Positions 1-44,825 of a DNA stretch of 44,825 nt are shown one piece after another. The notes under the pieces were generated by a model. The model worked only from the letters and a program-made list of their open reading frames with translations, was not told where the DNA came from and did not search any database. The DNA is from Escherichia phage Gluttony_ev152, in the sequence record NC_073087.1; one strand, written 5' to 3'. Positions within the stretch are counted from its first letter, which is position 1, and each line of letters opens with the position of its first letter. The position numbers and the translations under genes were made by a program.

Positions 1-381
1 CTCGCGAGCGCAACGCGCCTCAACCAGTCCGCGACGGATGCCGCTGGTGGCTTTTACCTCATAGGTCCAGACGGCATCGATCACATGCTCGCGGAAGTCG
101 GGGCCGGACTTTACCTTGCGCTTGCCGACCATGATGATATCGCCGCGGTCGATGGTATTGGCGCTAAACAAGCCGGTACGCATTAGTAAGCCTTGCGGTA
201 TGCAACTACGCCCGCCCGCCTGCCCCTCAAGGTACATACCTGCAAACATCTCGCCCAGAACACCGACAAGACGGCTTTGCTTGCACGCGTCAGACTTTAA
301 GCGCCACTGGTCAAACTCGATGCTTGCTATCATCGCCGCCAGGTGGAATTGTTTACCGGATATTTCATATTCGCCGTACAT
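1..381 (-). CDS. hypothetical protein, 3' end truncated by window edge
   Basis: Minus-strand frame open from ATG at 379-381 to position 1 (begins MYGEYEISGKQFHLAAMIAS); not in supplied track; the + strand ORF 116..421 lies antisense to it. No family recognised. Confidence 0.45.
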   Translation of the reverse strand, partial: MYGEYEISGKQFHLAAMIASIEFDQWRLKSDACKQSRLVGVLGEMFAGMYLEGQAGGRSCIPQGLLMRTGLFSANTIDRGDIIMVGKRKVKSGPDFREHVIDAVWTYEVKATSGIRRGLVEARCARE

Positions 382-423
382 CGTGTGGTCCTCATTGATG
401 CGGGCCGAAGCCCGCGATTAGAA

Positions 424-918
424 TTATTTCAGTGCGCTACGTACCAGTGTTTTTTCCATGTTGCGGAAGTCTTCCGGCGTCATGAGGATTTTGGATCCGT
501 CTTCGCCGGTGAGCACGACCATAGGCTGGACGTCCTGGGCTACAACTCCGAAATTGGCGGCATTGAAATTAGTGGCTTTGATCTTGATAGGCCAACCTTT
601 AAGGCTGTCGTATTGAGCTGCCGTTGTATCGATCTGAATCTCATCATGCACGGTCATGTAAGACTCGCCCAGCAGGGCGGCATACGCCACCAGGTCCACG
701 ATGTTATCTTCCTGGTGTTTACGGTGCTGGCGTACCAGCTTTAGGCAGATCAAGAAGTTCCAGGCTTCTTGCTCGGTCAGGTCGCGACCGGTAAGCGCGT
801 TAAACACGGCGGCAATTTGTTTCGCGCTGCGTTCCTCTTTCGCGTTGTCATAGCCGTTTTCTTTCCCGCGCTGTTCCATAGTGGTGGCGGCGTTTTTGCA
901 GTATTCGTATGCTTTCAT
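424..918 (-). CDS. hypothetical protein (164 aa)
   Basis: Track ORF; ATG start; promoter-like TTGCAA-N18-TATAGT upstream on minus strand (965-994). Function unknown. Confidence 0.65.
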   Translation of the reverse strand: MKAYEYCKNAATTMEQRGKENGYDNAKEERSAKQIAAVFNALTGRDLTEQEAWNFLICLKLVRQHRKHQEDNIVDLVAYAALLGESYMTVHDEIQIDTTAAQYDSLKGWPIKIKATNFNAANFGVVAQDVQPMVVLTGEDGSKILMTPEDFRNMEKTLVRSALK

Positions 919-964
919 GATGTGGTCCTGTTTATGGGAGGCCGTATTGCCTCCCGACGCGTTA

Positions 965-994
965 ACTATAGTGCAACCAACCTATTGGTTGCAA
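965..994 (-). promoter_or_regulatory. sigma70-like promoter candidate, TTGCAA-N18-TATAGT (minus strand)
   Basis: Minus-strand -35 TTGCAA (989-994) and -10 TATAGT (965-970), 18-nt spacer ending in TTGGTTGCAC. Confidence 0.5.
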
Positions 995-1452
995 GTGAAT
1001 TTTGCAACGTTTATTGAGTAAATTTTCGGGACCAAATCACCACACGCCCGACGAATTGCCGCGATGTTCTTCGGACAGTCTTCAATGATGACCAGTTCCG
1101 ACACGTCCGCATAGCAGACCATTTTGAAAACGGCGCACGCCTTAAACTCAGGCGGCGGGGTGTCGTCCAGCATGTGGCGCATGAACAATCGACCTACGGG
1201 GAAGACCTCCAATTGCTCGGCGGTGGTGTCCCAACATTCGCGCTGCCGGTTGGTCAGATACGCGATCTCGAAGCCTTGCTCTTTGTACATGCGCAGCAGC
1301 GGCAGCATATCCATGTTCAGATCTTCGCGGACGTGCGCTTTGTGCCACTTCGCCCAGAAGGTTGATTTCGTTTTTATCCCCGGCACCAGGTCGGCACGCG
1401 CATCGCTTGAGCCGTTAATAACGCCATCCAAATCGCAAATCAGTAATTTCAT
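982..1452 (-). CDS. HAD-superfamily hydrolase/phosphatase-like protein
   Basis: N-terminal LICDLDGV (DxDGV-type HAD motif I) in 156-aa track ORF; co-oriented with replication module. Confidence 0.7.
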   Translation of the reverse strand: MKLLICDLDGVINGSSDARADLVPGIKTKSTFWAKWHKAHVREDLNMDMLPLLRMYKEQGFEIAYLTNRQRECWDTTAEQLEVFPVGRLFMRHMLDDTPPPEFKACAVFKMVCYADVSELVIIEDCPKNIAAIRRACGDLVPKIYSINVAKFTCNQ

Positions 1453-1673
1453 TTTAAACTCTCAATAAGGGTGTAACGGGCGCTTCGCGCAGTAAAGGAG
1501 TTGCACACGAAATGGCAACGCTGAGTCATGACAAGCCAACCGGTGAGGTCAAGGCCCAGGATGTATTCGGGGCGAGACGCGCGCACCACACGATTGCGTC
1601 GCGGGTCAATACCGTAGTCTTTTTGCATTTGGTCTACTACCGCGGGGTCGCGGTCAACGATTAAGATATTCAA
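1449..1673 (-). CDS. hypothetical protein (74 aa)
   Basis: Track ORF overlapping neighbours by a few nt in an operon-like arrangement; no motif recognised. Confidence 0.45.
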   Translation of the reverse strand: MNILIVDRDPAVVDQMQKDYGIDPRRNRVVRASRPEYILGLDLTGWLVMTQRCHFVCNSFTARSARYTLIESLK

Positions 1674-2139
1674 GGAGTTCTCCTTCGCTCATTATTTCAA
1701 TTTGTGCGCTGCCGATGGGCGGCGCTTCGTCAAATATTATCAATTGCTGGCATTTGTTATTGCTCGGCCCGACTTCACCGGTGACGGCGTGAATGAATCT
1801 AATCCGCCAGTCCAGAAGAATTATCAGGTTTGCAGTCTTCCGGGCCAGCCTCGCCCACTTCGTCGACGTGTCCTGATTCAGCAGCATGACAGTCCGGCGT
1901 CCGTGCGCTGCGCACTCTACCCACGGCAGCGGATCGGAATACGGCGGATTGCACCACTTCCACCCTTTCAACTCGGACCAGTCCACATCAAGCGCGCTGT
2001 GTTCCGCCGTGAAGTAACGCGGTAGCAGGTGGTTTGCATCGCTTGCCGCCATATCGTAACGGAATCGGTACTTCCGACGAAGCGGTTTAAATAAAGCTGG
2101 CGGCGTGCGCCAGCTATCTTTTTGCTCACTCTTCTGCAT
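1654..2139 (-). CDS. DNA N6-adenine methyltransferase (phage Dam family)
   Basis: DSWRTP near N-terminus and NPPYS catalytic motif, hallmark of phage Dam-type MTases; 161 aa. Confidence 0.8.
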   Translation of the reverse strand: MQKSEQKDSWRTPPALFKPLRRKYRFRYDMAASDANHLLPRYFTAEHSALDVDWSELKGWKWCNPPYSDPLPWVECAAHGRRTVMLLNQDTSTKWARLARKTANLIILLDWRIRFIHAVTGEVGPSNNKCQQLIIFDEAPPIGSAQIEIMSEGELLEYLNR

Positions 2140-2584
2140 GATCTGGGTCTATCGCATACAGGGCAATTTTCTTGTCGCTGGACAGAACGCGCCGGACTCG
2201 GGCCATATCCGCCGGACCCAGCGGTCGGCCATCGGAATAGTAGCTGCCGTTCGCACGCCACGCTATCAGCACCAGGTCTTTCCGGTCGATCTTAGACTGG
2301 CGGCCCTTCGGGCGCACGTACGCCTCGGCCCGTTTGCAATGCTCGCGCAAACCTTCGGCTGTGAGTCGATTTAGTGCGACGGTGGTTGTGTACCCGGTGC
2401 GCTGCATAATACCCATCAACTCATACAGCAGATCGAAGCGCTCCTCTAATTCCTTGCGCGCCTTCTCCTCGCCTTCATAGCTCGCCAGGTAGGTGTCTGC
2501 CAGCGCGCTAACACGTTCGACCTGTTCGCGGGCTTCGAGGCATTGCGCGGCCCAGTAATTTTTCTCTTCTTGTAAAATTTTCAT
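2126..2584 (-). CDS. hypothetical protein (152 aa)
   Basis: Track ORF, tight coupling with flanking minus-strand genes. Confidence 0.55.
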   Translation of the reverse strand: MKILQEEKNYWAAQCLEAREQVERVSALADTYLASYEGEEKARKELEERFDLLYELMGIMQRTGYTTTVALNRLTAEGLREHCKRAEAYVRPKGRQSKIDRKDLVLIAWRANGSYYSDGRPLGPADMARVRRVLSSDKKIALYAIDPDHAEE

Positions 2585-2827
2585 TTATTTAATCTCCGTA
2601 GTGCGGATTTCCTTGCGAGGAATAAATTTGCCGTCTTTCTCGACCCAGCAAGTTCCGTAACGCCATTGGGTATTACGGCCTGTTTGCTCGACATATACGG
2701 TCTTGCATTCGTAGCGTTCCGTGTAGTAAATAGCCGCGGTAGGTACGAAAATACAAACGGCGATCATGAGGGTGAGTATCACCCAAAATCGAAGGTCGCC
2801 GTCGTAGTCGAAAAATAATGATTTCAT
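2585..2827 (-). CDS. small membrane protein
   Basis: Internal ATG (M15 of track ORF 2585..2869) preceded by GGAGA at proper spacing; hydrophobic segment WVILTLMIAVCIFVPTAAIYY. Confidence 0.5.
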   Translation of the reverse strand: MKSLFFDYDGDLRFWVILTLMIAVCIFVPTAAIYYTERYECKTVYVEQTGRNTQWRYGTCWVEKDGKFIPRKEIRTTEIK

Positions 2828-2871
2828 CGTGTTGTCTCCAGGTATTAAAAAGGGCGTCCAACCGGACACCC

Positions 2872-2900
2872 TTAAGATAATGCAACCAATCTAATTATGC
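2872..2900 (-). terminator. putative intrinsic terminator (minus strand)
   Basis: Forward AAAAAGGGCGTCCAACCGGACACCCTT; on minus strand a GC hairpin followed by T-run, downstream of gene ending at 2908. Confidence 0.4.
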
Positions 2901-2907
2901 AACCAAT

Positions 2908-3231
2908 TTACGAATAAAAATTTGGGTCGCGTGCAACGTCTACCAGATACAGATTGCTGATTCGGTTGCCGTAGTGGCCTGGTGTTCGCTGGCGGCACAC
3001 AACGGCGTAGCCTGGAGGAATTGTATTGCCGGTCGCGATAATCCACGCCACGCGTGCGCCCGATAGAGTTTTGCCGTTGCATTCGATGCGCGTTCCGCCA
3101 TCGGCAGTGTTAAGGTTGCCGATTTTGCAGCCGGTGGACTTCAGACGAATGACGCCGGTTTTGCTGTCGTAGGAGAATAACTGGTTAGTCATTGCAACCG
3201 AAAAATCAATGGCTTCGAATGTAGTATTCAT
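2908..3231 (-). CDS. putative AP2/HNH-associated DNA-binding protein
   Basis: IECNGKTLSGARVAWIIATG resembles the G-K-x-AHR-AW-x-G pattern of phage AP2-domain/HNH homing-endonuclease accessory domains; by eye only. Confidence 0.4.
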   Translation of the reverse strand: MNTTFEAIDFSVAMTNQLFSYDSKTGVIRLKSTGCKIGNLNTADGGTRIECNGKTLSGARVAWIIATGNTIPPGYAVVCRQRTPGHYGNRISNLYLVDVARDPNFYS

Positions 3232-3938
3232 TTTAAATTTTCCTCATTGACCGCTATCGCGAAGCCGCGCGGGGTGAGCGACCGGATTAATTTTGTGCGT
3301 GCTGATTTGCCTCCGAGGCGACTATACTGCTTCGAGTACCCTTTTTCAACGAAAACAGGTTTCTTCTCTGGCATACGGAAGCCGTTGCCGGTCCATAAGC
3401 AGGTCAGCTTCGGATATGAATCGCGGGCGTTGATGTATTCCGGGAAGAGCGGGTGTACGTCATCCTCCGGCAGATATCCCCCATACTCCCACGGGTCGAA
3501 TGAGTGATCCGGCTTGCGCCACTGGGTGGAAAGCACACTGCGCGGATTCTCAATCATATATGGCACTTCGAAGAAGTCACCCAGGTAAGCGGCGATCTTC
3601 GCGGTGCGCACCGCCTTAAGCTGAAAGGCTGGGTCTTTAGCTCGCTTGCGCGGGAAAGCGGGCGCACCGCTCACTGCCAGATCCGTGCACGGAGGAAACG
3701 CATAGATGATATCTGGCGTACCGAAATCGCCATTCATCGCACGGTCTACAAAGTCCAGATCGATAAACTCATTGCGATACCGGATTCCGCGACCATAAAT
3801 CCGGTAGTCAAGGTAAGACCCGTGGTCGGCTTCGGAGTAGTTGAAGCAATAACACTTATGCCCCATCTCGGCAGCACGCTCAATCATCAAGCCGCTGCCG
3901 TCAAACAATGACCAGATTGTCATTTTAGCAATAGTCAT
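3228..3938 (-). CDS. putative DNA methyltransferase (C5-cytosine-like)
   Basis: LFDGSG (SAM-binding FxGxG-like) and FPPCTDLAVSG (PC catalytic-type motif) plus ENPR; 236 aa is short for a canonical C5-MTase, so the assignment is tentative. Confidence 0.5.
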   Translation of the reverse strand: MTIAKMTIWSLFDGSGLMIERAAEMGHKCYCFNYSEADHGSYLDYRIYGRGIRYRNEFIDLDFVDRAMNGDFGTPDIIYAFPPCTDLAVSGAPAFPRKRAKDPAFQLKAVRTAKIAAYLGDFFEVPYMIENPRSVLSTQWRKPDHSFDPWEYGGYLPEDDVHPLFPEYINARDSYPKLTCLWTGNGFRMPEKKPVFVEKGYSKQYSRLGGKSARTKLIRSLTPRGFAIAVNEENLK

Positions 3939-5359
3939 TTGCGCGCCTTTTTAGCTTTCATGTATTCCATCAAGTCGTCCTGTATATCTTGCTTACTGTC
4001 GCGACGCTCGGCGACCAATTCGTCCAGTGTCCCGCGCGCCTGGATAATGTAGACGAATACCGGTCGAGGGTGTCCGGCCTGCATCTGGCGAACCGGCCCG
4101 ATACGTTCAACGATCTGCGAAAAGTGCTCAAAGTTCCAGGTATCGGAGAAGATTGCCAGGTGATGTCCGCCGTCCTGCAAGTTAAGGCCGTGGCCTGCCG
4201 ATGCCGGGTGTGCAAACATGATGGGGATCTCGCCTCTGTTCCACGCTTCCATATCCTTATTGCCCTGCTTACCCTTACCCAACGCGACGCCGTGCGGAAA
4301 TTTCTTCTTAAGACGTGCCAGGTCATGCTTATACTGATACGCAACGAGCAACGGCGCGCCGTTCAACTCCTCCACGATACTTTCCAGCGCGTCCAGTTTG
4401 GCGTCGTGAATCTTCACCCACTCGTCGGTCCTTTCGCCGTCTTCGTCCACCTTATACACAGCGCCGGAAGCAAGCTGAAGGCACTTAATTGTCTTAGATG
4501 CCGCGTTCGCCGCTTCCACTGTTCCGCTTTCCAGTTCGGCGAATAGCTCCGCTTCGAACTGGTCATAAATCTTGCGGGCTTTCTTCGGCAGGTCCACAAC
4601 AACAGGCGTATAGATTGGCTTGTCGCACCCGAAGTATTCAGCCGCGTCAACGGTGAGGGATACATCTGACAGACGTTGTTGTATTTCTTTCTCGGAGTTC
4701 TTTAGCGGGGCGTGCTGCATAGTGAAGCTGCCAGGCTTAACCGGCTTGCTAATGAACCAGCGATCGGTAAATGCCTTATAGCTACTGCCGAGGCGTTCGC
4801 CACCGTCGACAAACCACGTCTGACCCCATAAGTCTTTAAGCCCGTTTGGCGCTGGTGTGCCGGTAAGGTTAATCCAGCGCTTGACGTGTTTATGTGCAAT
4901 CGCTGCCAGTGCGCGGGCGCGCTTGCTCCCCTGCTTGCTACGATAGCCTTTCAGCTTAGTCGATTCATCGGCAACAACGACCGTAAAGGGCCACGCATCG
5001 CCGTAATAGTCGACCAGCCACTCAACCACATCGTAGTTAACACAAACCACGTTAGCGTCGCTCTCAAGCGCGGCAATACGGTACTTCTCCGGTCCGGTGC
5101 CGTCTACGACCAGCAGGGATGAGAACCGCCATTTCTCCTGTTCCGGGGGCCATGTACCCGACGCAACACGCAGCGGGGCCAGCACCAGTACGCGGTCCTC
5201 ATGATGGGACAGGACGCCAGTCTGGAACATTTTATTCAGCGCCCACATTGTCGCGCCGGTTTTACCGGATCCCATTGTCGCCCAGATATTACATCGCTTA
5301 TGCTTGAGGATGAACGCGGTTATCAACTTCTGATATTCGCGGCGTCGGAATCTTGCCAT
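3935..5359 (-). CDS. SNF2-family (DEAD/DEAH-like) helicase
   Basis: Walker A GSGKTG, DExx-type VVADEST, LTGTPAPN motif typical of SNF2 helicases; start set at internal ATG (M31 of track ORF) abutting upstream stop. Confidence 0.8.
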   Translation of the reverse strand: MARFRRREYQKLITAFILKHKRCNIWATMGSGKTGATMWALNKMFQTGVLSHHEDRVLVLAPLRVASGTWPPEQEKWRFSSLLVVDGTGPEKYRIAALESDANVVCVNYDVVEWLVDYYGDAWPFTVVVADESTKLKGYRSKQGSKRARALAAIAHKHVKRWINLTGTPAPNGLKDLWGQTWFVDGGERLGSSYKAFTDRWFISKPVKPGSFTMQHAPLKNSEKEIQQRLSDVSLTVDAAEYFGCDKPIYTPVVVDLPKKARKIYDQFEAELFAELESGTVEAANAASKTIKCLQLASGAVYKVDEDGERTDEWVKIHDAKLDALESIVEELNGAPLLVAYQYKHDLARLKKKFPHGVALGKGKQGNKDMEAWNRGEIPIMFAHPASAGHGLNLQDGGHHLAIFSDTWNFEHFSQIVERIGPVRQMQAGHPRPVFVYIIQARGTLDELVAERRDSKQDIQDDLMEYMKAKKARK

Positions 5360-5363
5360 GTCG

Positions 5364-5582
5364 TTATTCCGCCTTTTTCCAGACTTCGGTTTCACTGTTC
5401 CAGTTCCTTTTTGTAGCGTCGTAGTTGGTGGCGTGTCCGATGTGCACACCGGTAGCCCGGAAGCTCTTAAATTTTTGCCAGCACACCGTCAACGGCAGCG
5501 GATCATTCATGCCCGCGATAAACCATACGCGATCGCCCGGTTTACATTCGCCCAGCTTGGTGAGTCGGTAATGTTCTTTCAT
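5364..5582 (-). CDS. hypothetical protein
   Basis: Track ORF 5364..5597 begins at a TTG; ATG at 5582 has GGGAGA 7 nt upstream. Confidence 0.45.
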   Translation of the reverse strand: MKEHYRLTKLGECKPGDRVWFIAGMNDPLPLTVCWQKFKSFRATGVHIGHATNYDATKRNWNSETEVWKKAE

Positions 5583-5625
5583 CGTCATGTCTCCCAAAAA
5601 TGGCGGGACAAGCCCGCCGTATTAA

Positions 5626-5799
5626 TTATTTTTGTTCTGCACGGTAGCGGCGCTGCCGTTCGCGCTCTTTCTTATTGCGGCACGATTTGCACTCTGCCCG
5701 ATACCCGTCTGGACTGCGCGCAGTCTTACCGGTGTATTTGTGGAACTGGGATAGCGGCTTTACACAGCCGCAATTACTACAACGTTTTTCTTCAATCAT
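5626..5799 (-). CDS. small zinc-ribbon protein
   Basis: CSNCGC ... CKSCRN (two CxxC pairs) in a 57-aa product starting at internal ATG with AGGA RBS. Confidence 0.45.
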   Translation of the reverse strand: MIEEKRCSNCGCVKPLSQFHKYTGKTARSPDGYRAECKSCRNKKERERQRRYRAEQK

Positions 5800-5839
5800 C
5801 TCTAAAATCCTCGATGTGGCTAACCGGCACACTATACCG

Positions 5840-6118
5840 CTATGCGACCAATTCAGCAACCAATAAATCGCAGTCGGATATGTTGTCGATAACGCGAACG
5901 TCAGCACCGCGGCGGGCCATTCGATCATGTTCACGTACCTGGTGCGGCTTAGGTTTTCCTCCGGGGCGCTTCACTTCGACGAACACTATTTTGCCGTTGA
6001 TGATAATAATCAGGTCGGGCGCACCCGCGCGCCCCTCCCATGCCAGTTTTCGGCAGAATCCGCCGACCTCTTTCACCCGTTTCATCAGGTGACTTTGAAT
6101 CTTGCCTTCTGGTGTCAT
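5840..6118 (-). CDS. VRR-NUC domain nuclease
   Basis: PDLIIIINGKIVFVEVKRPGG fits the PD-(D/E)XK VRR-NUC signature; ATG overlaps the polymerase stop (TAATG). Confidence 0.65.
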   Translation of the reverse strand: MTPEGKIQSHLMKRVKEVGGFCRKLAWEGRAGAPDLIIIINGKIVFVEVKRPGGKPKPHQVREHDRMARRGADVRVIDNISDCDLLVAELVA

Positions 6119-8409
6119 TACTTCCTGTACCTGTACATGATGTCGCCTTCGGCGGCAAGTGGGAAGCCCTTCGCCCAAATAGGCAGGTCGCACATCAGCG
6201 CGCAAAGCTCCTCGGTCGTGTAGTCGTCAGTATCCGGCACTTCGGTGATCAATTCATCATGCACCGACAGGACGATTTTATACCCCGCAGCTTCAACGCC
6301 AGGCATGGACCACGCGAGAATATCGCGACACAACGCCTGTACGATGTTCTCCGTCAGTTTGCCGCCGTAGGTATACTGGAATCCCCACTGGCGCGTCGTC
6401 TGATTCTCGCCCTGATATTTAATGCGTGTGCTGGTGCGCTTCTTGCCGGTGTCTTCGTCAATCTCGGTAGTGACAGACAGCGCGATGCCGGGGTAGCTCA
6501 TGATGCGCCCCGACGGCAACTCAATTTTCAACCACCACCCCGCGGCGTCCGGGTCGTCGCGCTCCTCGTCGAAGGTTGGGTCGTGCTTCGCCTTCGTACG
6601 GACAATCTTGAGCGCTTTTCTACCGTCCGGGCGAACGTTCGCGCCAGCCCAGTATGCTTTGCCAGGATTGCGGATTGCACACAACACCGCGTCCTCAAGC
6701 TCGGCCCAAAAGGCTACCGTCTTCGGGTGCGCCTCACGCCACATACGTTTGATTGCGTCACAAGTAAGCCATACGTTTTTCGGCAGTATGTATGTTGGGC
6801 GCTCGTCTTTCTTACCTGGCTTCGGCGGGCGTTTCGCTTCGTTAATGCGGGCGTACTCATAGCCGCGTTTCGCCGCCGCCCAAATGTGATCCGGGAACGT
6901 GCCTTTCATCACGTCCGCCATAGTGTAAAGGTCGAGGCCCAGGTTTTTAGCGAACTGCAAGAACGCCGCGACGCCGCCACCATAGCCCAGTCCCAATTCG
7001 CACGCCTTACCAATCTGGCGTAAGTCCTTGCGGTTGGCTTTAATGTAATCCGGGTCGAGGCCGAACATCTTACCGGCAGTCTCGCAATAGATATCGCGAC
7101 CGGCCTTAAAGACCATTAACGCTGTTTTCTCGCCAGCGATCCAGGCAAGGCCGCGCCCTTCCACGTTGGAGTAGTCAGCTACGACAAACTTCTTGCCCTT
7201 TGCAGGGATGATGCACCCGCGAACGGTCGAGGCTGTCAGCTTCGATATGTCATACGCCCAGTGCGCTTTCCCACGTAACAGGGAGTTGATTCCGTTGGTG
7301 AGCATGTGCGACCGGACCCAAAAAGCGACGTCGCTCTCGCCTTCGCGGCGCTTAATCTTCCCTTCGTGGTCGTCGCTGTACTCGCCGCGTGCCAGGTTTT
7401 GAGGTTGAAAGCCTTTACCGGCCCAGCGTAGCGTGCGCTTTGCCCCACCATACTGAAGACAACCACGGCGGCGACCATCGGCGGACAGGCCATTGACAAG
7501 CGGATTGTATTTAGTAGATGCCGTTGATGACGCACCGAGGCGCATTTCGATAAGCGCTTTGCCCTCGTCCGGGAAGTCCGGGTCTTCCAGTAGGTCGTTT
7601 AGCGTGGATTTCTGCGCGTTGTGTATCGTGAATGCTGGCGCAATATCACGCAGGATTGGCAGGAAGTCATTGCCGGTCAGCTTACCGCCAAACCGCTCCC
7701 AGGCTTCTTCCTTCAATTCTTCCTTATGCGCCTGCACCGCTTTGATCGCGGCGTTCGCCAGGTCAACGTCAACGTAGAAGCCGCGGTCGTTAATCAACTG
7801 GTCGATGAGCAGGATTTCATCTTCCTTTGGTGAGTTGCCCCAGTCCGGTATGCGCCAGTAGACTTCACGCATGGCAACAATATCCAGCGCGGCATAGCGC
7901 AAGAATTTGGCCCATTCTTCGGGGTGCGTCTCGCGTGTGTAGCGGCGGATTTTGTAGGTCTTAGGGGTGGGCTTACAGAATCGTTTAATCAGCGCCTTGC
8001 CTGCCTTATCCTTCGCGTGCTCTGCGTCAACGCCCAGCACCTGGCACTGCATATCGAGGCTACCGGGCAGCGCGTGGCGAAAGGCCATAATCATGGTGTC
8101 TTCGATCTGGCTTACCGGCAGGTCAATACCCCACTTCTCGCGAATAACCAGGCGGTCAAACAGTAGGCCGTTAGCCATCACGATTTTTGCTTTCTTGCGG
8201 GATACATGGCGGAGCGCTTTGCGCAGTTCACGCGGCATTGTGGGGGATTCAGTGCAATCCCATGTCTGCACGCGGCCCTCGTCGATGGCGTATGTGCAAA
8301 TCATAATCTCGGTGGTTGGGTGCTCTGCGTAGGCGTACGCCCCAACTTTCTTCAGGTCCACCCCGCTAAATGTCTCGGTGTCGAGAAACAGGCGTTCGAA
8401 GTCTTTCAT
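6118..8409 (-). CDS. DNA polymerase, family A (PolI-like) with 3'-5' exonuclease domain
   Basis: 763-aa ORF; N-terminal LFLDTETF exo motif; C-terminal SVHDELITEV polymerase motif; largest minus-strand gene. Confidence 0.9.
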   Translation of the reverse strand: MKDFERLFLDTETFSGVDLKKVGAYAYAEHPTTEIMICTYAIDEGRVQTWDCTESPTMPRELRKALRHVSRKKAKIVMANGLLFDRLVIREKWGIDLPVSQIEDTMIMAFRHALPGSLDMQCQVLGVDAEHAKDKAGKALIKRFCKPTPKTYKIRRYTRETHPEEWAKFLRYAALDIVAMREVYWRIPDWGNSPKEDEILLIDQLINDRGFYVDVDLANAAIKAVQAHKEELKEEAWERFGGKLTGNDFLPILRDIAPAFTIHNAQKSTLNDLLEDPDFPDEGKALIEMRLGASSTASTKYNPLVNGLSADGRRRGCLQYGGAKRTLRWAGKGFQPQNLARGEYSDDHEGKIKRREGESDVAFWVRSHMLTNGINSLLRGKAHWAYDISKLTASTVRGCIIPAKGKKFVVADYSNVEGRGLAWIAGEKTALMVFKAGRDIYCETAGKMFGLDPDYIKANRKDLRQIGKACELGLGYGGGVAAFLQFAKNLGLDLYTMADVMKGTFPDHIWAAAKRGYEYARINEAKRPPKPGKKDERPTYILPKNVWLTCDAIKRMWREAHPKTVAFWAELEDAVLCAIRNPGKAYWAGANVRPDGRKALKIVRTKAKHDPTFDEERDDPDAAGWWLKIELPSGRIMSYPGIALSVTTEIDEDTGKKRTSTRIKYQGENQTTRQWGFQYTYGGKLTENIVQALCRDILAWSMPGVEAAGYKIVLSVHDELITEVPDTDDYTTEELCALMCDLPIWAKGFPLAAEGDIMYRYRK

Positions 8410-8591
8410 TGCTTTATCCTCACTACGGCGTCAGCGCTGCCGATCATGGCGAAGATGCCGTCTGACAGGGCGATCTCTTCGCCGTTGTTGCGAATCTCGG
8501 CAACTGTGAAATATTCCCCCAGTAGCTTGGACCATACTTGCATTCCGACTTTTACTTCGCTGGCTTTAATACGCATTTTTCATTGTCCTAT

Positions 8592-8617
8592 TAAAAAGCC
8601 CGCTTAATGCGGGCTTG
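8592..8617 (-). terminator. intrinsic terminator (minus strand)
   Basis: Forward AAAAAGCCCGCTTAATGCGGGCTT; minus-strand hairpin GCCCGC/GCGGGC plus T-run after SSB-like gene. Confidence 0.6.
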
Positions 8618-8634
8618 AATAGTGGGCTTTGCCC

Positions 8635-9438
8635 TTAACGGCGGCGACGTTTGCGTGGTGCTTCGTCTTCGTCGTCGTCCTCATCTTCGTCATCGCGTGG
8701 CTTACGACGTTTGCGAGGTTTTTCATCTTCCTCATCGTCGTCGTCATCGCGGCGCTTGGATTTCTTGGACTTGCGCGGCTTGTCATCTTCATCATCGTCA
8801 TCACGACGTTTTGACTTCTTAGCCTTGCGCGGTGCTTCGTCTTCGTCGTCGTTGTCCAGGTCTTCATCGGAGCAAGAAGACCCGCCACCGCCGAAGGCTT
8901 CACCGTCATCACGGAAGCGTAAACCCAGCAAGCCAGCGCCGAGTCCCTTGCCGTTGGTGTTGTTCCACGCCCAAATATCAAGGGACACGTTGCAATAACA
9001 ACCAGAGTAGATCTCCTGGCCTTCAATCTCGTCGCCGTCTATGGTCAGACCTTGTTCAGTCTGCTTCTCGCCGAGTGACGTTTGAATGATTGGTTGTTTG
9101 AACGATTTGGCGTTGATATACAACATGCCTTCGAATTCTTCGGTTACTTCATCGCGCTCGTCGCCGTCGCGAACTGCACATTCCTTAGAATCCTGGGCGT
9201 AGTGGCGGTCCATCCACTTATCGGCATTCTTCTCGGATTTCAGCTTATCGGTGAGCACTGCGCGCGCTGCCGCTTCCACTTTGTCCACCTGCGGATCTTC
9301 TTTATCCAGAAGAATCACGGCACGGTATGCCGGTTTTTGTCCATCCTGTTTAGGGGTATCACGTTCCCAAATTTTCAGGAAGCATACGCGCACATTTTTC
9401 AGGTTGACTTTAGCCATTTTCCAATTCCTCATTTTCAC
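8635..9438 (-). CDS. DUF2815-like phage single-stranded DNA-binding protein with charge-block repeat tail
   Basis: Position between polymerase and Cas4-like nuclease as in DUF2815/DUF2800 replication modules; C-terminal 90 aa of alternating poly-acidic and poly-basic blocks; sigma70-like promoter upstream (9483-9511). Confidence 0.6.
   Translation of the reverse strand: MKMRNWKMAKVNLKNVRVCFLKIWERDTPKQDGQKPAYRAVILLDKEDPQVDKVEAAARAVLTDKLKSEKNADKWMDRHYAQDSKECAVRDGDERDEVTEEFEGMLYINAKSFKQPIIQTSLGEKQTEQGLTIDGDEIEGQEIYSGCYCNVSLDIWAWNNTNGKGLGAGLLGLRFRDDGEAFGGGGSSCSDEDLDNDDEDEAPRKAKKSKRRDDDDEDDKPRKSKKSKRRDDDDDEEDEKPRKRRKPRDDEDEDDDEDEAPRKRRRR
8640..8870 (-). repeat. low-complexity GA/GAC-type repeats encoding acidic/basic tail of SSB-like protein
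   Basis: Reiterated TTCGTCTTCGTCGTC and GCGTGGCTT/GCGCGGCTT units on forward strand. Confidence 0.5.
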
Positions 9439-9482
9439 ATGTATCGGGGTTATTGTGAGCCACCCCGTCCGGCTTGGTTGCT

Positions 9483-9511
9483 AATCTACTTGGTTGCGTC
9501 TGAGCGGTCAA
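9483..9511 (-). promoter_or_regulatory. sigma70-like promoter candidate, TTGACC-N17-TAGATT (minus strand)
   Basis: Hexamers read on minus strand upstream of SSB-like gene; GCAACCAAG motif in spacer and just downstream of -10. Confidence 0.45.
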
Positions 9512-9750
9512 GCATTTTTATTAAAAAGATTTCGTGTCACGTAGTTGGTGGCGTTCTCGATCCAGCTTAACGGCGGGCGGTCGATGTTCTTCCCCACCCA
9601 GTCGACGGCAGCGTCGCTATATCCGTCGTCCAGCCAACGGGTTGGATGACGAATCATCCAGGCCACCATCAACACGCCTTGCACGCAATGCAGGATAAAG
9701 CCCAGCGCGCCGAGCAAAAACATCAATAAGATTGCGAATACTTTATTCAT
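9508..9750 (-). CDS. small membrane protein
   Basis: 80 aa with N-terminal hydrophobic helix FAILLMFLLGALGFIL; overlaps start of downstream gene. Confidence 0.45.
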   Translation of the reverse strand: MNKVFAILLMFLLGALGFILHCVQGVLMVAWMIRHPTRWLDDGYSDAAVDWVGKNIDRPPLSWIENATNYVTRNLFNKNA

Positions 9751-11173
9751 TGCTTAAGTCCTCGTCAGTAGCTACAGACCACGCAGGGCGCGGGTCGTCG
9801 ATGGGTGCTAATACCGGTTTAGCTGGTGCGCGCGTGATTTTATCACACAACTTTGCCCACACTTTCGGCTTCTCGTCCTTCAATACCTTCTCGGCATCAG
9901 TAGGGCTGAGTAATGTTTCTTTGTACATAACATCGCGCTTGATCCGGGCCTTCGTGAAGATTTCAATCACTTCGCTTTCGTCCGCCCACTTGCGGATCCC
10001 TTCCTTACCGGCAACCATTTTGAGGCCCAGCGATTCGCCATCGCCAGCCATAACCGCCTTGAATACCGCGGACTCGATAGCCTTGATGTGCTGGCGCATT
10101 GCGTCTAAACCTTCATACGCCTTGCGCAGTTCCGCGGCAGTCATAGCGCCGGAGGCCGCTTCTTTCTTGCCACGCTTCGCACGTCGTGCCGCTTTGCGGG
10201 CTTCGCGGGCCATATTGCGGTCATGATTGGCGCATTCTTCCTCTGTCGCAATACTCACGTCGTCGCCCAGGTCTTCGTCTGTTGCCGTTGGTTGGGTCAT
10301 CGTGTCGATTGCGGCCTTAGCGCGGGCGCTACACTGATCCGCAAATCTGCACCACTGACACGCATCAACGCTCGGTCGGAAGTCGGCACGGGTGAGTCCC
10401 TTTTTGCCGCGGGCGTACGCTTCCAGGGCGGCGATAGCACGCTTGGACGCAAACTTCGCGAATATCTCCAGGGCTTCTACCGAAATATCCCACTCCGACG
10501 CCCCGCCGCAATACGGCTGGAAGATAACCAGGCGCACGGTCGTGATGTCGTACATGGATTGCAGCTTGCGCAGCAGGCCGAGCGCATACAGCATAAGCTG
10601 TTTGTTTTCTTTCGCCTCGACCTTATGCCGCCCCGTCTTCAGGTCGCCAACAATCAGCATGTACGTGCCGTCGGTCTTCTTCATGACCATGACCATATCC
10701 GCAGTGCCGAACGTCTTAACCCGGTTGCCGTCGATCTCGAAGCCAGAGTGTAGGACGCGGGTCAGATCGGCGCGCATCTCAAGCTGAACAAACTCCGCCA
10801 CTTCGAGGAGCGGTCGCCAGTGGTCGATGTACGCGTCGCACTGTTTCACCATGTCGTCGTTGACCAGTACGCCGCCTTTCGGCGCTTTCGGGTGCGCCTT
10901 TACCGGCCCCTTACCTTCGTTCTCGACGTAACACCCTTTGTACGTCTTAGCGGTTATCAGCTTCTCACCGGCGATAATACGGTTTAGCACGACTTCAGAT
11001 ACGGTGTGCATACTCGTACCGTTAATCGCCGCTTGCCCGGATTCGTTCGGGATACCCTGTTCTACCACCAGGGCGGCGGGGCAACCCATCCATTTTTTAG
11101 CACCGGATGGCCCGAGTAATGAATGTTCCGTATTGCTACCGGATTGCGTTTTACGTTTTGGTTTAATCGCCAT
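9743..11173 (-). CDS. PD-(D/E)XK nuclease, Cas4/DUF2800-like
   Basis: 476 aa; cysteine cluster CQWCRFADQC typical of Cas4/RecB-family Fe-S nucleases; conserved neighbourhood with SSB and polymerase. Confidence 0.7.
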   Translation of the reverse strand: MAIKPKRKTQSGSNTEHSLLGPSGAKKWMGCPAALVVEQGIPNESGQAAINGTSMHTVSEVVLNRIIAGEKLITAKTYKGCYVENEGKGPVKAHPKAPKGGVLVNDDMVKQCDAYIDHWRPLLEVAEFVQLEMRADLTRVLHSGFEIDGNRVKTFGTADMVMVMKKTDGTYMLIVGDLKTGRHKVEAKENKQLMLYALGLLRKLQSMYDITTVRLVIFQPYCGGASEWDISVEALEIFAKFASKRAIAALEAYARGKKGLTRADFRPSVDACQWCRFADQCSARAKAAIDTMTQPTATDEDLGDDVSIATEEECANHDRNMAREARKAARRAKRGKKEAASGAMTAAELRKAYEGLDAMRQHIKAIESAVFKAVMAGDGESLGLKMVAGKEGIRKWADESEVIEIFTKARIKRDVMYKETLLSPTDAEKVLKDEKPKVWAKLCDKITRAPAKPVLAPIDDPRPAWSVATDEDLSNE

Positions 11174-11361
11174 TATTCCACCCTTGAAAACTGAGCAATG
11201 TAATAATCATGTTCAACATTGGCCCGCTTAGCGGCATTGTTCATGGTAGCCGCCAGTCCTCGAGCTTGCATCCAGCAGCAATTCCAGTTTTGATTCATAA
11301 TAATTTCTGGTTGCTCGTCGCCGGTAATACGGCAACGAAATAAAACAAAGAAGATAGCCAT
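11173..11361 (-). CDS. hypothetical protein (62 aa)
   Basis: Track ORF in operon context; weak. Confidence 0.35.
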   Translation of the reverse strand: MAIFFVLFRCRITGDEQPEIIMNQNWNCCWMQARGLAATMNNAAKRANVEHDYYIAQFSRVE

Positions 11362-11613
11362 TTATTTTGTCTCCCAGCGGTCAATTGTTCTTGCTTCGGA
11401 TGCAACTGCGAAGCGAACATATTCCAGATTGGAATCCGCCCAAATATAAAAGTCGGGATTAGTAAAGGTGGTGCGCTTGATTTGCGCGGGTGTATTGCGG
11501 CGTTTATCTATTACGGCAACTCGCGACTGAAAGCTGCCGATGCGTTCGAATAGCCAATAATAAGGGCGTTGGTCGCGTGAATCCACCGCCTCGATTAGCG
11601 TGAAGCGTGCCAT
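11362..11613 (-). CDS. hypothetical protein (83 aa)
   Basis: Track ORF directly following terminator-flanked repeat protein gene. Confidence 0.5.
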   Translation of the reverse strand: MARFTLIEAVDSRDQRPYYWLFERIGSFQSRVAVIDKRRNTPAQIKRTTFTNPDFYIWADSNLEYVRFAVASEARTIDRWETK

Positions 11614-11625
11614 TGTCTCGTCCTC

Positions 11626-11654
11626 TAAAAAGAGGCCCGCTAATCTGCGGGCCG
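11626..11654 (-). terminator. intrinsic terminator (minus strand)
   Basis: Forward AAAAAGAGGCCCGCTAATCTGCGGGCC; hairpin plus T-run on minus strand after gene ending 11662. Confidence 0.55.
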
Positions 11655-11661
11655 GAATATA

Positions 11662-12180
11662 TTAATCTTCCAGTTCGAAATAGGTTTCGACGATTTCTTT
11701 TAGCTCTTTGTGGAAGTCTTCGACGTCGTCATCTTCCAGCTTGGCGATTGATTTGATCTCGAACGATTCCAGCAGGTCGTCGAATTCGTCGTTCGCATCG
11801 TCGTCGTCACCACCGGCGATAATCGCGGCATACTGTTTGATCTCGTCGCGCATCTCTGCCAGCGGATCGGCATCTTTCTTACCTTTGCCTTTCGCCGGTG
11901 CTTTTTTAGACTTAGCCGGTTTTTCGTCTTCGGCGTCTTCGTCGTCGTCATCTTCTACGACTTCTTTTTTGGCCTTACCCTTCGCCGGTGCTTTTTTAGC
12001 TTTAGCCGGTTTTTCGTCTTCGGCGTCATCGTCGTCATCTTCGACAACTTCTTTTTTGGCCTTAGACGGCTTCTTGTCTTCCTGTTTACCAACGGCAGCG
12101 CCAACGGTTTCATAATGTTTAGCGATGGTTTCCAGTGCTACTACGCCGCGAGTGATCAGGTTTACGATTTGCTCAAACAT
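11662..12180 (-). CDS. acidic/basic charge-block repeat protein
   Basis: ATG at 12180 with GGAGATATACC upstream; two tandem 31-aa repeats KKEVVEDDDDDAEDEKPAKAKKAPAKGKAKK; first gene after the leftward promoter. Confidence 0.6.
   Translation of the reverse strand: MFEQIVNLITRGVVALETIAKHYETVGAAVGKQEDKKPSKAKKEVVEDDDDDAEDEKPAKAKKAPAKGKAKKEVVEDDDDEDAEDEKPAKSKKAPAKGKGKKDADPLAEMRDEIKQYAAIIAGGDDDDANDEFDDLLESFEIKSIAKLEDDDVEDFHKELKEIVETYFELED
11880..12070 (-). repeat. tandem repeat of about 93 nt in charge-block protein gene
   Basis: Two near-identical units (CCTTCGCCGGTGCTTTTTTAG...TTCTTTTTTGGCC), each encoding one 31-aa repeat. Confidence 0.6.
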
Positions 12181-12376
12181 GGTATATCTCCGATTGGTTA
12201 AGTTTAGGTGTCGGCAGTTAACTTCGTCGGTGGCCTTAACATATTGCCAGGTTACGCGTTCTCCCGTTCGGGTAGTGGACCTGGTTATATAATCACGGTT
12301 GGGAATCCTGACACTTCGATCCGGCCCCTGCGTTGCCCCTCTCCAGTTTGCGTCCTGCATCCTGTCGACGGAGTGA

Positions 12377-12406
12377 ATGATAGATTGGTTGCAGGATGGG
12401 TGTCAA
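12377..12406 (-). promoter_or_regulatory. leftward promoter candidate, TTGACA-N18-TATCAT
   Basis: Consensus -35 and near-consensus -10 on minus strand, TGCAACCAAT in spacer; about 200 nt upstream of first leftward gene. Confidence 0.55.
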
Positions 12407-12416
12407 CAACTAATTT

Positions 12417-12454
12417 CAAAAAAAAAAGCGCCGAGGCAAAATGCGACGGCGCTA
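12417..12454 (-). terminator. intrinsic terminator (minus strand) upstream of leftward promoter
   Basis: Forward A10-AGCGCCG...CGGCGCT; on minus strand hairpin followed by T10. Confidence 0.5.
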
Positions 12455-12523
12455 ACCAATAAGAGACAATGAGACGAGAATTATTATTACACGCGTGCGC
12501 GCCCGTTTCAATATCCAAAGGAT

Positions 12524-12552
12524 TTGACACCGTGCAGTTTTGGGTGTAGTTT
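12524..12552 (+). promoter_or_regulatory. rightward promoter candidate, TTGACA-N17-TAGTTT
   Basis: Consensus -35 with weaker -10; followed by inverted repeat TTGGTcattAACCAA and GAGGG RBS of HTH gene. Confidence 0.45.
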
Positions 12553-12583
12553 CGTTGGTCATTAACCAACTGAGGGCAGAGCA

Positions 12584-12913
12584 ATGAATGTAAACGACGC
12601 AATCGAAATGTTAACGAAGACTGTTTGCAGTGAGACAAGCCGGTCATGGGCATACACCGATGCCGTGGGGGCTGTGTTATTTGAAATCGAACGACTGCGG
12701 CTTACCGAAAAAGAATTGCGCGCCAGGCTGGAACTACTCAACGGTACAGCAGCAAGCAAGCTGCAAAAACACAATGAAGAAATGGAAGAATACAAAAAGC
12801 AGGTTATCCGTTTGCGCGCCGAGGGCAAATCTTGGGCGATGATTGCCGAGTTGACCGGAATTAATCAGAGCACAGTGCGCTCCTGGGTACGCAATAATAA
12901 AACTTCTAAGTAA
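12584..12913 (+). CDS. helix-turn-helix DNA-binding protein (putative regulator)
   Basis: C-terminal GKSWAMIAELTGINQSTVRSWV resembles resolvase/sigma-region-4-type HTH; first rightward gene after divergent promoter. Confidence 0.65.
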   Translation: MNVNDAIEMLTKTVCSETSRSWAYTDAVGAVLFEIERLRLTEKELRARLELLNGTAASKLQKHNEEMEEYKKQVIRLRAEGKSWAMIAELTGINQSTVRSWVRNNKTSK

Positions 12914-12923
12914 GGCCACGGCA

Positions 12924-15188
12924 ATGAGCTTGATTAAATTCGCTGTAACAAAACCCGCTAAAAAAGGCGAAAAAGCCAGGGCGGAAAACTTCCAGATGAC
13001 GACCGATGAGTTTTTCGAATTTATCAAAGATGCGAAAGAAATATCCTCGGTGCATATCAACAAGACGGAAGATAAAGCCGAGTATGCGCGCCGCAAGCGT
13101 AAGGCCGATGGCATCGTGGCGTATACCAGTGACGGATTGCGCCGCAAGACCAGTGCCGTGGACCGCTCGATCCTGTTCTTCGATATTGACCGCACCGACA
13201 CCCGCACCCTGCGCCGCTGCCGTAAGGCGTTCATCGACGCGGGTCTGGAACACGTATTTCACACCACCACCGGCGACCGCCACCCGCTGAAGGGCGGCAC
13301 GCGTTGCGCCCGTTTCCTGGTGCTCACTGACAAGCCTGTACCGGCTGAAGACCTGGGCCGCGTCCAGTATGCACTATTACACCAACTGGGCCTGTCAGAT
13401 GTGGACTTCGACGATTGCACGAAAGACACTAACCGCCTTATGTACCTACCACACCAGCAGTCTGTTATTAAGTGCCACTATGGCAAGCGCGCCCGCGTCC
13501 GTCGTCTGCTCCGCCTGGCTGATAAGCTGGGAGTGGAAAAAGAGGAAGTACGCCGCGAGCTTACCCAGGGCGACGACGCAGTGGCAGACGGCATTCTGGA
13601 CTGGTGCTTCCAGGCCGGATTCGAGGAGTTATCTTCTGGTCGCGGTTATGAAGTGCCGTGCCCGAACGAACATCTGCACAGCGGCGAAGGGTCGACGGCT
13701 ATCATGGTCAAGGATGGCGAGATCCGTTTCAAGTGTATGCACACCGGCAACGAGTGTTGCTCGGAGCTAAATAGACACCAGCACCTTGCGCTACGTCTCA
13801 TCGGGATACCGGACCACCTGAACGTCGAACCGCACAACATGTCACGTAAGCAAATCGCCGCCATCCTCCCAGGGCTGGACGACGAGGAAGTCGAATCCTT
13901 ATATGAACATATTGTTGATGCGGTTGGCGACGGCGAAGAATACGGCGTGTGCACCGATGCGGATCTGGATAACGAGCCGGTTGCGCTGTTCAGTAAGCAC
14001 GACCCGATTATCGAGGGGTTGGTTAACTTTAAATCAACCTGGTATATGGCGGGTGAGTCGAACATCGGTAAATCGTTCTACGTGCTGGGGCAAATGGGTG
14101 CGGTTGCCGCGGGGATTCCGTTCGGTGGCGCGAAGGTCGTCCAGTCTCATTGCTTCTATTTCGACGCGGAAGGTGGCGAAGCCTCTAACCAGCGCAAAGA
14201 AGCATTGCAGATTAAATATGAGCACGACCTGGACAAGCTGCACATTATCGATCTGCAATCACGCGGCTGGGATATCACCAGCAAATCCGGCTTGCGTGAA
14301 GTTATCAGCTTCATCAACCGCACCGCTAACGGCGAGCCGGTTGGCCTGGTGGCGTTCGACTCACTCAACCAGACTGTTGCGCTGCGGTCCGCCGATGCAA
14401 AACCGTTCGACGAGAATAACGCCAGCGATATGGGTGAAGTGGTCAAAGCGCTGAAGGCCATTGCGGAAAATACAGGCGGCAGTGCGGGCGTCATCCACCA
14501 CCCGGCGAAGGGTGCAAACGGCAGCAGATCTCCCCGTGGGTCCGGCGCGCTGCATGGCGCTGTCGATTCTGCGTTCTTCCTGGAGCAACCGGACGACAAT
14601 CAGCCGGGCCAATTGAACCTGTATCACGAAAAGGCACGTAACGGCATCAAGCAAGCGCCGCGCGGCTTCGTCCTGCTCAAGTGCAAGGTTAAGGTGGATC
14701 TCCGCAAGTCCGAAGCGTTCGAATCACACCAGTCCACCAGCACCGGGCCTGACTTCGGCGACGTGGTTGCCGGTTGGGACGTCAAGCCAATTGCATCCAC
14801 GCCACGCGACGAGACTCTTTATCTCGTACCGGTCGCCCTGGCACCGTTCGCCATCGAACAGGCGAAGGCCGCGGGCAAGGCCGCAGTTAAGGATGAGAAC
14901 GCCGCAGGACCGCGCAATGAAAAAGAGAAAGTGCTTTATGCGGCACTGGAAAAACTGATGGAAGATAACCCGGACCATACCGGATTCAGTAAATCGGCAA
15001 TTGTCCGCCAGGCGGGATTGGCAAAAGGTGGCACATCGACGAAGGCAATAGACGATATGGTCGAGCGCGGCGTGCTTGGGTTTTACACAGACCCACACAC
15101 CGGGGCCATCTATGGGTCGTCTAATATCGTCATCAAAACGAATATACCCATCACGCTTTCGGCTACCGATGACGACCTGAAAGATTAA
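12924..15188 (+). CDS. primase/helicase (RecA-like P-loop ATPase domain)
   Basis: 754 aa; Walker A GESNIGKS; IHHPAKG motif typical of RepA/AAA_25-type helicase domains; N-terminal region may be the primase part. Confidence 0.8.
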   Translation: MSLIKFAVTKPAKKGEKARAENFQMTTDEFFEFIKDAKEISSVHINKTEDKAEYARRKRKADGIVAYTSDGLRRKTSAVDRSILFFDIDRTDTRTLRRCRKAFIDAGLEHVFHTTTGDRHPLKGGTRCARFLVLTDKPVPAEDLGRVQYALLHQLGLSDVDFDDCTKDTNRLMYLPHQQSVIKCHYGKRARVRRLLRLADKLGVEKEEVRRELTQGDDAVADGILDWCFQAGFEELSSGRGYEVPCPNEHLHSGEGSTAIMVKDGEIRFKCMHTGNECCSELNRHQHLALRLIGIPDHLNVEPHNMSRKQIAAILPGLDDEEVESLYEHIVDAVGDGEEYGVCTDADLDNEPVALFSKHDPIIEGLVNFKSTWYMAGESNIGKSFYVLGQMGAVAAGIPFGGAKVVQSHCFYFDAEGGEASNQRKEALQIKYEHDLDKLHIIDLQSRGWDITSKSGLREVISFINRTANGEPVGLVAFDSLNQTVALRSADAKPFDENNASDMGEVVKALKAIAENTGGSAGVIHHPAKGANGSRSPRGSGALHGAVDSAFFLEQPDDNQPGQLNLYHEKARNGIKQAPRGFVLLKCKVKVDLRKSEAFESHQSTSTGPDFGDVVAGWDVKPIASTPRDETLYLVPVALAPFAIEQAKAAGKAAVKDENAAGPRNEKEKVLYAALEKLMEDNPDHTGFSKSAIVRQAGLAKGGTSTKAIDDMVERGVLGFYTDPHTGAIYGSSNIVIKTNIPITLSATDDDLKD

Positions 15189-15265
15189 ATCCTGCGCGCA
15201 TTGGTTGCCGATATGGGAATTCCCATATCGCTAAAAGGTTAAATTTTGCGCGCATTGGTTGCCAT
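15189..15265. promoter_or_regulatory. direct repeat - 20-bp perfect palindrome - direct repeat, candidate protein-binding or origin element
   Basis: TGCGCGCATTGGTTGCC twice flanking GATATGGGAATTCCCATATC, immediately after primase/helicase stop. Confidence 0.4.
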
Positions 15266-15348
15266 TTTGAGTGTTTTTATCAGGTCGTATTGGTTGCCGT
15301 GTAGTGTGAATATAGTGAATAGTTATGCAGTTTTGTTGCATAAAGTAA

Positions 15349-15510
15349 GCGGGACAAAAAGCGGGACAAACAAGGGGCGGGACAAAGCGGGACAGCACCC
15401 CCGTCCCGCCCCTGATGGCGCGGCCTGGAGAGGAGCGGGACAGGCGGGACAACCCCCAGTCTTTCAGACTAGACGGGGGTCAATGGCCCCCCTCGTCTGA
15501 GACTGAATAA
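15349..15510 (+). repeat. noncoding cassette A: GCGGGACA direct-repeat array plus conserved 53-nt element
   Basis: Six direct and one inverted copy of GCGGGACA(A/G) within about 100 bp, followed by AGTCTTTCAGACTAGACGGGGGTCAATGGCCCCCCTCGTCTGAGACTGAATAA (15458-15510). Confidence 0.7.
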
Positions 15511-15665
15511 AATCCGGGGATTGCAAAATACACGGCAGCATGATGCGAATTGCGGTCGACGATGAACTAGGCAACCAATGCGAGTTGCATTATGCTGAGT
15601 GAAAAATGCGGTTTGCAGTCGCAGCAGATAGCGATCAACTTTTTCATGCGCGTGATTAATATTGG

Positions 15666-15694
15666 TTGCGCCCAGCCTGGCACCTTGCTATATT
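15666..15694 (+). promoter_or_regulatory. promoter candidate, TTGCGC-N17-TATATT
   Basis: Hexamers with 17-nt spacer; ATTGGTTGC motif overlapping -35 and again immediately after -10; leader TATATTGGTTGCACACCAACATGAGGAC nearly identical to the leader at 26033-26061 on the minus strand. Confidence 0.55.
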
Positions 15695-15722
15695 GGTTGC
15701 ACACCAACATGAGGACTGAACA

Positions 15723-16028
15723 ATGAAAGCAATTATCTGGAATTACGCAATGGCGATGGCGAAGCTGTACGAAGCAAAACACACAAACGGCAACGCAGAC
15801 GACGCGCGCCAGGCTGTCATCCTGGCCCAGCAGGGAATCATGAACGCGTTCGACGATATGTTTGCCAGCCTGGACGAACTGGAACCTCTGCGCGTGGCAA
15901 TCTGCGAATATGCTATGGCATTTGCCCGTGAACGCCTGGCGTATCGCTTCGGGATCGGCGAGACGGCAGTGACAAACGTTGCCCGGATTAAAGCCCAGCG
16001 TGAGCTATTCGCCCAGCTTGCGAAATAA
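15723..16028 (+). CDS. hypothetical protein (101 aa)
   Basis: Track ORF with GAGGAC RBS and upstream TTGCGC-N17-TATATT promoter. Confidence 0.55.
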   Translation: MKAIIWNYAMAMAKLYEAKHTNGNADDARQAVILAQQGIMNAFDDMFASLDELEPLRVAICEYAMAFARERLAYRFGIGETAVTNVARIKAQRELFAQLAK

Positions 16029-16037
16029 GAGGCCAAA

Positions 16038-16307
16038 ATGACCCGTAGACGCGCAAAACAGCTTTCGTGGCATATCCCCCTGCATTGCATACGAATATGG
16101 GCTAAGAATGCGAATGAGGGGGATTCTGTATTCTGGTGCTATCGCGATGATGTGAAGCCGTTAACGCAGACTCGCTACTTGCACCAGTTCGCAGCAAAGC
16201 ACGGATTCTATGTGCGGACCTCCTTGCAACCAATGGGGATCCGTATTACATTACGCCGGAAGCCCGCCGTTGAGCGGGTAGGCAAACACTGGAGACTGAG
16301 AAAATGA
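16038..16307 (+). CDS. hypothetical protein (89 aa)
   Basis: Track ORF, tight spacing with neighbours. Confidence 0.5.
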   Translation: MTRRRAKQLSWHIPLHCIRIWAKNANEGDSVFWCYRDDVKPLTQTRYLHQFAAKHGFYVRTSLQPMGIRITLRRKPAVERVGKHWRLRK

Positions 16308-16852
16308 AATTACTATTCCGCCGCAACCACGACGGCTGTATCGTGGAGCCGGTCCAGGTAATGGCCTTGACTAAGAACGTGCTCCTATGCCACCAGGCAA
16401 GCGGCAAAGTATTCCGCACGCCAACCAGCACGCTGCCGCAGTTCTTCACAGTCCACACCCACGATATTGAGCGCGGCGATGTGCTGCGTGATATTCGCGA
16501 CGGGCAACTGTGGGTCGTCGAGTACACCTCCCAGCACGGCTTGCGTATGCAGACCCGCAAGGGCGGCGTAGTGGGTAACGTTCAGAGGGGTATGACCTAC
16601 TTCGGGCTAATCCACTTTGAGCGAGTGGGTCGCAAGTACAGCCTTCGCGACCGCCAGCCGCATGAGTGCGCTACTTACGACGCGACCCAGGTGCAATCTA
16701 AAATTCGCCGGGCCACGCGTGAGATAGTCAATCGCTTTGATGCCGTGACGAATGCGCAGCGCCATGCGCAGGAATACGGCGTTGGATTCATCCGGGTAGA
16801 ACGAGACGGCAGCATGAACGCCATTGACCCGCGCTCGGTGATTCTGAAATGA
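16304..16852 (+). CDS. hypothetical protein (182 aa)
   Basis: Track ORF with ATGA start overlap to upstream gene. Confidence 0.55.
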   Translation: MKLLFRRNHDGCIVEPVQVMALTKNVLLCHQASGKVFRTPTSTLPQFFTVHTHDIERGDVLRDIRDGQLWVVEYTSQHGLRMQTRKGGVVGNVQRGMTYFGLIHFERVGRKYSLRDRQPHECATYDATQVQSKIRRATREIVNRFDAVTNAQRHAQEYGVGFIRVERDGSMNAIDPRSVILK

Positions 16853-16989
16853 GTGCGGCTATCCGTGATATGCTGATGCACAACCGCTTTGAGATCGGCG
16901 GTCGGGTGTTTCGTAACTACTTCGTGGCGCGTGCCTGGGCGCGCCATATTGGCAAACCAGAGGGGGCAATACGATGCTACACGATTTGA
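16849..16989 (+). CDS. small hypothetical protein (46 aa)
   Basis: ATG overlapping stop of upstream gene (ATGA); not in track (below 60 aa); begins MSAAIRDMLMHNRF. Confidence 0.3.
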   Translation: MSAAIRDMLMHNRFEIGGRVFRNYFVARAWARHIGKPEGAIRCYTI

Positions 16990-17261
16990 TATATTGGTTT
17001 GGATTGGGGTGCGCGACACTCTTTGCTACGGTGCTGGCGCTGTTGGTATGGGTATTCCTGATTTGGCCCGCCGTAGAAGCTGCCAGCATTACCCGGATGA
17101 CGTTCCAGATATACAAGCGCCGGGGCATCACGGAGCACCCTACCAGGTTGCGCATGTGGTGGCTATGGTATCGGGATATGATAGGGGGCAGGATGTTCGA
17201 GGCCGTCCGATCGGAAGGGTGGGAGTGGAAAGGCGTCGGCAAGTGGTCAATTTTCGATTAA
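16974..17261 (+). CDS. small membrane protein
   Basis: 95 aa with long hydrophobic N-terminal helix LGCATLFATVLALLVWVFLIW. Confidence 0.45.
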   Translation: MLHDLIYWFGLGCATLFATVLALLVWVFLIWPAVEAASITRMTFQIYKRRGITEHPTRLRMWWLWYRDMIGGRMFEAVRSEGWEWKGVGKWSIFD

Positions 17262-17312
17262 TTATGCAAGCGTGATATAGTCCCAGTGAGATAAACTTAC
17301 TGGGACTTTTTT

Positions 17313-17603
17313 ATGGATAAGCTAAACGAGTGGTTATTCGCCCTCGCATGTCTGGCTGGCGGCTTCGTAGGCGCACGCATTCACGGCGAGGCTACGAAGG
17401 GGCCATTAAACTTCGTTTTATATATCGTGGTAGGCTTTCTGTGTGCCATATTTGGTGCGCCAGCTATTGCCGAGTGGGCTGGCTTATCTGGCGAGCGCAC
17501 TGTCGCCGGTTTGGGCTTCGTAACTGCAATCTTCTGGATGCCAATCGCCGACCGGATCAGGGAGACTATTGCGTCGTTCCGACTTCCGGGGGGTGCAAAA
17601 TGA
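17313..17603 (+). CDS. putative holin (multi-TM membrane protein)
   Basis: 96 aa with about 3 hydrophobic helices, immediately upstream of the endolysin. Confidence 0.5.
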   Translation: MDKLNEWLFALACLAGGFVGARIHGEATKGPLNFVLYIVVGFLCAIFGAPAIAEWAGLSGERTVAGLGFVTAIFWMPIADRIRETIASFRLPGGAK

Positions 17604-17845
17604 TTATCTCCGTCCTGTTGTTTGTTATCATAGGGGCTTCGTCCCTGTTTAACGTGTATGCGCCGTCCGTACAGGATGGCATTTTAGGCCGGGTGCTGTA
17701 TCTGTTAACGGCAATGGTCTGTATTATCGGATTGTTGCAAACAGGAGACGTATCTGACACCACCTGGACCGCGTTAATCTGGCTGTTTGCATTGCGCACG
17801 CTGCGTAATGCTGTTTTGAATGGGGTAAAACATGCGATTCAGTGA
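17600..17845 (+). CDS. putative holin/antiholin-like membrane protein
   Basis: In-frame ATG at 17600 (ATGA overlap with upstream gene) within track ORF 17330..17845; 81 aa with about 3 hydrophobic helices; overlaps endolysin start. Confidence 0.45.
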   Translation: MIISVLLFVIIGASSLFNVYAPSVQDGILGRVLYLLTAMVCIIGLLQTGDVSDTTWTALIWLFALRTLRNAVLNGVKHAIQ

Positions 17846-18323
17846 CAACGGTCTACGATTTACGGCAGCATGGGAGACGTTTAGCCCGGTGCCGTATTTC
17901 GCGACTAAGAAAGAGCAGGCCCGCGGCCTGTACACCTGGGGTTATGGTCACACTGGCACTAACCCGCCTCGAAGCATTACCCGCGAGGAAGCGCTGGAAC
18001 TGCTCAAGCGCGATGTGGCGTATGCGGAGGATTGGGTGAACAAATACGCACATCCGAGCATTAACCAGGCGCAATTCGACGCGCTGGTGGATCTGGTAAT
18101 CAACGCCGGTCCGGGTCCGATCGTACCGGATGACGTCTCGAACGACTTTGATGATGCGGTGCGACTGGGAGACTGGGAGAAGGTCCGTGCTATTCTGCCG
18201 CAGTTCCGCAAGCAAGGCGGGTCGGTGCTCTTAGGTCTGGTCCGTCGCGCAATTGGCAGACAGGCGTTGTTTGATGGTAAGCAGTGGGACGTTGCCGAGC
18301 GAATCGGGCGTAACGCAGCATAA
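17832..18323 (+). CDS. endolysin, phage lysozyme (GH24-like)
   Basis: AAWETFSPVPYF ... GLYTWGYGHTG matches the E-x8-D/T ... GYGHT core of T4/lambda-type lysozymes; no SAR-type hydrophobic N-terminus. Confidence 0.8.
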   Translation: MRFSDNGLRFTAAWETFSPVPYFATKKEQARGLYTWGYGHTGTNPPRSITREEALELLKRDVAYAEDWVNKYAHPSINQAQFDALVDLVINAGPGPIVPDDVSNDFDDAVRLGDWEKVRAILPQFRKQGGSVLLGLVRRAIGRQALFDGKQWDVAERIGRNAA

Positions 18324-18339
18324 TACGAGGTAACACAGT

Positions 18340-18750
18340 ATGTTAAAAAGCATTCTTGATCATAACGCTGACGCGCTCGCCGCGCTGGCTAAAACCGAAG
18401 ACCCTGGCGCACGCGCTATCATCGCGGACACTATCAGCCACGCCGGGGTCTTCGATGCGAAGCTGCCTAGCGTGCCGGAAAGTAAGCCGGTGGCAAGTGC
18501 GACCATAACCATCACCCCAGTGTCAGCCGCAGTCGGTGCGAAGGCCGCCGCGTCTGTTGCCGTCCTGCCATCCGACGCAACTAACAAGGCGGGGAAGTGG
18601 GTGTCCGCAAACCCGGAATGCGCGGCAATCAATCAGGCTACCGGCGAAATCACAGCAAAATCGGAGGGTGGTGTCCACATCTTTTGGGTGGCATCCGATG
18701 GTAGCGGGGCGATGGCGTCCGCCATCTTCACCGTAACGGAAGCAGGATAA
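18340..18750 (+). CDS. bacterial Ig-like (Big_2-type) domain protein
   Basis: C-terminal VLPSDATNKAGKWVSANPECAAINQATGEITAKSEGGVHIFWVASDG resembles Big_2 fold signature; followed by intrinsic terminator. Confidence 0.55.
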   Translation: MLKSILDHNADALAALAKTEDPGARAIIADTISHAGVFDAKLPSVPESKPVASATITITPVSAAVGAKAAASVAVLPSDATNKAGKWVSANPECAAINQATGEITAKSEGGVHIFWVASDGSGAMASAIFTVTEAG

Positions 18751-18759
18751 TAAAACCAC

Positions 18760-18786
18760 AAGCCCGGTTAATTCCGGGCTTTTTAT
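18760..18786 (+). terminator. intrinsic terminator
   Basis: GCCCGGTTAATTCCGGGC hairpin followed by TTTTTAT after Ig-like gene. Confidence 0.65.
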
Positions 18787-18849
18787 TGCTTGACTTGCAA
18801 CCAACTATCAGACCATACTGCGACCAACCAACGAGAGGAGTAGTAAACT

Positions 18850-18930
18850 ATGGCACGTAATGATATTTGGGTATTGGCAATCTGGTCAGCCGCCGCATTT
18901 ATCGGTATGGTTATTTGCGAATTGCTATAA
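18850..18930 (+). CDS. small hydrophobic peptide (26 aa)
   Basis: Strong RBS GAGAGGAG 8 nt upstream of ATG; MARNDIWVLAIWSAAAFIGMVICELL; not in track. Confidence 0.3.
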   Translation: MARNDIWVLAIWSAAAFIGMVICELL

Positions 18931-18991
18931 CCAGCCGCAGTAGGGACCGTGGTATATTGTCCTCGGACCAATAACCAGGAAGTTAATTAAT

Positions 18992-20134
18992 ATGCACCCG
19001 CAAACTAAAATCACCGACGAGCAATTGATCGACGAGTTGCAATCCGGCACTACCGCGAAAGAGATTGCGAAGAAGTACGGAATTGCTCTTCGAAACGTCT
19101 ACATGCGCAAAGCCCGCCTATCGAAGAAAGGGATTGGTCACGGCAACGATGACGTAATCCGTAAGCGCGTTGCCGATGGCTTTGGGGTTAAGCGCGTATC
19201 GGCCCTGGTGCGCGGTAATGGCGAAGAGGTCATGTCGTGGGTCATCACTGAGCAGGACAAGGAGCGCCAACTCGAAGCTATGCGCGCTGTTGTCGAGGGT
19301 ATGAACAGCGAAATCACACCGGCAGCGCCAGTAAACGCCCCGCCAGTACCGATCCAGGCGCTAGACTTGCTCAACTTGTACACCGTGTCCGACTTCCACC
19401 TGGGCATGTTGGCCTGGGGCGAGGAGACTGGCGAGGATTGGGATATGGCGATTGCCGAAGACCTGTTCTACCGCTGGTTTGTCGAAGCCTTCGCACGCGC
19501 ACCGGACGCAGGCACTGCCGTAATTAATATCCTCGGTGATATGGCGCATTTTGATAGCCTTGATGCCGTCACACCGGCAAGTGGTCACGTACTGGACGCG
19601 GATACCCGCTACCAGAAGCTGGTCCGCTACATGATTCGCATGGTGCGCAACGTGGTGGAACTGGCGCTGCAAAAACACCACAAAGTCAAACTGCTAATCG
19701 TCCAGGGGAATCATGACGAGTCTGGCATGATTTGGCTGGCTGAAATGTTCAATACGCTGTACGAGAACGAGCCGCGCGTCGATGTGGATACATCCCCGGA
19801 CGTATACAAAATGGTGCAGCACGGCAAGACAACGCTGTTCTTCCACCACGGGCACAAAGCGCGATTCGATGTTATCGAGCAGGTTATGATCGCTAAATTC
19901 AGACAGGCGTTCGGGTCGAGCGAATACAGCTACGCGCACGTAGGCCATTTGCACCACCAGAAGATTGTTGAATCCCGCAACATGATTGTTGAACAGCACA
20001 GGACGCTCGCAGCGAAAGACGCCTACGCCAGTCGTGGTGGTTGGATGTCCGGTCGCAGCGCCAACGTCATTACCTACAGCGCCAACTACGGCGAAGTAGC
20101 GCGCTTAACCATTAGCCCGGAAATGTTGAAGTAA
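18992..20134 (+). CDS. HTH domain fused to calcineurin-like metallophosphoesterase
   Basis: N-terminal TAKEIAKKYGIALRNVYMRK HTH-like segment; phosphoesterase motifs SDFHLG, GDMAHFD, GNHDE, HHGH, GHLHH in canonical order. Confidence 0.7.
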   Translation: MHPQTKITDEQLIDELQSGTTAKEIAKKYGIALRNVYMRKARLSKKGIGHGNDDVIRKRVADGFGVKRVSALVRGNGEEVMSWVITEQDKERQLEAMRAVVEGMNSEITPAAPVNAPPVPIQALDLLNLYTVSDFHLGMLAWGEETGEDWDMAIAEDLFYRWFVEAFARAPDAGTAVINILGDMAHFDSLDAVTPASGHVLDADTRYQKLVRYMIRMVRNVVELALQKHHKVKLLIVQGNHDESGMIWLAEMFNTLYENEPRVDVDTSPDVYKMVQHGKTTLFFHHGHKARFDVIEQVMIAKFRQAFGSSEYSYAHVGHLHHQKIVESRNMIVEQHRTLAAKDAYASRGGWMSGRSANVITYSANYGEVARLTISPEMLK

Positions 20135-20146
20135 CGGCAGCCAGTA

Positions 20147-20181
20147 AGCCACCCAGCCTGCCGATTTGGTGGGCTTTTTTG
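20147..20181 (+). terminator. intrinsic terminator
   Basis: GCCACCCA...TTGGTGGGC hairpin followed by TTTTTT after phosphoesterase gene. Confidence 0.55.
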
Positions 20182-20264
20182 TGCCTGTTATAATCCACCT
20201 TAGATGGCAGGGCCGTCTCCTATGTTGCCGATGGTCGGCGCATATGCACAAAAGGGCTTATATC

Positions 20265-20816
20265 ATGGCAGAAATTAAAGTTAAGGGCCGACGCGCCAAA
20301 CTGGACGGACGAGTAGCAGTAACCCCGCGCCGCAAACCAGGCGAGCAAACCGAGCATACCAATCTCGGACCTGAAATCGAGTACGGAAAGCGCCGTAAAG
20401 GCGGCAAATGTGGACGCCCTACTGACTACCGATCCGTTTACTGCGACCAGCTTCGCCGCTATTTTGCCGACGCCGACGCCTGGCAGGTAAACTACTCCGA
20501 TAAAGGCGCTGCGCAAGTAATCCCCCGCAACAAAATGCCAACCTTCGGTCGATTTGCCGCGGAAATCGGCGTGGGCGTAGCTTGCCTGTATCGCTGGGCG
20601 CGCGCACATGAGGAGTTCGCCGAGGCTATGGCTGACGCTATGGAGCTACAGAAAACATTCCTGATGGAAGCTGGCGGCGTGACCATCGCGGCAGGCTTCG
20701 CTACCTTCCTGCTTAAAGCCAACCACGGCGTCCGGGACGATGTGCCGCTGGATGACGACGAAGATGATAACGGCGACGTCGTTGTGGAACCTACCGGCAA
20801 AGGCCAGGGTGATTAA
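20265..20816 (+). CDS. terminase small subunit
   Basis: Immediately upstream of and overlapping terminase large subunit (TAATG); GRPTDY segment and acidic C-terminus typical of TerS; start at internal ATG (M34 of track ORF), first ATG lies in terminator region. Confidence 0.6.
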   Translation: MAEIKVKGRRAKLDGRVAVTPRRKPGEQTEHTNLGPEIEYGKRRKGGKCGRPTDYRSVYCDQLRRYFADADAWQVNYSDKGAAQVIPRNKMPTFGRFAAEIGVGVACLYRWARAHEEFAEAMADAMELQKTFLMEAGGVTIAAGFATFLLKANHGVRDDVPLDDDEDDNGDVVVEPTGKGQGD

Positions 20817-22201
20817 TGCGTAACTATGCGGCAGAACATCGCGCCCTTGAACGAGCGATCGCAAAGCGAAACCGACCGCCGCGCCCGACACGCGTTGCGC
20901 AGGCCGTCCGCCTTTACCAGCCTGATTGCTTGCCGCACCAGGTTGAACTACTGCGCGACACGAAGACTAAAATACTCGGCCTGTGTTCCGGCTTCGGCGG
21001 TGGAAAGTCGTGGGTCGCTGCGCGTAAGGTCATCCAGCTTTTAACCCTGAACCCAGGTCATGACGGCATCGTTACAGAACCGACTATTCCGCTCCTGGTT
21101 AAAATCATGTATCCGGAACTGGAGAAGGCATTCGACGAGGCTGGATTCCGGTGGAAGTTCAATAAGCAGGACAAGATTTATAGCGTGCTGGTGAAAGGGA
21201 AATGGACCCGCGTTATCTGTGAATCAATGGAGAACTATACCCGCCTGATCGGGGTCAACGCCGCATGGATTGTCGCCGATGAATTCGACACTACTAAGCA
21301 AGACGTCGCGCTGGCGGCGTATCACAAATTGCTCGGTCGTCTGCGTGCGGGCTTTGTCCGCCAGTTCGTCATCGTGTCCACCCCGGAAGGCTACCGGGCG
21401 ATGTATCAGATTTTCGAAGTGGAGAAGGATAGCCAGAAACGTTTGATCCGGGCGAAGACTACCGATAATCACCACTTACCGCCAGACTTTATCGACACGC
21501 TGCGCAGTCAGTATCCCGCTAACCTGATCGATGCGTACCTGAACGGCCTGTTTGTAAACCTTACGTCGGGCGCGGTATACAAGATGTTCAACCGGGAGGA
21601 GAACGCAAGCACCGAAGAAGTGCAGCCCGACGACACGCTGATTATCGGTATGGACTTTAACGTCACGAAAATGGCGGCGGTCGTGTACGTCAGACGGCAG
21701 CGCATCACCGAAAACAAGGAGTTCCGCGACGAGATACACGCAGTGGATGAATTTGTGGACCTGTTTGACACCCCAGCTATGATTGAGGCGATCGAGGAGC
21801 GCTACCCGGAACATTGTGCCGCCGGTAGGGTCGTCGTTTACCCGGATAGCAGCGGCAAATCCCGCAAGACGGTCAACGCGTCGTCGTCCGATATCGCACA
21901 ACTGGAAGACGCGGGCTTCGAGGTGGAGTATGACAGCGTTAACCCGCCTGTGAAAGACCGACTGATCGCGATGAATACGATGATGTGCAACTCGAAGGGC
22001 GTGCGCCAGTATTTTGTCAACCTGGATAAATGCCCTACACTAGCGAAATGTCTGGAACAGCAGGTTTACGACCTGAAGAAAGGCGAGCCGGATAAAACCG
22101 CCGGGGTGGACCACATGAACGATGCCGCGGGTTATCCAATTGCGCACCTGTTCCCTGTGATTCGTCCAATCGCCGTTGTTCCTACCGTAGATTTCTACTA
22201 A
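20816..22201 (+). CDS. terminase large subunit
   Basis: 461 aa; Walker A-like GFGGGKS; ATPase plus C-terminal nuclease region; canonical position before portal. Confidence 0.85.
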   Translation: MRNYAAEHRALERAIAKRNRPPRPTRVAQAVRLYQPDCLPHQVELLRDTKTKILGLCSGFGGGKSWVAARKVIQLLTLNPGHDGIVTEPTIPLLVKIMYPELEKAFDEAGFRWKFNKQDKIYSVLVKGKWTRVICESMENYTRLIGVNAAWIVADEFDTTKQDVALAAYHKLLGRLRAGFVRQFVIVSTPEGYRAMYQIFEVEKDSQKRLIRAKTTDNHHLPPDFIDTLRSQYPANLIDAYLNGLFVNLTSGAVYKMFNREENASTEEVQPDDTLIIGMDFNVTKMAAVVYVRRQRITENKEFRDEIHAVDEFVDLFDTPAMIEAIEERYPEHCAAGRVVVYPDSSGKSRKTVNASSSDIAQLEDAGFEVEYDSVNPPVKDRLIAMNTMMCNSKGVRQYFVNLDKCPTLAKCLEQQVYDLKKGEPDKTAGVDHMNDAAGYPIAHLFPVIRPIAVVPTVDFY

Positions 22202-22212
22202 GGAAACCGACC

Positions 22213-23733
22213 ATGACCGTTAACGTTGACAACCAGCACCCGCTCTATGCGCGCATCGCGCCAGAGTGGAAAATGATCCGTGACTGCGTAGCAGGGGAGC
22301 GCGCCGTGAAGGCGTGCGGGCCATTGTACCTGCCACACCCAGCCAGCGGCGACACTACCGACACGAAATCGCGGGCGCGGTATAAGGCGTACAAGCAACG
22401 CGCTGTATTCCTGAACGCCACCGCCCGCACACTTAACGCGCTGTTAGGCGTCGCCTTTGCAAAACCTGTAAGTCTGGACCTTTCCGGGGCGATGGCTGAC
22501 CTGATTGACGACGTAGACGGCAGCGGTATGCCATTGCCGCAACTTCTGCGCGGTGCTATGTCGGAAGTTCTGCAATCGGGACGCGCGGGCTTTATGGTGG
22601 ACTACGACCGCCAGGCTAACTTTGATGAACTGGGTAACGTAGTGCCACAGACAGCCGCCGAGATGGCGGCACACCGACCGCTTATCCGCCTGTATACGGC
22701 AGAGCAGATCATCAACTGGCGGCAGACACACGGCGTCGATACGCTAATTGTGCTGAAGGAAACGGACGAAATCAGCACCGAAGACCCGGACGATTTCGCA
22801 AACCACGAAGTAACAATCTGGACCGAGCTTCGCATGATTGACGGCAAGGCACACGCCCGCCGCTGGTTTTACAACGCGGACACGTCCGAAGTGAAGATGG
22901 ACTTGCCGCGAGGATTCACCAGAACCGATCTTGTGCCGTTGGTGGATGCTTCCGGTAATGCGCTTACGCAACTACCGTTTTGCTGGTGCGGTGCGGTGGA
23001 CAACAACGCAACGCCTGACGCCGCTCCGCTGGCGGATATCGCATCCATCAACATTAAGCACTACAACGCCGAAGCGGACGTCGCCGAGATCGCGCACATC
23101 GTGGGTCAGCCTACCCTGGTTGCGACGGGCTTGACTCAATCATGGGCTGACAAGAACCTGAAGGGAGGCATTGCCCTCGGTGCGACTAAGGGCGTTATCC
23201 TGGGCCAGAACATGGACGCTAAACTGATCCAGGCGGAGGAGCGCAACTTGTCGGTTGCACTGTGTGAGCGTCGCGAATTGCAAATGGCTAAACTAGGCGC
23301 AGCCCTGGTCGAGAAGGGGACCGCACCTAAGACGGCAACCGAGGCGGCCTACGATGCGCAGACTGATAACAGTATCCTGTCGCTTATCGCCGGTAACGTT
23401 GAGAAGGCTTTCAACCGTGCGCTGCAAATCGTGCAGCTATTCACGGGCGACACCGCCGACCAGCGCGTGACGCTGAACAAGTTCTACACTGAAATCACGG
23501 TTGATGCGCAGCTTATGACCGCGATGATGTCGGGTGTGCAGACTGGCACGGTCCGCCTAGCTGACTTCATCAAGTGGATGATGGCGCAGGGCGTCATCGA
23601 CGACTCGCAAACCGTCGAGCAGGTGGAAGACGAATTGCGAAATCAGAATCCATTGCCTCAAATGTCCCCGGATGCGGTAGAATCGACCGAAGAAGACCCG
23701 GACAAGGTAGCGGACAATGGCGAAGACAATTAA
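22213..23733 (+). CDS. portal protein
   Basis: 506 aa following terminase; acidic C-terminus; gene order. Confidence 0.8.
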   Translation: MTVNVDNQHPLYARIAPEWKMIRDCVAGERAVKACGPLYLPHPASGDTTDTKSRARYKAYKQRAVFLNATARTLNALLGVAFAKPVSLDLSGAMADLIDDVDGSGMPLPQLLRGAMSEVLQSGRAGFMVDYDRQANFDELGNVVPQTAAEMAAHRPLIRLYTAEQIINWRQTHGVDTLIVLKETDEISTEDPDDFANHEVTIWTELRMIDGKAHARRWFYNADTSEVKMDLPRGFTRTDLVPLVDASGNALTQLPFCWCGAVDNNATPDAAPLADIASINIKHYNAEADVAEIAHIVGQPTLVATGLTQSWADKNLKGGIALGATKGVILGQNMDAKLIQAEERNLSVALCERRELQMAKLGAALVEKGTAPKTATEAAYDAQTDNSILSLIAGNVEKAFNRALQIVQLFTGDTADQRVTLNKFYTEITVDAQLMTAMMSGVQTGTVRLADFIKWMMAQGVIDDSQTVEQVEDELRNQNPLPQMSPDAVESTEEDPDKVADNGEDN

Positions 23734-24820
23734 TCAAGATATGGCGGATCGAATGATTCGCCGTCACATCTTCACCCAGCGCCTGAGCAATGACCAGGCG
23801 CGAAGGGTGCTGGCTATGTGGGAGAAGTTCCGGCCCGCTTTACTGGGTAAGCTGACCGAGTTACTTGATGGTAAAAAGTCCATGAGCAACAAGGCACTTA
23901 CCACACTTTTAACGCAACTCGACAAGACCGTCAAAACGGAACTGCGCACCGAGTTTAAGGCGCTGGCTGAAAGCCTTCAGGAGTTCGCCGACACCGAGGC
24001 TGATTATCTCGCCGACACATTAACGGCAGCGATCCAGCCAGCGGTCGCCGTACCAGCGGTTGAGGTGGTGAGCGTAGTGACGGGCGCGCAGATTGCAGCG
24101 ACGGCAATGAAAAACCCGTTCCAGGGGAACACCATGATGCAATGGCCTGATTCACTTTCCGAGTGGACCAGGACGCAGATCGGCAATCAGGTGCGCGCCG
24201 GATTCATCCAGGGCAAGCCAACGATGGAAATTATTGCGGACGTGAGGCGCGCGCTAGGCGGTCGTAGTGCGCAAGCAATCTCAAGCGTTGTTAAGTCCGC
24301 GGTCAACCACTATGCGGCGACCGCCCGCGAATTAATGGTAAAAGCTAATGACGATATTCTCGAAGGTCGCCAATGGTTGGCCACATTGGACACGCACACT
24401 TCTCCCATGTGCCAGCTACGCGACCGCCTGTTCTATCCGGTTGATGTTACTCCCGCGACAAAAGGGAAGCGCGGCGGGAAAGTGGTGGCTGGATCACAAT
24501 ATGGCGCTGGTCCTGGCAAGCTGCATTATTGCTGCCGTTCTACGGAGACGTGGAAAGTCAAAGGCATGGAAGATTGGCCCAGTGGTAAGCGTCCGGCACT
24601 GAAGGCTGACGCAGGCAGATTGCTGAGTGAGCAGGTCGACGCGCAGACTGATTTCTTCTCATGGGTGCAGCGCCAGCCGCGCCATATCCTGGAAGAATTA
24701 TATGGAGTGCAACGCGCCGACCAGATTATGCGCGGCATGAAAGTGCCGAAGATGTTCACCGATTCTGGCGAACTGATGACTATTGCACAGCTTAAAAACC
24801 GGGGGTTATGGCGTGATTAA
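23717..24820 (+). CDS. head morphogenesis protein (SPP1 gp7 / Mu F-like)
   Basis: 367 aa directly after portal, overlapping it; typical position and size of minor capsid/head morphogenesis protein. Confidence 0.7.
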   Translation: MAKTINQDMADRMIRRHIFTQRLSNDQARRVLAMWEKFRPALLGKLTELLDGKKSMSNKALTTLLTQLDKTVKTELRTEFKALAESLQEFADTEADYLADTLTAAIQPAVAVPAVEVVSVVTGAQIAATAMKNPFQGNTMMQWPDSLSEWTRTQIGNQVRAGFIQGKPTMEIIADVRRALGGRSAQAISSVVKSAVNHYAATARELMVKANDDILEGRQWLATLDTHTSPMCQLRDRLFYPVDVTPATKGKRGGKVVAGSQYGAGPGKLHYCCRSTETWKVKGMEDWPSGKRPALKADAGRLLSEQVDAQTDFFSWVQRQPRHILEELYGVQRADQIMRGMKVPKMFTDSGELMTIAQLKNRGLWRD

Positions 24821-25142
24821 ATATGCAGCGATTGGACTGGTTATCGGTCTGGCGGTAGGATTCTGGCTAGGTGACTCCTATCGCGCTGGCGTAGTGGCGG
24901 AGGCGGCGCAAGAAGCGCAAGCCCAAGCCCAACGGCAGCAAACTAAAGTAATCGAGCGCTCCGTGCAGGCAGAACAAGCCCGCGACGTGGAATACCGGAC
25001 TATCACAAAAGAGGTTGTTAAATATGTTACGCGCCCTAACCGCCCTGATTGTAGTTTTGACGCTGAGCGCGTGCGGATCAAGCAGCGTGCCGTTGATGCC
25101 GCTAACGGAGTCGGCACTGCGACCGCCGTGCAAGTTCGATAA
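24783..25142 (+). CDS. i-spanin (Rz-like)
   Basis: N-terminal TM helix AAIGLVIGLAVGFWL followed by QA-rich coiled-coil; completely contains the o-spanin ORF in another frame. Alternative start GTG 24813 with GGGGG RBS. Confidence 0.6.
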   Translation: MHSLKTGGYGVIKYAAIGLVIGLAVGFWLGDSYRAGVVAEAAQEAQAQAQRQQTKVIERSVQAEQARDVEYRTITKEVVKYVTRPNRPDCSFDAERVRIKQRAVDAANGVGTATAVQVR

Positions 25143-25254
25143 CCCGTCTGCGGACCCCGACGAAGATTTGATGATTGACGTGAAAAATATGGAATGCGGG
25201 GCGAAGCTGAGGGCGCAGGTGTTGGAGTTGCAGCAAATAATTAAGGGGCCGTAA
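25015..25254 (+). CDS. o-spanin (Rz1-like outer-membrane lipoprotein)
   Basis: Signal peptide with lipobox LTLSAC, Pro-rich mature part; embedded in +1 frame of i-spanin gene; AGAGG RBS. Confidence 0.6.
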   Translation: MLNMLRALTALIVVLTLSACGSSSVPLMPLTESALRPPCKFDNPSADPDEDLMIDVKNMECGAKLRAQVLELQQIIKGP

Positions 25255-25266
25255 TGGCCCCTTTTC
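25243..25266 (+). terminator. intrinsic terminator
   Basis: GGGGCCGTAATGGCCCC plus TTTT overlapping o-spanin stop. Confidence 0.6.
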
Positions 25267-25268
25267 CG

Positions 25269-26033
25269 TTAGCGAGGAATGCCGCAAATCTCGTTGAGTG
25301 TTTTCACATCCAGCGCCACCGCCGTGGATTTTGGCTTGTCCGGGTAAGGGATGAATTGCTCAACTTCAGGCCATGCCTTGATCAGCTTCTTATCGGTATT
25401 GTGCATATCCAGCACGCCGGTAACAGTTAGTTTGAACGCGTCATACTTAGCTCGCAACTCGCGTCGGGCCTTGTCGTTACGGTCCAGGCGCTTGCAGAAA
25501 TCATGATCCGCCGGAAAATCAGCACGGCAGCGGGGCTTATAGATCGGCAGCGCTTTCCCATCCTCGTCCAATTCGCACACAGAAGCCAGCATAACTTCTT
25601 CGTACCCAGGCACAATATCGCCGAGATCGGGAGACAGCTTATTCATGTATTTATATTCCCAGTATCCGCGATGTACGCGGTATCGGAGACCGTCACCGCT
25701 CAAGGACAAGGTGCGAACATTTCCTCCTGCGTTGATTTCGAAAGTGGCGTCGTAAACTCGGTCGATACCTTTTGGGCGGTCGTGGTTATAGTAATACGTC
25801 GCCTTGTTGGTGTAGACGCTTACGCCGTACATCTGCGACTTGTCGTCGTGGATTAACTGTATATGCTCGCGTAGCGCGGCGAACGTGCGAATGCCTTTTG
25901 GCATACAGTCCATCGTAATTGCGTACGCCAGGTCGCGAGAGTCCATCATGATGGATTTGGCTTCGGTCGCGATTTCGTGGTCGCGCAGGATGTTAGCCAG
26001 AATCTGGTTTTTAATGTCTTTCGTCAGTCTCAT
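25269..26033 (-). CDS. hypothetical protein, reverse-oriented moron candidate
   Basis: 254-aa product from internal ATG with GAGGA RBS; own minus-strand promoter TTGCAA-N18-TATATT (26056-26085); lies between rightward spanin terminator and rightward scaffold gene. Confidence 0.55.
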   Translation of the reverse strand: MRLTKDIKNQILANILRDHEIATEAKSIMMDSRDLAYAITMDCMPKGIRTFAALREHIQLIHDDKSQMYGVSVYTNKATYYYNHDRPKGIDRVYDATFEINAGGNVRTLSLSGDGLRYRVHRGYWEYKYMNKLSPDLGDIVPGYEEVMLASVCELDEDGKALPIYKPRCRADFPADHDFCKRLDRNDKARRELRAKYDAFKLTVTGVLDMHNTDKKLIKAWPEVEQFIPYPDKPKSTAVALDVKTLNEICGIPR

Positions 26034-26055
26034 TTGTGTGTCCTCATGGTTGGTG

Positions 26056-26085
26056 TGCAACCAATATAGTGCAACCAATATGCGG
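26056..26085 (-). promoter_or_regulatory. promoter candidate for reverse-oriented ORF, TTGCAA-N18-TATATT
   Basis: Minus-strand hexamers with TTGGTTGCAC abutting -10 and repeated after it; drives ORF 25269..26033. Confidence 0.55.
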
Positions 26086-26182
26086 ATTGCAAGCGAATTT
26101 TGCGATTATTTTTATCACTGATAATATTAGAAGCGTGAAGTCGAGCGGGAGGCCTGCTCTGCCACAATCCCAGGGGGATAGC

Positions 26183-26887
26183 ATGAAACTTACTAAAGCA
26201 GAATATGACGCGTTGCCGGAAGGTATGAAGGCGCTTTTTGTTGCCGATGGTGACGGGTATAAATCAACGTTCATGACCGCAGAAGAAGTACAGGCGGAAA
26301 TCAAGGGTCTGAAAGACAACAACGCGAAGCTGGTGAGCGAGAAGAAAGCAGAAGCCGAACGCCGCGCCGAAGCTGAGCGCCTTGCGAAAGAGAAAGAGGA
26401 AGCCGCCGCGCGCAAAAACGGCGACCTCGAAGCGATCGATAAGTCCTGGAAGGATAAGTTTGCGAAACACGAAGCAGACACATCGGGAAAAATCGAAGCC
26501 TACCGCAAGCAGATCCACGATCTAACCATCGGCAGCGCTGCCAAAGACCTGGCATCGAAGCTATTCGGTAAGAATGCGGGCATCATGCAACGCCACGTAA
26601 TGGACCGCCTCACTCTGGAAGACGGCGAAGACGGCAGCTTGAAAGTGCGTGTCTTGCAGGATGGCAAACCGTCAGCGCTGACTATGGAAGAGCTTGAAAA
26701 AGAGTTCCGTAATAACGCCGATTTTGCATCCGTCCTGGCTGGCACGCCAGCCGGTGGCGCGCCTAGCAAACCGACGCAGGTTGTCGAAGATGTGAAGTCG
26801 AAAATCACTATGGGCCACAGCTTCGGTATCACTGACCTTACGAAACAGGCAGGTGAAATCATCGCTAAGATGGGCGACGACGAGTAA
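26183..26887 (+). CDS. head scaffolding protein
   Basis: Internal ATG with GGGGG RBS; KAEAERRAEAERLAKEKEEAAARK coiled-coil-rich sequence; directly upstream of major capsid gene; terminator follows. Confidence 0.65.
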   Translation: MKLTKAEYDALPEGMKALFVADGDGYKSTFMTAEEVQAEIKGLKDNNAKLVSEKKAEAERRAEAERLAKEKEEAAARKNGDLEAIDKSWKDKFAKHEADTSGKIEAYRKQIHDLTIGSAAKDLASKLFGKNAGIMQRHVMDRLTLEDGEDGSLKVRVLQDGKPSALTMEELEKEFRNNADFASVLAGTPAGGAPSKPTQVVEDVKSKITMGHSFGITDLTKQAGEIIAKMGDDE

Positions 26888-26891
26888 GCCG

Positions 26892-26917
26892 ATTGCCCGC
26901 GAAAGCGGGCAATTTTG
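26892..26917 (+). terminator. intrinsic terminator
   Basis: TTGCCCGCGAAAGCGGGCAA plus TTTT after scaffold gene. Confidence 0.6.
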
Positions 26918-26984
26918 CGAGCGCGTAAATCTAAGGTAACATTAACGTCACTGGGCGAATGCTCACAACTCAAAGGATTTCGAT

Positions 26985-28085
26985 ATGTCTTTAACAGTGT
27001 TCCAGCGTAAACTCGTTACCGCGGTTACGCAAATGATCCCCGACAACCTGAACGTTTTCAACGCCGCCGCCAATGGCGCTGTTGTTCTCGGTACTGGTGA
27101 AGTGCTGAAGGATGTTATTGAGAAAATGTCCGTAGGCTTGATCGCCAACCTCGTTACCGACCGTAACGCCTACGCCCCTGTCGGCACTCCGGCAACCGCG
27201 AAAGTTCTGGCGCGTATGCTGACCAACTCGGTTAACCTTTCCGCAAAAGTGGGTCCGGTAGCAATCACTAAGGCTATGATGGCTAAGATCGAAACCAACG
27301 TTAACAGCGTTGCGGCTGAGATTGCGGCACAGGCTACTCAAGCGATTATGCTGCATTACCTGAAGGCTGGTATTGGCGCAAGTAAAGCGGCGATCGAAAG
27401 CAACGCAGCGGCAAAATACACCCAACCGGCGCGCGTTGACGGCGTTGGCGGTCGTACCTTCCCGACCCTGGCAGACTTCCCGCTGGCGGCATCCAAGTTC
27501 GGCGATCAGGCGTCTTTGATTAAATCCTGGTTTATGGACGGCGTTACCTGGGCAAACTTCATTGCGTACCAGGCACTCCCTTCCGCTGAACAGGTATTCG
27601 CAATTGGCGATCTACAGGTAATGGGTGATGGCCTGGGCCGTCGATTCATTATCTCCGATGCCGCTGCCGATGCTATGGGCGCTGGTAACATGCTGGGTCT
27701 GGTTCCTGGCGCGGTTGCAGTTACCACCAACGGCCTCGATATGCTGGCGCAGGAGAAAGGCGGTAACGAGAACATCGAACGCTGGTGGCAGGGCGAGTTC
27801 GACTTCAACGTGGCCGTTAAAGGCTACCGTCTGAAGGCGTCCGCTCGTACCCCGATCGAAGGTGTGCGCTCGTTCAAGCTGGACGATATCACCACTTCCG
27901 CTAACTGGGAACTGGACCAGGGCCAGGTAGACAACGCACCGGCAACCGTGCAGGATGTTGGCGCTGTGGGGGATGGCGATACTAAAGGCCGTCGTAAGAC
28001 CCAGGCCGCACAGGCAGTGCCTACCCGCCACATCAAGGAAACGGCTGGCGTACTGGTTACGCTGACTGCGACTACCGCGTCTTAA
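26985..28085 (+). CDS. major capsid protein
   Basis: 366 aa after scaffold gene; followed by strong intrinsic terminator (high-expression gene pattern). Confidence 0.8.
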   Translation: MSLTVFQRKLVTAVTQMIPDNLNVFNAAANGAVVLGTGEVLKDVIEKMSVGLIANLVTDRNAYAPVGTPATAKVLARMLTNSVNLSAKVGPVAITKAMMAKIETNVNSVAAEIAAQATQAIMLHYLKAGIGASKAAIESNAAAKYTQPARVDGVGGRTFPTLADFPLAASKFGDQASLIKSWFMDGVTWANFIAYQALPSAEQVFAIGDLQVMGDGLGRRFIISDAAADAMGAGNMLGLVPGAVAVTTNGLDMLAQEKGGNENIERWWQGEFDFNVAVKGYRLKASARTPIEGVRSFKLDDITTSANWELDQGQVDNAPATVQDVGAVGDGDTKGRRKTQAAQAVPTRHIKETAGVLVTLTATTAS

Positions 28086-28101
28086 CGGGCGCAAATCCCA
28101 A

Positions 28102-28128
28102 AGGGGCGGGCTTATGCCCGCCTTTTTT
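28102..28128 (+). terminator. intrinsic terminator
   Basis: GGGGCGGGCTTATGCCCGCC plus TTTTTT after major capsid gene. Confidence 0.65.
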
Positions 28129-28143
28129 ATAGGAGTGAATACA

Positions 28144-28644
28144 ATGTATGGCGACCCGCAAACCTTTATTGATTATGCCGCTGCGCGAGGCGTTGAAGTC
28201 ACGCTGAGCGATGCAACGCGACACCTTACCGTCGCTAATGACTTCCTTAACGGCATCAACTGGATCGGAGAACCCGCAGACCAGACTGGCATCGACGCAT
28301 GGCCCCGCATCAATTACCCATCGGACGGTAAGCCGGTGCGCGACACGCTCACTGAAGTTGTGGCAGTAGTGCCTGCAGGGCAGATCGTAGATTTTGCATC
28401 AATCCCCATTGCCGTCGAGCAAGCCGTTTACAGGTTGGCGATGTTGGTGGCGGACGAGGTCGATATTTCTCCTGTTGGCAGTGGTAAGGAGACTATCCGC
28501 GAAACTGTTGGCCCGATCACGATGGAATATGACCCTGCGACGATTGGTAGCGGTGTCTCGTTCCCGTGGTGGGATGGCTTGCTGGGCCACTGGATTGACT
28601 CAGACGGCAACGCAGCGGGTAATTTTGATGTATTCCGGGGGTAA
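28144..28644 (+). CDS. putative head-tail connector/head completion protein
   Basis: ATG with AGGAG RBS (first ATG of track ORF sits inside terminator hairpin); gene order after capsid. Confidence 0.55.
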   Translation: MYGDPQTFIDYAAARGVEVTLSDATRHLTVANDFLNGINWIGEPADQTGIDAWPRINYPSDGKPVRDTLTEVVAVVPAGQIVDFASIPIAVEQAVYRLAMLVADEVDISPVGSGKETIRETVGPITMEYDPATIGSGVSFPWWDGLLGHWIDSDGNAAGNFDVFRG

Positions 28645-28645
28645 T

Positions 28646-28762
28646 ATGAATCCTGCATTACTGGCGGCTATTATCGCCGCAAATACTAAACGCCAACCAG
28701 AACCGGAACCAGCGCCAGAACCGGAACCACCGGTACAGGAGGATGATAATGGCGGGCTTTAA
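28646..28762 (+). CDS. small Pro/Glu-rich protein (38 aa)
   Basis: ATG 1 nt after upstream stop with GGGGG RBS; in-frame tail of track ORF 28394..28762; MNPALLAAIIAANTKRQPEPEPAPEPEPP. Confidence 0.3.
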   Translation: MNPALLAAIIAANTKRQPEPEPAPEPEPPVQEDDNGGL

Positions 28763-29102
28763 TTACGCGGGGTTAAAGCGGAAAGTCAATACGCTGATTA
28801 AAAAGTTCGGCATGATGGCTACGGTGACGCGTCCGGGGTCGGTTGACCGCGTAGACGGCGACGAAGTGATAATCCCGCCAACGTCGTTCGACGTCATCGG
28901 TCTTCGAGAGGAGTACAAGCCGAGCGAGATCGACGGGACGCGTATCGTTGCCGGTGATGTGAAGTTTTTGTGTCAGGCCGTCAAGCAGGTAAAGGTCGGG
29001 GATTTGGTTAGCCTGAACAATACAGACTACCGGGTTATCAATCCCAACCCCCTGCAACCGGCGGGCCAGACCATGCTGTTTCAACTACAGCTAAGGGGCT
29101 AA
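28749..29102 (+). CDS. putative head-tail joining protein
   Basis: ATG at 28749 has AGGAGG at optimal spacing (track start 28743 is too close to the RBS); gene order. Confidence 0.55.
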   Translation: MAGFNYAGLKRKVNTLIKKFGMMATVTRPGSVDRVDGDEVIIPPTSFDVIGLREEYKPSEIDGTRIVAGDVKFLCQAVKQVKVGDLVSLNNTDYRVINPNPLQPAGQTMLFQLQLRG

Positions 29103-29103
29103 C

Positions 29104-29697
29104 GTGGCTGAAGTCTACTCGTTCGCCGCCACTATTGCTACGTGGGTGGATAAGACGAAGGAGAACAACGACAAGGCGGTGCGGGCGTACGGTATGCAAA
29201 TACTCGGACGCCTGATCGAGATCTCCCCAGTGGGCGACCCCCGCCGGTGGAAAATTAACAGGGCTTACGCGCTCGCCCGCCAGCACGCAAACAAGGTGAA
29301 CGCCGCACAGCGTCGCAAGAATGGCGGCAAACTGAAGCGTGGACAGAAGAAGCACGCAAGTGTGCTGGTATCGTTCAAGACTAAAAACGGCAATGTAACA
29401 TTTCGCCAGCGTGGCTGGGCCGCGAAGAATTACACCGGCGGGCGCTTCCGGGGGAACTGGCAGGTGACATTTGATCGCCCGGCTGTCGGTGCTATTGACC
29501 GCGTTGACAAGGCCGGAACGGCAACATTAGCCGCGGGGCGTGAAGTGCTGGCGCATTACGATTCGAGTGAATACGGGTCGATCTGGTTTACTAACAACGT
29601 GCCATACGCGCAGCGACTTGAGTATGGCTGGAGTAAACAAGCGCCCGCGGGGATTGTTCGCGTCGTAGCGGCAGAAATTAATTCGAAGGTGAAATAA
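29104..29697 (+). CDS. putative tail/neck component (HK97 gp10-like position)
   Basis: GTG start with AAGGGG RBS; gene order between connector and tail terminator. Confidence 0.55.
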   Translation: MAEVYSFAATIATWVDKTKENNDKAVRAYGMQILGRLIEISPVGDPRRWKINRAYALARQHANKVNAAQRRKNGGKLKRGQKKHASVLVSFKTKNGNVTFRQRGWAAKNYTGGRFRGNWQVTFDRPAVGAIDRVDKAGTATLAAGREVLAHYDSSEYGSIWFTNNVPYAQRLEYGWSKQAPAGIVRVVAAEINSKVK

Positions 29698-30119
29698 TGA
29701 GCAATACCGCAATCCGCAAAGCGCTTAACAGCGTGGTAGAAGAGTTATCGGTAAGCCTGAGCACTAGCCAGCGCCCGATCCAGGTTAACTGGGAGAACGT
29801 GAGCGGCGACCACGCAAACGGCAGCGGTGTCTACCTGGAGCCGTACCTGCTACCGGCCCCGACCCAGTTTGTGGGCTTCCAGCAGAAGGGCCGGATCTAT
29901 GCTGGCGTATATCAAGTTGCCGTAGTGTTTCCCGCGGGCACTGGTACACAGTATGCGAGCGAACTGGCGGACGCCATCGCGACGTCGGATAAATGGCAGG
30001 CCGTAGGGATTTCCGGAGCGGCCTTCCAGCTTCAGGACTCGCCTTATACCAGTTCGGTGGTCGAGGACGTTGATCGCGCCCGCATCGTGGTTACAGTACC
30101 CTACACCTGTTGCGCCTGA
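29697..30119 (+). CDS. putative tail terminator/completion protein (gpU-like position)
   Basis: 140 aa, ATGA overlap with upstream gene, immediately precedes major tail protein gene. Confidence 0.55.
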   Translation: MSNTAIRKALNSVVEELSVSLSTSQRPIQVNWENVSGDHANGSGVYLEPYLLPAPTQFVGFQQKGRIYAGVYQVAVVFPAGTGTQYASELADAIATSDKWQAVGISGAAFQLQDSPYTSSVVEDVDRARIVVTVPYTCCA

Positions 30120-30179
30120 TTTGGCGCAATTCTGCGCGTGCTGTATCATTAAACCGTATATCTAAACAGGAGCTTTATT

Positions 30180-30905
30180 ATGGGTTATCAACTTCCCAAC
30201 GGGTCCAGCGTCCAGATCGGGTCCGTATTAGGCAGCGGCATCGCGGTTACGGCAGCTACCAACGCCGCCGCGTCGATCTCCGACCTTACGCAAGGTTGCG
30301 TAATTACCTGCGCGGCTTCGCATGGTCTGGTTGTTGGCGACGTTGTTATGTTCACTAAAACCCCGTGGGTCCGAGCGCTTAACCGCGCGTTCATCGTGGG
30401 TAAAGTGGATACTAACGACGTGACGCTGGCGCGCTTCGATACTCAAGACGTCACAAAATACCCTACCGGCGCTTTCGGCGTAGGCACGCCGGGCGAAGTG
30501 GTGAAGGTGTCGAGCTTTATCGACTTCCCGTTTATCACTAACGTTGCCGTGTCTGGTGGCGACCAGCAGACCACCACCTTCCAGCCGTTGCAGGTGAATA
30601 CCGCGATCAGTCTGAACACCACGAAAAACCCGTTGGTACAGACTTACACCTTCACCCACGACGAAGAAGACCCGATCCGCCCAATCCTGGAAGACCTGGA
30701 CGACACACAGAAAACCACTGTGATTAAGTTCACTAACCCAGCGGCAGCAAGCGGCAAAGGTGAGATTCGTATTTACCCAGCTAAGGTATCTTTCCAGAAG
30801 ATTCCGTCCGCTGAAGTAAACAACGTGGAAACGGTACAATCCACTCTGACCATGCAGTCTGATATGGTTATCTACCGTAAGGATCTGGTCGAGGCATTGT
30901 CTTGA
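30180..30905 (+). CDS. major tail (tube) protein
   Basis: 241 aa between tail terminator and G/GT chaperone; followed by strong terminator; gene order as lambda V. Confidence 0.7.
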   Translation: MGYQLPNGSSVQIGSVLGSGIAVTAATNAAASISDLTQGCVITCAASHGLVVGDVVMFTKTPWVRALNRAFIVGKVDTNDVTLARFDTQDVTKYPTGAFGVGTPGEVVKVSSFIDFPFITNVAVSGGDQQTTTFQPLQVNTAISLNTTKNPLVQTYTFTHDEEDPIRPILEDLDDTQKTTVIKFTNPAAASGKGEIRIYPAKVSFQKIPSAEVNNVETVQSTLTMQSDMVIYRKDLVEALS

Positions 30906-30933
30906 TTTGGTCGCTTAAATAGCGAGTGATAAT

Positions 30934-30959
30934 ATGGGGCCAGCACGGCCCCTTTTTTA
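30934..30959 (+). terminator. intrinsic terminator
   Basis: GGGGCCAGCACGGCCCC plus TTTTTT after major tail gene. Confidence 0.65.
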
Positions 30960-30974
30960 TTGGAGAATACTACA

Positions 30975-31337
30975 ATGGCTAAAGCACCACTCTTCACACT
31001 TGACCCTAAGCCAACCTTTAAGCTGCCGATTGAGATCCCGCGCCCTGGTGAGAACGAACCAGGCAAGATGACTTTCACCGTCCGCCACCGCCCTATCGAC
31101 GAATTTTCGCAGACCATGCAGGACACCGAACGCAAGTTGTCGGAATATGACGACAATGACCCGGACGGCTTTAACGTTATGGTCGAGGCCATCATGCACG
31201 TCGCAGAAGGCTGGAATCTGCCGGACGAATTTAACGCGGAGAACGTCCGCCGCCTGGTGGTCAACTATCCACGCGCGTTCGGTGTGTTCCACACGTCGTA
31301 CTATCTCGAACTGATGGGGTTGCGTGAAAAAAACTAA
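30975..31337 (+). CDS. tail assembly chaperone G
   Basis: ATG at 30975 with GGAG RBS (track ORF begins at a TTG at 30960); acidic protein between major tail and tape measure; slippery heptamer at 3' end. Confidence 0.65.
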   Translation: MAKAPLFTLDPKPTFKLPIEIPRPGENEPGKMTFTVRHRPIDEFSQTMQDTERKLSEYDDNDPDGFNVMVEAIMHVAEGWNLPDEFNAENVRRLVVNYPRAFGVFHTSYYLELMGLREKN

Positions 31338-31651
31338 TTGAGGCGGCGCGACGCTTTTATGGGCCGCCGCCACCCTCCGAAGATTTAGCCGCAAGTTTAT
31401 GGGGTGCGACCCCCGAAGATGTTTGTCCGCCTGTTGCGCTGTGGCCTGACAACGCGAAGATAGTCGCAGTCTTCACAGATTGCGCTACACAATGGCGCAC
31501 CGGATTTGGTGGCGCATACGGCATCGACTACGGCGTGCTGGAGTGGTTATTTAAGATGCACGGTATCGAAAACGAGCAGCGCGCGTTTAAAGATATCAAG
31601 CTAATGGAACGAATCGCGCTTGATGAGATGGCGCAGCAGAACCCCGCATAA
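30975..31651 (+). CDS. tail assembly chaperone GT, predicted -1 programmed frameshift product
   Basis: Heptamer A_AAA_AAC at 31328-31334 just before the G stop; the -1 frame is open for 105 codons from 31334 (LIEAARRFYGPPPP...) to TAA at 31649-31651 with no ATG start; matches lambda G/GT paradigm. Confidence 0.5.
31328..31334 (+). other. -1 ribosomal frameshift slippery heptamer A_AAA_AAC
   Basis: Located 1 codon before G stop; downstream -1 frame open without start codon. Confidence 0.5.
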
Positions 31652-31655
31652 TGAA

Positions 31656-31973
31656 GCGGGACAAAACGGGACGTCCCGTTTTGTCCCACCCCTGTGAAAC
31701 TGCATACCTACTCACTTCCATTGCATAATCTAAAAGCGGGACAAGCGGGACGTCCCGTTTTGTCCCACCCCACAAAAGTGCATACGTATTCGGTTTTCGT
31801 GCATAAAACAAACGGGACAAAAAGCGGGACAAACACTAGGCGGGACAAAGCGGGACAGCACCCCGTCCCCGCCAGTGCTGCCGCGGTTTTCAGCCGATCG
31901 GGACAGCGGGACAGCACCCCAGTCTTTCAGACTAGACGGGGGTCAACGGCCCCCCTCGTCTGAGACTGAATAA
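31656..31973 (+). repeat. noncoding cassette B: GGGACA repeat array with two 30-bp palindromes plus conserved 53-nt element
   Basis: Perfect palindrome GGGACAAAACGGGACGTCCCGTTTTGTCCC (31658-31687), near-copy at 31738-31766, about 10 direct GCGGGACA copies, then the same 53-nt element as cassette A with one substitution (31921-31973). Confidence 0.7.
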
Positions 31974-32036
31974 GGTTTGTTTTGAAATCGCTGATACAAT
32001 ATCCATCGGCAACTGCATAAAAAAGGGGACTGCATA

Positions 32037-34679
32037 ATGGCAGATCAGGCAGCAGGCATCACGCTAAAGGCTGATGTTGCACAAATCAGAACGGCAAATA
32101 CTGTGCTGGACTCCTTCGCACAGAAATCCGAGAACACAGAAAACAAGGTTAAGAAATTAAACGACACCCTCGGCAAATCCAAAAAGGTGACGAGTGACGC
32201 CGCGGGCGGAATGGAAAAGCTGGCAAACGAATCGCAGCGCGCCGCCGATGGCATGACGAAACAGGAGCGACTCGCCAACAGGTTAGGCATGTCGACTAAA
32301 AACCTGGGCTTTGCCTCGCGTAACGCCGCATTCCAGCTACAGGATATTGCGGTAACGCTTGAGATGGGGATGCCGGTTCACCGCGTCATGCTTCAGCAGT
32401 TACCGCAGCTAACTGGGGCGTTCGGTGGACTGGGTAACACGCTGCGTTATGTTGCGGGCTTCCTCGGCCCAGTAGGGATCGGCCTCGCCGCCGTAACGGC
32501 AACGTTAGGCGTGGGCGTGGCAATTACGTCCCGCGCAGAGAACCAGGTCGCCGCGCTTAACAAGACGCTGGCGCTGTCAGGTAACATTTCCGGCCTCACT
32601 GCAAACCAGATCCTGGTGTTATCCGAGAACGCCGAGCGCATGGGCGGATCATTCCGCAAGACGCGTGACACAATCCAGGCGCTGGCGGCGGCGGGTGTGA
32701 AAGCGGGTGGTGACTTCGGCGCATTGGCTAAGGTAGTTAATGACTTTGCGAAGGTGTCCAGCCAGCCGATCGAGGATGTGGTAGCGGCGGTGGCGAAGCT
32801 GTCAACCGACCCCGTTGGCGGACTGCGTGCGCTGGCGGATAAGTATCACGTCGTAAACGAAGCGCAGATCCAGCAGGTGCAGTCACTAGTGACGGCTGGT
32901 CGCGAAACCGAAGCGGTGGCGCTGGCTAACAAAACAGCCGCAGCGTCGTTTACCACTATGACCAATGAGATCAAGTCCAACATGGGTACGCTTGAGCGGT
33001 CGATGAACGTCGTTACATCGGCAGCTAAATCTATGTGGGATGCCATCCTGGATGTCGGGCGCGCGCAGTCCTCGAATGAGTCAGAGATGAAAGCGCGTGA
33101 ATCATTGCAGCGACTGACCACGGCTTACTATGCCGAGATGAAAGCGGTAAACGCTGCCGGTGGGGTGATGACCGAAGCGCAGAAAGCGCGTATTAACATG
33201 CTTTACAGCGAACTGGTAGCCCAGGAAAAAGTAGTGGCGTCGCTCACCCTGCGCAACCGTGCAGAGCGAGACAACGCAAGTGCCGCTGACGAAGCAGCAA
33301 AGGCGAACGAAGAGGCAAACCGCACCGCCCGCGACCGCGCCGCGTTCGAGAAGGAGTACGCAACCAACGCGAAGAGGCGCGCCGACGAGATCGCCCGCCT
33401 CAATTTGCTTAATAAGCGCGGCGTTATTGATGAGAAAGAACTAGCCGAGGCGGTTAAGCAGGTCAACGAGCGTTACAAAGACCCGGCACCGAAGAAGGCC
33501 GCCGCTGTTCGAGTCGATGCCGGGCTGAAAATGCTGGAGGTCGCACGGAGCGAACTGGCACAGCTTCGAGAATCAGGCAAGCAGATCGAGGCCAACTCTT
33601 CGACGCAGACCAGAACGCAACGCGCGCAAGCGGCCCTTAACAAGCTGATTGCCGACAACGAGCAGTTAATCGCTGCGAGCAAAGAAAGGGCGCTGACGGC
33701 AGCAGAGAAGCAGCAATTAGTCGAGTTCGGGCGCGTGAAGGAAGTCCGCGAGCAGATCGTCGAAGAAGCCAAATTGCTGGACGCGAAAGAGAAGCAGGTC
33801 AAGGCGCACGCGCAGATCGACGCCTTCGTTAAGAACCAGAACGCCGAGCTAAAAGCCACCGCGGCGGGCTATGCGCTTTCCACTCGCGAAGCGGCTAACC
33901 TGCGCGAAGAATTGCAGCTAATTGACCGCCTTAAGCGGGTGGGCGCTAGTGATACCGATATTGATCTGGCGGTGTCTAAACTGCGCGAAGTGCAGGAAGC
34001 ACAGACCGGTGCTAACGCCTCACTATGGGATGGATTCAGCCGTGGGCTTAAGGATAGCGTGGATGAAATGGGTAACGGCTATACGCAGATGGCGTCACTC
34101 ACAAAATTCACGTTCGGCGCTATGCAGGACACGATGAACGAGTTTTTCGAGACTGGCAAGCTGAACGCAAAGGATATGGTTAAGTCCATCCTGAGCGAAT
34201 TAATCAAGCTGGCTACCTCGCAGGCGTTCAAGTCCATCGTTAGCGCTTTCGGTGGCGACGGCGGCAAAAACGGATTGTTCGGCGCTATCTTCTCCGGCCT
34301 CACTAAGAATGCGGACGGCGGAGCGTACTCAGGGGGCAATCTCGCGGCCTATTCAGGGAAAGTGGTAAGCCAGCCTACCTTTTTCAGTTATGGCGTCCAG
34401 GCGTTCGCTAAGGGCGCAGGATTGATGGGCGAGGCTGGTCCTGAGGCCATCATGCCACTGAAGCGCGGGCCGGACGGGAAACTGGGCGTTGCCGCGTCTG
34501 GCGCAGGCGGAGGTATGGTCGTGACGACTAACGTTTACACGGGGACCGGTAAAACGGATACCAGTGTCAGCGGGCCGGACCCCCGTACTGCGCAGGCGTT
34601 CGGCAAGCAAATCACCGAGGCGGTGAAGGCCGAGATCGTGAAGGCGACGAAACCGGGTGGTGTACTTTACAAACGATGA
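32037..34679 (+). CDS. tail tape measure protein
   Basis: 880 aa, long alpha-helical Ala/Gln/Lys-rich central region, Gly-rich C-terminal part; canonical position. Confidence 0.85.
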   Translation: MADQAAGITLKADVAQIRTANTVLDSFAQKSENTENKVKKLNDTLGKSKKVTSDAAGGMEKLANESQRAADGMTKQERLANRLGMSTKNLGFASRNAAFQLQDIAVTLEMGMPVHRVMLQQLPQLTGAFGGLGNTLRYVAGFLGPVGIGLAAVTATLGVGVAITSRAENQVAALNKTLALSGNISGLTANQILVLSENAERMGGSFRKTRDTIQALAAAGVKAGGDFGALAKVVNDFAKVSSQPIEDVVAAVAKLSTDPVGGLRALADKYHVVNEAQIQQVQSLVTAGRETEAVALANKTAAASFTTMTNEIKSNMGTLERSMNVVTSAAKSMWDAILDVGRAQSSNESEMKARESLQRLTTAYYAEMKAVNAAGGVMTEAQKARINMLYSELVAQEKVVASLTLRNRAERDNASAADEAAKANEEANRTARDRAAFEKEYATNAKRRADEIARLNLLNKRGVIDEKELAEAVKQVNERYKDPAPKKAAAVRVDAGLKMLEVARSELAQLRESGKQIEANSSTQTRTQRAQAALNKLIADNEQLIAASKERALTAAEKQQLVEFGRVKEVREQIVEEAKLLDAKEKQVKAHAQIDAFVKNQNAELKATAAGYALSTREAANLREELQLIDRLKRVGASDTDIDLAVSKLREVQEAQTGANASLWDGFSRGLKDSVDEMGNGYTQMASLTKFTFGAMQDTMNEFFETGKLNAKDMVKSILSELIKLATSQAFKSIVSAFGGDGGKNGLFGAIFSGLTKNADGGAYSGGNLAAYSGKVVSQPTFFSYGVQAFAKGAGLMGEAGPEAIMPLKRGPDGKLGVAASGAGGGMVVTTNVYTGTGKTDTSVSGPDPRTAQAFGKQITEAVKAEIVKATKPGGVLYKR

Positions 34680-34685
34680 TAAAAT

Positions 34686-34716
34686 GGCCCTCACATCCAT
34701 CGTGGGGGCTTTTTTA
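34686..34716 (+). terminator. putative intrinsic terminator
   Basis: CCCTCAC-loop-GTGGGGG followed by TTTTTT directly after tape measure stop. Confidence 0.5.
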
Positions 34717-35315
34717 TGTCACAAGGTACAATCACTTTAACTAAGGGTAGTAAGACCGTTACAGGAGCGGGGACGGCGTTCCTTAGCGAGATCGGGAAGG
34801 TACTCGTATTCGCCCGCATCGACGGCAACGACTACACCGGCAAAATTGCGGCGTTCAACTCGAACACGGTCATTACACTGAAAGATAACTGGGCTGGCCC
34901 GACGAAATCCGGTGCGGCATATGAGCTAATCGAAGCACACGACCCGCGATCAAACGAATGGCCTTATTACTGGCACATGCAATTGCAGGGCGGTGGCGAC
35001 GTGCAGTTGGCTTTCCGGTCCGAGGAATTGCAATTCGGTAATGGCTACGGGCAGAACATCGCGGACGGCCCGAACGCCGAAACGAAACAATTCCCCGTGC
35101 AATTCGTCGGGCTAACTACTGATAAGTGGTGCGACCCCAAACTGGTTTATAACTTCCTTCGCGGGCACTTCGTCAAGCCGTTTGTCGTCACCGCGCCGGA
35201 TGGTGAAACAGGTTTATTCGTGGTCGAGCGTTCGAGCTTGTCGTACACGGACAACGGGCACTACACGGCAACGGTATCCGCCACCCTTAAGACTGCTATT
35301 GGATTCGTAAGATGA
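34716..35315 (+). CDS. minor tail protein (gpM-like C-terminal half, N-terminal extension)
   Basis: C-terminal FG-GYGQ ... FLRGH ... PDGETG resembles lambda gpM; N-terminal 25 aa share about 11/22 identities with the N-terminus of tail fiber ORF 42191. Confidence 0.6.
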   Translation: MSQGTITLTKGSKTVTGAGTAFLSEIGKVLVFARIDGNDYTGKIAAFNSNTVITLKDNWAGPTKSGAAYELIEAHDPRSNEWPYYWHMQLQGGGDVQLAFRSEELQFGNGYGQNIADGPNAETKQFPVQFVGLTTDKWCDPKLVYNFLRGHFVKPFVVTAPDGETGLFVVERSSLSYTDNGHYTATVSATLKTAIGFVR

Positions 35316-36100
35316 ATAAACTATATCGCGAGGCGACACGCTTCGACCCATCGGGCCGCGTTCGCCTGATTCACATTGACGCTCAGGACGTGGAACCTGG
35401 AGACGGCGCGATCGGAGCGGGGCATCACTATTTTCACTACTGCTTTATTCCGCACACTGCGGAGGATATTGCTGCCGCTGGGGGTGACGAGGATAAGCTG
35501 AAGCCAAAATCCATCTTCTTCGGCGGGCAGGAGTTCGAATTCTGGCCCTTCGATCTGTCTGGCCTTAACTTCTCCACATCGACGGCAGCAGAACCGCAAC
35601 TAACAATCGTCGATATTGGCGGCATAATAACCCGGCTGTCGCTGAACCACGACCAGCTACTTGGCGCGAAGGTTGAGATCATTGATACGTTCGCGAAGTT
35701 CCTGGACAACGGGACAGATCCAGACCCGACGCAGAAACGAGTTCAGGAGTATTACATCGACTCGCAGGTCGGGCGCAATCCGGGCAAGCAAATTACCTTC
35801 GCACTATCCTCGCCTGCGGATATGGAAGGGCAGGTCGTTCCCCGTCGCCAAATCATGAATATGTGCGAATGGGCGCTCAACGGGAAGTACGCCAGCGGGG
35901 ACGGTTGCACCTGGAACCTTGCGAAGCCCGGTATAAAGTATTACGACGAGCGAGGTAATGAAGTCATTGCGATGAATATGGACCGATGCGGCGGCTGTTT
36001 GTCCGACTGTTATCTTCGATTTGGGCAAGGGCTTGCGGACCCGAAAGCGGCGGTGCTGGACTTCGGCGGCTTTCCTGGGTCCAGATTAATTAAGGGGTAG
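35312..36100 (+). CDS. minor tail protein L
   Basis: C-terminal CGGCLSDC ... FGGF parallels the Cys cluster and FGGF motif at the C-terminus of lambda gpL. Confidence 0.75.
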   Translation: MNKLYREATRFDPSGRVRLIHIDAQDVEPGDGAIGAGHHYFHYCFIPHTAEDIAAAGGDEDKLKPKSIFFGGQEFEFWPFDLSGLNFSTSTAAEPQLTIVDIGGIITRLSLNHDQLLGAKVEIIDTFAKFLDNGTDPDPTQKRVQEYYIDSQVGRNPGKQITFALSSPADMEGQVVPRRQIMNMCEWALNGKYASGDGCTWNLAKPGIKYYDERGNEVIAMNMDRCGGCLSDCYLRFGQGLADPKAAVLDFGGFPGSRLIKG

Positions 36101-36102
36101 CC

Positions 36103-36843
36103 ATGTTAACGAAAAAGGTTAAAAGCGATATCGCCGCGCACGTTGCGGCATGTCTGCCGGAAGAAGCCTGTGGGTTGGTAGTCATGGTGGGTCGCAAGCA
36201 AGTATTCGTACCATGTCAGAACGTATTCGAAGACCCGACCGGCGTGCGTTCACGCAAAGACGCGTTTACGATTAGTGATATGGCCTGGATGGATGCCGAG
36301 GATATGGGCGACGTCGTGCGCGTAGTCCACTCGCATCCGGGCCAGCGAGAGCTTACCCCCTCACTGGGCGACGTTAACGGATGCAACGGCAGCGGCGTAG
36401 TCTGGACCATCACTAACGAATATGGCGACTTTATCGAGATCGACCCCGAAGACCCTCCGCTGGTGGGGCGTCGATTTGTTCTCGGAATTACGGATTGTTA
36501 CGGCCTCGTCATGGACTGGCACAAAAAGCAGGGTGTAAACCTGCCAGACTTCCGCGTGCCGTATAACTGGTGGGAGACAGGCGAAAATCTGTATATGGAT
36601 AATTGGTACGGCGCGGGCTTCAGGGAGTGTGAGGAAAATACTCCGGGGGCAATGGTCATCATGCAGATTAGCGCGCCAGTGCCTAACCACGCTGGGATAT
36701 TCCTTCCGGGCAACCAACTACTACACCATATCTACGGCAGCCTGTCGAGCGTGATCCCCTTCCGGGCAGGATTTTTCCGCGACAATGTGGTTAAATGGGT
36801 CCGGCATAAAGACCTACCGGGGAATATCACAGAATGGCAATGA
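36103..36843 (+). CDS. tail assembly protein K (JAMM/MPN + NlpC/P60 domains)
   Basis: HSHP (JAMM-type metal site) in N-terminal half and DCYGLV ... H (NlpC/P60 Cys-His) in C-terminal half, as in lambda gpK. Confidence 0.75.
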   Translation: MLTKKVKSDIAAHVAACLPEEACGLVVMVGRKQVFVPCQNVFEDPTGVRSRKDAFTISDMAWMDAEDMGDVVRVVHSHPGQRELTPSLGDVNGCNGSGVVWTITNEYGDFIEIDPEDPPLVGRRFVLGITDCYGLVMDWHKKQGVNLPDFRVPYNWWETGENLYMDNWYGAGFRECEENTPGAMVIMQISAPVPNHAGIFLPGNQLLHHIYGSLSSVIPFRAGFFRDNVVKWVRHKDLPGNITEWQ

Positions 36844-37451
36844 CAACGTTTAAATTGTACGGCGTCTTAGGACGTCGATTCGGTAAAGTGCATAAGCTGG
36901 ACTGCTTCACACCGGGCGAAGGAATCACCGGCTTGTGTGTGAAGTTGCCAGGGTTACAAGACTTTTTAATGTCAGCCCACCTGGACAACATGATGTTCAA
37001 AGTGCGCAAGGGCAATCACACCATGACCGGCTACGATGAGCTGGGCGAGTTCCACGGCGACCGCGTAGTGACCATCGCGCCGGTTATGACGGGCGCAAAA
37101 AGCGGACTGGGCCAATTGCTGGCGGGTGTAGCGATCGTGGTGGCGTCGTTCTATACCGGAGGGCTTGCAACTGCCGCTTTCGGAGCTTCAGCGGCTACCG
37201 CGGCCTCTATCGGCGCAGCGACGTTTTCGTTCGGGATGTCGATGGCGCTGGGTGGCGTTATGCAATTGTTATCACCGCAACCGAAAGGATTGCAGACACG
37301 GCAGGACGTGGATAACAAGGCGTCGTACGCGTTCGGCGGGCCGGTGAACACAACCGCGCAAGGCACGGCACTTGGTGTATTATGGGGCGAGCGTGAGATC
37401 GGCGGCGCTATTATTTCCGCCGGAATCGTAACCGAGGACTTGAACGAATGA
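36834..37451 (+). CDS. tail assembly protein I
   Basis: 205 aa with Gly/Ala-rich hydrophobic C-terminal part, overlapping both neighbours; position between K and J. Confidence 0.65.
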   Translation: MAMTTFKLYGVLGRRFGKVHKLDCFTPGEGITGLCVKLPGLQDFLMSAHLDNMMFKVRKGNHTMTGYDELGEFHGDRVVTIAPVMTGAKSGLGQLLAGVAIVVASFYTGGLATAAFGASAATAASIGAATFSFGMSMALGGVMQLLSPQPKGLQTRQDVDNKASYAFGGPVNTTAQGTALGVLWGEREIGGAIISAGIVTEDLNE

Positions 37452-40400
37452 CGATTATCTACGACGTCACGGGCCATAAAGGCGGCGGCGGAAAACAGCA
37501 CACCCCACAGGAGACGCCAGACAGCCTGCATTCGCTGGCTAAAATCCGCATCTTGCTCGCACTGGGCGAAGGGGAGTTCGAAAGTATTACGAGCGCCAGC
37601 GAATTACGGCAGCGCGTCTACCTGGACGGAACACCGATCCAGAACGCCGACCTGTCGGAAAACTTCCCCGGCGCGCGCGTGGAGTTCCGCCCGGGCACAC
37701 AGCACCAGGATGTGATCCACGGATTTTCAGCGGTGGAAAGTGAGCAATCTGTCGGCGTAAAACTGGAAAACGGCACGCCGTGGGTGCGCCAGGTTAACGA
37801 CACCAGTCTTGACGCCGTGCGCATTCGAATCGGCATTCCGGCCCTGTACACTAACGAAGATAATGGCGACCTGGTGGGCGGGCGCATCGACTATAAGATC
37901 GTTGTGTATACGGATAACGCCGACCCGCGTGAGTTCAGATTCGCCGCCGTTGGTAAAACAATGTCGCTATATGAGCGCGACCACCGCATCGAATTACCGC
38001 CGAACGTGAATACCGGCTGGCGAGTGGAGGTGCACCGCATAACGGCAGACTCCACATCGGCGAAAGTGGTTAATGATATCCAGGTGCAATCCATCACTGA
38101 GATTATCGACGCCCGCCTGCGTAACCCGCTAACCGCGCTGTTGTTTGTGGAGTTCGACGCCAAAGCGTTCCAGAACATCCCGCGCGTGTCCATCAAGTGC
38201 AAAGGCCGCAAAGTTCTAATACCGAACAACTACGACCCGATTAATCATACCTATTCCGGGGACTGGGACGGCACGTTTAAACGCGCATGGACGGATAACC
38301 CCGCGTGGCACTGGTACGATATTTGTATTACTGAGCGCTTCGGCCTCGGTCGGCGTATCAAACCGCAAATGTTAAACCGGTACGCGCTCTACCAGATTGC
38401 GCAGCGCTGCGATCAGTTGGTCAGCGACGGCAACGGTGGTCGAGAAATCCGCTTTAAGAATGATATGTACATTCAGTCACAGACGGATGCTTGGACCGTG
38501 CTTAAGGATTTAGCCGCTATCTTTGCCGGTATGACCTGGTGGGGAAATCAGATGTTGAATATCGTCAGTGACCAGCCGGTCGCAGCGGTATCGCACACCA
38601 TCACCAACGCTTCGGTCATTGATGGTCGATTCGACTACGCGTCCGGTAGCCAGAAAACTCGGTATTCCACATTCGCGGTAGCATACGGCAACACGAAGAA
38701 CCACTATGAAGATGCCATTGCTACGGGGCAGCGTGTCGAACTGGTACGCCGCCATAAGATTAACCGTCTGGATATAACGGCGATCGGCTGTACGCGTGAG
38801 TCAGAAGCGCAACGACGTGGGCACTGGGCGCTAATCTCCAACCAGCTTGACCAGCAAGTTAGCTTTAAGGTTGGCATGGAGGGACTTTTCTTTATTCCGG
38901 GTAGCGTAGTCGCGATCGCCGATACAAACATTTCTGGCGGCTTCGAGACACGCGGCGGTCGCCTGTTGCCGGACCCTGGCACGCGTACCGTGCTTAACAC
39001 GGACAGCGAAATCACGTTCCGCCCAGGTGATAAATTCCTGGTACGCACCGATAGCGGTAATGTGGAGACTCGCGAGATCGCCAGCGTCAACGGCAACAAG
39101 GTTACGCTAAAAACCGCACTGGACGCCGACCCGATTCCTGATCAGCCGTTTTGCGTCGATGGCAACGATATCCAGTTGCAGAAGTTCCGCATCACCGACC
39201 TGGAATATGACGACTCTACCAGCACTTTTTCAGTGCGCGGGATCGAGTACAACGATAGCAAATATGATGCCGTTGATAATGGCGCTCGCCTTGATCCGGG
39301 CATCTTTACTCAAGTGCCGGACGGCGTAATGAAGGGGCCGGAGTCCGTGACCATAACCCCGTCGCAGATTTCATCGCAAGGCCAGCTAATCACCAACGTG
39401 GATATTGTTTTCCCGCCGGTTAAGGACGCCGTGGTGTATGAAATCCAGTGGCGACGTACCAGCTTGCAGAATATGGAAATCCAGTGGGGTAACGACTGGG
39501 TGAACATCCCCCGCACGGCATCGAACGGCGCGCACATCCCTAACGTGTTCTCCGGTAACTACCAGGCACGCGTCCGCGCAATCGGTATGGGCGAGATTTC
39601 ATCCCCGTGGGTGTCGTCTGCCATCACGCCGATAGAAGGTCGTCTCGGCGGGCTTAACGCGCCTATCATCACCAACGCGATTTCGGGCCTCCACCAAATT
39701 TTGTGGAAGTGGAACCACAACAACGCCGCGACGGATATTTCGTACACCGAGCTTGAAGTGCGCAAGACCGGTGAAACGGAGTGGAAATTTCTTACCAACG
39801 TCCCATATCCGGGGGCGGAGTATGCGCAAACGTCACTGGAGTTCGGGATCTATCAGCAGTTGCGCGCCCGTGTAGCGGATAAAATCGGCAACCTGTCGGA
39901 CTGGTCGGCCCCGTTTGAAGGGCAGGTGAGTGACAAAGTTGACGAATACATGAAGGGGCTTGATGACGAGTTCTTGACTTCCGAGGACGGTAAACGCTTC
40001 CAGGAAGCGATCGACACCATGCCGCAAGGTATCTATGAGTCTATGCTTACGGACGCCCAGCAGCTATTCAATGCCCGCGCCGAGTATAAAGGGATTTATG
40101 CGGAAATCACGGTGGCGTATAACGTGGCGGCGGACGCGCATAAAGCCGTAGCGCAACTGGAAACGTTGATCGGCACGCGCCTTGATGACGCTGAAGCATC
40201 AATCCACACGTTGCAGACTGCGCAAAGCACACATGAACAAGCGTTCGCCCAGTACCAGCAAACTGTTGCCGCTAAGTTTTCGGGACAGGAAGCCGCCATC
40301 CAGCAGGTACAAACGGCAACGGCGGACGTGGCTGGCGCACTGGCGGAGTATAAGACCCAGGTCGCGGCGCAGTTCGGACAGCAGTCCGCAGCTATCGAGC

Positions 40401-40894
40401 AGAAGATGACGTCTTCGTTTAACCATGCTGGTGGCAGCGCCACGTACAGTCTTAAGGCTGGCGTGACGTATAACGGGACTTACTATGACGCCGGTATGCA
40501 GCTTTCAGTTGTGACGTCTGGCAACGCAGTTAAATCGCGTATTGCGTTCAAAGCCGACCAGTTCTATATCATGCACCCATCTAATGGGTCGCTTTCGTCC
40601 GCGTTTATCGTTGACGGCGGGCAGGTGTATATTGACACGGCACGCATCAAGGACGCGTCAATCAACTTTGCGCAGATCACGGACACGCTGCAATCAAATA
40701 ACTACGCTTCAGGGTCACGCGGCTGGCGTATCCAGAAAGGCGGCGCTGCGGAGTTCAACGAAGTAACGGTCCGCGGCAACCTGTACGCCACATCCGGTAA
40801 CTTCGGATTCTCCGGTGGGACCGTGACGATTGACAAGACAGGAGTAAACGTGCCGTTACCTGGCGGGGGAAGGGTTAAAGTCGGGACGTGGTAA
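37448..40894 (+). CDS. central tail fiber / host specificity protein J
   Basis: 1148 aa; N-terminus HKGGGGKQHTPQETPDSLHS resembles lambda J N-terminus (GKGSSKGHTPREAKDNL); follows M-L-K-I order. Confidence 0.85.
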   Translation: MTIIYDVTGHKGGGGKQHTPQETPDSLHSLAKIRILLALGEGEFESITSASELRQRVYLDGTPIQNADLSENFPGARVEFRPGTQHQDVIHGFSAVESEQSVGVKLENGTPWVRQVNDTSLDAVRIRIGIPALYTNEDNGDLVGGRIDYKIVVYTDNADPREFRFAAVGKTMSLYERDHRIELPPNVNTGWRVEVHRITADSTSAKVVNDIQVQSITEIIDARLRNPLTALLFVEFDAKAFQNIPRVSIKCKGRKVLIPNNYDPINHTYSGDWDGTFKRAWTDNPAWHWYDICITERFGLGRRIKPQMLNRYALYQIAQRCDQLVSDGNGGREIRFKNDMYIQSQTDAWTVLKDLAAIFAGMTWWGNQMLNIVSDQPVAAVSHTITNASVIDGRFDYASGSQKTRYSTFAVAYGNTKNHYEDAIATGQRVELVRRHKINRLDITAIGCTRESEAQRRGHWALISNQLDQQVSFKVGMEGLFFIPGSVVAIADTNISGGFETRGGRLLPDPGTRTVLNTDSEITFRPGDKFLVRTDSGNVETREIASVNGNKVTLKTALDADPIPDQPFCVDGNDIQLQKFRITDLEYDDSTSTFSVRGIEYNDSKYDAVDNGARLDPGIFTQVPDGVMKGPESVTITPSQISSQGQLITNVDIVFPPVKDAVVYEIQWRRTSLQNMEIQWGNDWVNIPRTASNGAHIPNVFSGNYQARVRAIGMGEISSPWVSSAITPIEGRLGGLNAPIITNAISGLHQILWKWNHNNAATDISYTELEVRKTGETEWKFLTNVPYPGAEYAQTSLEFGIYQQLRARVADKIGNLSDWSAPFEGQVSDKVDEYMKGLDDEFLTSEDGKRFQEAIDTMPQGIYESMLTDAQQLFNARAEYKGIYAEITVAYNVAADAHKAVAQLETLIGTRLDDAEASIHTLQTAQSTHEQAFAQYQQTVAAKFSGQEAAIQQVQTATADVAGALAEYKTQVAAQFGQQSAAIEQKMTSSFNHAGGSATYSLKAGVTYNGTYYDAGMQLSVVTSGNAVKSRIAFKADQFYIMHPSNGSLSSAFIVDGGQVYIDTARIKDASINFAQITDTLQSNNYASGSRGWRIQKGGAAEFNEVTVRGNLYATSGNFGFSGGTVTIDKTGVNVPLPGGGRVKVGTW

Positions 40895-40899
40895 ATGCG

Positions 40900-40924
40900 A
40901 TGGGGCCAGATGGCCCCATTTTCA
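40900..40924 (+). terminator. putative terminator between convergent genes
   Basis: GGGGCCAGATGGCCCC followed by ATTTTC; lies between J (+) and minus-strand ORF end. Confidence 0.45.
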
Positions 40925-41887
40925 ATACATATTCGGGATGACGAGTAGCGGTGTTGGTACTGCAATATTTTTACTTGGCATCTGGAATTGCTGCCGTGAG
41001 TAGTTGCCGATGACGCGGTTTTTAGCGACGCGCACATTATTACCCGCCATGCGTATGCCGTTCATGCGGACGTGGTTATAGCCACCGTTGTTCTGAATCA
41101 GTGCGCCGGTGTATGAAAGCTGGATCAGGCTGTTTCCAATATTCTGGTCGCCCGTTCCGATGTTAATAGTGCGGTCATATACGAACGGCTTGTTCACCGT
41201 CGAGAACGTAACCTGATTCTGGTTATTCGTCATGGTGATTCCGGCCCCCGGAGTGGGTGGTGTGTTGTTGAATATCACCAAATCCATGTCCACCGAAGCC
41301 GCCACATCGTCGATGCCTCCATAGGACGCGTTGCGGACGATAATACTGCCGCCATCGAAGCCTACTGATACGTTGCCATCATCCCATCGGGCGAACGGAA
41401 CACCGCCAACCGGCAAGGCCATACTACCGTTGACGCGCACGCGCTGTGCGTATCGGCAGGTCATTAGCTTAGACACGTTGGATATGGCGGTGAAGTCCGT
41501 CGAGTTAGCCACCAGTAAACCTGCGTTGCGCGAACCAACCGGCAGCACTTCCATTATGACGCCCGCCCATTGTGGTAAACCAGAGTACGCGCCATACGCA
41601 TCCTCCCCGCGCAGGGTGATACCACTATTACCGTTGCGAGTAACCGACGTAACGTAAAACGGGTCGGGAATTACCAGGGTCTGGTCAAACACCTCAATCA
41701 CTTCTACCGGGCGAGTGAGCGCGACGATGACCTGCGACCCATCCGTAAGCGGGGTGTTAATGGTTAGCGTCTTGTTGGACTGTGCCCGCTGGTTAAAGCT
41801 GGTGCAGTATGACGGCGCGCGGAGTCCCGCGGTTATCTCCATGCGCGGCCTTCCGTCGTTATAGTCGATAAGTATTCCAGCGCCCAT
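40922..41887 (-). CDS. hypothetical Asn/Gly/Thr-rich protein (beta-helix-like)
   Basis: Reverse-oriented; starts right after the lipoprotein gene stop (ATG 41887 with GGGAG RBS, alternative GTG 41896); repeated N/G/T-rich segments; no signal peptide. Confidence 0.5.
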   Translation of the reverse strand: MGAGILIDYNDGRPRMEITAGLRAPSYCTSFNQRAQSNKTLTINTPLTDGSQVIVALTRPVEVIEVFDQTLVIPDPFYVTSVTRNGNSGITLRGEDAYGAYSGLPQWAGVIMEVLPVGSRNAGLLVANSTDFTAISNVSKLMTCRYAQRVRVNGSMALPVGGVPFARWDDGNVSVGFDGGSIIVRNASYGGIDDVAASVDMDLVIFNNTPPTPGAGITMTNNQNQVTFSTVNKPFVYDRTINIGTGDQNIGNSLIQLSYTGALIQNNGGYNHVRMNGIRMAGNNVRVAKNRVIGNYSRQQFQMPSKNIAVPTPLLVIPNMY

Positions 41888-41889
41888 TA

Positions 41890-42111
41890 TTACCACTCCC
41901 GTGATTTAACTGATACTGTGCCTGAGAAATTGCCGTCGCTATCTGAAGACAGCCCAGTGAATCGCATGTCTACATCTCCTGCCGGTACTTTTTGCCCGTC
42001 AACGTAGCGCAACATGCAGCTACCGTAAGCAACCGTAACGCAATCGCCATTGTTGCGTTCTACGGCGCAACCGGACAAAAGAACCGCACAAATCATAATT
42101 AAAGTTTTCAT
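41890..42111 (-). CDS. small outer-membrane lipoprotein (Cor/Llp-like superinfection-exclusion candidate)
   Basis: 73 aa from internal ATG with AGGGGA RBS; signal peptide MKTLIMICAVLLSGC with lipobox LSGC; reverse-oriented between J and tail fiber genes. Confidence 0.55.
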   Translation of the reverse strand: MKTLIMICAVLLSGCAVERNNGDCVTVAYGSCMLRYVDGQKVPAGDVDMRFTGLSSDSDGNFSGTVSVKSREW

Positions 42112-42190
42112 GGTATCATCCCCTATATTTGGTTGAGTTTTAGTATTACACCGCTCAACCAGGATTGCAACCAATTACGAGGATTTAGCT

Positions 42191-44602
42191 ATGGCAGCGG
42201 GTACGCTATCCGTAACGAACAATAGCAAGGCGGTAGTAGGGGTCGGCACCACGTTTACCGCGTTTAAAGCTGGCGACTTCTTAACGTTGGTGGTAGGACA
42301 AGTCCCATACACCGTGGCAATCGCGTCCATTGAAAGCGCAACCGCGCTTACGCTGGTGCTGCCGTTCGACGGCCCAACGGCAACCGGCCTTGCGTGGGAC
42401 GGCGTTAAGCGCGATACCATGTCACTGGCAACGATGGGCGTTACCGTACAGGCACAGAAAGCGTTGCGATTGATGATCGCAGATGAAAACAACTGGCGCG
42501 CTATCTTCGGCGAAGAAGAAGAAATCTCGGTCACGCTACCGAACGGTCAAGTGGTGCAGGGTATGTCGTGGGGCTACCTGTCAAAACTGCTTAAAGACGT
42601 AGATCCTGTTGAATTGCAGGCTATCGCGGACCAGACCATCACGGCTAAAAACCAGGCGCAAGGATTCCGTAACGAGGCGGAAGGCTTCAAGAACACCGCG
42701 AATACCGCGAAAGATGCCGCAGTAGCTGCGAAGACAGCGGCGGAGACAGCTAAGTCGCAGGCCGTAACCGCTAAAGCGAAGACAGCGGCGGAGACAGCTA
42801 AGTCGCAGGCCGTAACCGCTAAAGACCAGGCCAAAGGATTTCGCGACGAGGCTGAAGGCTTCGCCAACAGCGCGGACGCGTCAAAGAAAGTGCCGTATGC
42901 TGGCGTAACATTACCGGCACCGACTGGAGTAAGGGATATGCTCAAGCGGTTGCGCGATTCGGTTAAGGGCGGCTTCTGGCGCGTCGATGATATTGCGCAG
43001 TTTCCATCTGGCGAGATGACCCCTTTCAGATACGGACCTGGCGTATGTGGCGGCGCGGGGGATACATTCTTTGCAATCAACGTTGACTGGCAAACCTCGC
43101 GCGTTAAAGTTTTCTCGGGAAACAACAACGCGATCAACGGTGCGTCGGGAAGTGTTAGCGCTATCGAACTGGCTAAGCTGGGGGCTAACGGGGACGTGGC
43201 GATCGGGGACGGCGGGACCGGTGCATCGAACGACCAGGGCGCGAGAAAAAACCTTCAGGCAATGCACGAGCGACAGGCATCGTTGGATACTGAAGATCTT
43301 AACGTCCTTCAGGGTGATAAGGCTGGGTTTTATTATCAGTCCCTGTCGGCTAACGCCACCCCCGAACGTAACTATCCTATTAACCAGGCGGGTTGTTTAC
43401 TGGTGCAAAGATCCGGTGCTAACGATCCGAAAAGCTGCATACAAACGTACACCTCATACCTTAACGGTCGGCGCTGGATTCGATGGCTGAGCAACGCGAC
43501 TACTGGCACTTGGTCCCAATGGTACGAATTATATAACGCAGGGTCGTCGCCGACTTTTTCTGGAGTAATTACTGGATCTGCGGTGCGCGCTTCCGTTGAC
43601 GGAAAGATCATAACTATTAAACCTGGCGTCAATGATGTAGTTATTCACAACTCGGCATCTAATAAATTTTTGCAATTAAAGGACGATGGCGGTCTTTCGT
43701 ATGACAACAAGCTGATCGCGTATAACGGCCTTGCCGCCAGTGGCACATTTGCTATGACCGTCCCTAGCATTAAAGTTACAACAGCCAATGGCGGATTTCG
43801 TATCGACGGAACAACGTCGACAAACAACCAGCCACTTCACGTAACAGGCTACAACTCCGCAGGCACGCGTCTTTGGTTTTTAGGGAAGGACACCGGGACG
43901 AACGCGCTATTCCTGAACGATGTTACATCGTCTAAGGTTGAGCTGATCACAGACGGCGTTGTGCTTGGTACAAAGAATTTTGCGGGCAAGGCATACGTCC
44001 AGGCCGCAAGTTTAGAGATCGACCGACCGAGCGGCAAGTATTTCAAAATGCAGAACGACGGCACCTCGTCGCACCCTGCAACCTTCAAATTATGGGGTAA
44101 CGGGTCTGAGAGGGCGTCGGTTATTGAGTGTGGTTTTGATAACGGCCCTGGGTGGGTGTTTTACGCGCAATATAACAGCAACGGCACGCGCCAGATGAAC
44201 GTTAACGGTACGGTAAACTGCACGACGGTAAACCAGTCGTCTGACCGCGAGTTGAAGGATAACATCAAGCCGATCGAGAACGCTCGCGCGGGCCTTGCTA
44301 AGATGGGCGGTTATACCTACACCCTGAAAAAAGACGGTATGCCGTACGCCGGGGTGATTGCACAGGAAGTAATGGACGTTGTGCCGGAAGCGGTGAGCAC
44401 GTTCGAAGACTACGAACACCTTGCGGGGCCAACGCAAGACGGCGAGGAACTGGTAGGGCGTCAGCGCTTCTTCCAGGTGGACTACGGCGCTATTGCGGCG
44501 TACGCGGTGCAAGTGTGTAAAGAACAGGAAGAGGAACTGGTGTCATTACGCAGCGAACTGGAGGAATTAAAAGCTGCCGTAGCGGCACTGACTAAAGCAT
44601 AA
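42191..44602 (+). CDS. tail fiber protein with C-terminal intramolecular chaperone (peptidase S74-like) domain
   Basis: 803 aa; C-terminus SDRELKDNIKPIENA ... GGYTYTLKKDG ... GVIAQEV ... QVDYGAIAAY ... coiled-coil matches the autoproteolytic chaperone domain of endosialidase and T5 L-shaped fiber type; internal 48-nt tandem duplication. Confidence 0.8.
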   Translation: MAAGTLSVTNNSKAVVGVGTTFTAFKAGDFLTLVVGQVPYTVAIASIESATALTLVLPFDGPTATGLAWDGVKRDTMSLATMGVTVQAQKALRLMIADENNWRAIFGEEEEISVTLPNGQVVQGMSWGYLSKLLKDVDPVELQAIADQTITAKNQAQGFRNEAEGFKNTANTAKDAAVAAKTAAETAKSQAVTAKAKTAAETAKSQAVTAKDQAKGFRDEAEGFANSADASKKVPYAGVTLPAPTGVRDMLKRLRDSVKGGFWRVDDIAQFPSGEMTPFRYGPGVCGGAGDTFFAINVDWQTSRVKVFSGNNNAINGASGSVSAIELAKLGANGDVAIGDGGTGASNDQGARKNLQAMHERQASLDTEDLNVLQGDKAGFYYQSLSANATPERNYPINQAGCLLVQRSGANDPKSCIQTYTSYLNGRRWIRWLSNATTGTWSQWYELYNAGSSPTFSGVITGSAVRASVDGKIITIKPGVNDVVIHNSASNKFLQLKDDGGLSYDNKLIAYNGLAASGTFAMTVPSIKVTTANGGFRIDGTTSTNNQPLHVTGYNSAGTRLWFLGKDTGTNALFLNDVTSSKVELITDGVVLGTKNFAGKAYVQAASLEIDRPSGKYFKMQNDGTSSHPATFKLWGNGSERASVIECGFDNGPGWVFYAQYNSNGTRQMNVNGTVNCTTVNQSSDRELKDNIKPIENARAGLAKMGGYTYTLKKDGMPYAGVIAQEVMDVVPEAVSTFEDYEHLAGPTQDGEELVGRQRFFQVDYGAIAAYAVQVCKEQEEELVSLRSELEELKAAVAALTKA
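42730..42825 (+). repeat. 48-nt tandem duplication inside tail fiber gene
   Basis: GAAGACAGCGGCGGAGACAGCTAAGTCGCAGGCCGTAACCGCTAAAG occurs twice back to back, encoding KTAAETAKSQAVTAK twice. Confidence 0.7.
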
Positions 44603-44605
44603 CGA

Positions 44606-44632
44606 GAAGGGGCCGCACGGCCCCTTTTTTTT
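44606..44632 (+). terminator. intrinsic terminator
   Basis: GGGGCCGCACGGCCCC plus T8 after tail fiber gene. Confidence 0.7.
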
Positions 44633-44825
44633 AGTTTGAGTTTTCCCAGTCCATTTTGCGCCTAACCAGCGGGCTTTCGTAATATTCCTTTCCTTCCACT
44701 TCCACTAAGGGCCAATCATTAACAATCACGTATGGCTCTGCGATATCCTCAATCACGCCGTGCGCGCTTTGCGGCCCTAACGATACACCCACCAGGATAA
44801 CACCGGCAACGCGACGTAACAGATA
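44631..44825 (-). CDS. hypothetical protein, 5' end outside window
   Basis: Minus-strand frame open from window edge to TAA at 44631-44633 (ends ...KEYYESPLVRRKMDWENSN); terminator hairpin directly downstream. Confidence 0.35.
   Translation of the reverse strand, partial: YLLRRVAGVILVGVSLGPQSAHGVIEDIAEPYVIVNDWPLVEVEGKEYYESPLVRRKMDWENSN

Follow-up and report, generated by a model that had tools for sequence, protein, structure and literature searches.

The window, that is, the whole 44,825-nucleotide stretch of Escherichia phage Gluttony_ev152 (NC_073087.1), represents an apparently complete 44.8-kb genome that we assign to the genus Dhillonvirus, which comprises HK578/SO-1-like coliphages (siphoviruses of about 44-45 kb). 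A total of 157 phage records match positions 14700-15800, mostly at 90-97% identity, and almost all of them are Escherichia phages of this genus. The locus of interest begins at the end of the gene encoding a replicative primase/helicase, an annotation shared by the relatives. The gene is followed by 534 bp of non-coding DNA (15189-15722) and then by small genes as well as the lysis and late genes. The intergenic region is conserved at ~90% throughout among close relatives, and conservation alone can therefore not single out individual boxes. A sigma-70 promoter scan of 14900-16100 returned zero sites, and an Rfam search of 14900-16000 at a permissive E-value yielded nothing at gathering score and two sub-threshold chance matches only. 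The literature searched on Dhillonviruses or SO-1 contained no origin, promoter or repeat analysis.

Immediately behind the stop codon, a direct repeat, a palindrome and a second copy of the repeat follow one another. This architecture is real and far beyond chance. The 17-mer TGCGCGCATTGGTTGCC occurs exactly twice in the genome, and with up to 3 mismatches allowed it gave 3 matches against 0.38 expected, a number reached by none of 100 shuffles. A reading of the sequence alone had already recognised the arrangement, the two 17-mers and a 20-bp palindrome, and had placed the second 17-mer correctly at 15247-15263. Its first copy has to be moved from 15197-15213 to 15193-15209 (it had been set 4 bp too far right), and the palindrome GATATGGGAATTCCCATATC, a 20-mer unique in the genome, from 15214-15233 to 15210-15229. 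The description was also incomplete, as it missed that the core of the repeat is dispersed and that the repeat is longer. Indeed, the true direct repeat spans 33 bp, with 88% identity between the copies at 15177-15209 and 15231-15263, and its first copy starts within the coding sequence. Likewise, the 20-mer extends by a flanking C and G to a perfect 22-bp palindrome. In the 44.8 kb, only one other perfect palindrome has arms longer than 7 bp, and the chance expectation for such palindromes is ~0.01 (44825 x 4^-11). Further copies of the repeat core lie at 15286-15298 (+), 15570-15582 (-), 15661 and 15692. All features are listed in Table 1.

Table 1. Features at and around the repeat-palindrome-repeat locus of Gluttony_ev152 (window coordinates).
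Feature	Position	Strand	Details
Gene for 109-aa protein	12584..12913	+	C-terminal Hin/sigma-70-region-4-like HTH; Pfam HTH_23 2e-07, Sigma70_r4_2 2e-06; PHROG 9366
Primase/helicase gene, 754 aa	12924..15188	+	Pfam AAA_25 6e-19; PHROG 3228 replicative helicase-primase
Primase/helicase stop codon	15186-15188	+	TAA
33-bp repeat, copy 1	15177..15209	+	last 4 codons (L-K-D-stop), 17-mer TGCGCGCATTGGTTGCC, box 1 (15201-15208)
Perfect 22-bp palindrome CGATATGGGAATTCCCATATCG	15209..15230	.	20-mer plus flanking C and G
33-bp repeat, copy 2	15231..15263	+	box 2 at 15255-15262; corresponds to the single copy in short-form phages
Third box, CGYATTGGTTGCC subclass	15286..15298	+	kept in all aligned relatives
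AT-rich stretch, 70% A+T	15300..15346	.	37 bp right of second repeat
199-bp module	15313..15509	+	six direct GCGGGACA iterons (15349-15451), inverted GTCCCGC (15403-15410), GC-rich hairpin (15457-15505)
Inverted CGCATTGGTTGCC box	15570..15582	-	brackets the iteron module together with three direct copies
Two boxes on sigma-70-like promoter TTGCGC-17-TATATT	15661-15669 and 15692-15700	+	upstream of gene starting 15723
Second module copy ('region A')	31776..31972	+	85% identity, direct orientation, 16.4 kb away

Alignment of the sequence after the stop codon from 17 Dhillonviruses revealed that the first repeat and the palindrome behave as a clean 54-bp indel, which is present in eight phages (including Gluttony_ev152, bob and CS16) and absent from nine (including HK578, SO-1 and SSL-2009a). 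The 54-bp unit consists of 33 bp of duplicated native sequence and 21 bp of non-duplicated palindrome, the native part being the last four codons of the primase/helicase plus the box TGCGCGC-ATTGGTTGC-C. Among the 157 GenBank records, about 70 (~45%) carry the palindrome insert at this site. Copy number varies as well: HK578, SO-1 and SSL-2009a have no unit and Gluttony_ev152 has one, PNS1 has two in tandem (L233, 460-620), and Teewinot (L232, 370-700) harbours a rearranged array of about 5-6 units, several of them with deletions, whose junctions fall at GG/GGG microhomologies within or beside the palindrome. Presence and absence are intermixed among phages with 97-99% identical primase/helicase (L010 with the unit, L013 and L014 without), and such a pattern would be expected if the 33-bp repeats recombine or slip. 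Since viable isolates carry 0 to about 6 copies, the unit is dispensable and does not hold an indispensable origin core. The two parts of the repeat evolve differently. In the downstream copy the formerly coding part CTAAAAGGTTAA drifts between phages (AAAGGT, AAATGT, GACGAT), whereas the segment TTTGCGCGCATTGGTTGCC is nearly invariant in both repeat copies of the alignment, which argues that selection acts on the box.

We also observed that the primase/helicase frame runs on past the TAA as ILRALVA-DMGIPIS-LKG-stop (15144-15290); as 54 is divisible by three, the unit keeps the frame open. Stop-codon read-through yielding ILRALVADMGIPISLKG was considered, but we found nothing in its support.

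The palindrome, for its part, is widespread. The same 22-24 bp occur at 100% identity and within unrelated flanks in unrelated temperate phages and prophages, such as 666R9, PhiR5_2, PPompW and O157 prophages (between a cargo gene and hokD), as well as in the nin region of Hafnia phage Pocitis76. The arms GATATGGG-N4-CCCATATC were found in 1001 of 5426 complete E. coli genomes at up to 15 matched places per genome, which corresponds to up to about 7 sites as both strands can match. In addition, at least 120 IMG/VR contigs carry the palindrome in at least 22 flank contexts. In the commonest of these, seen in 83 of 119 viral contigs, the palindrome separates a conserved hokD module from variable upstream cargo (a paa or ORF6N gene). 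This version was seen in L036, L039 and L043, lambdoid E. coli prophages including O157:H7 EDL933, and its right flank resembles a KilA-N remnant, which suggests a recombination junction at the palindrome.

Flanking direct repeats accompany the palindrome only in the Dhillonvirus context (1 of the 22). On these grounds we rejected a transposable element with target-site duplication, for which 33 bp would moreover far exceed the usual duplications, and a CRISPR-like repeat duplication, whose lengths do not fit and for which the other 21 contexts offer no flanking repeats either.

In five contexts the palindrome is part of the reading frame of a KilA-N-domain gene and codes, within the domain, for DMGIPIS amid markedly different neighbouring protein sequence; its arms stay identical in these in-frame cases (L035 923-1696 (-), L080, L071, L100, L109, L149). 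A degenerate scan for any 20-mer coding for DMGIPI recovered almost only GATATGGG-NNNN-CCCATATC, with the centres AATT, AATC/GATT or GATC, and non-symmetric synonymous versions were rare. The rarity of asymmetric synonyms indicates that the arms are constrained at the nucleotide level while the central four bases are free, and constrained arms around a free centre are expected of a hairpin closed by a 4-nt loop, or of a site bound by a dimer. The majority of Dhillonvirus variants conform to this (GGGGATTCCC, GGGAATCCCC), and a few have uncompensated arm mismatches. The predicted RNA hairpin starts 21 nt past the primase/helicase stop codon, has a 9-10-bp stem and a 4-nt loop, and folds with -13.7 kcal/mol on the + strand and -14.3 kcal/mol on the - strand (z about -4.6).

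We found that the repeat core recurs throughout the genome. With 15 copies, ATTGGTTGC far exceeds the 0.59 expected, and 100 shuffles did not approach this count. The 8-mer TTGGTTGC is present in 21 copies in Gluttony_ev152 and in as many in SO-1, where the boxes occupy the corresponding syntenic gaps and are paired alike. A crude gene map leaves 8% of the genome as non-coding DNA, and this fraction contains at least 14 of the 21 boxes (p = 4e-11); several of the remaining seven are intergenic by the annotations of relatives. The boxes are spread over about 10 separate intergenic loci, with about 15 intergenic sites besides the one studied here, and they frequently form pairs spaced by 14-17 or 31-35 bp. 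Over-representation, intergenic promoter-proximal sites and conserved positions, as expected of an operator or promoter box, were thus all found. The box string was found in the literature solely in unrelated sequences, apparently primers. In EE09 (L044, positions 1-10), the terminus reported as 'COS 5-prime ATCTTAAGGG' (PMC10673088) begins 3 nt after a TTGGTTGC box pair and just before a terminator-like hairpin, corresponding to window 2860-2907 (-).

Several boxes overlap sigma-70-like -35 or -10 elements. A TAnnnT hexamer follows 18-19 nt downstream of 4 of the 21 boxes, compared with a background of 3.7% (p = 0.007). At 5856(-), 2899(-), 12384(+) and 15661(+), the TTGC of the box would thereby form a -35 element with the TAnnnT hexamer 18-19 nt on, and the box at 42167(-) reads TTGCAA-16-TAATAC. 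Two sites, 26071/26057(-) and 15661/15692(+), have one box at the -35 element or in the spacer and a second over -10/+1, a layout that appears operator-like, and both then share the leader ACACCAAC(C)ATGAGGAC. The identical box-plus-leader TATATTGGTTGCACACCAAC(C)ATGAGGAC, at 15692-15722 and 26025-26065 (-), stands before unrelated genes and looks like a duplicated expression cassette. The boxes at 26057/26071 and at 42167 precede lone minus-strand genes within the rightward late operon, and such genes require promoters of their own. Six of the 21 boxes are oriented against local transcription. The boxes at 15201, 15255 and 15290 and the inverted box at 15571 share the longer consensus CG(C/T)ATTGGTTGCC, and downstream of these four no -10 element was recognisable.

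Clusters of the box also exist in distant relatives. Among phages whose primase/helicase is 37-45% identical, the viral contig L033 has nine copies of GTTGGTTGC in a non-coding region of ~900 bp (4760-5540) and L034 has six copies of GTTGGCTG (4598-5062), and both clusters straddle the end of the primase/helicase gene; no box cluster was found in the other relatives at this level of identity. These clusters indicate that the position beside the primase/helicase gene is old. They keep a link of the box to replication or replication control open without proving it. L033 also contains two inverted GC-rich segments that are separated by about 250 bp.

We wondered which protein might recognise the box. 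The sole recognisable DNA-binding protein near the locus is a 109-aa protein encoded just upstream of the primase/helicase gene. Its HTH segment, RLRAEG-SW--IAE-TGIN-ST-R-W, is conserved in HK578, and its N-terminal region diverges and reads as coiled-coil-like. This protein is our candidate binder of the TTGGTTGC boxes; that the boxes are bound, which protein binds them and how transcription or replication would be affected are points that we infer from sequence and comparison. In the box-bearing distant relatives, the 7-kb loci yielded no detectable homologue of the 109-aa protein. The primase/helicase itself shows a winged-helix pattern at its C-terminus, at the level of sequence pattern only. 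Its putative recognition helix does not track the box: Gluttony_ev152 and L033 have the box in common but differ in this helix, and L034, which has the box-like GTTGGCTG, and L025, which has no box, resemble each other in it. A PDB sequence search gave nothing significant, and a single-sequence model (pLDDT 36) was unusable.

To the right of the repeats lies the iteron module, whose second copy sits between the tail chaperone and tape-measure genes. This copy contains no TTGGTTGC box and no copy of the 17-mer or of the palindrome, and the repeat and the palindrome after the primase/helicase gene thus lie outside the A/B duplication. Two more iteron palindromes precede the copy at 31776-31972: a perfect 30-bp palindrome formed by inverted iterons, GGGACAAAACGGGACGTCCCGTTTTGTCCC at 31658-31687, is the longest in the genome, and a near-copy lies at about 31737-31767. 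In region B of EE09 (L044, reverse strand 12340-12524), about 57 bp are missing from the iteron module, apparently through a deletion between repeated GCGGGACAGCACCCC sequences, which points to recombinational instability of the iteron module as well. Covariation analysis of the 199-bp module gave one compensatory pair (term +0.36), among sequences too similar to inform. We consider it possible, although not probable, that the replication origin is located within the 534-bp intergenic region, because an AT-rich stretch and iterons lie there next to the primase/helicase gene. If so, the AT-rich stretch with its GCGGGACA iterons (15300-15510), outside the coordinates of the sequence-only reading, would be a better candidate than the repeat-palindrome-repeat. 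A role of the module as RNA in late transcription is equally open; the pair of module copies resembles P4 ori/crr or paired cis-acting RNA sites.

How, then, is the repeat-palindrome-repeat itself to be explained? The sequence-only reading had proposed a helicase loading site or origin. In such a model, the primase/helicase or another initiator would bind the two 17-mers, the palindrome would extrude or melt and the helicase would be loaded. Several points are in line with this idea: the site adjoins the primase/helicase gene, whose product has the winged-helix-like C-terminus; the direct repeats have an AT-rich stretch suited to unwinding and iterons within 100 bp; distant relatives keep box clusters after the same gene; and the SO-1 record flags the region as repeats of 'possible' function. 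However, about half of the viable isolates lack the first repeat together with the palindrome, the copy number ranges from 0 to about 6, the box recurs at about 15 other intergenic sites instead of clustering at a single locus, a dispersal that is kept in SO-1, and the palindrome resides in unrelated temperate phages. Moreover, the spacings of 54 and 35 bp are out of helical phase, the putative recognition helix of the primase/helicase does not follow the box, and TTWTNCACA, the DnaA box, has no match in 15189-15722 and a genome-wide count at chance level. The GC-skew minimum is found elsewhere, at about 12 kb, where it coincides with the switch of the transcription strand and is therefore uninformative for the origin. 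These data speak against the proposal, and we regard an origin or loading site at this element as very unlikely. The idea that the boxes form a packaging (pac) region, where they would bind the small terminase subunit and flank the first cut, is scarcely credible. It draws on at least five independent GenBank records (Pandora71, Zar3M, WFI, BMA1 and PTXU06) that are linearised at window 15618-15622, exactly halfway between two inverted boxes, 15571-15579 and 15661-15669, at a distance of 41 bp from either, and on the report that BF9 is a headful packager (PMC10059673). Against it, the boxes are dispersed over the genome, the terminase genes are 4.5 kb off, EE09 has been assigned cohesive ends at another locus (PMC10673088), and the repeats studied here are 400 bp away from 15618-15622.

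Two further explanations centre on the palindrome. As a terminator or 3'-end stabiliser of the primase/helicase operon, with the repeats being incidental, it would account for a GC-rich hairpin that is stable on both strands so shortly after the stop codon and for the concentration of variation in the 4-nt loop, and in Pocitis76 and one E. coli prophage, too, the palindrome lies 16-18 bp after a stop codon. Yet the lack of a T-run, which the sequence-only reading had remarked upon, holds for either strand: past the stem, the + strand continues with CTAAAAGG and the - strand with GCAACCAA, neither of which is a U-tract, and a terminator scan made no call. Half of the genus manages without the palindrome, uncompensated stem mismatches in some relatives weaken the hairpin to -8.6 to -9.7 kcal/mol, and elsewhere the same sequence is part of KilA-N coding regions. 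We therefore judge this function to be unlikely. Alternatively, the locus might be a neutral footprint, in which the palindrome arrived by illegitimate recombination or with a small mobile element and slippage alters the copy number without functional consequence. The polymorphism among phages with nearly identical primase/helicase, the microhomology junctions of Teewinot and the presence of the palindrome in at least 22 unrelated contexts are all consistent with such a history. Neutrality is nevertheless difficult to reconcile with a box that is conserved in both copies while the formerly coding part drifts, with an insert that persists in about 45% of the records and with palindrome arms that are constrained at the nucleotide level across contexts, which makes this explanation distinctly unlikely.

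We therefore favour, as the probable explanation, that the feature is one unit of a 54-bp tandem repeat of variable number, in which a selected regulatory box surrounds a portable palindrome. This reading builds on the observed anatomy, polymorphism and box distribution and on the portability of the palindrome. The box would be the part under selection, as one of about 21 TTGGTTGC boxes at conserved and nearly all intergenic positions, and it may serve as the binding site of a sequence-specific DNA-binding protein, possibly the 109-aa HTH protein, that controls phage transcription. A regulatory site had been the other option of the sequence-only reading, and for the repeated box it is the best one, as the distribution of the box at promoter-like intergenic sites fits. 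Four CGCATTGGTTGCC-subclass boxes, of which three are direct and the fourth is inverted, bracket the AT-rich and iteron core, and an origin or late-control element is more plausibly located in this core. The palindrome would represent a hairpin or dimer-site cassette common to unrelated enterobacterial phages, whose insertion presumably created the copy-number-variable repeat. At most, it may act as a 3'-end RNA hairpin of the primase/helicase message and drive the slippage or unequal recombination that changes box number. Several points count against the box model, namely the boxes of this locus that lack a recognisable -10 element, the six boxes that face against transcription, the distant relatives in which no homologue of the 109-aa protein was detected and the high conservation of the entire intergenic region; a variable number of binding sites would fit an iteron-type origin, too.

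On a more speculative note, and with considerable doubt, GATATGGG-N4-CCCATATC might be an as yet undescribed micro-element of enterobacterial phages that spreads by itself or is targeted by a nuclease; the palindrome sequence was not found in the literature searched. Such an element would encode DMGIPIS in either orientation, and so tolerate in-frame insertion into KilA-N genes, would mark recombination junctions such as the hokD boundary, and would have seeded, in Dhillonviruses, a variable tandem array by which the number of regulator boxes next to the replication genes is tuned.

For annotation, these data advise against calling the element an origin, for which the neighbouring iteron module and its second copy at 31.8 kb are better candidates. 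The TTGGTTGC box offers a so far undescribed handle on transcription in Dhillonviruses, common therapeutic-candidate coliphages that lack a regulatory map, as it marks about ten candidate promoter or operator regions and is associated with one candidate regulator. Isolates with 0, 1, 2 and about 6 units represent a natural experiment on copy number. Furthermore, the 22-bp palindrome is a cassette common to virulent and temperate coliphages and links both.

The closest annotated counterpart is found in SO-1 (NC_013600), where 'region B' and 'region A' are recorded as repeat_region features that match both copies of the module. Region B occupies the same intergenic region after the helicase-primase gene and is described as having direct, inverted and palindromic repeats, similar to region A, with a 'possible' function. 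SO-1 (L018) differs in having neither the first repeat nor the 22-bp palindrome, and the A/B similarity concerns the 199-bp module and not the element described here.

Three known systems are comparable in part. The satellite phage P4 has an iteron-containing ori and a crr, both bound by the alpha primase-helicase. Similar to P4 ori/crr, the Dhillonvirus genome has short direct repeats beside the primase/helicase gene and a second GCGGGACA cluster kilobases away (15.3 and 31.8 kb). However, this P4-like pattern fits the GCGGGACA module and not the reported repeat, whose box is dispersed at promoters and has a variable number of local copies. In addition, the Dhillonvirus helicase matches AAA_25 (RepA/DnaB-like), whereas P4 alpha is a superfamily 3 helicase. 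Promoter boxes bound by phage regulators are known from the MotA boxes of T4, located at about -30, and from the lambda CII site TTGC-N6-TTGC at -35. Like these, the Dhillonvirus box is a conserved 8-9-mer that lies over the -35 element of sigma-70-like promoters and is followed, at several sites, by a -10 element after 18-19 nt; unlike these, it has another sequence, and many copies are located in the spacer, over -10/+1 or in reversed orientation. Finally, small repeated hairpin elements include the bacterial REP/BIME and the promoter-stem-loop cassettes of T4-type phages. The palindrome resembles them as a short element in many unrelated intergenic places, often right after a stop codon. 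It is distinguished from E. coli REP by its unrelated sequence, by its in-frame occurrence in KilA-N genes as DMGIPIS and by flanking repeats that accompany it solely in the Dhillonvirus context.

Follow-up and report, generated by a model that had tools for sequence, protein, structure and literature searches.

The intergenic region that follows the primase-helicase gene of this phage contains a module, cassette A, which is probably an iteron-type replication origin served by a self-loading primase-helicase (we put the probability of this reading, which is built on sequence comparison and fold prediction, at roughly 0.6). The window, i.e., the whole stretch of 44,825 nt that was analyzed, comes from a Dhillonvirus (HK578/SO-1-like coliphage), and 157 GenBank phage records match both of its word-bearing gaps. 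Among the three roles that had been offered for this region in an earlier note on the same DNA, the iteron origin is the one favored here, while a role in late activation or as a promoter is not supported. The origin is favored because the module adjoins the primase-helicase gene in relatives whose protein is as little as 39% identical, because this protein carries a C-terminal winged helix, because the repeated word changes jointly at two loci, and because single words flip their orientation.

The module is built around a short word, GCGGGACA, of which six direct copies and one inverted copy lie in the 534-bp gap after ORF 12924..15188 (Table 1); these had been reported before, and a recount confirmed them. 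Exact copies of GCGGGACA number 14 in the window against 2.15 expected, a count that none of 100 shuffles attained, and 12 of the 14 fall within two intergenic gaps, in agreement with the earlier view that the clustering is non-random. The region had also been taken as noncoding in spite of an overlapping ORF, 15246..15500, and this view stands: the ORF has no Pfam or PHROG match and is interrupted by frame-breaking 1-nt indels in close relatives, and on the sequence evidence it is not coding. The existing GenBank annotation of the region consists of one "repeat_region" and one predicted "terminator" only.

A full paralogue, cassette B, is found 16.5 kb away in the same orientation, within a 384-bp gap directly before the tape-measure gene. 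In an ungapped alignment of 203 nt (15310-15512 with 31773-31975) the two cassettes are 80% identical (162/203) and their flanks 24-32%, which bears out the duplication that had been described. The spacing of the words (12, 16, 10, ~48 and 8-9) is identical in A and B, and identity reaches 91% over words 1-4 and 98% over the 49-nt terminal hairpins, which differ by one loop base, so that the near-identical terminal element noted earlier is indeed present at both loci. The same gap holds two short units, B1 and B2, each with two direct and two inverted words (GGGACAAAACGGGAC|GTCCCGTTTTGTCCC); in total, CGGGAC words number 7 in cassette A and 13 across B1, B2 and cassette B. B1, B2 and the first of the paired 14-mers are absent from the earlier description, and an equivalent short unit, with the word GTGTGGCA, was found in the B region of another lineage, L467.

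Table 1. Coordinates of the primase-helicase gene and of the elements of the two cassettes in the window.
Feature	Position	Strand	Description
Primase-helicase, proposed trans-acting reader	12924..15188	+	AEP primase fold, RepA-like (AAA_25) helicase, C-terminal winged helix at ~residues 665-735
Cassette A, whole	15316-15505		Co-oriented with cassette B
AT-rich region with two related 14-mers, 21 bp apart	15300..15350	+	Candidate DNA-unwinding element; alternatively a weak promoter
Box 1	15316-15329		First 14-mer, TGAATAGTTATGCA
Box 2	15337-15350		Second 14-mer, TGCATAAAGTAAGC
Iteron-like words 1-4	15349..15394	+	GCGGGACA at 15349, 15361, 15377 and 15387
Inverted word	15400..15409	-	GTCCCGC (15403-15409) inside CCCGTCCCGCCCC; able to pair with word 3 or word 4
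Words 5-6	15435..15451	+	GCGGGACA at 15435 and 15444
Terminal 49-nt imperfect palindrome	15457..15505	n/a	CAGTCT..CAGAC..GGGGG / CCCCC..GTCTG AGACTG; candidate single-strand initiation/assembly hairpin
Box to the right of the module	15529..15539	+	ACACGGCAGCA; conserved among relatives
Short unit B1	31645..31690	+	CGCATAAT box, then 2 direct and 2 inverted words; palindrome at 31658-31687
Short unit B2	31701..31770	+	TGCATA boxes at 31701 and 31722 (21 bp apart), then 2 direct and 2 inverted words
Cassette B, full paralogue of A	31779..31968	+	Boxes start at 31779 and 31800
Cassette B words	31812-31819, 31824, 31840, 31850; words 5-6 at 31898-31913	+	
Cassette B inverted word	31864-31872		Degenerate
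Cassette B terminal hairpin	31920-31968		

Several features point to the words being sites in duplex DNA. Across 23 aligned Dhillonvirus cassettes, CGGGAC at the word positions does not vary, in contrast to the drifting linkers; the inverted word varies in position and sequence among relatives, being degenerate in several B cassettes; and word 2 is inverted in three cassettes (L087_B, L458 and L460) and direct at that same position elsewhere. The flip of word 2 argues for DNA because a protein site tolerates inversion, whereas an RNA motif would become its own complement.

Relatives of the primase-helicase were drawn from IMG/VR, GenBank and SRA assemblies, with the full-length protein as a query in place of a C-terminal fragment, which gave two hits. 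The same architecture is found after the primase-helicase stop codon in at least 10 lineages with a protein identity of 39-88%, at a distance of 12-128 nt from the stop codon (12 loci; measured in the window, L014, L017, L025, L026, L029, L086, L102/L107, L456 and VSiA), and L458-L464 show the same position. The elements follow in a constant order: two AT-rich 14-mers 21 bp apart, 3-4 words, 1-2 inverted words, a spacer of 25-45 nt, 2 further words, a long imperfect palindrome and a conserved ACGGCAGCA box. The first 14-mer, TGAATAGTTATGCA, is exactly kept in L025, L026, L029, L102 and VSiA, at a protein identity of 39-50%, and ACGGCA(G/A)CA follows the module in L017, L025, L026, L029, VSiA and L461-L464. 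The more divergent L461-L464 are laid out more loosely but retain words pointing both ways, a large GC-rich hairpin and the ACGGCAGCA box. In the Salmonella phage VSiA (Cornellvirus) the copy adjacent to the primase-helicase gene is the only one, and its tape-measure gene is not preceded by a gap; what all these genomes have in common is thus the copy beside the primase-helicase. As judged from these genomes, the module predates the genus Dhillonvirus and is tied to the primase-helicase gene. No comparable module follows the primase-helicase in Kagunavirus relatives (33% identity), where GTGAATAGT sits inside an ordinary promoter spacer. Scans of viral contigs with the short patterns GGGATAAAGGGATA and TCCGACA-N-TCCGACA gave chance matches among the matches listed, and an exact 28-mer of the L025 hairpin, used in the same kind of scan, occurs in one copy per contig only.

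On this constant architecture about 12 different words of 6-8 nt are found (Table 2), GGGGATC among them. In three members of the Dhillon-like clade, L458, L459 and L460, whose primase-helicase is 68-69% identical to that of the window, the terminal hairpin and the boxes are still recognizable and the words are different ones, which means that the word turns over much faster than the scaffold. The two loci change together. CGGGAC is present both in L017 (A) and in its paralogue L087 (B); GTGTGGCA is present both in L460 (A) and in L465 (before the tape-measure gene), which lie on one SRA contig, and the B region of L467 uses this same word; in a distant lineage (46% identity), GGGAT(C/A) is found in L462 (A) and in L466, a complete module before the tape-measure gene. 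Such joint change in A and B suggests that one trans-acting specificity factor reads both loci.

Table 2. Repeated words of the module in the lineages compared.
Lineage	Word
Window, L014, L017	CGGGACA
L460	GTGGCAA / GTGTGGCA
L458	GTGTGCCAA
L459	GGTGCCA
L025, L456	(T)CCGACA
L086	CGGACA and CCGACA
L102, L107	CGGACAA
L026	GGGATAA
L029	GGGGATGAA
VSiA, L090	GGGGGAGA
L461	TTGCGAGT
L464	TTCCGCACA
L462, L463	GGGAT(C/G/A)

The candidate for this factor is the primase-helicase, the sole protein that accompanies the module everywhere. It is about 750 aa long across the lineages and its N-terminal fold is RepB'/PrimPol-like: the N-terminal 335 residues were modelled with a pLDDT of 84, and a Foldseek search with this model matched the AEP domain of the cyanophage S-2L PrimPol (6zp9, E = 5e-6) and the catalytic domain of RSF1010 RepB' with initiator DNA (3h25, E = 3.8e-3, probability 0.99). 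The helicase domain belongs to Pfam AAA_25 (E = 6e-19; RecA-like, RepA type), and its direct match to RepA itself (1g8y) is weak (E = 0.25-0.47). When seven members of the Dhillon-like clade were aligned, the winged-helix region proved to be one of the stretches of the protein with the lowest conservation, at a pairwise identity of 0.52-0.54 vs. 0.7-0.88 in the catalytic cores. The putative recognition helix differs wherever the word differs: GGTSTKAIDDM or GGTNTTAINAL goes with CGGGACA, GGSSTKPINDL with GTGGCAA, GGSTSKPVYDL with GTGCCAA, GGRRRPA.. with C(C/G)GACA, and GGDRYKILKDL with GGGGGAGA. This covariation of the word with the winged helix is correlative and has phylogeny as a confounder, all proteins diverging between lineages, and no swap of the winged-helix domain was found among the lineages compared.

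The neighboring HTH protein (12584..12913), proposed earlier as the binder, is not the word reader, since its HTH is invariant in four phages that have four different words; its gene, moreover, is missing from the module-bearing VSiA, L086 and L102.

The elements that flank the words have properties of their own. No 40-mer neighborhood of the genome is richer in AT than the region of the boxes, in which the best 40-nt stretch is 75% AT, the 99.9th percentile of the window; it abuts a stretch of 20-27% AT; the boxes of cassette B are less AT-rich (62-65%, 96th-98th percentile). Words lie on both sides of the AT-rich boxes in L025, VSiA, L026 and L029, and on the right side only in the window. 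The terminal hairpin folds at -28 kcal/mol on either strand, and in other lineages its sequence is replaced while the pairing is kept, the arms being AGTCT/AGACT, TCATC/GATGA, TCCTC/GAGGA or TCTCC/GGAGA around a G-run/C-run core. When the arms were swapped among nine lineages as a control, the cognate combinations folded at -26.7 and the chimeras at -18.7 kcal/mol, a mean cost of 8 kcal/mol; only two of the nine cognate hairpins beat every chimera, all lineages sharing the G-run/C-run core. The compensatory change that the earlier note advised looking for is seen as one A-T to G-C replacement between the paralogues L017 and L087. The hairpin folds about equally well on both strands, and a slight energy bias to the - strand (10/11 with RNA parameters, 9/11 with DNA parameters), at equal G-U counts of 17 vs. 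17, is not decisive on the strand or on RNA versus DNA.

From the anatomy of the module, its conservation, the variation of its words and the folds of the protein we infer binding, melting, priming and origin activity of the following kind. The winged helices would dock on the 8-bp words as double-stranded iterons, and the word-bound helicase would gather and assemble beside the AT-rich 14-mers, which would melt. The GC-rich palindrome at the far end would be extruded as a hairpin at which the RepB'-like primase domain would be loaded or would prime, in the manner of the ssi hairpins of RSF1010 and the stem-loop of pRN1. Cassette B together with B1 and B2 would provide further sites for the primase-helicase, and cassette B may function as a second origin or, like crr of P4, as an enhancer that acts in cis; a second origin within a tail operon is unusual, which speaks against the origin reading.

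Each part of this scheme has parallels in known replicons. The oriV of RSF1010 (IncQ) combines iterons, GC-rich and AT-rich segments and hairpin priming signals, and is served by the RepA helicase, the RepB' primase and the RepC initiator. By predicted folds the same three activities are found here, with a RepB'-type AEP primase and an AAA_25/RepA-type helicase, and so is a site of similar make-up, in which iteron-like words, GC-rich and AT-rich segments and a hairpin occur together. Unlike in RSF1010, the activities would reside in one fused polypeptide, with the winged helix replacing RepC, and the words are of 6-8 bp with irregular spacing, compared with 3.5 iterons of 20 bp; there is also one palindrome per cassette instead of ssiA and ssiB on opposite strands, a difference to be set against the origin reading. 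The RSF1010 parallel is mentioned in a study of the replicon pRN1 (PMC4234260), in which, as in the Bordetella phage BIP-1, an essential stem-loop, conserved in structure and not in sequence, lies 3' of an AEP primase-helicase-winged-helix gene. The window shares with pRN1 the order of a small regulator gene, an AEP primase-helicase-winged-helix gene and a long stem-loop just 3' of it, but pRN1 has an SF3 helicase, no iterons and a stem-loop of ~100 nt, as compared with 49-65 nt here. In the SaPIs, the C-terminal winged helix of Rep or PriRep binds 6-12 short iterons that lie directly downstream of rep around an AT-rich center; iteron specificity differs between relatives, and in SaPI5 primase and Rep are fused (PMC9371898). 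Here, too, short and lineage-specific iteron-like words lie directly 3' of the ORF of the putative initiator-helicase, and a C-terminal winged helix is present. By contrast, the SaPI Rep helicase is SF3/AAA+ and the one described here is RecA-like AAA_25, and the SaPI ori lacks both a large conserved hairpin and a second copy; moreover, SaPI iterons flank their AT-rich center symmetrically, whereas the words of the window are one-sided, which likewise counts against an origin.

Precedents for a second iteron locus are ori/crr of P4 and oriL/oriR of SPP1. In P4, the ~770-aa alpha primase-helicase uses its C-terminal winged helix to recognize octamer iterons, which occur in both orientations and are distributed over two separated loci (also in PMC4234260). 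The window likewise has octamer words of both orientations, grouped at two distant loci; the P4 alpha protein, unlike the one considered here (AEP fold and AAA_25), joins a Toprim primase to an SF3 helicase. The Bacillus phage SPP1 has two distant cassettes of initiator-binding repeats, of which the first lies in the initiator gene or next to it and the second in the late region. This matches the two far-apart cassettes of the window, one at the putative initiator gene and one among late genes, but in SPP1 the origin-binding protein G38P is separate, the helicase and its loader are different, and the repeats are of another type. Our claim is that the module works like these origins, and it is framed in this way and not as membership in any one family because each family fails on the helicase class, on a fused versus a separate initiator, or on the length of the iterons. 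An iteron origin beside the initiator gene is a classical arrangement and not a new kind of system.

Among the other explanations, those in which the module is transcribed deserve the most attention, although we regard them as unlikely. The 14-mers would then be a promoter for a rightward structured RNA of ~170 nt (a leader, an antiterminator of the HK022 put/lambda nut kind, a primer RNA or a protein sponge), or the words would be activator sites for late transcription. A transcribed role is conceivable because the boxes can be read as -35 TGAATA and -10 CATAAA (AATAGT in L025 and L026) with a 17-bp spacer and a start at the first word, and the conservation of the 14-mers across very distant lineages exceeds the need of a mere unwinding element, which is a point against the origin. 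Both cassettes also point the same way as the genes downstream of them, the + strand folds with a z of -2.8, and the two paralogous copies resemble putL/putR. The promoter-like box TTGTTGCATAAA of the earlier note does exist, as the second of the two 14-mers, but a sigma-70 scan calls no promoter in cassette A, and in the window the -10 lacks its final T. Furthermore, the downstream genes have a good promoter of their own in the window (TTGCGC-17-TATATT at 15666-15694, ~160 nt beyond the module), in L025 (TTGACA-17-TATTGT), in L026 and in L029, and VSiA has no copy before its tail genes; given the scan, the separate promoter and VSiA, the idea that the module is a promoter upstream of late operons is not supported. 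An RNA would also be at odds with the flip of word 2 at a fixed position and with the degeneration, in many B cassettes, of the inverted word that would close the first hairpin. There is no candidate RNA-binding protein whose variation follows that of the words, and there is no Rfam family match: the entire window, scanned at the gathering thresholds, and the two gaps, scanned by E-value, gave nothing beyond miRNA-like hairpin noise below threshold (the window has neither tRNA nor tmRNA genes). With about the same low likelihood, the two functions may be combined in a transcription-primed origin, in which the 14-mer pair would be a promoter and the G-rich, word-bearing transcript would form an R-loop used by the winged-helix-tethered AEP primase-helicase to start synthesis. 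If so, the copy between the tail-chaperone and tape-measure genes would couple the initiation of replication, or local gene dosage, to the expression of late tail genes, or else would be a looping enhancer like crr of P4, and the module would be a dual replication/transcription element with a rapidly evolving code of protein-DNA specificity.

Somewhat less probable again is that the winged helix of the primase-helicase binds the words at sites that are regulatory (autoregulation, a roadblock where the replication operon ends, or handcuffing), with the origin elsewhere, e.g., in the divergent region at ~12.4 kb. Word variation, the winged helix and their co-change would fit such sites as they fit an origin, and iteron plasmids use the binding of Rep for both autoregulation and handcuffing. 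The sites are located downstream of the gene and not at its promoter, though, and the AT-rich element and the conserved hairpin would be left without a role. The GC-skew minimum does lie at ~12.0-12.5 kb and not at the cassette, but it coincides with the switch in gene orientation and coding strand, and we set skew aside as an origin locator, considering it uninformative rather than contrary. It is improbable that the hairpins are terminators or insulators that end the replication operon (+) or block antisense transcription (-), the repeats being their building blocks. A terminator is annotated in the corresponding region of the GenBank record CS16, the scan weakly flags the palindromes of both short units, B1 and B2, as terminator-like on the - strand, and the array, read on that strand, is C-rich and G-poor like a Rho-loading site; yet in the window the terminal hairpin has no T-run behind it on the + strand, the scan calls no terminator at the terminal or word hairpin of cassette A, six exact 8-mers would be unnecessary, and neither the joint change of the word at two loci nor its tracking of one DNA-binding domain would be expected. 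Arrays of short repeats are typical of sites for small terminase subunits, and the module might accordingly be a packaging site (pac or cos), which we regard as the least probable of these readings: in all lineages it is linked to the primase-helicase gene and not to the terminase genes (~20.2-22.2 kb), and two identical sites 16.5 kb apart would be odd. The 5' cos sequence reported for Dhillonvirus, ATCTTAAGGG (PMC10673088), is found instead at 2869-2878, and other members of the genus are reported as headful packagers (PMC9022532), which does not favor packaging at the cassettes either.

In the literature that could be searched, no replication origin, repeats or transcript maps are described for Dhillonvirus, and no such origin for Cornellvirus or relatives; a literature match to phiLLS concerned an unrelated genome of ~105 kb. 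Dhillonvirus and its relatives (Cornellvirus and many uncultured siphoviruses) are common phages of E. coli and Salmonella, present in phage collections and in biocontrol work. If cassette A is an iteron origin, the combination of a conserved pair of AT-rich 14-mers with words that evolve fast, a hairpin that covaries and a second copy in the tail operon would make a useful and testable model, and the dozen or so pairs of word and winged helix on a constant scaffold would offer a natural series for the evolution of initiator-origin specificity and for orthogonal phage replicons. The duplication has, in addition, a practical side, in that two cassettes of 80% identity break short-read assemblies: both ends of the SRA contig that carries L460 and L465 fall within the two cassettes and consist of an identical 27-mer.

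The 8-mer TTGGTTGC occurs 21 times in the window, where 2.0 copies are expected, and none of 100 shuffles reached that number. The box, most commonly found in the form ATTGGTTGC, is frequently paired, the two copies lying 12–31 bp apart, and six copies flank cassette A, the word/hairpin module downstream of the primase-helicase gene. It is retained in the related loci L458–L460, and in more distant lineages it takes the form TTGGCTG / GCTGCCAAC. Since the HTH of the small HTH protein encoded at 12584-12913 is invariant among the phages that retain the box, the two may constitute a regulator-operator pair, or the box may be a promoter element linked to the –35 hexamer. The sigma-70-like promoter preceding ORF 15723 overlaps two ATTGGTTGC boxes; it was not flagged by the promoter scan of the window because its –35 hexamer matches at only 3 of 6 bases. 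At the equivalent position, the related loci L025 and L026 carry stronger promoters (TTGACA-17-TATTGT and TTGACT-17-TATTAT).

Features located in the window
Feature	Position	Remarks
TTGGTTGC box, example sites (of 21)	973/985, 2882/2899, 9474/9490, 12385, 15201, 15255, 15290, 15571, 15662/15693, 26057/26071	
Exact match to ATCTTAAGGG	2869-2878 (– strand)	adjoins a TTGGTTGC pair
Perfect 22-bp palindrome CGATATGGGAATTCCCATATCG	15209-15230	directly 3' of the first TTGGTTGC box past the primase-helicase stop
ACACGGCAGCA box, core ACGGCAGCA	15529-15539	3' of the module; also in related loci L017, L025, L026, L029, L457, L461-L464
Sigma-70-like promoter TTGCGC-17-TATATT	15666-15694	just upstream of ORF 15723

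In every lineage the ACACGGCAGCA box lies 3' of the module, and L461–L464 have several repeats of it. On the – strand it reads TGCTGCCGT, which is –35-like in some lineages. Within Dhillonvirus, the terminal hairpin varies most in its loop. In the lineages with the words CCGACA and CGGACA (L025, 2790-2798; L102 and L107), an inverted copy of the word (TCTGTCGGA / TCTGTCCGA) is found in the apical loop of this hairpin; the loop of the window (TCAATGG) is devoid of it.

In the 55-kb IMG/VR contig 3300037153_000557 (L118, 7201-7350), the gene of a 474-aa protein, unrelated and with a C-terminus resembling a winged helix, precedes TGAATAGTTATGCA and arrayed TGGACA/CGGACA words, some of them inverted, together with a hairpin. 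This locus may be a distant version of the module's architecture, here linked to another helicase, but the 14-mer match could be due to chance. Kagunaviruses (L468, 4066-4140; L469, 2776-2838) carry GTGAATAGT within the spacer of TTGACA-17-TATAGT promoters beside an HTH gene; they have no word/hairpin module after the primase-helicase gene.

According to a PhageTerm analysis of Dhillonvirus EE09 (PMC10673088), the 5' cohesive end of that phage is the 10-nt sequence ATCTTAAGGG, whereas other Dhillonviruses are reported to be headful packagers (PMC9022532), so that no single packaging mode is established for the genus.

The duplicated module is also an assembly hazard, as contigs of these phages from metagenomes and SRA data are interrupted at the cassettes. 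Contig ERR11172925_9173 (L460/L465) starts in cassette B, the paralogue before the tape-measure gene, and ends in cassette A, with the same 27-mer at both ends, and IMG/VR contig 3300045988_009799 (L208) begins 96 nt before the tape-measure gene.

Follow-up and report, generated by a model that had tools for sequence, protein, structure and literature searches.

The stretch of DNA analysed (44,825 nucleotides of Escherichia phage Gluttony_ev152, NC_073087.1; referred to below as the window) is a complete-looking Dhillonvirus genome, i.e. that of an E. coli siphovirus of the HK578 / SSL-2009a / SO-1 type. The gene of its replicative helicase-primase is directly followed by a 534-nt gap, and a second gap of 385 nt is located between the tail chaperone genes G/GT on one side, with the end of the GT -1 frame at 31651, and the tape-measure gene on the other, with its ATG at 32037. 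Repeat search and pairwise alignment revealed a 197-nt direct repeat (15314-15510 and 31777-31973, 82% identity), of which copy A lies in the first gap, beginning 126 nt past the helicase-primase stop codon, and copy B in the second. The two copies are 16.4 kb apart, have the same orientation (+ strand) and are both located on the coding strand of long rightward gene blocks. The features of the two regions are as follows.

12924-15188, + strand: replicative helicase-primase gene, 754 aa (PHROG phrog_3228, E = 0; Pfam AAA_25, 6e-19, residues 357-531)
15300-15348, + strand: AT-rich block (29% GC) with GAATAGTTATGCA and the palindrome TTATGCA-N7-TGCATAA
15314-15510, + strand: whole module, copy A (197 nt; 82% identity to 31777-31973)
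15349, 15361, 15377, 15387, 15435 and 15444 (15349-15451), + strand: iteron-like GCGGGACA boxes, copy A, invariant in a 19-genome alignment
15403-15408: inverted CGGGAC, copy A, within the box array 15349-15451
15458-15470, + strand: small palindrome AGTCT-TTC-AGACT, copy A, invariant in Dhillonvirus
15471-15498, + strand: GC-rich hairpin AGACGGGGG-loop-CCCCCC(T)CGTCT, copy A, pairable in 22/22 variants
15500-15510, + strand: third AGACT(G) segment and AATAA tail, copy A, able to pair with 15458-15462
15666-15694, + strand: sigma70-like promoter TTGCGC-17-TATATT flanked by ATTGGTTGC boxes, downstream of copy A and outside the repeat
31652-31776, + strand: extra box palindromes GGGACAAAACGGGAC/GTCCCGTTTTGTCCC, present twice and only at copy B, just before the repeat (repeat search)
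31777-31973, + strand: whole module, copy B, in the 385-nt non-coding gap before the tape-measure gene
31813, 31825, 31841, 31851, 31899 and 31907 (31813-31913), + strand: iteron-like CGGGAC boxes, copy B
31921-31973, + strand: 53-nt element, copy B (palindrome 31921-31933, hairpin 31934-31961, third AGACT 31963-31967)
31992-32000: conserved extended -10 TGATACAAT, after copy B

The best-conserved part of the repeat is its 3' end, a 53-nt element with the sequence AGTCTTTCAGACTAGACGGGGGTCAA(T/C)GGCCCCCCTCGTCTGAGACTGAATAA on the + strand at 15458-15510 and 31921-31973. The two copies of this element are identical at 52 of 53 positions, the only difference being at element position 27, in the loop. 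A third copy could not be detected in the window with up to three mismatches, no match was obtained in 100 dinucleotide shuffles, and a covariance model built from 22 variants recognised only the two + strand copies in the window (E<0.01). A preliminary description, made from the sequence alone, had reported the twofold occurrence with a one-base difference, three AGACT/AGTCT segments and the lack of a T-run, and all three observations were confirmed. The hairpin which it had described as G6/C6 was found as well, with the modification that the G-run after AGAC comprises five G in this genome. It had also treated the 53 nt as a unit of their own; they do form a conserved structured palindrome, but one that is not free-standing, as it terminates a module in which an AT-rich block, six GCGGGACA boxes, a 5-bp palindrome, the GC-rich hairpin and the third AGACT follow each other in this order. 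The sequence downstream of the hairpin is not duplicated between copies A and B.

Exact copies of GCGGGACA were observed 14 times in the window, with 2.15 expected, and 12 of them are located in the two intergenic regions. The CGGGAC boxes (7 at 15350-15450 and 12 at 31657-31912) form clusters of short direct repeats as found in iteron origins. Their spacings are 12, 16, 10, 48 and 9 in copy A and 12, 16, 10, 48 and 8 in copy B, and the hairpins begin 13-14 nt beyond the start of the last box. An AT-rich region, likewise a feature of iteron origins, is present next to the boxes, the GC content of the block at 15300-15348 being 29% compared with 71% in the box region. Among 19 genomes, the arms of the TTATGCA-N7-TGCATAA palindrome are invariant and its spacer is variable.

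Parts of these regions have been annotated before. In Sodalis phage SO-1 (NC_013600), the stretch before the tape-measure gene is entered as a repeat_region named 'region A', with a note mentioning direct, inverted and palindromic repeats and a similarity to region B, followed by the word 'possible'. Regions A and B of SO-1 are the same DNA as the module described here, and up to this word the feature entries describe repeats only. In one GenBank record, the GCGGGAC/GTCCCGC hairpin is entered as a terminator, and a further record has a repeat feature in region B. A literature search yielded no paper on these repeats, the 53-nt hairpin, its link to the helicase-primase or the relatives in other genera, and when the sequence string of the element was searched in the literature, the matches were primers only. 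The repeats were thus noted in annotation of the 2009 era and have never been explained since.

The element was present in all 157 related GenBank phage records, with 324 places in total; nearly all of these records carry it at two or more places, typically at two. In IMG/VR and metagenomes it was found only in Dhillonvirus-like contigs. It was absent from 72,556 plasmids, from 5,426 complete E. coli genomes and from one genome each of 185,579 species, where 27/27 pattern matches lacked the hairpin. Two chance look-alikes, one in an actinophage-like contig (L127) and one in a bacterial intergenic region (L182), were dropped, as were 43 variants from the metagenome scan that had no hairpin. The variant set finally comprised 22 distinct versions from IMG/VR, metagenomes and GenBank.

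Within this set, the flanks of the element, AGTCTTTCAGACTAGACGGGGG and CCCCCTCGTCTGAGACTG, were nearly invariant, and the hairpin loop occurred in 12 different sequences of 5-8 nt. Across genomes, the G-run comprised 5-6 and the C-run 5-7 nucleotides, and the 3' bulge was T, G or TC. In about 35 genomes, the stems were near-invariant and the loops varied freely. The loops of copies A and B within one genome differed in 11 of 14 genomes, indicating that the stems are held by selection and that gene conversion alone would not be enough. In IMG/VR 3300045988_050407 (L147), which diverges most within the clade, the helicase-primase has 68% identity; the elements of this phage retain 80-87% identity, compared with 49-63% in the flanks and adjacent genes. 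In its copy B, AGACG...CGTCT is replaced by GGACG...CGTCC, so that the hairpin pair A14:T41 has been changed to G:C on both sides, and the same pair is G:C in Pantoea phage AH01. Pair counts were based on anchors instead of the MAFFT alignment, which was uninformative in this respect because the stems hardly vary and L147 was misaligned. The covariation support consists of few independent events.

This pattern of conservation bears on the possibility that the module is a neutral or selfish duplicated segment without a function of its own, which we regard as highly improbable. Such a segment would agree with the 197-nt module being a simple direct duplication and with the SO-1 record, the feature entries of which list it with no assigned function. 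However, it would hardly account for an element that is kept in 157/157 records, nearly always at two or more places, the conservation of which far exceeds that of its flanks and of the genes beside it, that holds its stems while the loops diverge, and that is absent from the E. coli genomes, plasmids and 185,579 species genomes searched.

Relatives of the module in other genera were reached via the helicase-primase. Using its C-terminal 160 aa as query, the homologue search gave one fragment only and the representative search gave 10 proteins; this query led to the 44-kb contig L227 and to Enterobacter phage phiEap-2. The whole protein as query led to Pantoea phage AH01, to the Cornellvirus phages VSiA, Shemara, GRNsp27, PSDA-2 and TS6, and to Serratia phage Smarc3. 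A homologous module was found as a single copy directly 3' of the helicase-primase gene in phiEap-2/L227, AH01 and Cornellvirus. In phiEap-2, AH01 and Cornellvirus, it consists of an AT-rich GAATAGTTATGCA block, 6-7 short boxes, a 5-bp palindrome and a GC-rich hairpin, and a CACGGCAAC motif is common to these gaps further along. The sequences of the parts differ between the lineages as follows.

Dhillonvirus: box CGGGACA; palindrome AGTCT-TTC-AGACT; hairpin arms AGACGGGGG / CCCCCCTCGTCT
phiEap-2: box CGGACAA; palindrome AGTCT-TAGC-AGACT; hairpin arms GGGGGTGGTC / GACCCACCC
AH01: box CGGACAA; palindrome AGTCT-TATC-AGACT; hairpin arms GGATGGGGGGTG / CACCACCCCTCCGTCC
Cornellvirus: box GGGGGAGA; palindrome CTCCT-TAG-AGGAG; hairpin arms AGATGGGTGGG / CCCACCATC

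Dhillonvirus has a palindrome spacer of 3 nt, while that of phiEap-2 and AH01 is 4 nt long. In Cornellvirus, three of the five palindrome pairs are changed on both sides relative to AGTCT/AGACT. The third AGACT(G) segment was found in Dhillonvirus, phiEap-2 and AH01 and is missing in Cornellvirus, indicating that the long-range helix (P1) is not universal, while the two local hairpins are. The covariance model of the Dhillonvirus element matched AH01 (E 2e-5) and L227 (E 0.018). The preliminary description had proposed conservation in related genomes and structure-preserving substitutions as checks; both were observed, the former in the 157 records and in the recovery of AH01 and L227 by the model, the latter at A14:T41 in the divergent phage and AH01 and in the Cornellvirus palindrome. 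These relatives from other genera carry a single copy of the module, and none was detected near the tape-measure gene, so that copy A is ancestral and copy B arose by a duplication in the Dhillonvirus clade; copy B is also present in the divergent phage 3300045988_050407. At the same location, Smarc3 has TTCCGCACA boxes and a long GC-rich palindrome. LotteLoewe_Bas71, the helicase-primase of which is 34% identical, was set aside; it has a plain terminator and no module.

When the 22 variants were folded with ViennaRNA, most gave a single long hairpin, interrupted by small bulges and comprising about 20 bp, with energies of -24 to -30 kcal/mol as RNA and -11 to -15 kcal/mol as DNA. For the element as RNA, MFE values of -34 to -37 kcal/mol and z-scores of -2.4 and -3.7 were obtained. 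The ensemble consists of the long hairpin in one of two slip registers, which result from the tandem CAGACT-AGACG in the 5' arm, and the length of the G/C-runs determines which register wins. For the small hairpin as RNA, the probability exceeded 0.01 in only one of the 22 variants, namely L147, where it was 0.28. Both of the mutually exclusive pairings proposed in the preliminary description can thus be drawn, but with such low values for the small hairpin a two-state switch is unsupported. The MFE register of ViennaRNA (UCAGAC with GUCUGA) was dismissed as the conserved structure, since it is broken in L147 and not found in Cornellvirus; the conserved structural units are the small palindrome and the GC hairpin. 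Both strands of the element fold about equally, the minus strand even having the advantage in AH01, phiEap-2 and VSiA, so that there is no sign of a constraint on the plus strand as expected for an RNA. An expected plus-strand bias of G-T wobble pairs was ruled out by folding both strands.

In Rfam, no family was matched at gathering score, and E<=5 gave only noise of a generic kind resembling hairpins of miRNA precursors; a tRNA or a known RNA family was dropped on this result. Three canonical terminators are present in the window (25242, 30933 and 44606), and the element is unlike these true terminators. As an intrinsic terminator it was rejected because it has no T-run on either strand and is absent from both terminator scans; the hairpin is followed by GAATAAAATCC at A and by GAATAAGGTTTG at B, and by GGGG on the minus strand. 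No downstream terminator or Shine-Dalgarno partner for the element was found, so that two comparably stable folds, one of them coupled to a terminator or ribosome-binding site, as in a riboswitch or attenuator, are not present. The regulatory RNA switch or attenuator named in the preliminary description is therefore not upheld. A coding function was rejected as well: two ORFs, 15246-15500 and 31694-31963, extend across the copies in one and the same frame and appear as hypothetical proteins in several records, but at 46 distinct loci the open frame that precedes the element is anywhere between 10 and 99 codons long, and indels in the G-run shift the stop.

A role as an RNA element of another kind, i.e. 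a site of RNase III-type processing, a 3'-end stabiliser of the upstream message or a nut/put-like antitermination signal on rightward transcripts, is considered unlikely. The extended hairpin would have one site of action behind the early right operon and another behind the terminator that comes after the major tail gene, and its location on the coding strand of long rightward blocks, the strong RNA fold (see MFE and z-scores above) and the canonical terminator upstream of copy B (30933-30956, after the major tail gene) are consistent with this. The lambda nut and HK022 put sites, like the element, are two near-identical structured copies per genome, and the copies of the element differ only in the loop in the manner of lambda nutL and nutR. 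Nut and put sites, however, follow closely on the early promoters of divergent transcripts and are not known to be accompanied by arrays of DNA boxes, while the element has no boxA-like partner, no strand bias and single-copy relatives. The lack of an Rfam family and of a folding advantage of the plus over the minus strand also argue against an RNA, as does the fixed distance to the DNA box arrays in both copies and in the other genera, in which the element occurs only behind the helicase-primase gene and, in Cornellvirus, without the P1 helix. In addition, the promoter predicted for the next genes (15666-15694) lies downstream of copy A, so that the transcript would omit the element.

That promoter also bears on a possible function as an operator or enhancer array, in which the boxes and AGTCT-N3-AGACT would be duplex sites for a phage regulator that switches on or insulates the gene blocks starting after each copy. 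The boxes cluster upstream of gene blocks, copy A is followed by the sigma70-like promoter and copy B by the conserved extended -10 TGATACAAT, and a suitable regulator might be the HTH_23/sigma70-region-4-like protein of 109 aa encoded at the head of the operon (12584-12913). However, the distance between the element and the nearest -10-like hexamer is 13 nt at A versus 21 nt at B, and promoters are already marked by the separate motif ATTGGTTGC, which flanks them in the same arrangement at 967-1005 and 26065-26103 on the minus strand. The variable lengths of the palindrome spacer, the loop and the runs are ill-suited to a rigid duplex site; the variation of loop and G/C-run lengths is easier to reconcile with a hairpin than with a rigid duplex dimer site. 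Furthermore, the small HTH proteins upstream in Dhillonvirus and phiEap-2 are unrelated and could not be aligned despite nearly identical boxes. Regulation of this kind is accordingly judged improbable.

The helicase-primase, by comparison, can be aligned from end to end between Dhillonvirus and phiEap-2 types with 44% identity. In this protein, a primase region is fused to a RepA-like AAA_25 helicase, to which a C-terminal extension is added, and among PDB sequences it showed a weak match to 1g8y (RepA family) and none to P4 alpha or another origin-binding domain. The sequence of the boxes varies by lineage (CGGGACA, CGGACAA, GGGGGAGA and TTCCGCACA), the helicase-primases being 44-46% identical. 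Searching with a 21-nt box pattern led to two unrelated viral contigs, L132 and L133, with dense CGGGACAA/TTGTCCCG arrays near distant helicase-primase homologues (BLASTP E-values versus the window protein of 8e-12 for L133 and 4e-10 for L132). L133 carries 14 CGGGACA boxes in a stretch of about 215 nt (11517-11730) that comes directly after the gene of a 752-aa homologue; L132 carries 8 boxes at a distance of 2.1 kb from a 771-aa homologue, the alignment of which reaches the C-terminal segment of the window protein. In an AF2 model of low confidence (pLDDT 57), the last 160 aa form a helix-helix-helix-strand segment, and the best Foldseek matches of this poor C-terminal model were winged helices of MarR, IclR, LexA and ORC with E>=0.03, which is only suggestive of a C-terminal winged-helix DNA-binding domain. 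The helicase-primase is the presumed partner of the boxes, an assignment that is not unique. In particular, the small terminase (TerS) is also conserved between Dhillonvirus and phiEap-2 (41% identity), and co-variation of boxes and protein does not by itself exclude a terminase as partner.

The preliminary description had mentioned a recombinase or terminase recognition site as a second possibility, and of this the protein-recognition site on DNA is closer to the evidence; the context indicates the replicative helicase-primase and a module of the origin type, not a recombinase, and a terminase only weakly. In the case of a terminase, the boxes and the hairpin would be the part of a pac region recognised by the small terminase in headful packaging, which appears doubtful to us. 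Headful packaging from a preferred pac site is known from Dhillonviruses (PMC9022532, PMC13348001), and the conservation of TerS between the lineages would be in agreement. In the record of Smarc3, the intergenic region that holds the syntenic palindrome also contains an annotated 'pac site', 160 nt further downstream. Six Dhillonvirus records begin about 110 nt past copy A, and the record of phiEap-2, said on the basis of restriction mapping to be linear (PMC4913238), stops 350 nt beyond its hairpin. However, record starts are mostly conventions, a pac site is normally unique while the module is duplicated, and the sequence after the hairpin, where the cuts would fall, is not part of the duplication. 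The CGGGACAA arrays of L132 and L133, moreover, are located in replication modules, their neighbours being replication or recombination genes and not a terminase. A pac site may share the intergenic region with the module. The 'cos' sequence of EE09, ATCTTAAGGG, was dismissed, as it maps at 2869 and is unrelated to the element.

The architecture, synteny, conservation pattern and covariation of the module are matters of observation, as is the lack of RNA-specific signals. With roughly even confidence, we interpret the 53-nt element as contributing the hairpins to a cis-acting DNA module that would constitute a replication origin of the iteron type and that has been duplicated in Dhillonvirus. 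This interpretation is based on the AT-rich block, the lineage-specific repeats, the site behind the primase-helicase gene and the constrained stems with free loops. A constrained stem with a free loop is the pattern expected of a protein that reads a DNA stem, and equal folding of both strands is expected of a DNA palindrome. The putative origin would be composed of the AT-rich block, six GCGGGACA iterons, the 5-bp palindrome and a GC-rich hairpin of 9-11 bp, and its ancestral place would be immediately 3' of the replicative helicase-primase gene. Adjacency to the presumed initiator gene was found at the same position in phiEap-2, AH01, Cornellvirus and L133.

In the origin model, the C-terminal domain of the helicase-primase would bind to the boxes, the adjacent AT-rich block would melt, and the extruded hairpins would then act as a structure-specific loading or priming signal. 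Copy B might serve as another origin, or it might enhance the first one in cis, comparable to crr of satellite phage P4. A more detailed form of the model, in which the double hairpin is a structure-specific signal for priming or loading of a single polypeptide that is primase, helicase and origin binder at once, with two co-oriented modules of which one lies inside the late tail operon, is put forward tentatively, as a possibility well short of even. The two modules might then be two origins, or one origin and a distant crr-like enhancer that couples replication to late-gene DNA. Against an origin, the GC-rich hairpin is not a classical unwinding element, the late tail operon would be an unusual place for a second origin, and the two copies share one orientation, in contrast to the opposed ssiA and ssiB of RSF1010. 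The GC skew tracks gene orientation and does not locate an origin.

Several known replication systems share parts of this architecture. The alpha protein of P4 is a primase-helicase with a C-terminal origin-binding domain that acts on octamer iterons at ori and at the distant crr. The module described here is similar in that a primase, a helicase and a (predicted) C-terminal DNA-binding part are combined in one polypeptide, and in that short (8-nt) boxes occur in two similar clusters kilobases apart in one genome. The distance between ori and crr of P4 is about 4.5 kb, compared with 16.4 kb in the window. In contrast to P4, the helicase is of the RepA/AAA_25 type, and no sequence similarity to P4 alpha was found. 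We know of no counterpart of the conserved double hairpin at ori or crr of P4.

Plasmid RSF1010 has iterons and the ssiA and ssiB hairpins at oriV, which are used by the RepA helicase, the RepB' primase and RepC; in RSF1010/R1162, iterons are followed by GC-rich and AT-rich segments and then by hairpins of about 40 nt, the stems of which are read by the primase. A hairpin with a constrained stem and a free loop next to iterons is likewise found in the phage module, and the AAA_25 domain belongs to a RepA-family helicase. However, ssiA and ssiB are located on opposite strands within a few dozen bases, while both phage elements are on the + strand at a distance of 16.4 kb and the relatives have a single copy, so that no opposite-strand pair is present. 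Moreover, the three functions are fused in one phage protein, and the hairpins have no sequence similarity. In the pri-rep-ori region of SaPIs, the origin is located 3' of rep, and the iteron sequence changes with the specificity of the initiator. The putative phage origin resembles these SaPI/PICI origins in containing iterons and in its place directly behind the helicase/initiator gene. In SaPI origins, an AT-rich stretch lies between two sets of iterons, and they are not known to have a conserved hairpin or a second copy. An iteron origin beside its initiator is therefore an already known kind of system, while the conserved double hairpin, the series of lineage-specific boxes and the co-oriented duplicate in the tail operon appear to be new.

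Dhillonviruses are among the commonest E. coli siphoviruses in collections (e.g. BASEL) and among phage-therapy isolates. A defined cis module of about 200 bp for which a presumed protein partner can be named provides a candidate origin, open to direct testing, for this genus and its Guernseyvirinae-like relatives. The module also accounts for two large non-coding gaps that annotators have filled with spurious 'hypothetical protein' ORFs, and it flags DNA that should be left intact when these phages are engineered. If the hairpin is a signal for a primase or helicase, it would represent a compact phage counterpart of the ssi sites of plasmids.

Two related phages have their annotated pac site or their record ends in the intergenic region 3' of the helicase-primase gene, 160-350 nt past the hairpin of the module; the regions concerned are 39605-40056 and position 1 in Serratia phage Smarc3 and 39897-40491 in Enterobacter phage phiEap-2. 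Among the Dhillonvirus entries in GenBank, six begin about 110 nt past copy A of the module (near position 15621 of the window). The 'hypothetical protein' ORFs that span the repeat (15246-15500 and 31694-31963) are annotated in several GenBank records, but their reading frames are not conserved and they are probably mis-annotations.

Directly after copy B, an extended -10-like sequence, TGATACAAT (31992-32000), is followed 37 nt downstream by the tape-measure ATG. It showed no variation across 17 genomes and may give the tail genes a promoter of their own. Elsewhere in the window, 14 exact copies of the box ATTGGTTGC(AC) were found within or adjoining sigma70-like promoters, as follows.

967-1005, 2882-2907, 5856-5864, 15571-15579, 16226, 26049-26103 and 42167, minus strand: ATTGGTTGC(AC) box sites
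12384-12392, 15200-15297 and 15661-15700: ATTGGTTGC(AC) box sites
1005-967 and 26103-26065, minus strand: sigma70-like promoter TTGCAA-18-TATA with ATTGGTTGC boxes
15666-15694: sigma70-like promoter TTGCGC-17-TATATT with ATTGGTTGC boxes

The boxes are also present in the divergent relatives L125, L147 and L150, and look like an operator or promoter motif recognised by a phage regulator. The head genes are interrupted by an inserted minus-strand gene (25269-26078) that encodes an Nmad5 (nucleotide-modification-associated) domain and has its own ATTGGTTGC-type promoter. Three canonical intrinsic terminators of one family (GGGGCC-loop-GGCCCC, then a T-run) were observed in the window.

25242-25265: intrinsic terminator just before the minus-strand Nmad5 gene
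30933-30956: intrinsic terminator after the major tail gene
44606-44629: intrinsic terminator after the last gene

Repeats were also observed inside coding genes. An exact 48-nt tandem duplication (42728-42823) lies within an 803-aa lateral tail fibre-like ORF (42191-44602), and GA(C/T)-rich repetitive DNA in minus-strand ORFs (8642-8868 and 11868-12047, the latter a 90-nt tandem repeat) encodes acidic repeat stretches of two early proteins.

Dense arrays of CGGGACAA/TTGTCCCG were found in two unrelated viral contigs.

L133, 11490-11740: dense CGGGACAA/TTGTCCCG array
L132, 4602-4790: dense CGGGACAA/TTGTCCCG array

Since these arrays lie near helicase-primase homologues of 750-770 aa, distant members of the helicase-primase family apparently make use of this same 8-mer box.

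Follow-up and report, generated by a model that had tools for sequence, protein, structure and literature searches.

The question raised by the stretch between the helicase-primase gene and the lysis genes of Escherichia phage Gluttony_ev152 is what its five small open reading frames, described as tightly coupled and as belonging to no recognised family, contribute to the phage. The window analysed here is the whole sequence record NC_073087.1 (44,825 nucleotides), which constitutes a complete Dhillonvirus genome of the HK578/SO-1-like kind. A first-pass annotation had placed the frames between a repeated element, cassette A, and the lysis cassette, and this placement is correct: the cluster follows cassette A, a 197-nt repeat (15314–15510) with a second, 82% identical copy at 31777–31973, and precedes the two holins and the endolysin of the lysis cassette, which begins at 17313 (Table 1). 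All five frames (101, 89, 182, 46, and 95 aa) are present in the ORF list, lie on the plus strand, and start with ATG. Their tight coupling is likewise evident on reading the sequence, with two ATGA overlaps (16304–16307 between the 89- and 182-aa genes and 16849–16852 between the 182- and 46-aa genes), a 16-nt overlap between the 46- and 95-aa genes, and a 9-nt gap between the 101- and 89-aa genes, where the ribosome-binding site reads GAGG. Through a further ATGA (15723–15726), the 101-aa gene is joined to an upstream 44-aa ORF of doubtful status, which spans the predicted promoter and displays the weakest coding signal of the region (dN/dS 0.56). The five genes form one unit located between a sigma70-like promoter sequence and a strong predicted terminator.

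Table 1. Coordinates of the cluster genes and of the predicted signals associated with them
Feature	Position	Strand	Details
Doubtful 44-aa upstream ORF	15592–15726	+	HK578 gp48 region; phrog_23498
ATTGGTTGCAC-containing predicted promoter fragments	15655–15705; 26040–26095; 965–1005		
Predicted sigma70-like promoter	15666–15694	+	TTGCGC, 17-nt spacer, TATATT; read from sequence
101-aa gene	15723–16028	+	HK578 gp49 / SO-1 gp50; phrog_9839
89-aa gene	16038–16307	+	HK578 gp50 / SO-1 gp51; phrog_12533
182-aa gene	16304–16852	+	HK578 gp52 / SO-1 gp52; phrog_10243
46-aa gene	16849–16989	+	HK578 gp53; phrog_13628
95-aa gene	16974–17261	+	HK578 gp54 / SO-1 gp53; phrog_2531
Predicted intrinsic terminator	17279–17312	+	12-bp stem, 5-nt loop, T6 run

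Each of the five ORFs matches a PHROG family over its full length, all of these families being of unknown function, and each occurs in about 150–156 Dhillonvirus records. Codon-level comparison of 18–19 related loci yielded median dN/dS values of 0.35 (101 aa), 0.20 (89 aa), 0.34 (182 aa), 0.06 (46 aa), and 0.21 (95 aa), compared with 0.03–0.09 in the flanking genes. Since purifying selection acts on all five, they are to be regarded as genuine genes. That some of them, above all the 46-aa ORF, are chance reading frames is hardly credible: this ORF is indeed very short and unannotated in SO-1, yet its low dN/dS was obtained at a dS of 0.42 across 18 relatives, it is kept in 150 records at 80–100% identity, it has a PHROG family of its own, and its ATGA coupling is preserved in the 16 loci that carry no insertion at that junction.

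A promoter ahead of the cluster, as the first-pass annotation had proposed, is supported by a predicted sigma70-like sequence that is conserved in most relatives and is overlapped by two copies (15661–15669 and 15692–15700) of a phage-wide motif, ATTGGTTGC, occurring 15 times in the genome as against 0.59 expected. At the other end of the unit, the predicted terminator, with a fold energy of −22.6 kcal/mol (z = −6.5), ends one base ahead of the holin ATG, and the spacer before the holin gene hardly varies among 11 distinct relatives. From these sequence features we infer that the former element acts as a promoter and the latter as a terminator. The 5′ arm of the predicted terminator is overlapped by an invariant extended −10-like element, TGATATAGT (17273–17281); as a late-promoter consensus this element was discarded because it does not recur. 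Scans of the whole window for Rfam families and tRNAs returned no match.

The presence/absence comparison among related phages that had been suggested at the outset was carried out on 19 loci and revealed a variable locus with insertions of tiny ORFs and with deletions in phages Teewinot and P0266. The flanking genes are 92–100% identical over the 19 loci, with the exception of the HK578 helicase-primase (88%), and the span from helicase to holin ranges from 1726 to 2689 nt, marking an indel hot-spot in which tiny ORFs come and go at three junctions. In Teewinot, a phage isolated on E. coli, the 46-aa gene is missing altogether and the 182- and 95-aa genes for the most part, but the 89-aa gene is retained, while P0266 bears an in-frame 182/95 fusion with a deletion. 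The 3′ half of the cluster is dispensable. The locus thus has the attributes of an accessory or plasticity region, namely variability between conserved genes, gene gain and loss, and partial dispensability. Like the class I (0.x) genes of T7, the small early ORFs of T4, and the nin region of lambda, it consists of short, packed, and coupled ORFs that have no homologues beyond a narrow phage group, lie between conserved genes, and are partly dispensable. In contrast to those regions, neither sequence nor specific fold links any cluster protein to a characterised takeover or anti-defence protein. BLASTP did not detect similarity of any cluster protein to the “NinH-like” proteins of the equivalent Jerseyvirus region, and the 46-aa ORF was therefore rejected as the counterpart of the “NinH” ORF located upstream of the Jerseyvirus homologue of the 95-aa gene.

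Diversification is patchy in the 101- and 182-aa genes, in both of which dS is raised to about 0.6; this points to old allelic lineages that recombination has shuffled, a process that can mimic diversifying selection. The 101-aa gene is 60–96% identical across relatives, and its product has conserved ends and a hypervariable stretch at residues 18–55. Structure prediction yielded a confident model of a four-helix bundle, for which Rop-like and other antiparallel four-helix bundles are the nearest fold comparison. A DNA-binding helix-turn-helix (HTH) in this protein was considered and dismissed, as the match to HTH_Tnp_4 is sub-threshold (E 0.099; 12.7 bits with a cut-off of 27) and is contradicted by the plain bundle of the model. 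The 182-aa gene is only 31–74% identical across relatives, hypervariable segments alternating with conserved ones in its product. The predicted structure comprises two SH3/Tudor-like β-barrels (residues ~1–53 and ~59–110), a variable, indel-rich linker, a long helix (127–158), and a β-hairpin. Nearest to the barrels are Staphylococcus phage 37 ORF041 (PDB 2p84), KOW, and MazF/Kid, together with the RNA-polymerase-binding Tudor domains of CarD, Mfd-RID, and UvrD-CTD. The 182-aa profile was run exhaustively against 1.84 billion representatives with HMMER and found 24 matches, nearly all of them fragments or module-only relatives; the few remote ones carry no informative Pfam domain, and in a Foldseek search of BFVD the model matches its own family only. 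The barrel and C-terminal parts also occur as separate genes. The structure-based homology search that had been recommended thus produced folds for two products and no characterised homologue; the fold matches of these models are generic (SH3/Tudor-like barrel, helical bundle) and name no target.

The 89- and 46-aa genes are the two most conserved of the five. The 89-aa product is strongly basic (pI 11.4; 20 Lys and Arg versus 5 Asp and Glu), its gene is 75–96% identical across relatives, and its family, found in 155 phage records that are all Dhillonvirus-like, collapses into no more than 20 clusters at 90% identity, among which those of full length are at least 79% identical; some relatives encode a form of 59–61 aa that begins after the first 30 residues. 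No HTH family was matched by this product in family-profile and PDB sequence searches. The 46-aa product (pI 10.8) is 91–100% identical across the compared relatives, most of its 150 matching records lying at 90–100% identity and nine at 80–90%, and has no PDB or Pfam match. From their composition, both proteins probably bind nucleic acids. Being too conserved and kept by nearly all Dhillonviruses, the two genes do not resemble arms-race genes, and their wide retention is more in keeping with a core function in regulation than with an accessory role.

The 95-aa gene, 77–100% identical across the compared relatives, is the only one of the five that is shared with unrelated virulent phages. Its product features a predicted N-terminal transmembrane helix (~residues 6–34; the maximal Kyte-Doolittle value over 19 residues, 2.48, falls at residues 16–34) followed by a Trp/Arg-rich domain of ~60 aa, with 9 Trp, which is predicted to be cytoplasmic on the basis of the positive-inside rule. 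Jerseyvirus (302 records of Salmonella phages), Peatvirus PEAT2, and the Ackermannviridae phage Bue1 possess homologues of 35–40% identity, in gene contexts that differ among these phages, and the family carries the conserved signature WPxVEAxS...GRxFE...GVGxW. When the proteins of the region were compared with celemicas gp8–gp21 by BLASTP, only the 95-aa protein found a match, in gp20 (39%; E 2e-21). A candidate bacterial homologue, the single match in 185,579 species genomes, proved to be a Salmonella-phage contaminant of a Taishania assembly. Small inner-membrane proteins of phages that act in exclusion or interference are exemplified by Imm and Sp of T4. The 95-aa protein shares with them its small, single-pass build, a gene without which plaques still form (most of it is absent from Teewinot), and a family spread over unrelated virulent phages in varying contexts; it differs in that no sequence relationship to Imm or Sp was detected and in that its predicted cytoplasmic bulk and its signature are its own.

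Family searches with the five ORFs and the 44-aa ORF covered Pfam, NCBIfam, PADLOC, and PHROGs, and the absence of a recognised family was confirmed, as neither Pfam nor NCBIfam nor PADLOC gave a match. PDB sequence searches with four family profiles and the 46-aa protein returned nothing at E ≤0.7. Homology to structural or lysis proteins, which had been named as incompatible with the proposed role, was looked for and is absent among the PHROG and Pfam matches of the five. In lysates of the related phage EE09, 24 proteins were detected (PMC10673088), none of which corresponds to the five products, a weak argument as it is negative proteomics. The suggestion of host takeover or anti-defence has fared less uniformly: it is plausible in view of the indel hot-spot, the patchy diversification, and the losses in Teewinot, but positive evidence was not obtained, no cluster gene being related to a characterised anti-defence protein according to PHROGs functional categories, Pfam, and the PDB. 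A regulatory role for the two conserved, basic proteins is just as conceivable. The searched literature on Dhillonvirus, SECphi18, HK578, and Gluttony/Lust contains no expression, interaction, or phenotype data on the five genes. Two small, Dhillonvirus-restricted proteins with a role in immunity have been described, anti-Tmn (ORF35 of SM_S22) and Ksap1 (the trigger of KpAvs2 in SECphi18); interplay with host immunity is their only known role, and natural variants alter its outcome (PMC11846954, PMC11564622). In contrast to the cluster, both map to the minus-strand early region. The best anti-Tmn candidate in the window (2126–2584) is 81% identical to SM_S22 CDS0035, assuming that CDS0035 is the paper's ORF35, and the Ksap1-like candidate, a 74-aa ORF at 1449–1673, is matched on position and length only. 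By the map position of these best candidates, the cluster is excluded as the home of either gene.

With somewhat more conviction than doubt, we read the five ORFs as one early/middle unit of genus-specific accessory genes that is neither structural nor lytic. Transcription would proceed from the sigma70-like sequence, one of a small family of phage promoters with the ATTGGTTGC(AC) motif, and would halt at the invariant terminator just before the holin gene; with the terminator so placed, the unit would be temporally set apart from lysis. Given their small size and the lack of a recognisable catalytic fold, the products would most likely bind host macromolecules rather than act as enzymes. A conserved scaffold with hypervariable patches, as in the 101- and 182-aa proteins, would be expected of factors that track variable host targets or evade sensors. 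The 95-aa protein would have its anchor in the inner membrane and would pass horizontally between unrelated virulent phages, and these two properties together would fit a role in membrane-level host interference or superinfection exclusion. In this account we infer when the genes are expressed, that their products act by binding, and what these may target in the host; the accessory region itself is ordinary but genuine, with host takeover or anti-defence as a plausible function. A more specific version, which we entertain only tentatively, would assign the 182-aa protein, the 101-aa protein, or both to a new class of factors that counter host defence or evade sensors and that display hypervariable patches on a conserved scaffold. 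In the 182-aa protein, barrel 2 and the C-terminal YGxGFxRVxxDGxMxxIDP module would form the scaffold, and in the 101-aa protein helices 1, 3, and 4 would do so. Barrel 1 and the linker of the former, and helix 2 and the loop of the latter, would constitute the patches and bind strain-variable host immune proteins or targets of Tudor domains such as RNA polymerase. The separate occurrence of barrel and C-terminal parts would then reflect conflict-driven domain shuffling, and the 95-aa membrane protein could serve as a second, membrane-level inhibitor.

Among the alternatives, it is conceivable, though rather unlikely, that the cluster is a regulatory module comparable to nin/Q of lambda, in which the basic 89- and 46-aa proteins, perhaps together with the 101-aa bundle, serve as DNA- or RNA-binding regulators. 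By binding ATTGGTTGC(AC) operators or modifying RNA polymerase, they would bring about the early-to-late switch across or around plus-strand terminators preceding the lysis, phosphoesterase, and terminase units. The gene order is indeed lambda-like (replication genes, small ORFs, terminator, holin, endolysin, terminase), strong plus-strand terminators are predicted at 17279, 18760, 20155, and 30936, the invariant −10-like element overlaps the first of them, and the ATTGGTTGC motif, 25-fold over-represented, sits on predicted promoter cores. The high pI of both basic proteins, the very low dN/dS of the 46-aa gene, the presence of both genes in nearly all Dhillonviruses, and the retention of the 89-aa gene in Teewinot point in the same direction. 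However, HTH, Q, sigma, and antiterminator families gave no match at E up to 1, Teewinot was isolated on E. coli despite having lost the 46-aa gene, many homologues of the 89-aa protein do without the basic N-terminal 30 residues, and another candidate DNA binder, an HTH “transposase-like” protein of 109 aa (12584–12913), is encoded elsewhere.

Another proposal is that the products are accessory factors of replication or recombination, for instance in origin binding or helicase loading, which would act with the adjacent helicase-primase and the repeat-rich, origin-like region 15189–15720. The cluster lies directly downstream of the helicase-primase gene and of the iteron-like GCGGGACA / ATTGGTTGC repeats, three of its products are basic, and the homologue of the 95-aa gene adjoins nucleases in PEAT2 and Bue1. 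Nevertheless, no replication or recombination family was matched, hypervariability and natural deletions are unusual in core replication factors, and the published replication-linked escape mutants of HK578 map to gp43, gp45, and gp46 rather than to gp49–54, all of which makes this proposal improbable. We regard it as very improbable that the cluster is the 5′ end of the lysis cassette, with the 95-aa protein as an antiholin, a lysis-timing regulator, or a spanin-like protein. Its single transmembrane helix, the spacer of just 51 nt from its stop codon to the holin start, and the location of its Jerseyvirus homologue within ~1.1 kb of a homologous lysis cassette would be compatible with such a function. 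Yet the strong, invariant predicted terminator separates it from the holin gene, no lysis PHROG is matched whereas both holins and the endolysin match clearly, the contexts in PEAT2 and Bue1 are unrelated to lysis, Teewinot has lost the gene and P0266 keeps no more than a fusion remnant devoid of the transmembrane helix, and the related phage SM_S22 has its annotated spanin at another place. A spanin or antiholin identity of the 95-aa protein was therefore rejected on the grounds of the predicted terminator, the lack of conserved synteny, and natural loss.

Dhillonviruses are common phages of E. coli, used in the BASEL collection and in therapy-oriented work, and several of them (SECphi18, Bas14–18, HK578, and Lust) figure in studies of defence systems, but in the searched literature anti-Tmn and Ksap1 are the only small genes of theirs to which an immune-related role is assigned. 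The search for further candidates is narrowed by the present analysis to the helicase-to-holin locus, the other plastic region of the genus. For two of the cluster products confident or usable structural models are now at hand, the fast-evolving 101- and 182-aa genes are set apart from the conserved, basic 89- and 46-aa genes, and a membrane protein family is recognised across Dhillon-, Jersey-, Peat-, and Ackermannviridae phages. Should one of the products turn out to act in counter-defence or in late regulation, it would explain differences in host range among near-identical therapeutic phages; as the evidence stands, this is an ordinary set of orphan genes.

The predicted promoter family represented at the cluster extends to other parts of the genome. 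It is common to the cluster, the early gene at 424–918, and a minus-strand ORF of unknown function (25269–26033) embedded in the structural region, where a near-identical leader with the same promoter architecture is found on the minus strand at 26092–26040. Another copy of the ATTGGTTGC motif lies upstream of a Cor-like exclusion / membrane-protein pair.

The five small ORFs that the first-pass annotation had described ahead of the lysis cassette reappear in the ORF list with identical coordinates and sizes. They are real coding genes, because their median dN/dS values, obtained by codon-wise comparison with 18-19 related loci, lie between 0.06 and 0.35, versus 0.56 for a sixth, 44-aa ORF, which is doubtful as a gene; that some of the five are not genes is scarcely tenable. 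The corresponding values for the flanking helicase-primase, holins, and endolysin are 0.03-0.09. ATGA overlaps can be read from the sequence at 16304-16307 and 16849-16852, the 46- and 95-aa genes overlap by 16 nt, the 101- and 89-aa genes are separated by a 9-nt spacer containing GAGG, and Shine-Dalgarno-like purine runs precede most start codons of the cluster. Megablast with positions 15400-17700 retrieves 156 phage records, all of them Dhillonvirus or Dhillonvirus-like siphophages (e.g., HK578, SO-1, EP23, SSL-2009a, and BASEL Bas14-18), 82 with at least 80% query coverage at 85-91% identity. The equivalents, HK578 gp49, gp50, gp52, gp53, and gp54 and SO-1 gp50-gp53, are annotated as hypothetical throughout; they are flanked by the replicative helicase-primase and its repeat-rich 'region B' on one side and by the holin-holin-endolysin cassette on the other. 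The 182-aa product matches 'hypothetical protein P9641_gp25 [Escherichia phage Gluttony_ev152]' at 100% identity, which makes the window a complete genome of that phage. Each gene has a full-length match to a PHROG of unknown function; no significant match was obtained for any of them in Pfam, NCBIfam, or PADLOC, and none among PDB sequences by profile or sequence search. More than 150 genomes already list these genes as hypothetical proteins, and the type of locus is familiar. The new elements are descriptive: where the operon begins and ends, structural models of two products, the modularity of the 182-aa protein, a map of conservation, and how widely the 95-aa family is distributed.

Features of the cluster and its surroundings (identities are protein identities to the window among 19 related loci)
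Feature	Position	Strand	Remarks
101-aa gene	15723-16028	+	60-96% identity; median dN/dS 0.35
89-aa gene	16038-16307	+	75-96% identity; median dN/dS 0.20
182-aa gene	16304-16852	+	31-74% identity; median dN/dS 0.34
46-aa gene	16849-16989	+	91-100% identity; median dN/dS 0.06
95-aa gene	16974-17261	+	77-100% identity, two allele classes; median dN/dS 0.21
Flanks (helicase-primase, holins, endolysin, phosphoesterase)			92-100% identity; exception HK578 helicase-primase, 88%
44-aa ORF	15592-15726	+	ATGA overlap with 101-aa gene; holds predicted promoter
114-aa barrel-only ORF	1268-1612 of related locus L010		between 89- and 182-aa genes
Predicted promoter	15666-15694	+	TTGCGC, 17 nt, TATATT; then GAGGA and ATG at 15723
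Promoter of shared architecture	26092-26063	-	predicted; upstream of 254-aa gene embedded in structural region
Promoter of shared architecture		-	predicted; upstream of gene 424-918
254-aa gene	25269-26033	-	phrog_1965, function unknown; within head-gene region
ATTGGTTGC copies	984, 2882, 2899, 5856, 12384, 15200, 15254, 15289, 15571, 15661, 15692, 16226, 26057, 26071, 42167		
Predicted intrinsic terminator	17279-17312	+	12-bp hairpin and T6; -22.6 kcal/mol, z = -6.5
Terminator	18760-18781	+	after Ig-domain gene; bidirectional
Terminator	20155-20175	+	after phosphoesterase unit
Terminator	30936-30952	+	after major tail gene

Variability is concentrated in the 182- and 101-aa proteins, and clusters at 90% identity (n = 420 for the 182-aa, 118 for the 101-aa, and 20 for the 89-aa protein) agree with the tabulated identities. 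Within the 182-aa protein, variable patches (residues 8-50, 73-98, and 122-140; mean pairwise identity 61-66%) alternate with conserved segments (1-7, 51-72, 99-121, and 141-182; 86-95%); the middle of the 101-aa protein (18-55) averages 39% pairwise identity versus 71% and 81% at its ends. The high dS of both genes (~0.6) suggests old alleles that recombination has shuffled anew, a process able to mimic the signature of an arms race. The helicase-to-holin span ranges from 1726 to 2689 nt in the 19 related loci, with indel hot-spots at three gene junctions, where tiny acidic peptides, ORFs of 62 and 59 aa, a 33-aa hydrophobic peptide, and the barrel paralogue are encoded. Searching 1.84 billion representatives exhaustively with a profile of the 182-aa family returned 24 proteins, nearly all fragments; the few remote ones among them reveal that the protein is modular. 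P0281 and the 114-aa ORF of L010 are paralogues consisting of the modelled SH3/Tudor-like barrel part alone, and the C-terminal module of the 182-aa protein (…YGxGFxRxxxDGxxxRIDPxxV…) stands alone in P0278 and P0279, such modules being 62-87 aa long. In the metagenomic protein P0266, the barrels are fused in frame to the predicted cytoplasmic domain of the 95-aa protein. Phage Teewinot carries a natural deletion (locus 3371-3757) in which the 46-aa gene is lost entirely and the 182- and 95-aa genes for the most part, whereas the 101- and 89-aa genes, nearer the promoter, and the junction between terminator and holin remain. Given this deletion and the P0266 fusion, growth on E. coli does not require the 3′ half of the operon.

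Among the five, the 89- and 46-aa proteins are restricted to Dhillonviruses, and relatives beyond the genus exist for the 95-aa protein alone. The latter features one strongly hydrophobic N-terminal segment (residues 16-34, Kyte-Doolittle 2.48) followed by a domain of ~60 residues with 9 Trp, for which the flanking positive charges suggest a cytoplasmic location. Full-length homologues of 35-40% identity, sharing the signature WPxVEAxSxxR…Y…GRxFE…W.GVG.W, are found in Jerseyvirus (302 Salmonella phage records), Peatvirus PEAT2, and the Ackermannviridae phage Bue1. Their gene context varies from phage to phage: in Jerseyvirus they follow the lysis cassette, in the vicinity of 'NinH-like' ORFs and the small terminase, whereas the neighbour is a Cas4-like nuclease in PEAT2 and dexA in Bue1. 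Among 185,579 species of bacteria and archaea, each represented by one genome, a scan gave a single match, on a 19-kb scaffold (NZ_JACVEL010000022.1) of a Taishania pollutisoli (Bacteroidota) assembly. Being 99.4% identical to Salmonella Jerseyvirus vB_SalS_JNS02, this scaffold is almost certainly a contaminant contig, so the family looks confined to virulent phages.

The predicted promoter of the cluster is kept in most relatives and is overlapped by two copies of the 9-mer ATTGGTTGC, which occurs 15 times in the genome versus 0.59 expected. The copies are mostly located between genes or in promoter regions, one of them upstream of a Cor-like exclusion/membrane-protein pair, and some form near-palindromes (GCAACCAAcctATTGGTTGC, ~972-992) or tandem pairs spaced 14-31 nt; the motif looks like a putative operator or promoter element for a phage DNA-binding protein. 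Two minus-strand genes are preceded by predicted promoters that share this architecture: TTGC(A/G)(A/C), a spacer of 17/18 nt with TTGGTTGCAC at its end, and TATA(T/G)T. A near-identical promoter and leader, TATATTGGTTGCACACCAAC(C)ATGAGGAC…ATG, is present at 15685-15722 (+, 101-aa gene) and 26033-26092 (-, 254-aa gene), suggesting that these two genes may be co-regulated. At the other end, the terminator stops one base 5′ of the holin ATG in a spacer that is nearly invariant among 11 distinct relatives. From this layout we infer that the cluster would form an insulated unit, separate from lysis, and be expressed from a host-type promoter resembling those of the phage's early and embedded minus-strand genes. 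The terminator hairpin shares part of its 5′ arm with an invariant extended -10-like element, TGATATAGT (17273-17281), of which the genome has no second copy; a transcript begun there would lack the left arm and escape termination. The element could be a late promoter nested in the terminator. The further strong intrinsic terminators between late-region units point to several late promoters or an antitermination mechanism.

We lean towards the best-supported reading, in which the operon is accessory, specific to the genus, and partly dispensable, and encodes small binding proteins that are neither structural nor lytic; two of its members evolve fast, two are conserved and basic, and one is a horizontally mobile membrane protein. 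The main rival holds that the 89- and 46-aa proteins are regulators resembling those of the lambda nin/Q region. Their charge (pI 11.4, with 20 K+R and 5 D+E, and pI 10.8, respectively), conservation, and position, together with the promoter-associated ATTGGTTGC and the plus-strand terminators in series (17279, 18760, 20155, and 30936), speak for it. However, Teewinot lacks the 46-aa gene and 89-aa forms with a truncated N-terminus exist, and this role appears unlikely. Less likely still are a role accessory to replication, which is improbable, and one accessory to lysis, which is very improbable. The accessory-operon reading is compatible with the earlier proposal of host takeover or anti-defence, which survives the comparison with structural and lysis proteins but has gained no positive evidence; that the 182- and/or 101-aa proteins constitute a new counter-defence or sensor-evasion family is only a tentative possibility.

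The literature searched holds no functional statement on HK578 gp49-54 or their homologues. The 24 phage proteins that proteomics identified in lysates of phage EE09 and the 4 in infected cells (PMC10673088) include none from the cluster. Mutations by which SECphi18 and HK578 escape Retron-Eco8, Borvo, RAZR, and OLD fall in SSB, polymerase, portal, gp43, and gp45-46. Known immune-related genes have candidate counterparts elsewhere in the window: a 74-aa ORF (1449-1673, minus strand) between a methyltransferase and a kinase/phosphatase gene fits the KpAvs2 trigger Ksap1 by published position and length, and a 152-aa ORF (2126-2584, minus strand), whose family is labelled 'DNA ligase' in PHROGs, is 81% identical to SM_S22 CDS0035, probably the anti-Tmn protein published as ORF35 of SM_S22 (PMC11846954).

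A 197-nt direct repeat (15314-15510 and 31777-31973, 82% identical), rich in GCGGGACA units and hairpins and matching no Rfam family or tRNA, presumably corresponds to the 'cassette A' of the first-pass annotation; the copy after the helicase-primase corresponds to SO-1 'region B', and the one immediately upstream of the tape-measure gene to SO-1 'region A'. A perfect 48-nt tandem duplication (42728-42823) lies within an 803-aa tail-fibre-like gene, and GTC/GTCGTC-rich repeats in two early genes (8651-8869 and 11768-12058) code for acidic D/E tracts when read on the minus strand.

Follow-up and report, generated by a model that had tools for sequence, protein, structure and literature searches.

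A lysis unit of Escherichia phage Gluttony_ev152 whose fourth gene most likely encodes a capsid decoration protein

What is an Ig-like protein doing in a phage lysis unit? The question is raised by positions 17313-18750 of Escherichia phage Gluttony_ev152 (NC_073087.1), where four closely spaced genes flanked by two strong intrinsic terminators encode, in order, the holin-like proteins hol1 and hol2, a GH24 endolysin and a 136-aa protein that ends in a Big_2 Ig domain. A preliminary description of the sequence had singled out the last of these as an atypical member of a lysis unit and had raised the idea that it might be a decoration protein. The window analysed here, the whole stretch of 44,825 nucleotides, is a complete Dhillonvirus (HK578-like coliphage) genome. 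We propose that the locus is an ordinary HK578-like lysis cluster, which can very probably be regarded as largely explained, and that its fourth gene is most likely the capsid decoration protein of the genus and not a lysis factor.

Layout of the unit and its flanking signals

All of the elements named in the preliminary description were found where it had placed them (Table 1). PHROG labels both membrane proteins as holins, and PHROG and Pfam both identify the endolysin, in line with the lysis cassette that it had proposed; the cassette is incomplete, however, with spanins encoded 6.5 kb away. Its nucleotide sequence is 90-93% identical to Dhillonvirus genomes, and Dhillonvirus/HK578-like cassettes compared with it (86-93% nucleotide identity) show no essential difference; the same genes occur in the same order as gp55-58 of HK578, orf61-65 of SSL-2009a and the 'holin-like class I/II' genes of EP23. 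The order hol1-hol2-endolysin-anchor, in which the anchor is the helical N-terminal module of the fourth protein, is kept with gaps of 10-16 nt even where the anchor is only ~30% identical. Calculated from 12-15 relatives, pN/pS is 0.06 for hol1, 0.13 for hol2, 0.08 for the endolysin, 0.10 for the N-terminal module of the Ig protein, 0.27 for its Ig domain and 0.15 for a 26-aa ORF (pep26) further downstream. The N-terminal module and pep26 were tested in both alternative frames as well, where their ratios exceed 1. Given this purifying selection, the cassette genes and the 26-aa ORF are not chance ORFs.

The four genes form a late transcription unit bracketed by two intrinsic terminators. The hairpin preceding hol1 has a folding energy of -22.6 kcal/mol (z -8.0), matched in stability by none of 200 shuffles, and in one relative a compensatory C/G insertion preserves its stem. 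Its T6 run stops at the hol1 ATG, and its 3′ arm holds the sole SD-like GGGA of hol1. The extended -10-like motif that overlaps the hairpin is kept in all close relatives and is a candidate promoter of the lysis unit. The sequence CGTGRTATAKT has exact copies only at this motif and at the second one, which lies upstream of a phosphoesterase/exonuclease gene (18992-20134) and, in relatives without pep26, stands directly after the terminator. As a genome-wide promoter CGTGRTATAKT was rejected on its two exact copies and a total count not above chance. At the other end of the unit, the closing terminator (-15 kcal/mol, z -3.9) is retained by relatives with stem-preserving changes and is annotated as a terminator in the PTXU06 record; this hairpin and the spacing of the genes agree with the earlier placement of the Ig protein in one terminator-bounded unit with the lysis genes.

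Table 1. Features of the lysis region and of the distant spanin genes, in coordinates of the window.
Feature	Coordinates	Strand	Basis
Extended -10-like motif CGTGATATAGT (TG-n-TATAGT), candidate promoter	17271..17281	+	sequence; adjoins the hairpin on its 5′ side and overlaps it
Intrinsic terminator hairpin, 12 bp stem, then T6 run	17279..17307	+	folding energy vs shuffles
hol1, 96-aa holin-like protein	17313..17603	+	PHROG 2359 'holin', E 1e-31
hol2, 81-aa holin-like protein	17600..17845	+	PHROG 2508 'holin', E 7e-27
Soluble GH24 (T4-lysozyme-type) endolysin, 163 aa	17832..18323	+	Pfam PF00959; PHROG 7 endolysin
Ig protein, 136 aa, ends in Big_2 domain	18340-18750	+	Pfam; AlphaFold model
N-module (residues 1-45), two-helix hairpin H2-18, H22-34	18340..18474	+	PDB 9zys match; PHROG 11068; model
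Pro-rich linker, residues 46-52 (...PSVPESKPV...)	18475..18495	+	disordered in model
Big_2 Ig-like domain (residues 53-133), C-terminus and stop codon	18496..18750	+	Pfam PF02368
Intrinsic terminator, 8-bp GC-rich stem and T run, closes the four-gene unit	18760..18781	+	
Sigma-70-like promoter candidate TTGACT-18-CATACT	18790..18819	+	9/12 match; 5′ of the 26-aa ORF
Shine-Dalgarno GAGAGGAG of pep26	18833..18840	+	sequence; 9 nt upstream of ATG; conserved
pep26, 26-aa single-pass membrane peptide MARNDIWVLAIWSAAAFIGMVICELL	18850..18930	+	pN/pS; tblastn
Second extended -10-like motif CGTGGTATATT	18948..18958	+	5′ of exonuclease gene and packaging operon
i-spanin (Rz-like), N-terminal TMD and coiled coil	24813..25142	+	PHROG 2536, E 3e-36; hydropathy
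o-spanin (Rz1-like) lipoprotein, 76 aa, lipobox LSAC	25024..25254	+	lipobox scan; PHROG 5672 and 1267, E 3e-26

Holin-like proteins, endolysin and spanins

Class I holin topology is defined by three TMDs, an N-out/C-in orientation, a charged cytoplasmic C-tail and an endolysin-adjacent gene. hol1 is small, has three TMDs by hydropathy (residues 6-23, 29-56 and 63-79) and a basic C-tail, DRIRETIASFRLPGGAK, of net charge +2, and lies near the endolysin, two genes upstream of it; its predicted topology is class I-like, and its orthologues are annotated as holins in HK578, GeorgBuechner and Oekolampad. Two proteins with roughly three TM segments had been described here, which holds for hol1 but only in part for hol2, where hydropathy gives two clear TMDs (1-21 and 27-49) followed by a helix of weak hydrophobicity (55-68), and where the C-terminus is basic. 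Set against class II holins and pinholins of the S21-like type, hol2 has two strong TMDs and a weak third helix and lies beside a non-SAR endolysin, and because the endolysin is not SAR, a pinholin by itself would not suffice. Searches of Pfam and NCBIfam with both proteins found no holin family match, nor does either database hold a family for the 95-aa membrane protein encoded upstream.

From the PHROG labels and topology we assign the two proteins putative roles: the class I-like, three-TMD hol1 and the two-TMD hol2, as co-holin or antiholin, would together permeabilise the inner membrane. Other divisions of labour, with hol2 as the true holin and hol1 as the antiholin or the reverse, or with an obligate two-component holin as opposed to a holin and a dispensable partner, are a real possibility, if somewhat short of an even chance. 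The pair is conserved down to 23-27% identity in one distant relative (L021), hol2 always accompanies hol1, even at 23-56% identity (L021 and L025), and both genes are under purifying selection. Their reading frames overlap by 4 nt (ATGA), a layout typical of translational coupling, and hol2 overlaps the endolysin gene by a further 14 nt. Neither gene carries a dual-start motif to yield an antiholin from the same gene, hol1 (MDKLNEW) and hol2 (MIISVLL) each starting with a single Met. Between the proposed roles and their exchange nothing discriminates, since the labels are PHROG 'holin' ones and Pfam and NCBIfam give no holin family.

The third gene fits the earlier view of a GH24-like endolysin without a SAR signal. 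It matches Pfam Phage_lysozyme PF00959 over residues 14-139 with 71.1 bits (cutoff 22.3, E 1e-19), and no SAR or signal segment was found in its first 61 residues, where the 15-residue Kyte-Doolittle mean (KD15) reaches a maximum of 0.46 and the N-terminus is not hydrophobic. Among solved structures the nearest is 8hp8, 'Endolysin mtEC340M' (E 1e-30), in which the Glu of AAFE aligns with the catalytic Glu, E15, in the AAWE of the present enzyme; the second acidic catalytic residue is possibly E28. Permeabilisation of the inner membrane would release this cytoplasmic, signal-less muramidase. Three genes of the unit would in this way cover steps one and two of Gram-negative lysis.

Disruption of the outer membrane, the third step of lysis, would fall to the separately encoded, overlapped Rz/Rz1-type spanin pair. 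The spanin genes sit between a head-morphogenesis gene and a minus-strand Nmad5 gene; they are read in different frames, and the o-spanin gene overlaps the i-spanin gene at the 3′ end of the latter. The start of the i-spanin is uncertain: comparison with HK578 gp05 points to GTG 24813, and the longest ORF opens at TTG 24783. The i-spanin is annotated in HK578, SSL-2009a and Oekolampad (RefSeq and BASEL annotations), and Kongari et al. 2018 (PMC6139136) assign HK578 and SSL-2009a to the 'Jersey' family of overlapped spanins. The idea that the phage has no spanins and that the Ig protein or pep26 stands in for them was rejected in view of the overlapped pair at 24.8-25.25 kb; the Ig protein, checked as a spanin by hydropathy and lipobox scan, has no N-terminal TMD and no lipobox. 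The system resembles lambda S-R-Rz/Rz1 in its holin-dependent soluble endolysin and two-component spanin, but differs in having two separate holin-like genes with no dual-start motif, spanins that are unlinked, and a probable structural gene in the slot after the endolysin, which a spanin usually fills. Our findings leave the understanding of lysis itself unchanged.

The fourth gene and the phage head

The gene for the Ig protein begins 16 nt past the endolysin stop. The Big_2-like assignment, for which a profile search had been set as the refuting test, stands: the match to PF02368 at residues 51-124 (42.2 bits, cutoff 22.8) lies above the Pfam gathering threshold. An AlphaFold model shows a beta-sandwich at residues 53-133 (pLDDT ~95), which Foldseek relates with probability 1.0 to the Ig domains of T5 pb6 and lambda gpV and to a Big_2-CBM56. 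The domain also matches the C-terminal Big_2 of PDB 9kmh, 'Decoration protein gp29' (255 aa); the domains of gp29, pb6 and gpV, the nearest structures, are all exposed on virions. The non-Dhillonvirus sequence nearest to the domain, 43% identical, is the C-terminus of a Warwickvirus tinuso head-module protein, the gene for which lies just 5′ of the capsid gene of that phage. By hydropathy, the 136-aa protein has no signal sequence and no TMD.

For the N-terminal module, a PDB sequence search matched residues 1-49 to chain H of entry 9zys, 'Decoration protein gp64' (55 aa), with 47 of 49 residues identical (96%, E 8e-23). The same entry contains seven chains of 'Major capsid protein gp09', which matches the capsid protein of the present phage with an E value of 2e-232. 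The gp09/gp15/gp64 numbering is that of bas18_0009, bas18_0015 and bas18_0064 of Oekolampad (Bas18), and bas18_0064 is a 55-aa gene directly after the endolysin, orthologous to the present gene, in the same position and with a near-identical helical anchor. In gp64 the anchor is followed by a Pro/Glu tail, whereas in the 136-aa protein the tail runs into Big_2. This reading takes the molecule names, the numbers of chains and the sequences of 9zys as deposited; a search of a literature library turned up no paper that describes the entry or any other capsid structure of a Dhillonvirus. Because the anchor is near-identical to gp64, the Ig-bearing form probably binds the capsid as well, a prediction carried from the solved 55-aa orthologue to a 136-aa form known from its sequence. 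Anchor homology, post-endolysin position and the single occurrence of the N-module in this genome all place the gene with the gp64-type decoration genes. Dhillonviruses with and without the Ig domain share a major capsid protein at 96-100% identity. The decoration-protein idea is thus the best-supported answer to our opening question, while that of an odd lysis component loses its footing to an anchor 96% identical to the capsid-modelled gp64.

In the proposed arrangement, residues 1-45 would form a two-helix capsid anchor, and the Pro-rich tail would extend into the Big_2 domain, which would be shown on the surface of the head and would presumably give weak adhesion to glycans. If 9zys represents one asymmetric unit, its two gp64 chains would correspond to ~120 copies per T=7 head. 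Hoc of T4 and pb10 of T5 are Ig-bearing head decoration proteins, of a type that is non-essential and variable. The present protein resembles these, as well as gp29 of 9kmh and the 'BIG2 domain-containing protein' (255 aa) of 9kzj, in combining a capsid module with an outward Ig domain, and the 9kmh phage has a tail tube homologous to that of the present phage. In contrast, the anchor, a helical hairpin of ~45 aa, has no detectable similarity to anchors of the Hoc/pb10/9kmh type, and the gene lies in the lysis unit and not in the head module.

The anchor is matched by PHROG 11068 (E 2e-32); a search of its profile against 1.84 billion representatives returned no named family; the matches were short relatives of 47-60 aa, fusions with an Ig domain, and spurious ones in sequence of low complexity. 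About three-quarters of Dhillonvirus records encode only the ~45-aa helical anchor and a Pro-rich tail, and about one-quarter, this phage included, add the Big_2 domain; the long form and the short one (PSPPPPEEPGPAA) part at the linker. The genus has at least three Ig alleles, and in the present phage the Ig allele is 'type A' and the anchor allele is the common one. The anchor of Ig-less phages is under very strong purifying selection (pN/pS 0.04) and so has a function of its own. When 21 packaging, head and tail proteins from 16 IMG/VR Dhillonvirus genomes were grouped by anchor allele and Ig presence, the anchor allele covaried with no structural protein; the proteins were 85-100% identical in every group, two distant outliers and the Nmad5 gene (missing from some genomes) excepted, a range that leaves little contrast between groups.

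Proteomic data from Dhillonvirus EE09 bear on the same point. A 137-aa orthologue, CDS40, was detected in pelleted virions (3 peptides, 28% coverage), and in infected cells just four phage proteins could be detected at 25 min, CDS40 among them (PMC10673088), a pattern suggestive of an abundant late structural protein. Since the virion pellet also held endolysin, terminase and phosphoesterase (PMC10673088), detection of CDS40 alone is no proof of virion association.

The conserved gene order would also suit a lysis-linked role, in which the Ig-like protein would assist lysis as an accessory factor, a trans-acting partner of the endolysin that binds the cell wall or envelope and is released through the holin lesion. 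Its gene shares the terminator-bounded unit immediately after the endolysin, in an order kept in distant relatives; one Foldseek neighbour, Big_2-CBM56, is a carbohydrate-binding module; the EE09 orthologue was detected together with endolysin (PMC10673088); and a comparable proposal exists for Drexlerviridae, where a stand-alone SH3 protein beside the T1-like lysis cassette has been assigned a proposed lysis role (PMC13164509). The present protein resembles that SH3 protein, which comes from a related group of small coliphages, in being a small single-domain binder beside lysis genes, found in some genomes only, but its fold is different, its gene flanks the cassette on the opposite side, and its anchor has structural capsid evidence. 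We consider an accessory lysis factor very unlikely: the depositors of 9zys modelled the orthologous anchor on the capsid and called it a decoration protein, three-quarters of the genus lack the Ig domain while the anchor is still under strong selection, and the protein has neither signal sequence nor TMD. Moreover, the HK578 anchor is only 35% identical while its endolysin and holins are 96-99% identical, and a swap of this kind argues against a co-evolving partner.

A tail component is hardly credible: the BEK2-2, SECphi18, ZCEC10 and HK1 records do say 'major tail protein', PHROG major-tail-protein families match residues 44-134 and the best PDB Foldseek matches are the tail tube Ig domains of T5 pb6 and lambda gpV, but these matches are confined to the Ig domain, a promiscuous add-on, the anchor is modelled with the capsid protein, and the true tail tube protein is encoded at 30180-30905 (Pfam Phage_tail_3) and is near-identical (E 2e-154) to 'Tail protein gp15' of PDB 10lj, 10xw and 23gd. 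The Ig protein was also rejected as a tail tube, as it has no tube-fold domain and resembles tail proteins in its Ig domain only; the tail tube protein of the present phage has no Ig domain.

A conserved micro-ORF downstream and the wider meaning of the locus

The tiny hydrophobic ORF with a strong RBS that had been noticed downstream of the unit is present, its ATG preceded by GAGAGGAG. By tblastn, pep26 occurs in 109 phage records, all annotated as Dhillonvirus-type, where the matching region is mostly unannotated; it is present in ~70% of the genus, and SSL-2009a annotates the small ORF as orf65, of 29 aa. Searches of PHROG, Pfam and PDB gave no match. The ATG and SD are kept in twelve aligned relatives, with a degenerate SD in two, and the frame is intact through codon 24 in all aligned relatives but SO-1. 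We find it unlikely that the ORF is no gene and owes its conservation to a promoter, leader or RNA element of the packaging operon. It does have promoter-like sequences on both sides, is missing from ~30% of the genus, is left unannotated in most records and belongs to no database family. Its substitutions, however, cluster at synonymous sites (in-frame pN/pS of 0.15, as against 1.3 and 3.1 in the other frames), the replacements are TM-compatible (S/T/A/V/I), and ATG, SD and frame persist even where the upstream sequence (two relatives) or the 3′ end (three relatives) has been replaced. pep26 is a real gene.

Its proposed membership in the lysis unit fares less well. The gene does lie downstream, but it is separated from the unit by the terminator and a promoter-like site and acts in relatives as an independent insertion/deletion module, and is therefore not demonstrably a member. 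The putative sigma-70-like promoter is kept in ORF-bearing relatives and is missing together with the ORF in three others. pep26 would thus constitute a separate, optional, promoter-equipped module for a single-pass membrane peptide. Separately, we observed weak similarity between pep26 and a 48-aa two-TM ORF of the distant relative L021 (pairwise E 0.005).

It is also conceivable that the placement of a decoration gene inside the lysis unit has regulatory meaning, with the free pool of anchor protein, or its titration by maturing capsids, feeding back on the holins or the endolysin, or else that pep26 is a new small effector, such as a modulator of the holins, a factor in superinfection exclusion or a toxin-like peptide. 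Taken jointly, we regard these ideas as decidedly improbable. If true, anchor feedback would couple lysis timing to head maturation, and either reading would add a new function for a small protein to a coliphage genus that is already well sampled.

With the fourth gene most likely a capsid decoration gene, the apparent oddity of an Ig protein 'in' a lysis cassette is removed, and the public labels 'major tail protein', 'putative lysozyme', 'lysozyme downstream ORF' and 'hypothetical protein' can be corrected. The analysis also flags, in pep26, a conserved micro-ORF missed by gene callers. A capsid anchor of ~45 aa, with or without a displayed Ig domain in one genus, constitutes a natural presence/absence series that can be used for testing the roles of phage-displayed Ig domains, and the anchor itself suggests a compact display scaffold.

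Lysis genes and the limits of their unit

The replication, lysis, packaging, head and tail modules all fall within 44.8 kb, indicating that the window is a whole genome, permuted relative to that of HK578. A nucleotide search with the 1.75-kb region analysed here matched 151 phage records at 80-95% nucleotide identity (top match SD276, 92.9%), nearly all of them Escherichia/Shigella phages of the genus Dhillonvirus (HK578-like small siphoviruses). The ORFs, Big_2 domain, terminator and tiny ORF with a Shine-Dalgarno (SD) sequence of the preliminary description were all found where it had placed them, and substitutions among 12-15 relatives indicate purifying selection on all five ORFs (pN/pS 0.04-0.27). 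Alternative reading frames, tested for the N-terminal module of the Ig-like protein and for the 26-aa ORF, gave ratios above 1.

Features of the lysis region and the distant spanin locus
Feature	Position	Description
5' terminator	17279-17307	stronger than the 3' terminator; dG -22.6, z -8; ends at hol1 start codon
hol1	17313-17603	96 aa; three hydrophobic segments and basic C-tail (hydropathy); PHROG 2359 'holin', E 1e-31
hol2	17600-17845	81 aa; two strong TMDs, third helix weak (hydropathy); PHROG 2508 'holin', E 7e-27
endolysin	17832-18323	GH24 lysozyme, Pfam 71 bits
Ig-like gene	18340-18750	136 aa
3' terminator	18760-18781	GC-rich hairpin and U-run after Ig-like gene; dG -15, z -3.9
26-aa ORF	18850-18930
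i-spanin candidate	24813-25142 (+)	TMD-plus-coiled-coil ORF; 3' end overlapped by the 76-aa lipoprotein ORF
o-spanin candidate	25024-25254 (+)	76-aa lipoprotein ORF, LSAC (lipobox scan)

The hol2 gene overlaps hol1 through an ATGA and the endolysin gene by 14 nt. An earlier reading of both membrane proteins as roughly 3-TM suits hol1 but overstates hol2. The endolysin, whose nearest solved structure is 8hp8 (E 1e-30), has a non-hydrophobic N-terminus by hydropathy and hence lacks a SAR sequence, as had been supposed. Since two terminators flank hol1, hol2, the endolysin gene and the Ig-like gene, the four form a terminator-bracketed unit, in agreement with the suggestion that the Ig-like gene is transcribed with the endolysin. 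Most likely, a single late transcript would supply two membrane proteins, a muramidase and a decoration protein; hol1, with hol2 as a putative co-holin or antiholin, would open lesions through which a folded 18-kDa enzyme could pass, the muramidase would then break down the murein, and spanins, encoded apart, would disrupt the outer membrane.

Spanin genes are the usual occupants of the slot after the endolysin. Here they are encoded at ~24.8-25.25 kb, and another gene therefore occupies that slot. Both spanin ORFs match 'Rz-like spanin' PHROGs (E 3e-36 and 3e-26), RefSeq and BASEL annotations include these genes in relatives, and Kongari et al. assigned HK578, SSL-2009a, JL1, EP23 and SO-1 to the overlapped 'Jersey' spanin family (PMC6139136). 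The cassette itself is incomplete; the genome lacks no lysis component. In its lysis part this phage conforms to the canonical holin-endolysin-spanin scheme, except that it has two holin-like genes and that its spanins are unlinked; many Dhillonvirus genomes already have this part annotated. The spanin genes lie 6.5 kb away from those for the holins and endolysin, wedged in between a head-morphogenesis gene and one on the minus strand. Amid the plus-strand head module, 25269-26078 (-) encodes an Nmad5 (nucleotide modification associated domain 5) protein (Pfam PF18757, E 2e-57) that is missing in some relatives, HK578 included. Between the central tail fibre and side fibre genes, 40922-42111 (-) holds a 324-aa ORF followed by a 73-aa lipoprotein (lipobox LSGC; PHROG 4281), in the position of the Rtp44-like receptor-binding protein and Rtp45-like superinfection-exclusion lipoprotein annotated in HK578, a pair also discussed for LptD-targeting phages.

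At the 5' boundary (17271-17312), an extended -10-like motif, TGATATAGT, lies directly 5' of the terminator hairpin, whose 3' arm contains the SD-like GGGA of hol1. A start ~7 nt past the -10 would fall inside the 5' arm and give a transcript without the hairpin, while read-through from upstream would terminate or keep the hol1 SD sequestered; the arrangement, which is conserved and shows a compensatory stem change in one relative (L019), may insulate the lysis unit as a promoter within a terminator. Another exact CGTGRTATAKT, at 18948-18958, precedes the phosphoesterase/exonuclease gene and is retained right after the terminator in relatives without the 26-aa ORF. Genome-wide these are the only two exact copies, and the motif as a whole is no more frequent than expected by chance. 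Just upstream of the unit, 16974-17261 (+) encodes a 95-aa protein (PHROG 2531, unknown function, E 3e-37) whose N-terminal part contains a long hydrophobic stretch (residues 5-39) and whose C-terminal half is rich in Trp and Arg; the distant relative L018 has the homologue on the other side of the lysis genes, downstream of them and ahead of the gene for the small terminase.

The gene in the spanin slot

Profile search placed the Big_2 domain above the Pfam threshold, which upholds the Ig-like assignment. In the AlphaFold model, residues 2-34 form a two-helix hairpin (pLDDT 56-68), which a Pro-rich linker joins to an Ig sandwich predicted with confidence (residues 53-133, pLDDT about 95). Residues 1-48 match PHROG 11068 (E 2e-32), a profile of just 55 positions because the gene has short forms: in 18 relatives it encodes either 53-55 aa (hairpin and PSPPPPEEPGPAA-type tail) or 133-137 aa (hairpin and Big_2). 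These relatives have at least three Ig alleles, and the hairpin too has a second allele, seen in HK578-type phages. A tblastn search located the common hairpin allele in 145 phage records, each annotated as a Dhillonvirus-type phage (one with an Acinetobacter and one with a Salmonella host label); only about 38 of these, roughly a quarter, also have the Ig domain. Four distant hairpin proteins (P0042, P0048, P0053, P0055; 27-50% identical) are likewise short, and where their context is known the gene directly follows a 163-aa GH24 endolysin preceded by two small genes in the holin positions. On sequence evidence the hairpin is the functional core and the Ig domain an optional add-on, since hairpin pN/pS is 0.04 in Ig-less phages, a constraint on a par with that of the endolysin, versus 0.27 for the Ig domain.

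A PDB sequence search connected this core to the virion. Residues 1-49 are identical at 47 of 49 positions to 'Decoration protein gp64' of PDB 9zys (55 aa, two chains; E 8e-23), an entry that also holds 'Major capsid protein gp09' (seven chains, 366 aa; E 2e-232 against the window capsid protein). 'Tail protein gp15' in PDB 10lj, 10xw and 23gd matches the window tail tube protein (E 2e-154). The gp numbering is that of BASEL phage Oekolampad, in which bas18_0009 is the capsid protein, bas18_0015 the major tail protein and bas18_0064 a 55-aa gene directly after the endolysin gene bas18_0063; a GIFD variant is common to bas18_0064 and the gp64 chain. Given this identity to a protein deposited together with the major capsid protein, we predict that the hairpin is a capsid-bound decoration protein, as modelled on the capsid by the 9zys depositors. 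If 9zys represents one icosahedral asymmetric unit (seven capsid and two gp64 chains), a T=7 head would carry ~120 gp64 copies.

The structures nearest to the Ig domain are Ig domains exposed on virions, in T5 pb6, in lambda gpV and in 'Decoration protein gp29' (255 aa) of 9kmh, and the nearest sequence beyond the genus is the C-terminus of a 337-aa protein of Warwickvirus tinuso (43% identity), encoded just upstream of the capsid gene. No Ig domain is present in the tube protein of the window phage itself. Proteomics of Dhillonvirus EE09 detected the 137-aa orthologue in pelleted virions (28% coverage), and at 25 min no more than four phage proteins, this one included, could be detected in infected cells; endolysin and terminase were in the same pellet, so these proteomic data are supportive only (PMC10673088). 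By sequence and position the window protein belongs to the gp64-type decoration family. It would bind heads through the hairpin, with the Pro-rich spacer holding the Big_2 domain outward, much as Hoc and pb10 work, although the anchor is not homologous to theirs; by analogy with Hoc, the Ig domain might serve in glycan adhesion.

An alternative is that the protein is a lysis partner co-evolving with the endolysin and holins. The HK578 anchor is only 35% identical, yet the adjoining holins and endolysin are 96-99% identical, which argues against such a partnership, and nothing in this analysis pointed to a part for the protein in lysis. A recently reported stand-alone SH3 protein adjoining T1-like lysis cassettes, with a hypothesised role, offers a loose parallel (PMC13164509). 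The presence of an Ig-like protein in a lysis unit had been called atypical; the spanin-slot gene is indeed Ig-like, but as a probable decoration gene it has an ordinary explanation with structural backing in gp64. For the four-gene unit, identities, domains, selection and a structural precedent for the anchor are established. GenBank/RefSeq labels for the decoration gene in relatives are inconsistent: 'major tail protein' (BEK2-2, SECphi18, ZCEC10, HK1), 'putative lysozyme' (StarDew gp60), 'lysozyme downstream ORF' (Sponge), 'structural protein with Ig domain' (HK578, SSL-2009a) and 'hypothetical protein'.

The 26-aa ORF

The tiny hydrophobic peptide had been credited with a strong RBS, and GAGAGGAG does lie 9 nt 5' of its ATG. 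Its product, MARNDIWVLAIWSAAAFIGMVICELL, has a short polar N-terminus followed by one TM-length hydrophobic stretch (hydropathy). The ATG and frame are kept in 12 relatives, and the SD in most (L011 and L013 have a degenerate one); changes at variable codons are largely synonymous, with pN/pS 0.15 in frame versus 1.3 and 3.1 out of frame. The ORF is retained despite a replaced upstream region (L011, L013) or 3' end (L009, L010, L012). It occurs in 109 phage records, where the match is mostly unannotated; SSL-2009a annotates it as orf65. Searches of PHROG, Pfam and PDB returned no family or structure match, and the ORF is not demonstrable as a lysis gene. Its distribution is that of an optional, moron-like module placed after the unit's terminator and ahead of the next operon, since three relatives (L008, L015, L017) lack it jointly with its promoter-like site, TTGACT-18-CATACT.

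In the distant relative L021 (endolysin 56% identical), 3777-3923 (+) encodes a 48-aa two-TM ORF, MSDIWLYAL...IVELLK, whose two termini show weak similarity to those of the 26-aa peptide (pairwise E 0.005 and 0.02) and which may be a longer homologue. Within the 26-aa ORF, 18860-18889 (-) is a weak sigma-70-like site (CTGACC-18-TATCAT, 9/12) that, if real, would produce an antisense RNA over the ORF's start region. The interval between the decoration and exonuclease genes is a small-insertion hotspot (L009, SSL-2009a, L011, L013, Oekolampad), with extra ORFs, such as the 57-aa orf66 of SSL-2009a, in the gap on either side of the 26-aa ORF, from the terminator or to the exonuclease gene.

Two aspects of this locus are modestly new: the 45-aa capsid anchor occurs naturally with and without an Ig domain, and a conserved micro-ORF usually escapes annotation.

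Follow-up and report, generated by a model that had tools for sequence, protein, structure and literature searches.

A helix-turn-helix metallophosphoesterase beside the terminase genes of Escherichia phage Gluttony_ev152: catalytic centre, relatives and candidate roles

Why should a metallophosphoesterase with an amino-terminal helix-turn-helix (HTH) segment be encoded directly upstream of the terminase genes of a phage? The question is posed by one locus of Escherichia phage Gluttony_ev152 (NC_073087.1). The window, that is, the whole stretch of 44,825 nucleotides analysed, is the complete 44.8-kb genome of a virulent, HK578/SO-1-like siphovirus of the genus Dhillonvirus. A preliminary description had proposed the HTH-phosphoesterase fusion, and had connected its position with DNA end processing or packaging or else with interference in host signalling. 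The genes concerned are as follows:

18992..20134, plus strand: the HTH-metallophosphoesterase (HTH-MPE) gene, 380 aa plus stop; PHROG 704 over its full length, E 5e-161
20265..20816, plus strand: terS, a neighbour outside the HTH-MPE unit, 183 aa; phrog_3064 terminase, E 2e-73
20816..22201, plus strand: terL, following terS

The reading frame opens with ATG at 18992, closes with the stop codon at 20132-20134, and is preceded by the ribosome-binding site AGGAAG. Its placement immediately before terS and terL is as first described. Megablast with 18992..20134 matches 153 phage records, the best being Escherichia phage jat (97.5%) and SECphi4 (96.8%), both Dhillonvirus. The same region has no match in the complete E. 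coli genomes searched, so the gene does not derive from a resident prophage. HTH-MPE is a core gene in Dhillonviruses: among Dhillonvirus-like records it is present in 153, as against 155 for terL. The protein is 97-98% identical to annotated Dhillonvirus proteins, and comparison with phage welsh (94% nucleotide identity, yet 98% amino-acid identity) indicates purifying selection. Moreover, the protein is made: mass spectrometry of Dhillonvirus EE09 lysates identified three peptides from the homologue CDS39 (PMC10673088).

Names for the family are computational. GenBank records read "calcineurin-like phosphoesterase superfamily domain protein", "DNA repair exonuclease", "winged helix-turn-helix domain-containing protein", or "hypothetical protein"; the PHROG 704 label is "DNA repair exonuclease". 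The literature searched holds no experimental, biochemical, or genetic work on any family member. Queries by accession, by T1p16, and by PHROG number returned nothing relevant; a query on T1 host-DNA degradation was likewise unproductive, and an escape-mutant survey that used SECphi4 leaves the gene unmentioned. BFVD matches are uncharacterised viral relatives only, and neither NCBIfam nor PADLOC models gave anything useful.

Three parts make up the protein:

19016..19126, plus strand: three-helix HTH, LuxR/GerE/sigma-70 region 4-like (residues 9-45)
19181..19306, plus strand: family-specific beta-hairpin and helix linking the HTH to the catalytic domain (residues 64-105)
19352..20131, plus strand: metallophosphoesterase catalytic domain with motifs I-V (residues 121-380)

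The amino-terminal HTH is real. An AlphaFold2 model (mean pLDDT 92.3) places helices at residues 9-17, 22-29, and 33-45. Profile matches are weak in the query alone (HTH_28, E 0.019; GerE, E 0.038), and in family members reach 1.5e-9 for Sigma70_r4_2, 2.4e-8 for GerE, and 4e-6 for HTH_1. The family profile, compared with the PDB, retrieves the HTH domains of GerE (1fse, E 0.039), RhlR, DesR, and FixJ. Helices and profile matches together assign the segment to the LuxR/GerE/sigma-70 region 4 type. It is retained in all homologues inspected; so is the hairpin-helix module, in which residues G77 and W83 are nearly invariant.

The catalytic domain adopts the alpha/beta sandwich phosphoesterase fold and carries the full series of calcineurin-like superfamily motifs (DxH, GD, GNH(D/E), H, GHxH): D134-F-H136 (motif I); G182-D183, together with H186 (motif II); G239-N-H-D242 (motif III); H285/H286/H288 (motif IV); and G318-H-L-H321 (motif V). 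The fusion proposed in the preliminary description is thereby upheld. Across 61 aligned relatives (32-48% identity), the residues D134, H136, G182, D183, D188, T194, N240, H241, H286, G318, and H321 are invariant. Conservation is 90% or higher at H186, D242, H285, H288, and H319, and G239 and D242 stand at 92-95%. As judged from this alignment, conservation of the five motifs is far beyond chance. The original proposal had staked itself on motif residues falling at metal-binding positions, and they do so. Because the main metal ligands are invariant among relatives this divergent, the protein is probably an active enzyme rather than a degenerate domain. The family is nevertheless too divergent for the standard Pfam models: HTH-MPE scores 20.4 bits for PF00149 and 22.5 bits for PF12850 (gathering thresholds 21.5 and 27), and at E <= 0.01 the first model recognises only 15, and the second only 6, of the 61 relatives.

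To which class of phosphoesterase does this domain belong? The single protein, searched against the PDB, returns only spurious repeat-protein matches. A profile of the catalytic domain alone retrieves Thermotoga maritima Mre11/SbcD (E 0.009-0.08), a Pseudomonas putida nuclease metallophosphoesterase (0.16), Pyrococcus furiosus Mre11 (1.5), and no others. The HTH-MPE elements SDFHLG, GDMAH, GNHD, and GHLH align with SDWHLG, GDLLH, GNHD, and GHIH of T. maritima Mre11, and so display the Mre11/SbcD signature (DxHLG, GD(L)xH, GNHD, GHxH). By contrast, the signature of PPP-type phosphatases (GDxHG, GDxVDRG, GNHE) is absent, the corresponding elements being SDFHLG, GDMAHFD, and GNHD, and the profile search finds no PPP-type match. 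The choice between PPP and Mre11 types, which the preliminary description had left to profile comparison, falls on the Mre11/SbcD side. By fold and profile together, the catalytic domain is nearest to the Mre11/SbcD/PolD-DP1 nucleases and not to phosphatases of the lambda-PPase type; small-molecule phosphodiesterases trail by a small margin (LpxH 13.7, MJ0936 13.5), and near folds also include YfcE, Rv0805, GpdQ, and an Ap4A hydrolase.

We assign HTH-MPE to the Mre11/DP1 class in its mode of action, but do not file it as a member of the Mre11 family. Known Mre11/SbcD proteins (T. maritima Mre11, PDB 2q8u/3qg5; Staphylococcus aureus SbcD, 7dog; T4 gp47) have a carboxyl-terminal capping domain and a Rad50/SbcC partner. 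HTH-MPE lacks the cap, ending about 60 residues past motif V with residues that form core strands. Of 56 annotated SECphi4 features overlapping the 40 kb examined, none encodes a Rad50/SbcC-type ATPase. HTH-MPE further differs in its added HTH and hairpin-helix module, and its sequence matches theirs marginally (E about 0.01), chiefly over motifs I-II. The DP1 amino-terminal domain is an OB fold. With DP1, the PolD small subunit and a 3'-5' proofreading exonuclease (PDB 5ihe), HTH-MPE shares 13% identity and has a different amino-terminal domain; phages have no PolD large subunit.

The window's large unnamed reading frames encode an exonuclease (phrog_69), a Gp2.5-like SSB or annealase, a helicase-primase, and a methyltransferase. 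Since a separate exonuclease and annealase are present, HTH-MPE probably is not the main recombination exonuclease. These two genes, the marginal Mre11 matches, and the missing cap and ATPase partner are among the points that count against an Mre11-like nuclease.

The reading that we favour, at about even chances, is of a stand-alone, HTH-tethered nuclease or phosphodiesterase of the Mre11/DP1 class that acts in phage DNA and nucleotide metabolism. A binuclear-metal phosphodiesterase, of the Mre11/SbcD/PolD-DP1 structural class, would be joined by a flexible linker to an HTH of the LuxR/sigma-region-4 type. The HTH would bring the enzyme onto DNA, where its Mn2+/Mg2+ centre would cleave phosphodiester bonds as an exo- or endonuclease. 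Presumably, host or damaged DNA ends would be broken down or trimmed, and the nucleotides recycled. In many other phages the enzyme may act jointly with a 3'-phosphatase of the PNKP type and a dNMP-kinase-like protein. Architecture, conserved catalytic residues, fold class, expression, the signals bounding the unit, and gene neighbourhoods are observed; that DNA is the substrate we infer, and likewise the direction of the chemistry, its timing, and the biological role. One point against the reading concerns the HTH itself, which is of a sequence-specific type and so not what a general DNase would be expected to carry.

The favoured reading draws on the company that the gene keeps elsewhere. 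Among 1.84 billion cluster representatives searched, 4,651 are relatives by a cut-off of E <= 0.001, and 1,130 by the stricter E <= 1e-30; the majority measure 370-400 aa and align from end to end. By tblastn the family occurs in 2,063 of 50,697 phage records (about 4%), and annotated copies are found in about 150 near-identical genomes. In annotated relatives of Gluttony_ev152 the local order is two holins, lysin, a small reading frame, the HTH-MPE gene, terS, terL, and portal. Other phages place the homologue differently:

T1-like Shfl1 (T1 gp16 homologue): before the holin, endolysin, and spanin genes
Webervirus and T1-like OzMSK: followed by phosphatase and kinase genes, then lysis genes
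Jerseyvirus and Kagunavirus: in a reverse-oriented island within the tail genes
T7-like Bonnellvirus megetsur: after 5'-3' exonuclease and endonuclease VII, between DNA polymerase and RNA polymerase
Rhodobacter Casjensviridae phage: after the lysis genes
Yersinia myovirus: followed by phosphatase and kinase genes, then portal
Lambdoid metagenomic contigs: between the nin region and the lysis genes
Another temperate contig: between tailspike and integrase

In megetsur, then, the homologue sits within a DNA-metabolism block. Upstream of HTH-MPE, different phage groups encode different small proteins, and a conserved small partner is accordingly absent. In the lambdoid contigs, where the homologue might take the place of the lambda Q antiterminator, the reading frames beside it have no family matches, and no pattern of promoters or terminators emerged.

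The downstream neighbours are more constant. Local tblastn shows that the next gene in five phage groups encodes one homologous HAD phosphatase (33-57% identity), and that in four of these five a homologous P-loop protein comes next (34-52% identity). The phosphatase is HAD_PNKP (PF25109, 72 bits; PHROG 415), with PDB matches to Pnkp1 and to the phosphatase domain of T4 polynucleotide kinase (PNK); the P-loop protein belongs to PHROG 139, "dNMP kinase". These companions place HTH-MPE in nucleic-acid and nucleotide metabolism. Gluttony_ev152 encodes one of the two:

982..1452, minus strand: PNKP-type HAD phosphatase (phrog_415), 18 kb from the HTH-MPE gene

This enzyme is a possible functional partner of HTH-MPE. 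The window contains no companion P-loop kinase, and in Jerseyviruses the phosphatase is mostly missing. That Dhillonvirus lacks the kinase and does not keep its own HAD phosphatase adjacent are points against the favoured reading, as is the scarcity of the phosphatase in Jerseyviruses.

Two superficial resemblances can be set aside. Ksap1, a trigger of KpAvs2, is described as lying "next to a phosphatase" in Dhillonviruses (PMC11564622); this phosphatase is the HAD enzyme at 982..1452, and Ksap1 is unrelated to HTH-MPE. The Metis and PUA-Cal-HAD phosphoesterases are host defence enzymes, different from the phage protein.

An HTH next to lysis and late genes also suggests gene control, and the signals around the gene bear on this possibility:

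18760..18781, plus strand: terminator-like hairpin and T-run closing the lysis cassette, with an 8-bp GC-rich stem (-15 kcal/mol, z = -4.3)
18790..18819, plus strand: candidate sigma-70-like promoter, with -35 TTGACT, an 18-nt spacer, and -10 CATACT
18850..18930, plus strand: unannotated micro-ORF for a 26-aa hydrophobic peptide, MARNDIWVLAIWSAAAFIGMVICELL, with ribosome-binding site GAGGAG
20155..20175, plus strand: terminator-like hairpin and T6 directly past the HTH-MPE stop codon (-14.1 kcal/mol, z = -1.7)
20186..20194, plus strand: extended -10 element TGTTATAAT, read from the sequence as a candidate promoter for the operon of terS, terL, and structural genes

The hairpin at 18760..18781 is kept in SECphi4 and Sponge, and that at 20155..20175 is invariant in the three phages. 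The TTGACT and CATACT hexamers likewise are invariant in all three, with a spacer that varies; promoter function is suggested by these elements. Differences in the micro-ORF are mostly synonymous or conservative in SECphi4 and Sponge, and it is probably co-transcribed with the HTH-MPE gene. The element TGTTATAAT is invariant in both of those phages, and as a putative promoter would mark the start of a separate unit. HTH-MPE probably occupies a small unit of its own between the two hairpins, running from candidate promoter through a 26-aa membrane micro-ORF and the phosphoesterase gene to a terminator.

Could the protein be a transcription regulator, its HTH acting at phage promoters to control late or lysis genes and its phosphoesterase serving as a sensor or accessory activity? 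We consider this unlikely, despite several features in its favour: strong matches to sigma-70 region 4 and GerE among relatives; one GenBank record (H33) that reads 'transcriptional regulator'; the predicted promoter and terminator of its own; and a location beside the lysis cassette or the start of the late genes in T1-like, Webervirus, lambdoid, Rhodobacter, and Yersinia phages. Against these stand the invariant metal ligands, which indicate that catalysis is under selection, and the travelling neighbours, which are enzymes of nucleotide and nucleic-acid metabolism. Moreover, the candidate terS promoter, with its complete extended -10 element, might work without an activator, and no repeated operator-like motif was found. 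The single palindrome (18944-18969, 5' of the ribosome-binding site) was weighed both as an operator and as an RNA hairpin, and rejected as weak: it is imperfect, with z = -0.6, and its differences between phages are not compensatory.

The companion genes suggest a different role, in end healing. Bacterial Pnkp uses a metallophosphoesterase domain for this purpose. HTH-MPE might similarly act as a 2',3'-cyclic or 3'-phosphodiesterase that, with the PNKP-type phosphatase and the kinase, mends the cuts that host defence nucleases make in tRNA or DNA. The conserved cassette with HAD_PNKP, the matches of that phosphatase to Pnkp1 and T4 PNK, and the P-loop kinase encoded next all fit this proposal. 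We judge it distinctly unlikely nonetheless: none of the neighbourhoods examined showed a ligase; PHROG 139, to which the kinase belongs, is a dNMP-kinase and not a polynucleotide-kinase family; the catalytic domain is more like Mre11/DP1 than like phosphatases of the lambda-PPase or Pnkp type; an HTH is unexpected in an RNA-repair enzyme; and the kinase is missing from Dhillonvirus.

Enzymes of the same fold that hydrolyse small molecules raise a further alternative, that HTH-MPE cleaves cyclic nucleotides, Ap4A, or NAD-derived signals and so counters host immune or stress signalling. The neighbouring folds noted above (MJ0936, YfcE, Rv0805, GpdQ, and Ap4A hydrolase) are compatible with such a role, and lambdoid contigs carry an Acb2/Tad1-hairpin gene nearby. 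It is improbable: a conserved DNA-binding domain would be hard to account for, the PADLOC models give no match, and the motif signature is that of Mre11.

The two remaining possibilities, both raised by the preliminary description, are the least likely. The first is host-signalling interference by a Ser/Thr/Tyr protein phosphatase of the lambda-PPase type. In lambdoid metagenomic contigs the homologue follows the nin region, at the place of the phosphatase gene in lambda; HTH-MPE and the lambda enzyme (NinI) also have superfamily and phage origin in common. The PPP signature and PPP profile matches are lacking, structural similarity to NinI/PPP is lower, the HTH is an addition, and one lambdoid contig encodes a separate small phosphoesterase (phrog_547) as well; the proposal is accordingly disfavoured as very improbable.

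The second possibility is an accessory nuclease of packaging, acting on DNA ends on behalf of the terminase. In the headful mode the cuts are made by the terminase itself. Proximity to terS and terL in Gluttony_ev152 and other Dhillonviruses speaks for such an accessory, which we regard as the most improbable reading of all: a terminator and a separate candidate promoter intervene before terS; phage Sponge has an extra 64-aa reading frame between the HTH-MPE gene and the downstream terminator; among about a dozen phage groups examined the adjacency is limited to Dhillonvirus, the homologue lying away from the terminase in T1-like, Webervirus, Jerseyvirus, Kagunavirus, Bonnellvirus, Casjensviridae, Yersinia, Vibrio, and lambdoid phages; and headful packaging is predicted for Dhillonvirus Opt-212 (PMC9022532). 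The place beside the terminase genes is an accident of layout, not a sign of a packaging role.

For the favoured reading of a DNA-directed nuclease, other phages offer functional precedents. T4 gp46/47, a Mre11/Rad50 pair, helps to convert host DNA to nucleotides. Protein A1 of phage T5 joins an amino-terminal DNA-binding domain to a carboxyl-terminal nuclease; host DNA degradation and shut-off depend on it (bioRxiv 10.1101/2022.08.27.505566). A1 is pre-early in T5, toxic, tied to host DNA breakdown, and also involved in second-step DNA transfer. Its family has invariant metallophosphoesterase-like residues (D304, H306, N396, H397, H476, H501, and H503), and homologues at about 46% identity bear different amino-terminal HTH types. 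HTH-MPE resembles A1 in combining a swappable amino-terminal DNA-binding domain with a carboxyl-terminal domain of metallophosphoesterase type, and differs in family (PHROG 704 versus 1745) and in size, A1 having 556 aa with a middle region of roughly 240 aa. Homology was sought in three ways but could not be demonstrated (BLASTP E 0.2; hhalign probability 18-20% over 19-22 columns round motif III; different PHROG), so A1 is an analogue only. By that analogy the family might constitute a small-siphovirus counterpart of A1: a DNA-targeted nuclease for host takeover or end processing, carried in a portable three-gene cassette by many phages, with a swappable HTH that decides the site on DNA. We rate this extension as tentative and rather unlikely.

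HTH-MPE belongs to a known superfamily as an ordinary member and does not represent a new kind of system; its layout of HTH, hairpin, and phosphoesterase is specific to the family. Among the calcineurin-like proteins of PHROG 704 and GenBank (T1 gp16 homologues and those of Jerseyvirus, Webervirus, and others) it is a full-length member with no difference in the gene; since the gene is already in GenBank many times over, the window adds no new sequence.

The family matters for other reasons. About 2,000 of the phage records carry it, its catalytic centre is strictly conserved, and its T1-like, Webervirus, Jerseyvirus, and Dhillonvirus carriers serve in therapy and in screens for defence systems. 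A first experiment can be guided by three results: no tie to packaging; a likeness to Mre11/DP1 and not to protein phosphatases; and frequent linkage to genes for a PNKP phosphatase and for a nucleotide kinase. Dhillonviruses (SECphi4, Bas14-18) are easily engineered, and the role of HTH-MPE is therefore directly testable. If the counterpart of A1 envisaged here were to prove real, the family would represent a widespread, unstudied route to host DNA breakdown and nucleotide salvage, or to the repair of damage inflicted by host defences.

The intervals that border the phosphoesterase gene (18992..20134, + strand) hold several small elements, as follows.

18340..18750, + strand: final ORF of the lysis cassette, 136 aa, with an N-terminal phrog_11068 match and an Ig-like domain
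18850..18930, + strand: hydrophobic micro-ORF, 26 aa, MARNDIWVLAIWSAAAFIGMVICELL, with a GAGGAG ribosome-binding site
18944..18969, + strand: imperfect palindrome GGACCGTGG-N8-CCTCGGACC, just 5' of the phosphoesterase ribosome-binding site
20186..20194, + strand: perfect extended -10 element TGTTATAAT, directly 3' of the terminator and 70 nt ahead of terS

The extended -10 element is identical in three Dhillonviruses and, judged by its sequence, is likely the promoter of the packaging/structural operon. The micro-ORF, which lies between a candidate promoter and the phosphoesterase gene, is unannotated, and neither the SECphi4 nor the Sponge record carries a feature for it; it is kept in both of these Dhillonviruses, with changes that are mostly synonymous or conservative. 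The SECphi4 counterpart of the palindrome is a perfect 9-bp inverted repeat. Differences between phages within this palindrome are non-compensatory, and its folding is no better than that of shuffled sequence.

The final lysis-cassette ORF is composite: residues 1-48 match a 55-aa "lysozyme downstream ORF" family (phrog_11068), and the remainder is an Ig-like domain of a type that major tail proteins and decoration proteins carry (phrog_215/341). Its counterpart in SECphi4 and Sponge is just 55 aa. A 137-aa version, CDS40 of the Dhillonvirus EE09, was detected by mass spectrometry in both lysates and infected cells. At the other end of the phosphoesterase gene, Sponge contains an additional 64-aa ORF (L002, 7158..7352), present in neither the window nor SECphi4, that separates the gene from its terminator.

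Other genes of interest are encoded on the opposite strand.

982..1452, - strand: PNKP-type HAD phosphatase (phrog_415, "polynucleotide kinase"), with a DLDGV motif
1449..1673, - strand: Ksap1 homologue, 74 aa (phrog_10685, E 4e-45)
8635..9438, - strand: Gp2.5-like SSB/annealase
9743..11173, - strand: exonuclease, 476 aa (phrog_69)

The last two belong to a recombination module (8635..11173) that is separate from the phosphoesterase gene; no Rad50/SbcC-like gene was found across the whole Gluttony_ev152 genome. Ksap1 is a Dhillonvirus protein that triggers the Klebsiella immune sensor Avs2 (PMC11564622). Its homologue here is flanked by the HAD phosphatase and a DNA methyltransferase-like ORF (1654..2139).

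Homologues of the phosphoesterase gene also occur in lambdoid metagenomic contigs (L004-L006), in an operon shared with an ORF of 80 aa and the lysis genes. The stretch of about 850 bp upstream (approximately 6850..7700 of L005) is without a called forward-strand gene, tRNA, clear promoter, or terminator. In these contigs, an Acb2/Tad1-hairpin gene comes after lysozyme.

Phage T5 encodes the A1 protein (L014, 1706..3376, - strand), with which a Pfam search returned zero matches. Alignment of the A1 family (A5) reveals invariant metallophosphoesterase-like residues: GDxH 303-306; NH 396-397; H476; and HxH 501-503. In homologues of about 46% identity, the A1 amino terminus is swapped for various HTH domains (HTH_23, HTH_38, HTH_7, and CENP-B_N).

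Webervirus, Kagunavirus, and Bonnellvirus, as well as one T1-like and one Yersinia phage, encode a member of the HAD phosphatase family directly 3' of the HTH-phosphoesterase gene; in the window the two genes are unlinked. In four loci (L010, L013, L017, and L018) the order is HTH-phosphoesterase, PNKP-type HAD phosphatase, and then a dNMP-kinase-like P-loop protein; in L015, the phosphatase alone of these two partners lies directly downstream. In Kagunavirus K1ind3, the set forms a reverse-oriented island within the tail genes. The HTH-phosphoesterase, phosphatase, and P-loop genes constitute a portable cassette, found across unrelated genome layouts.
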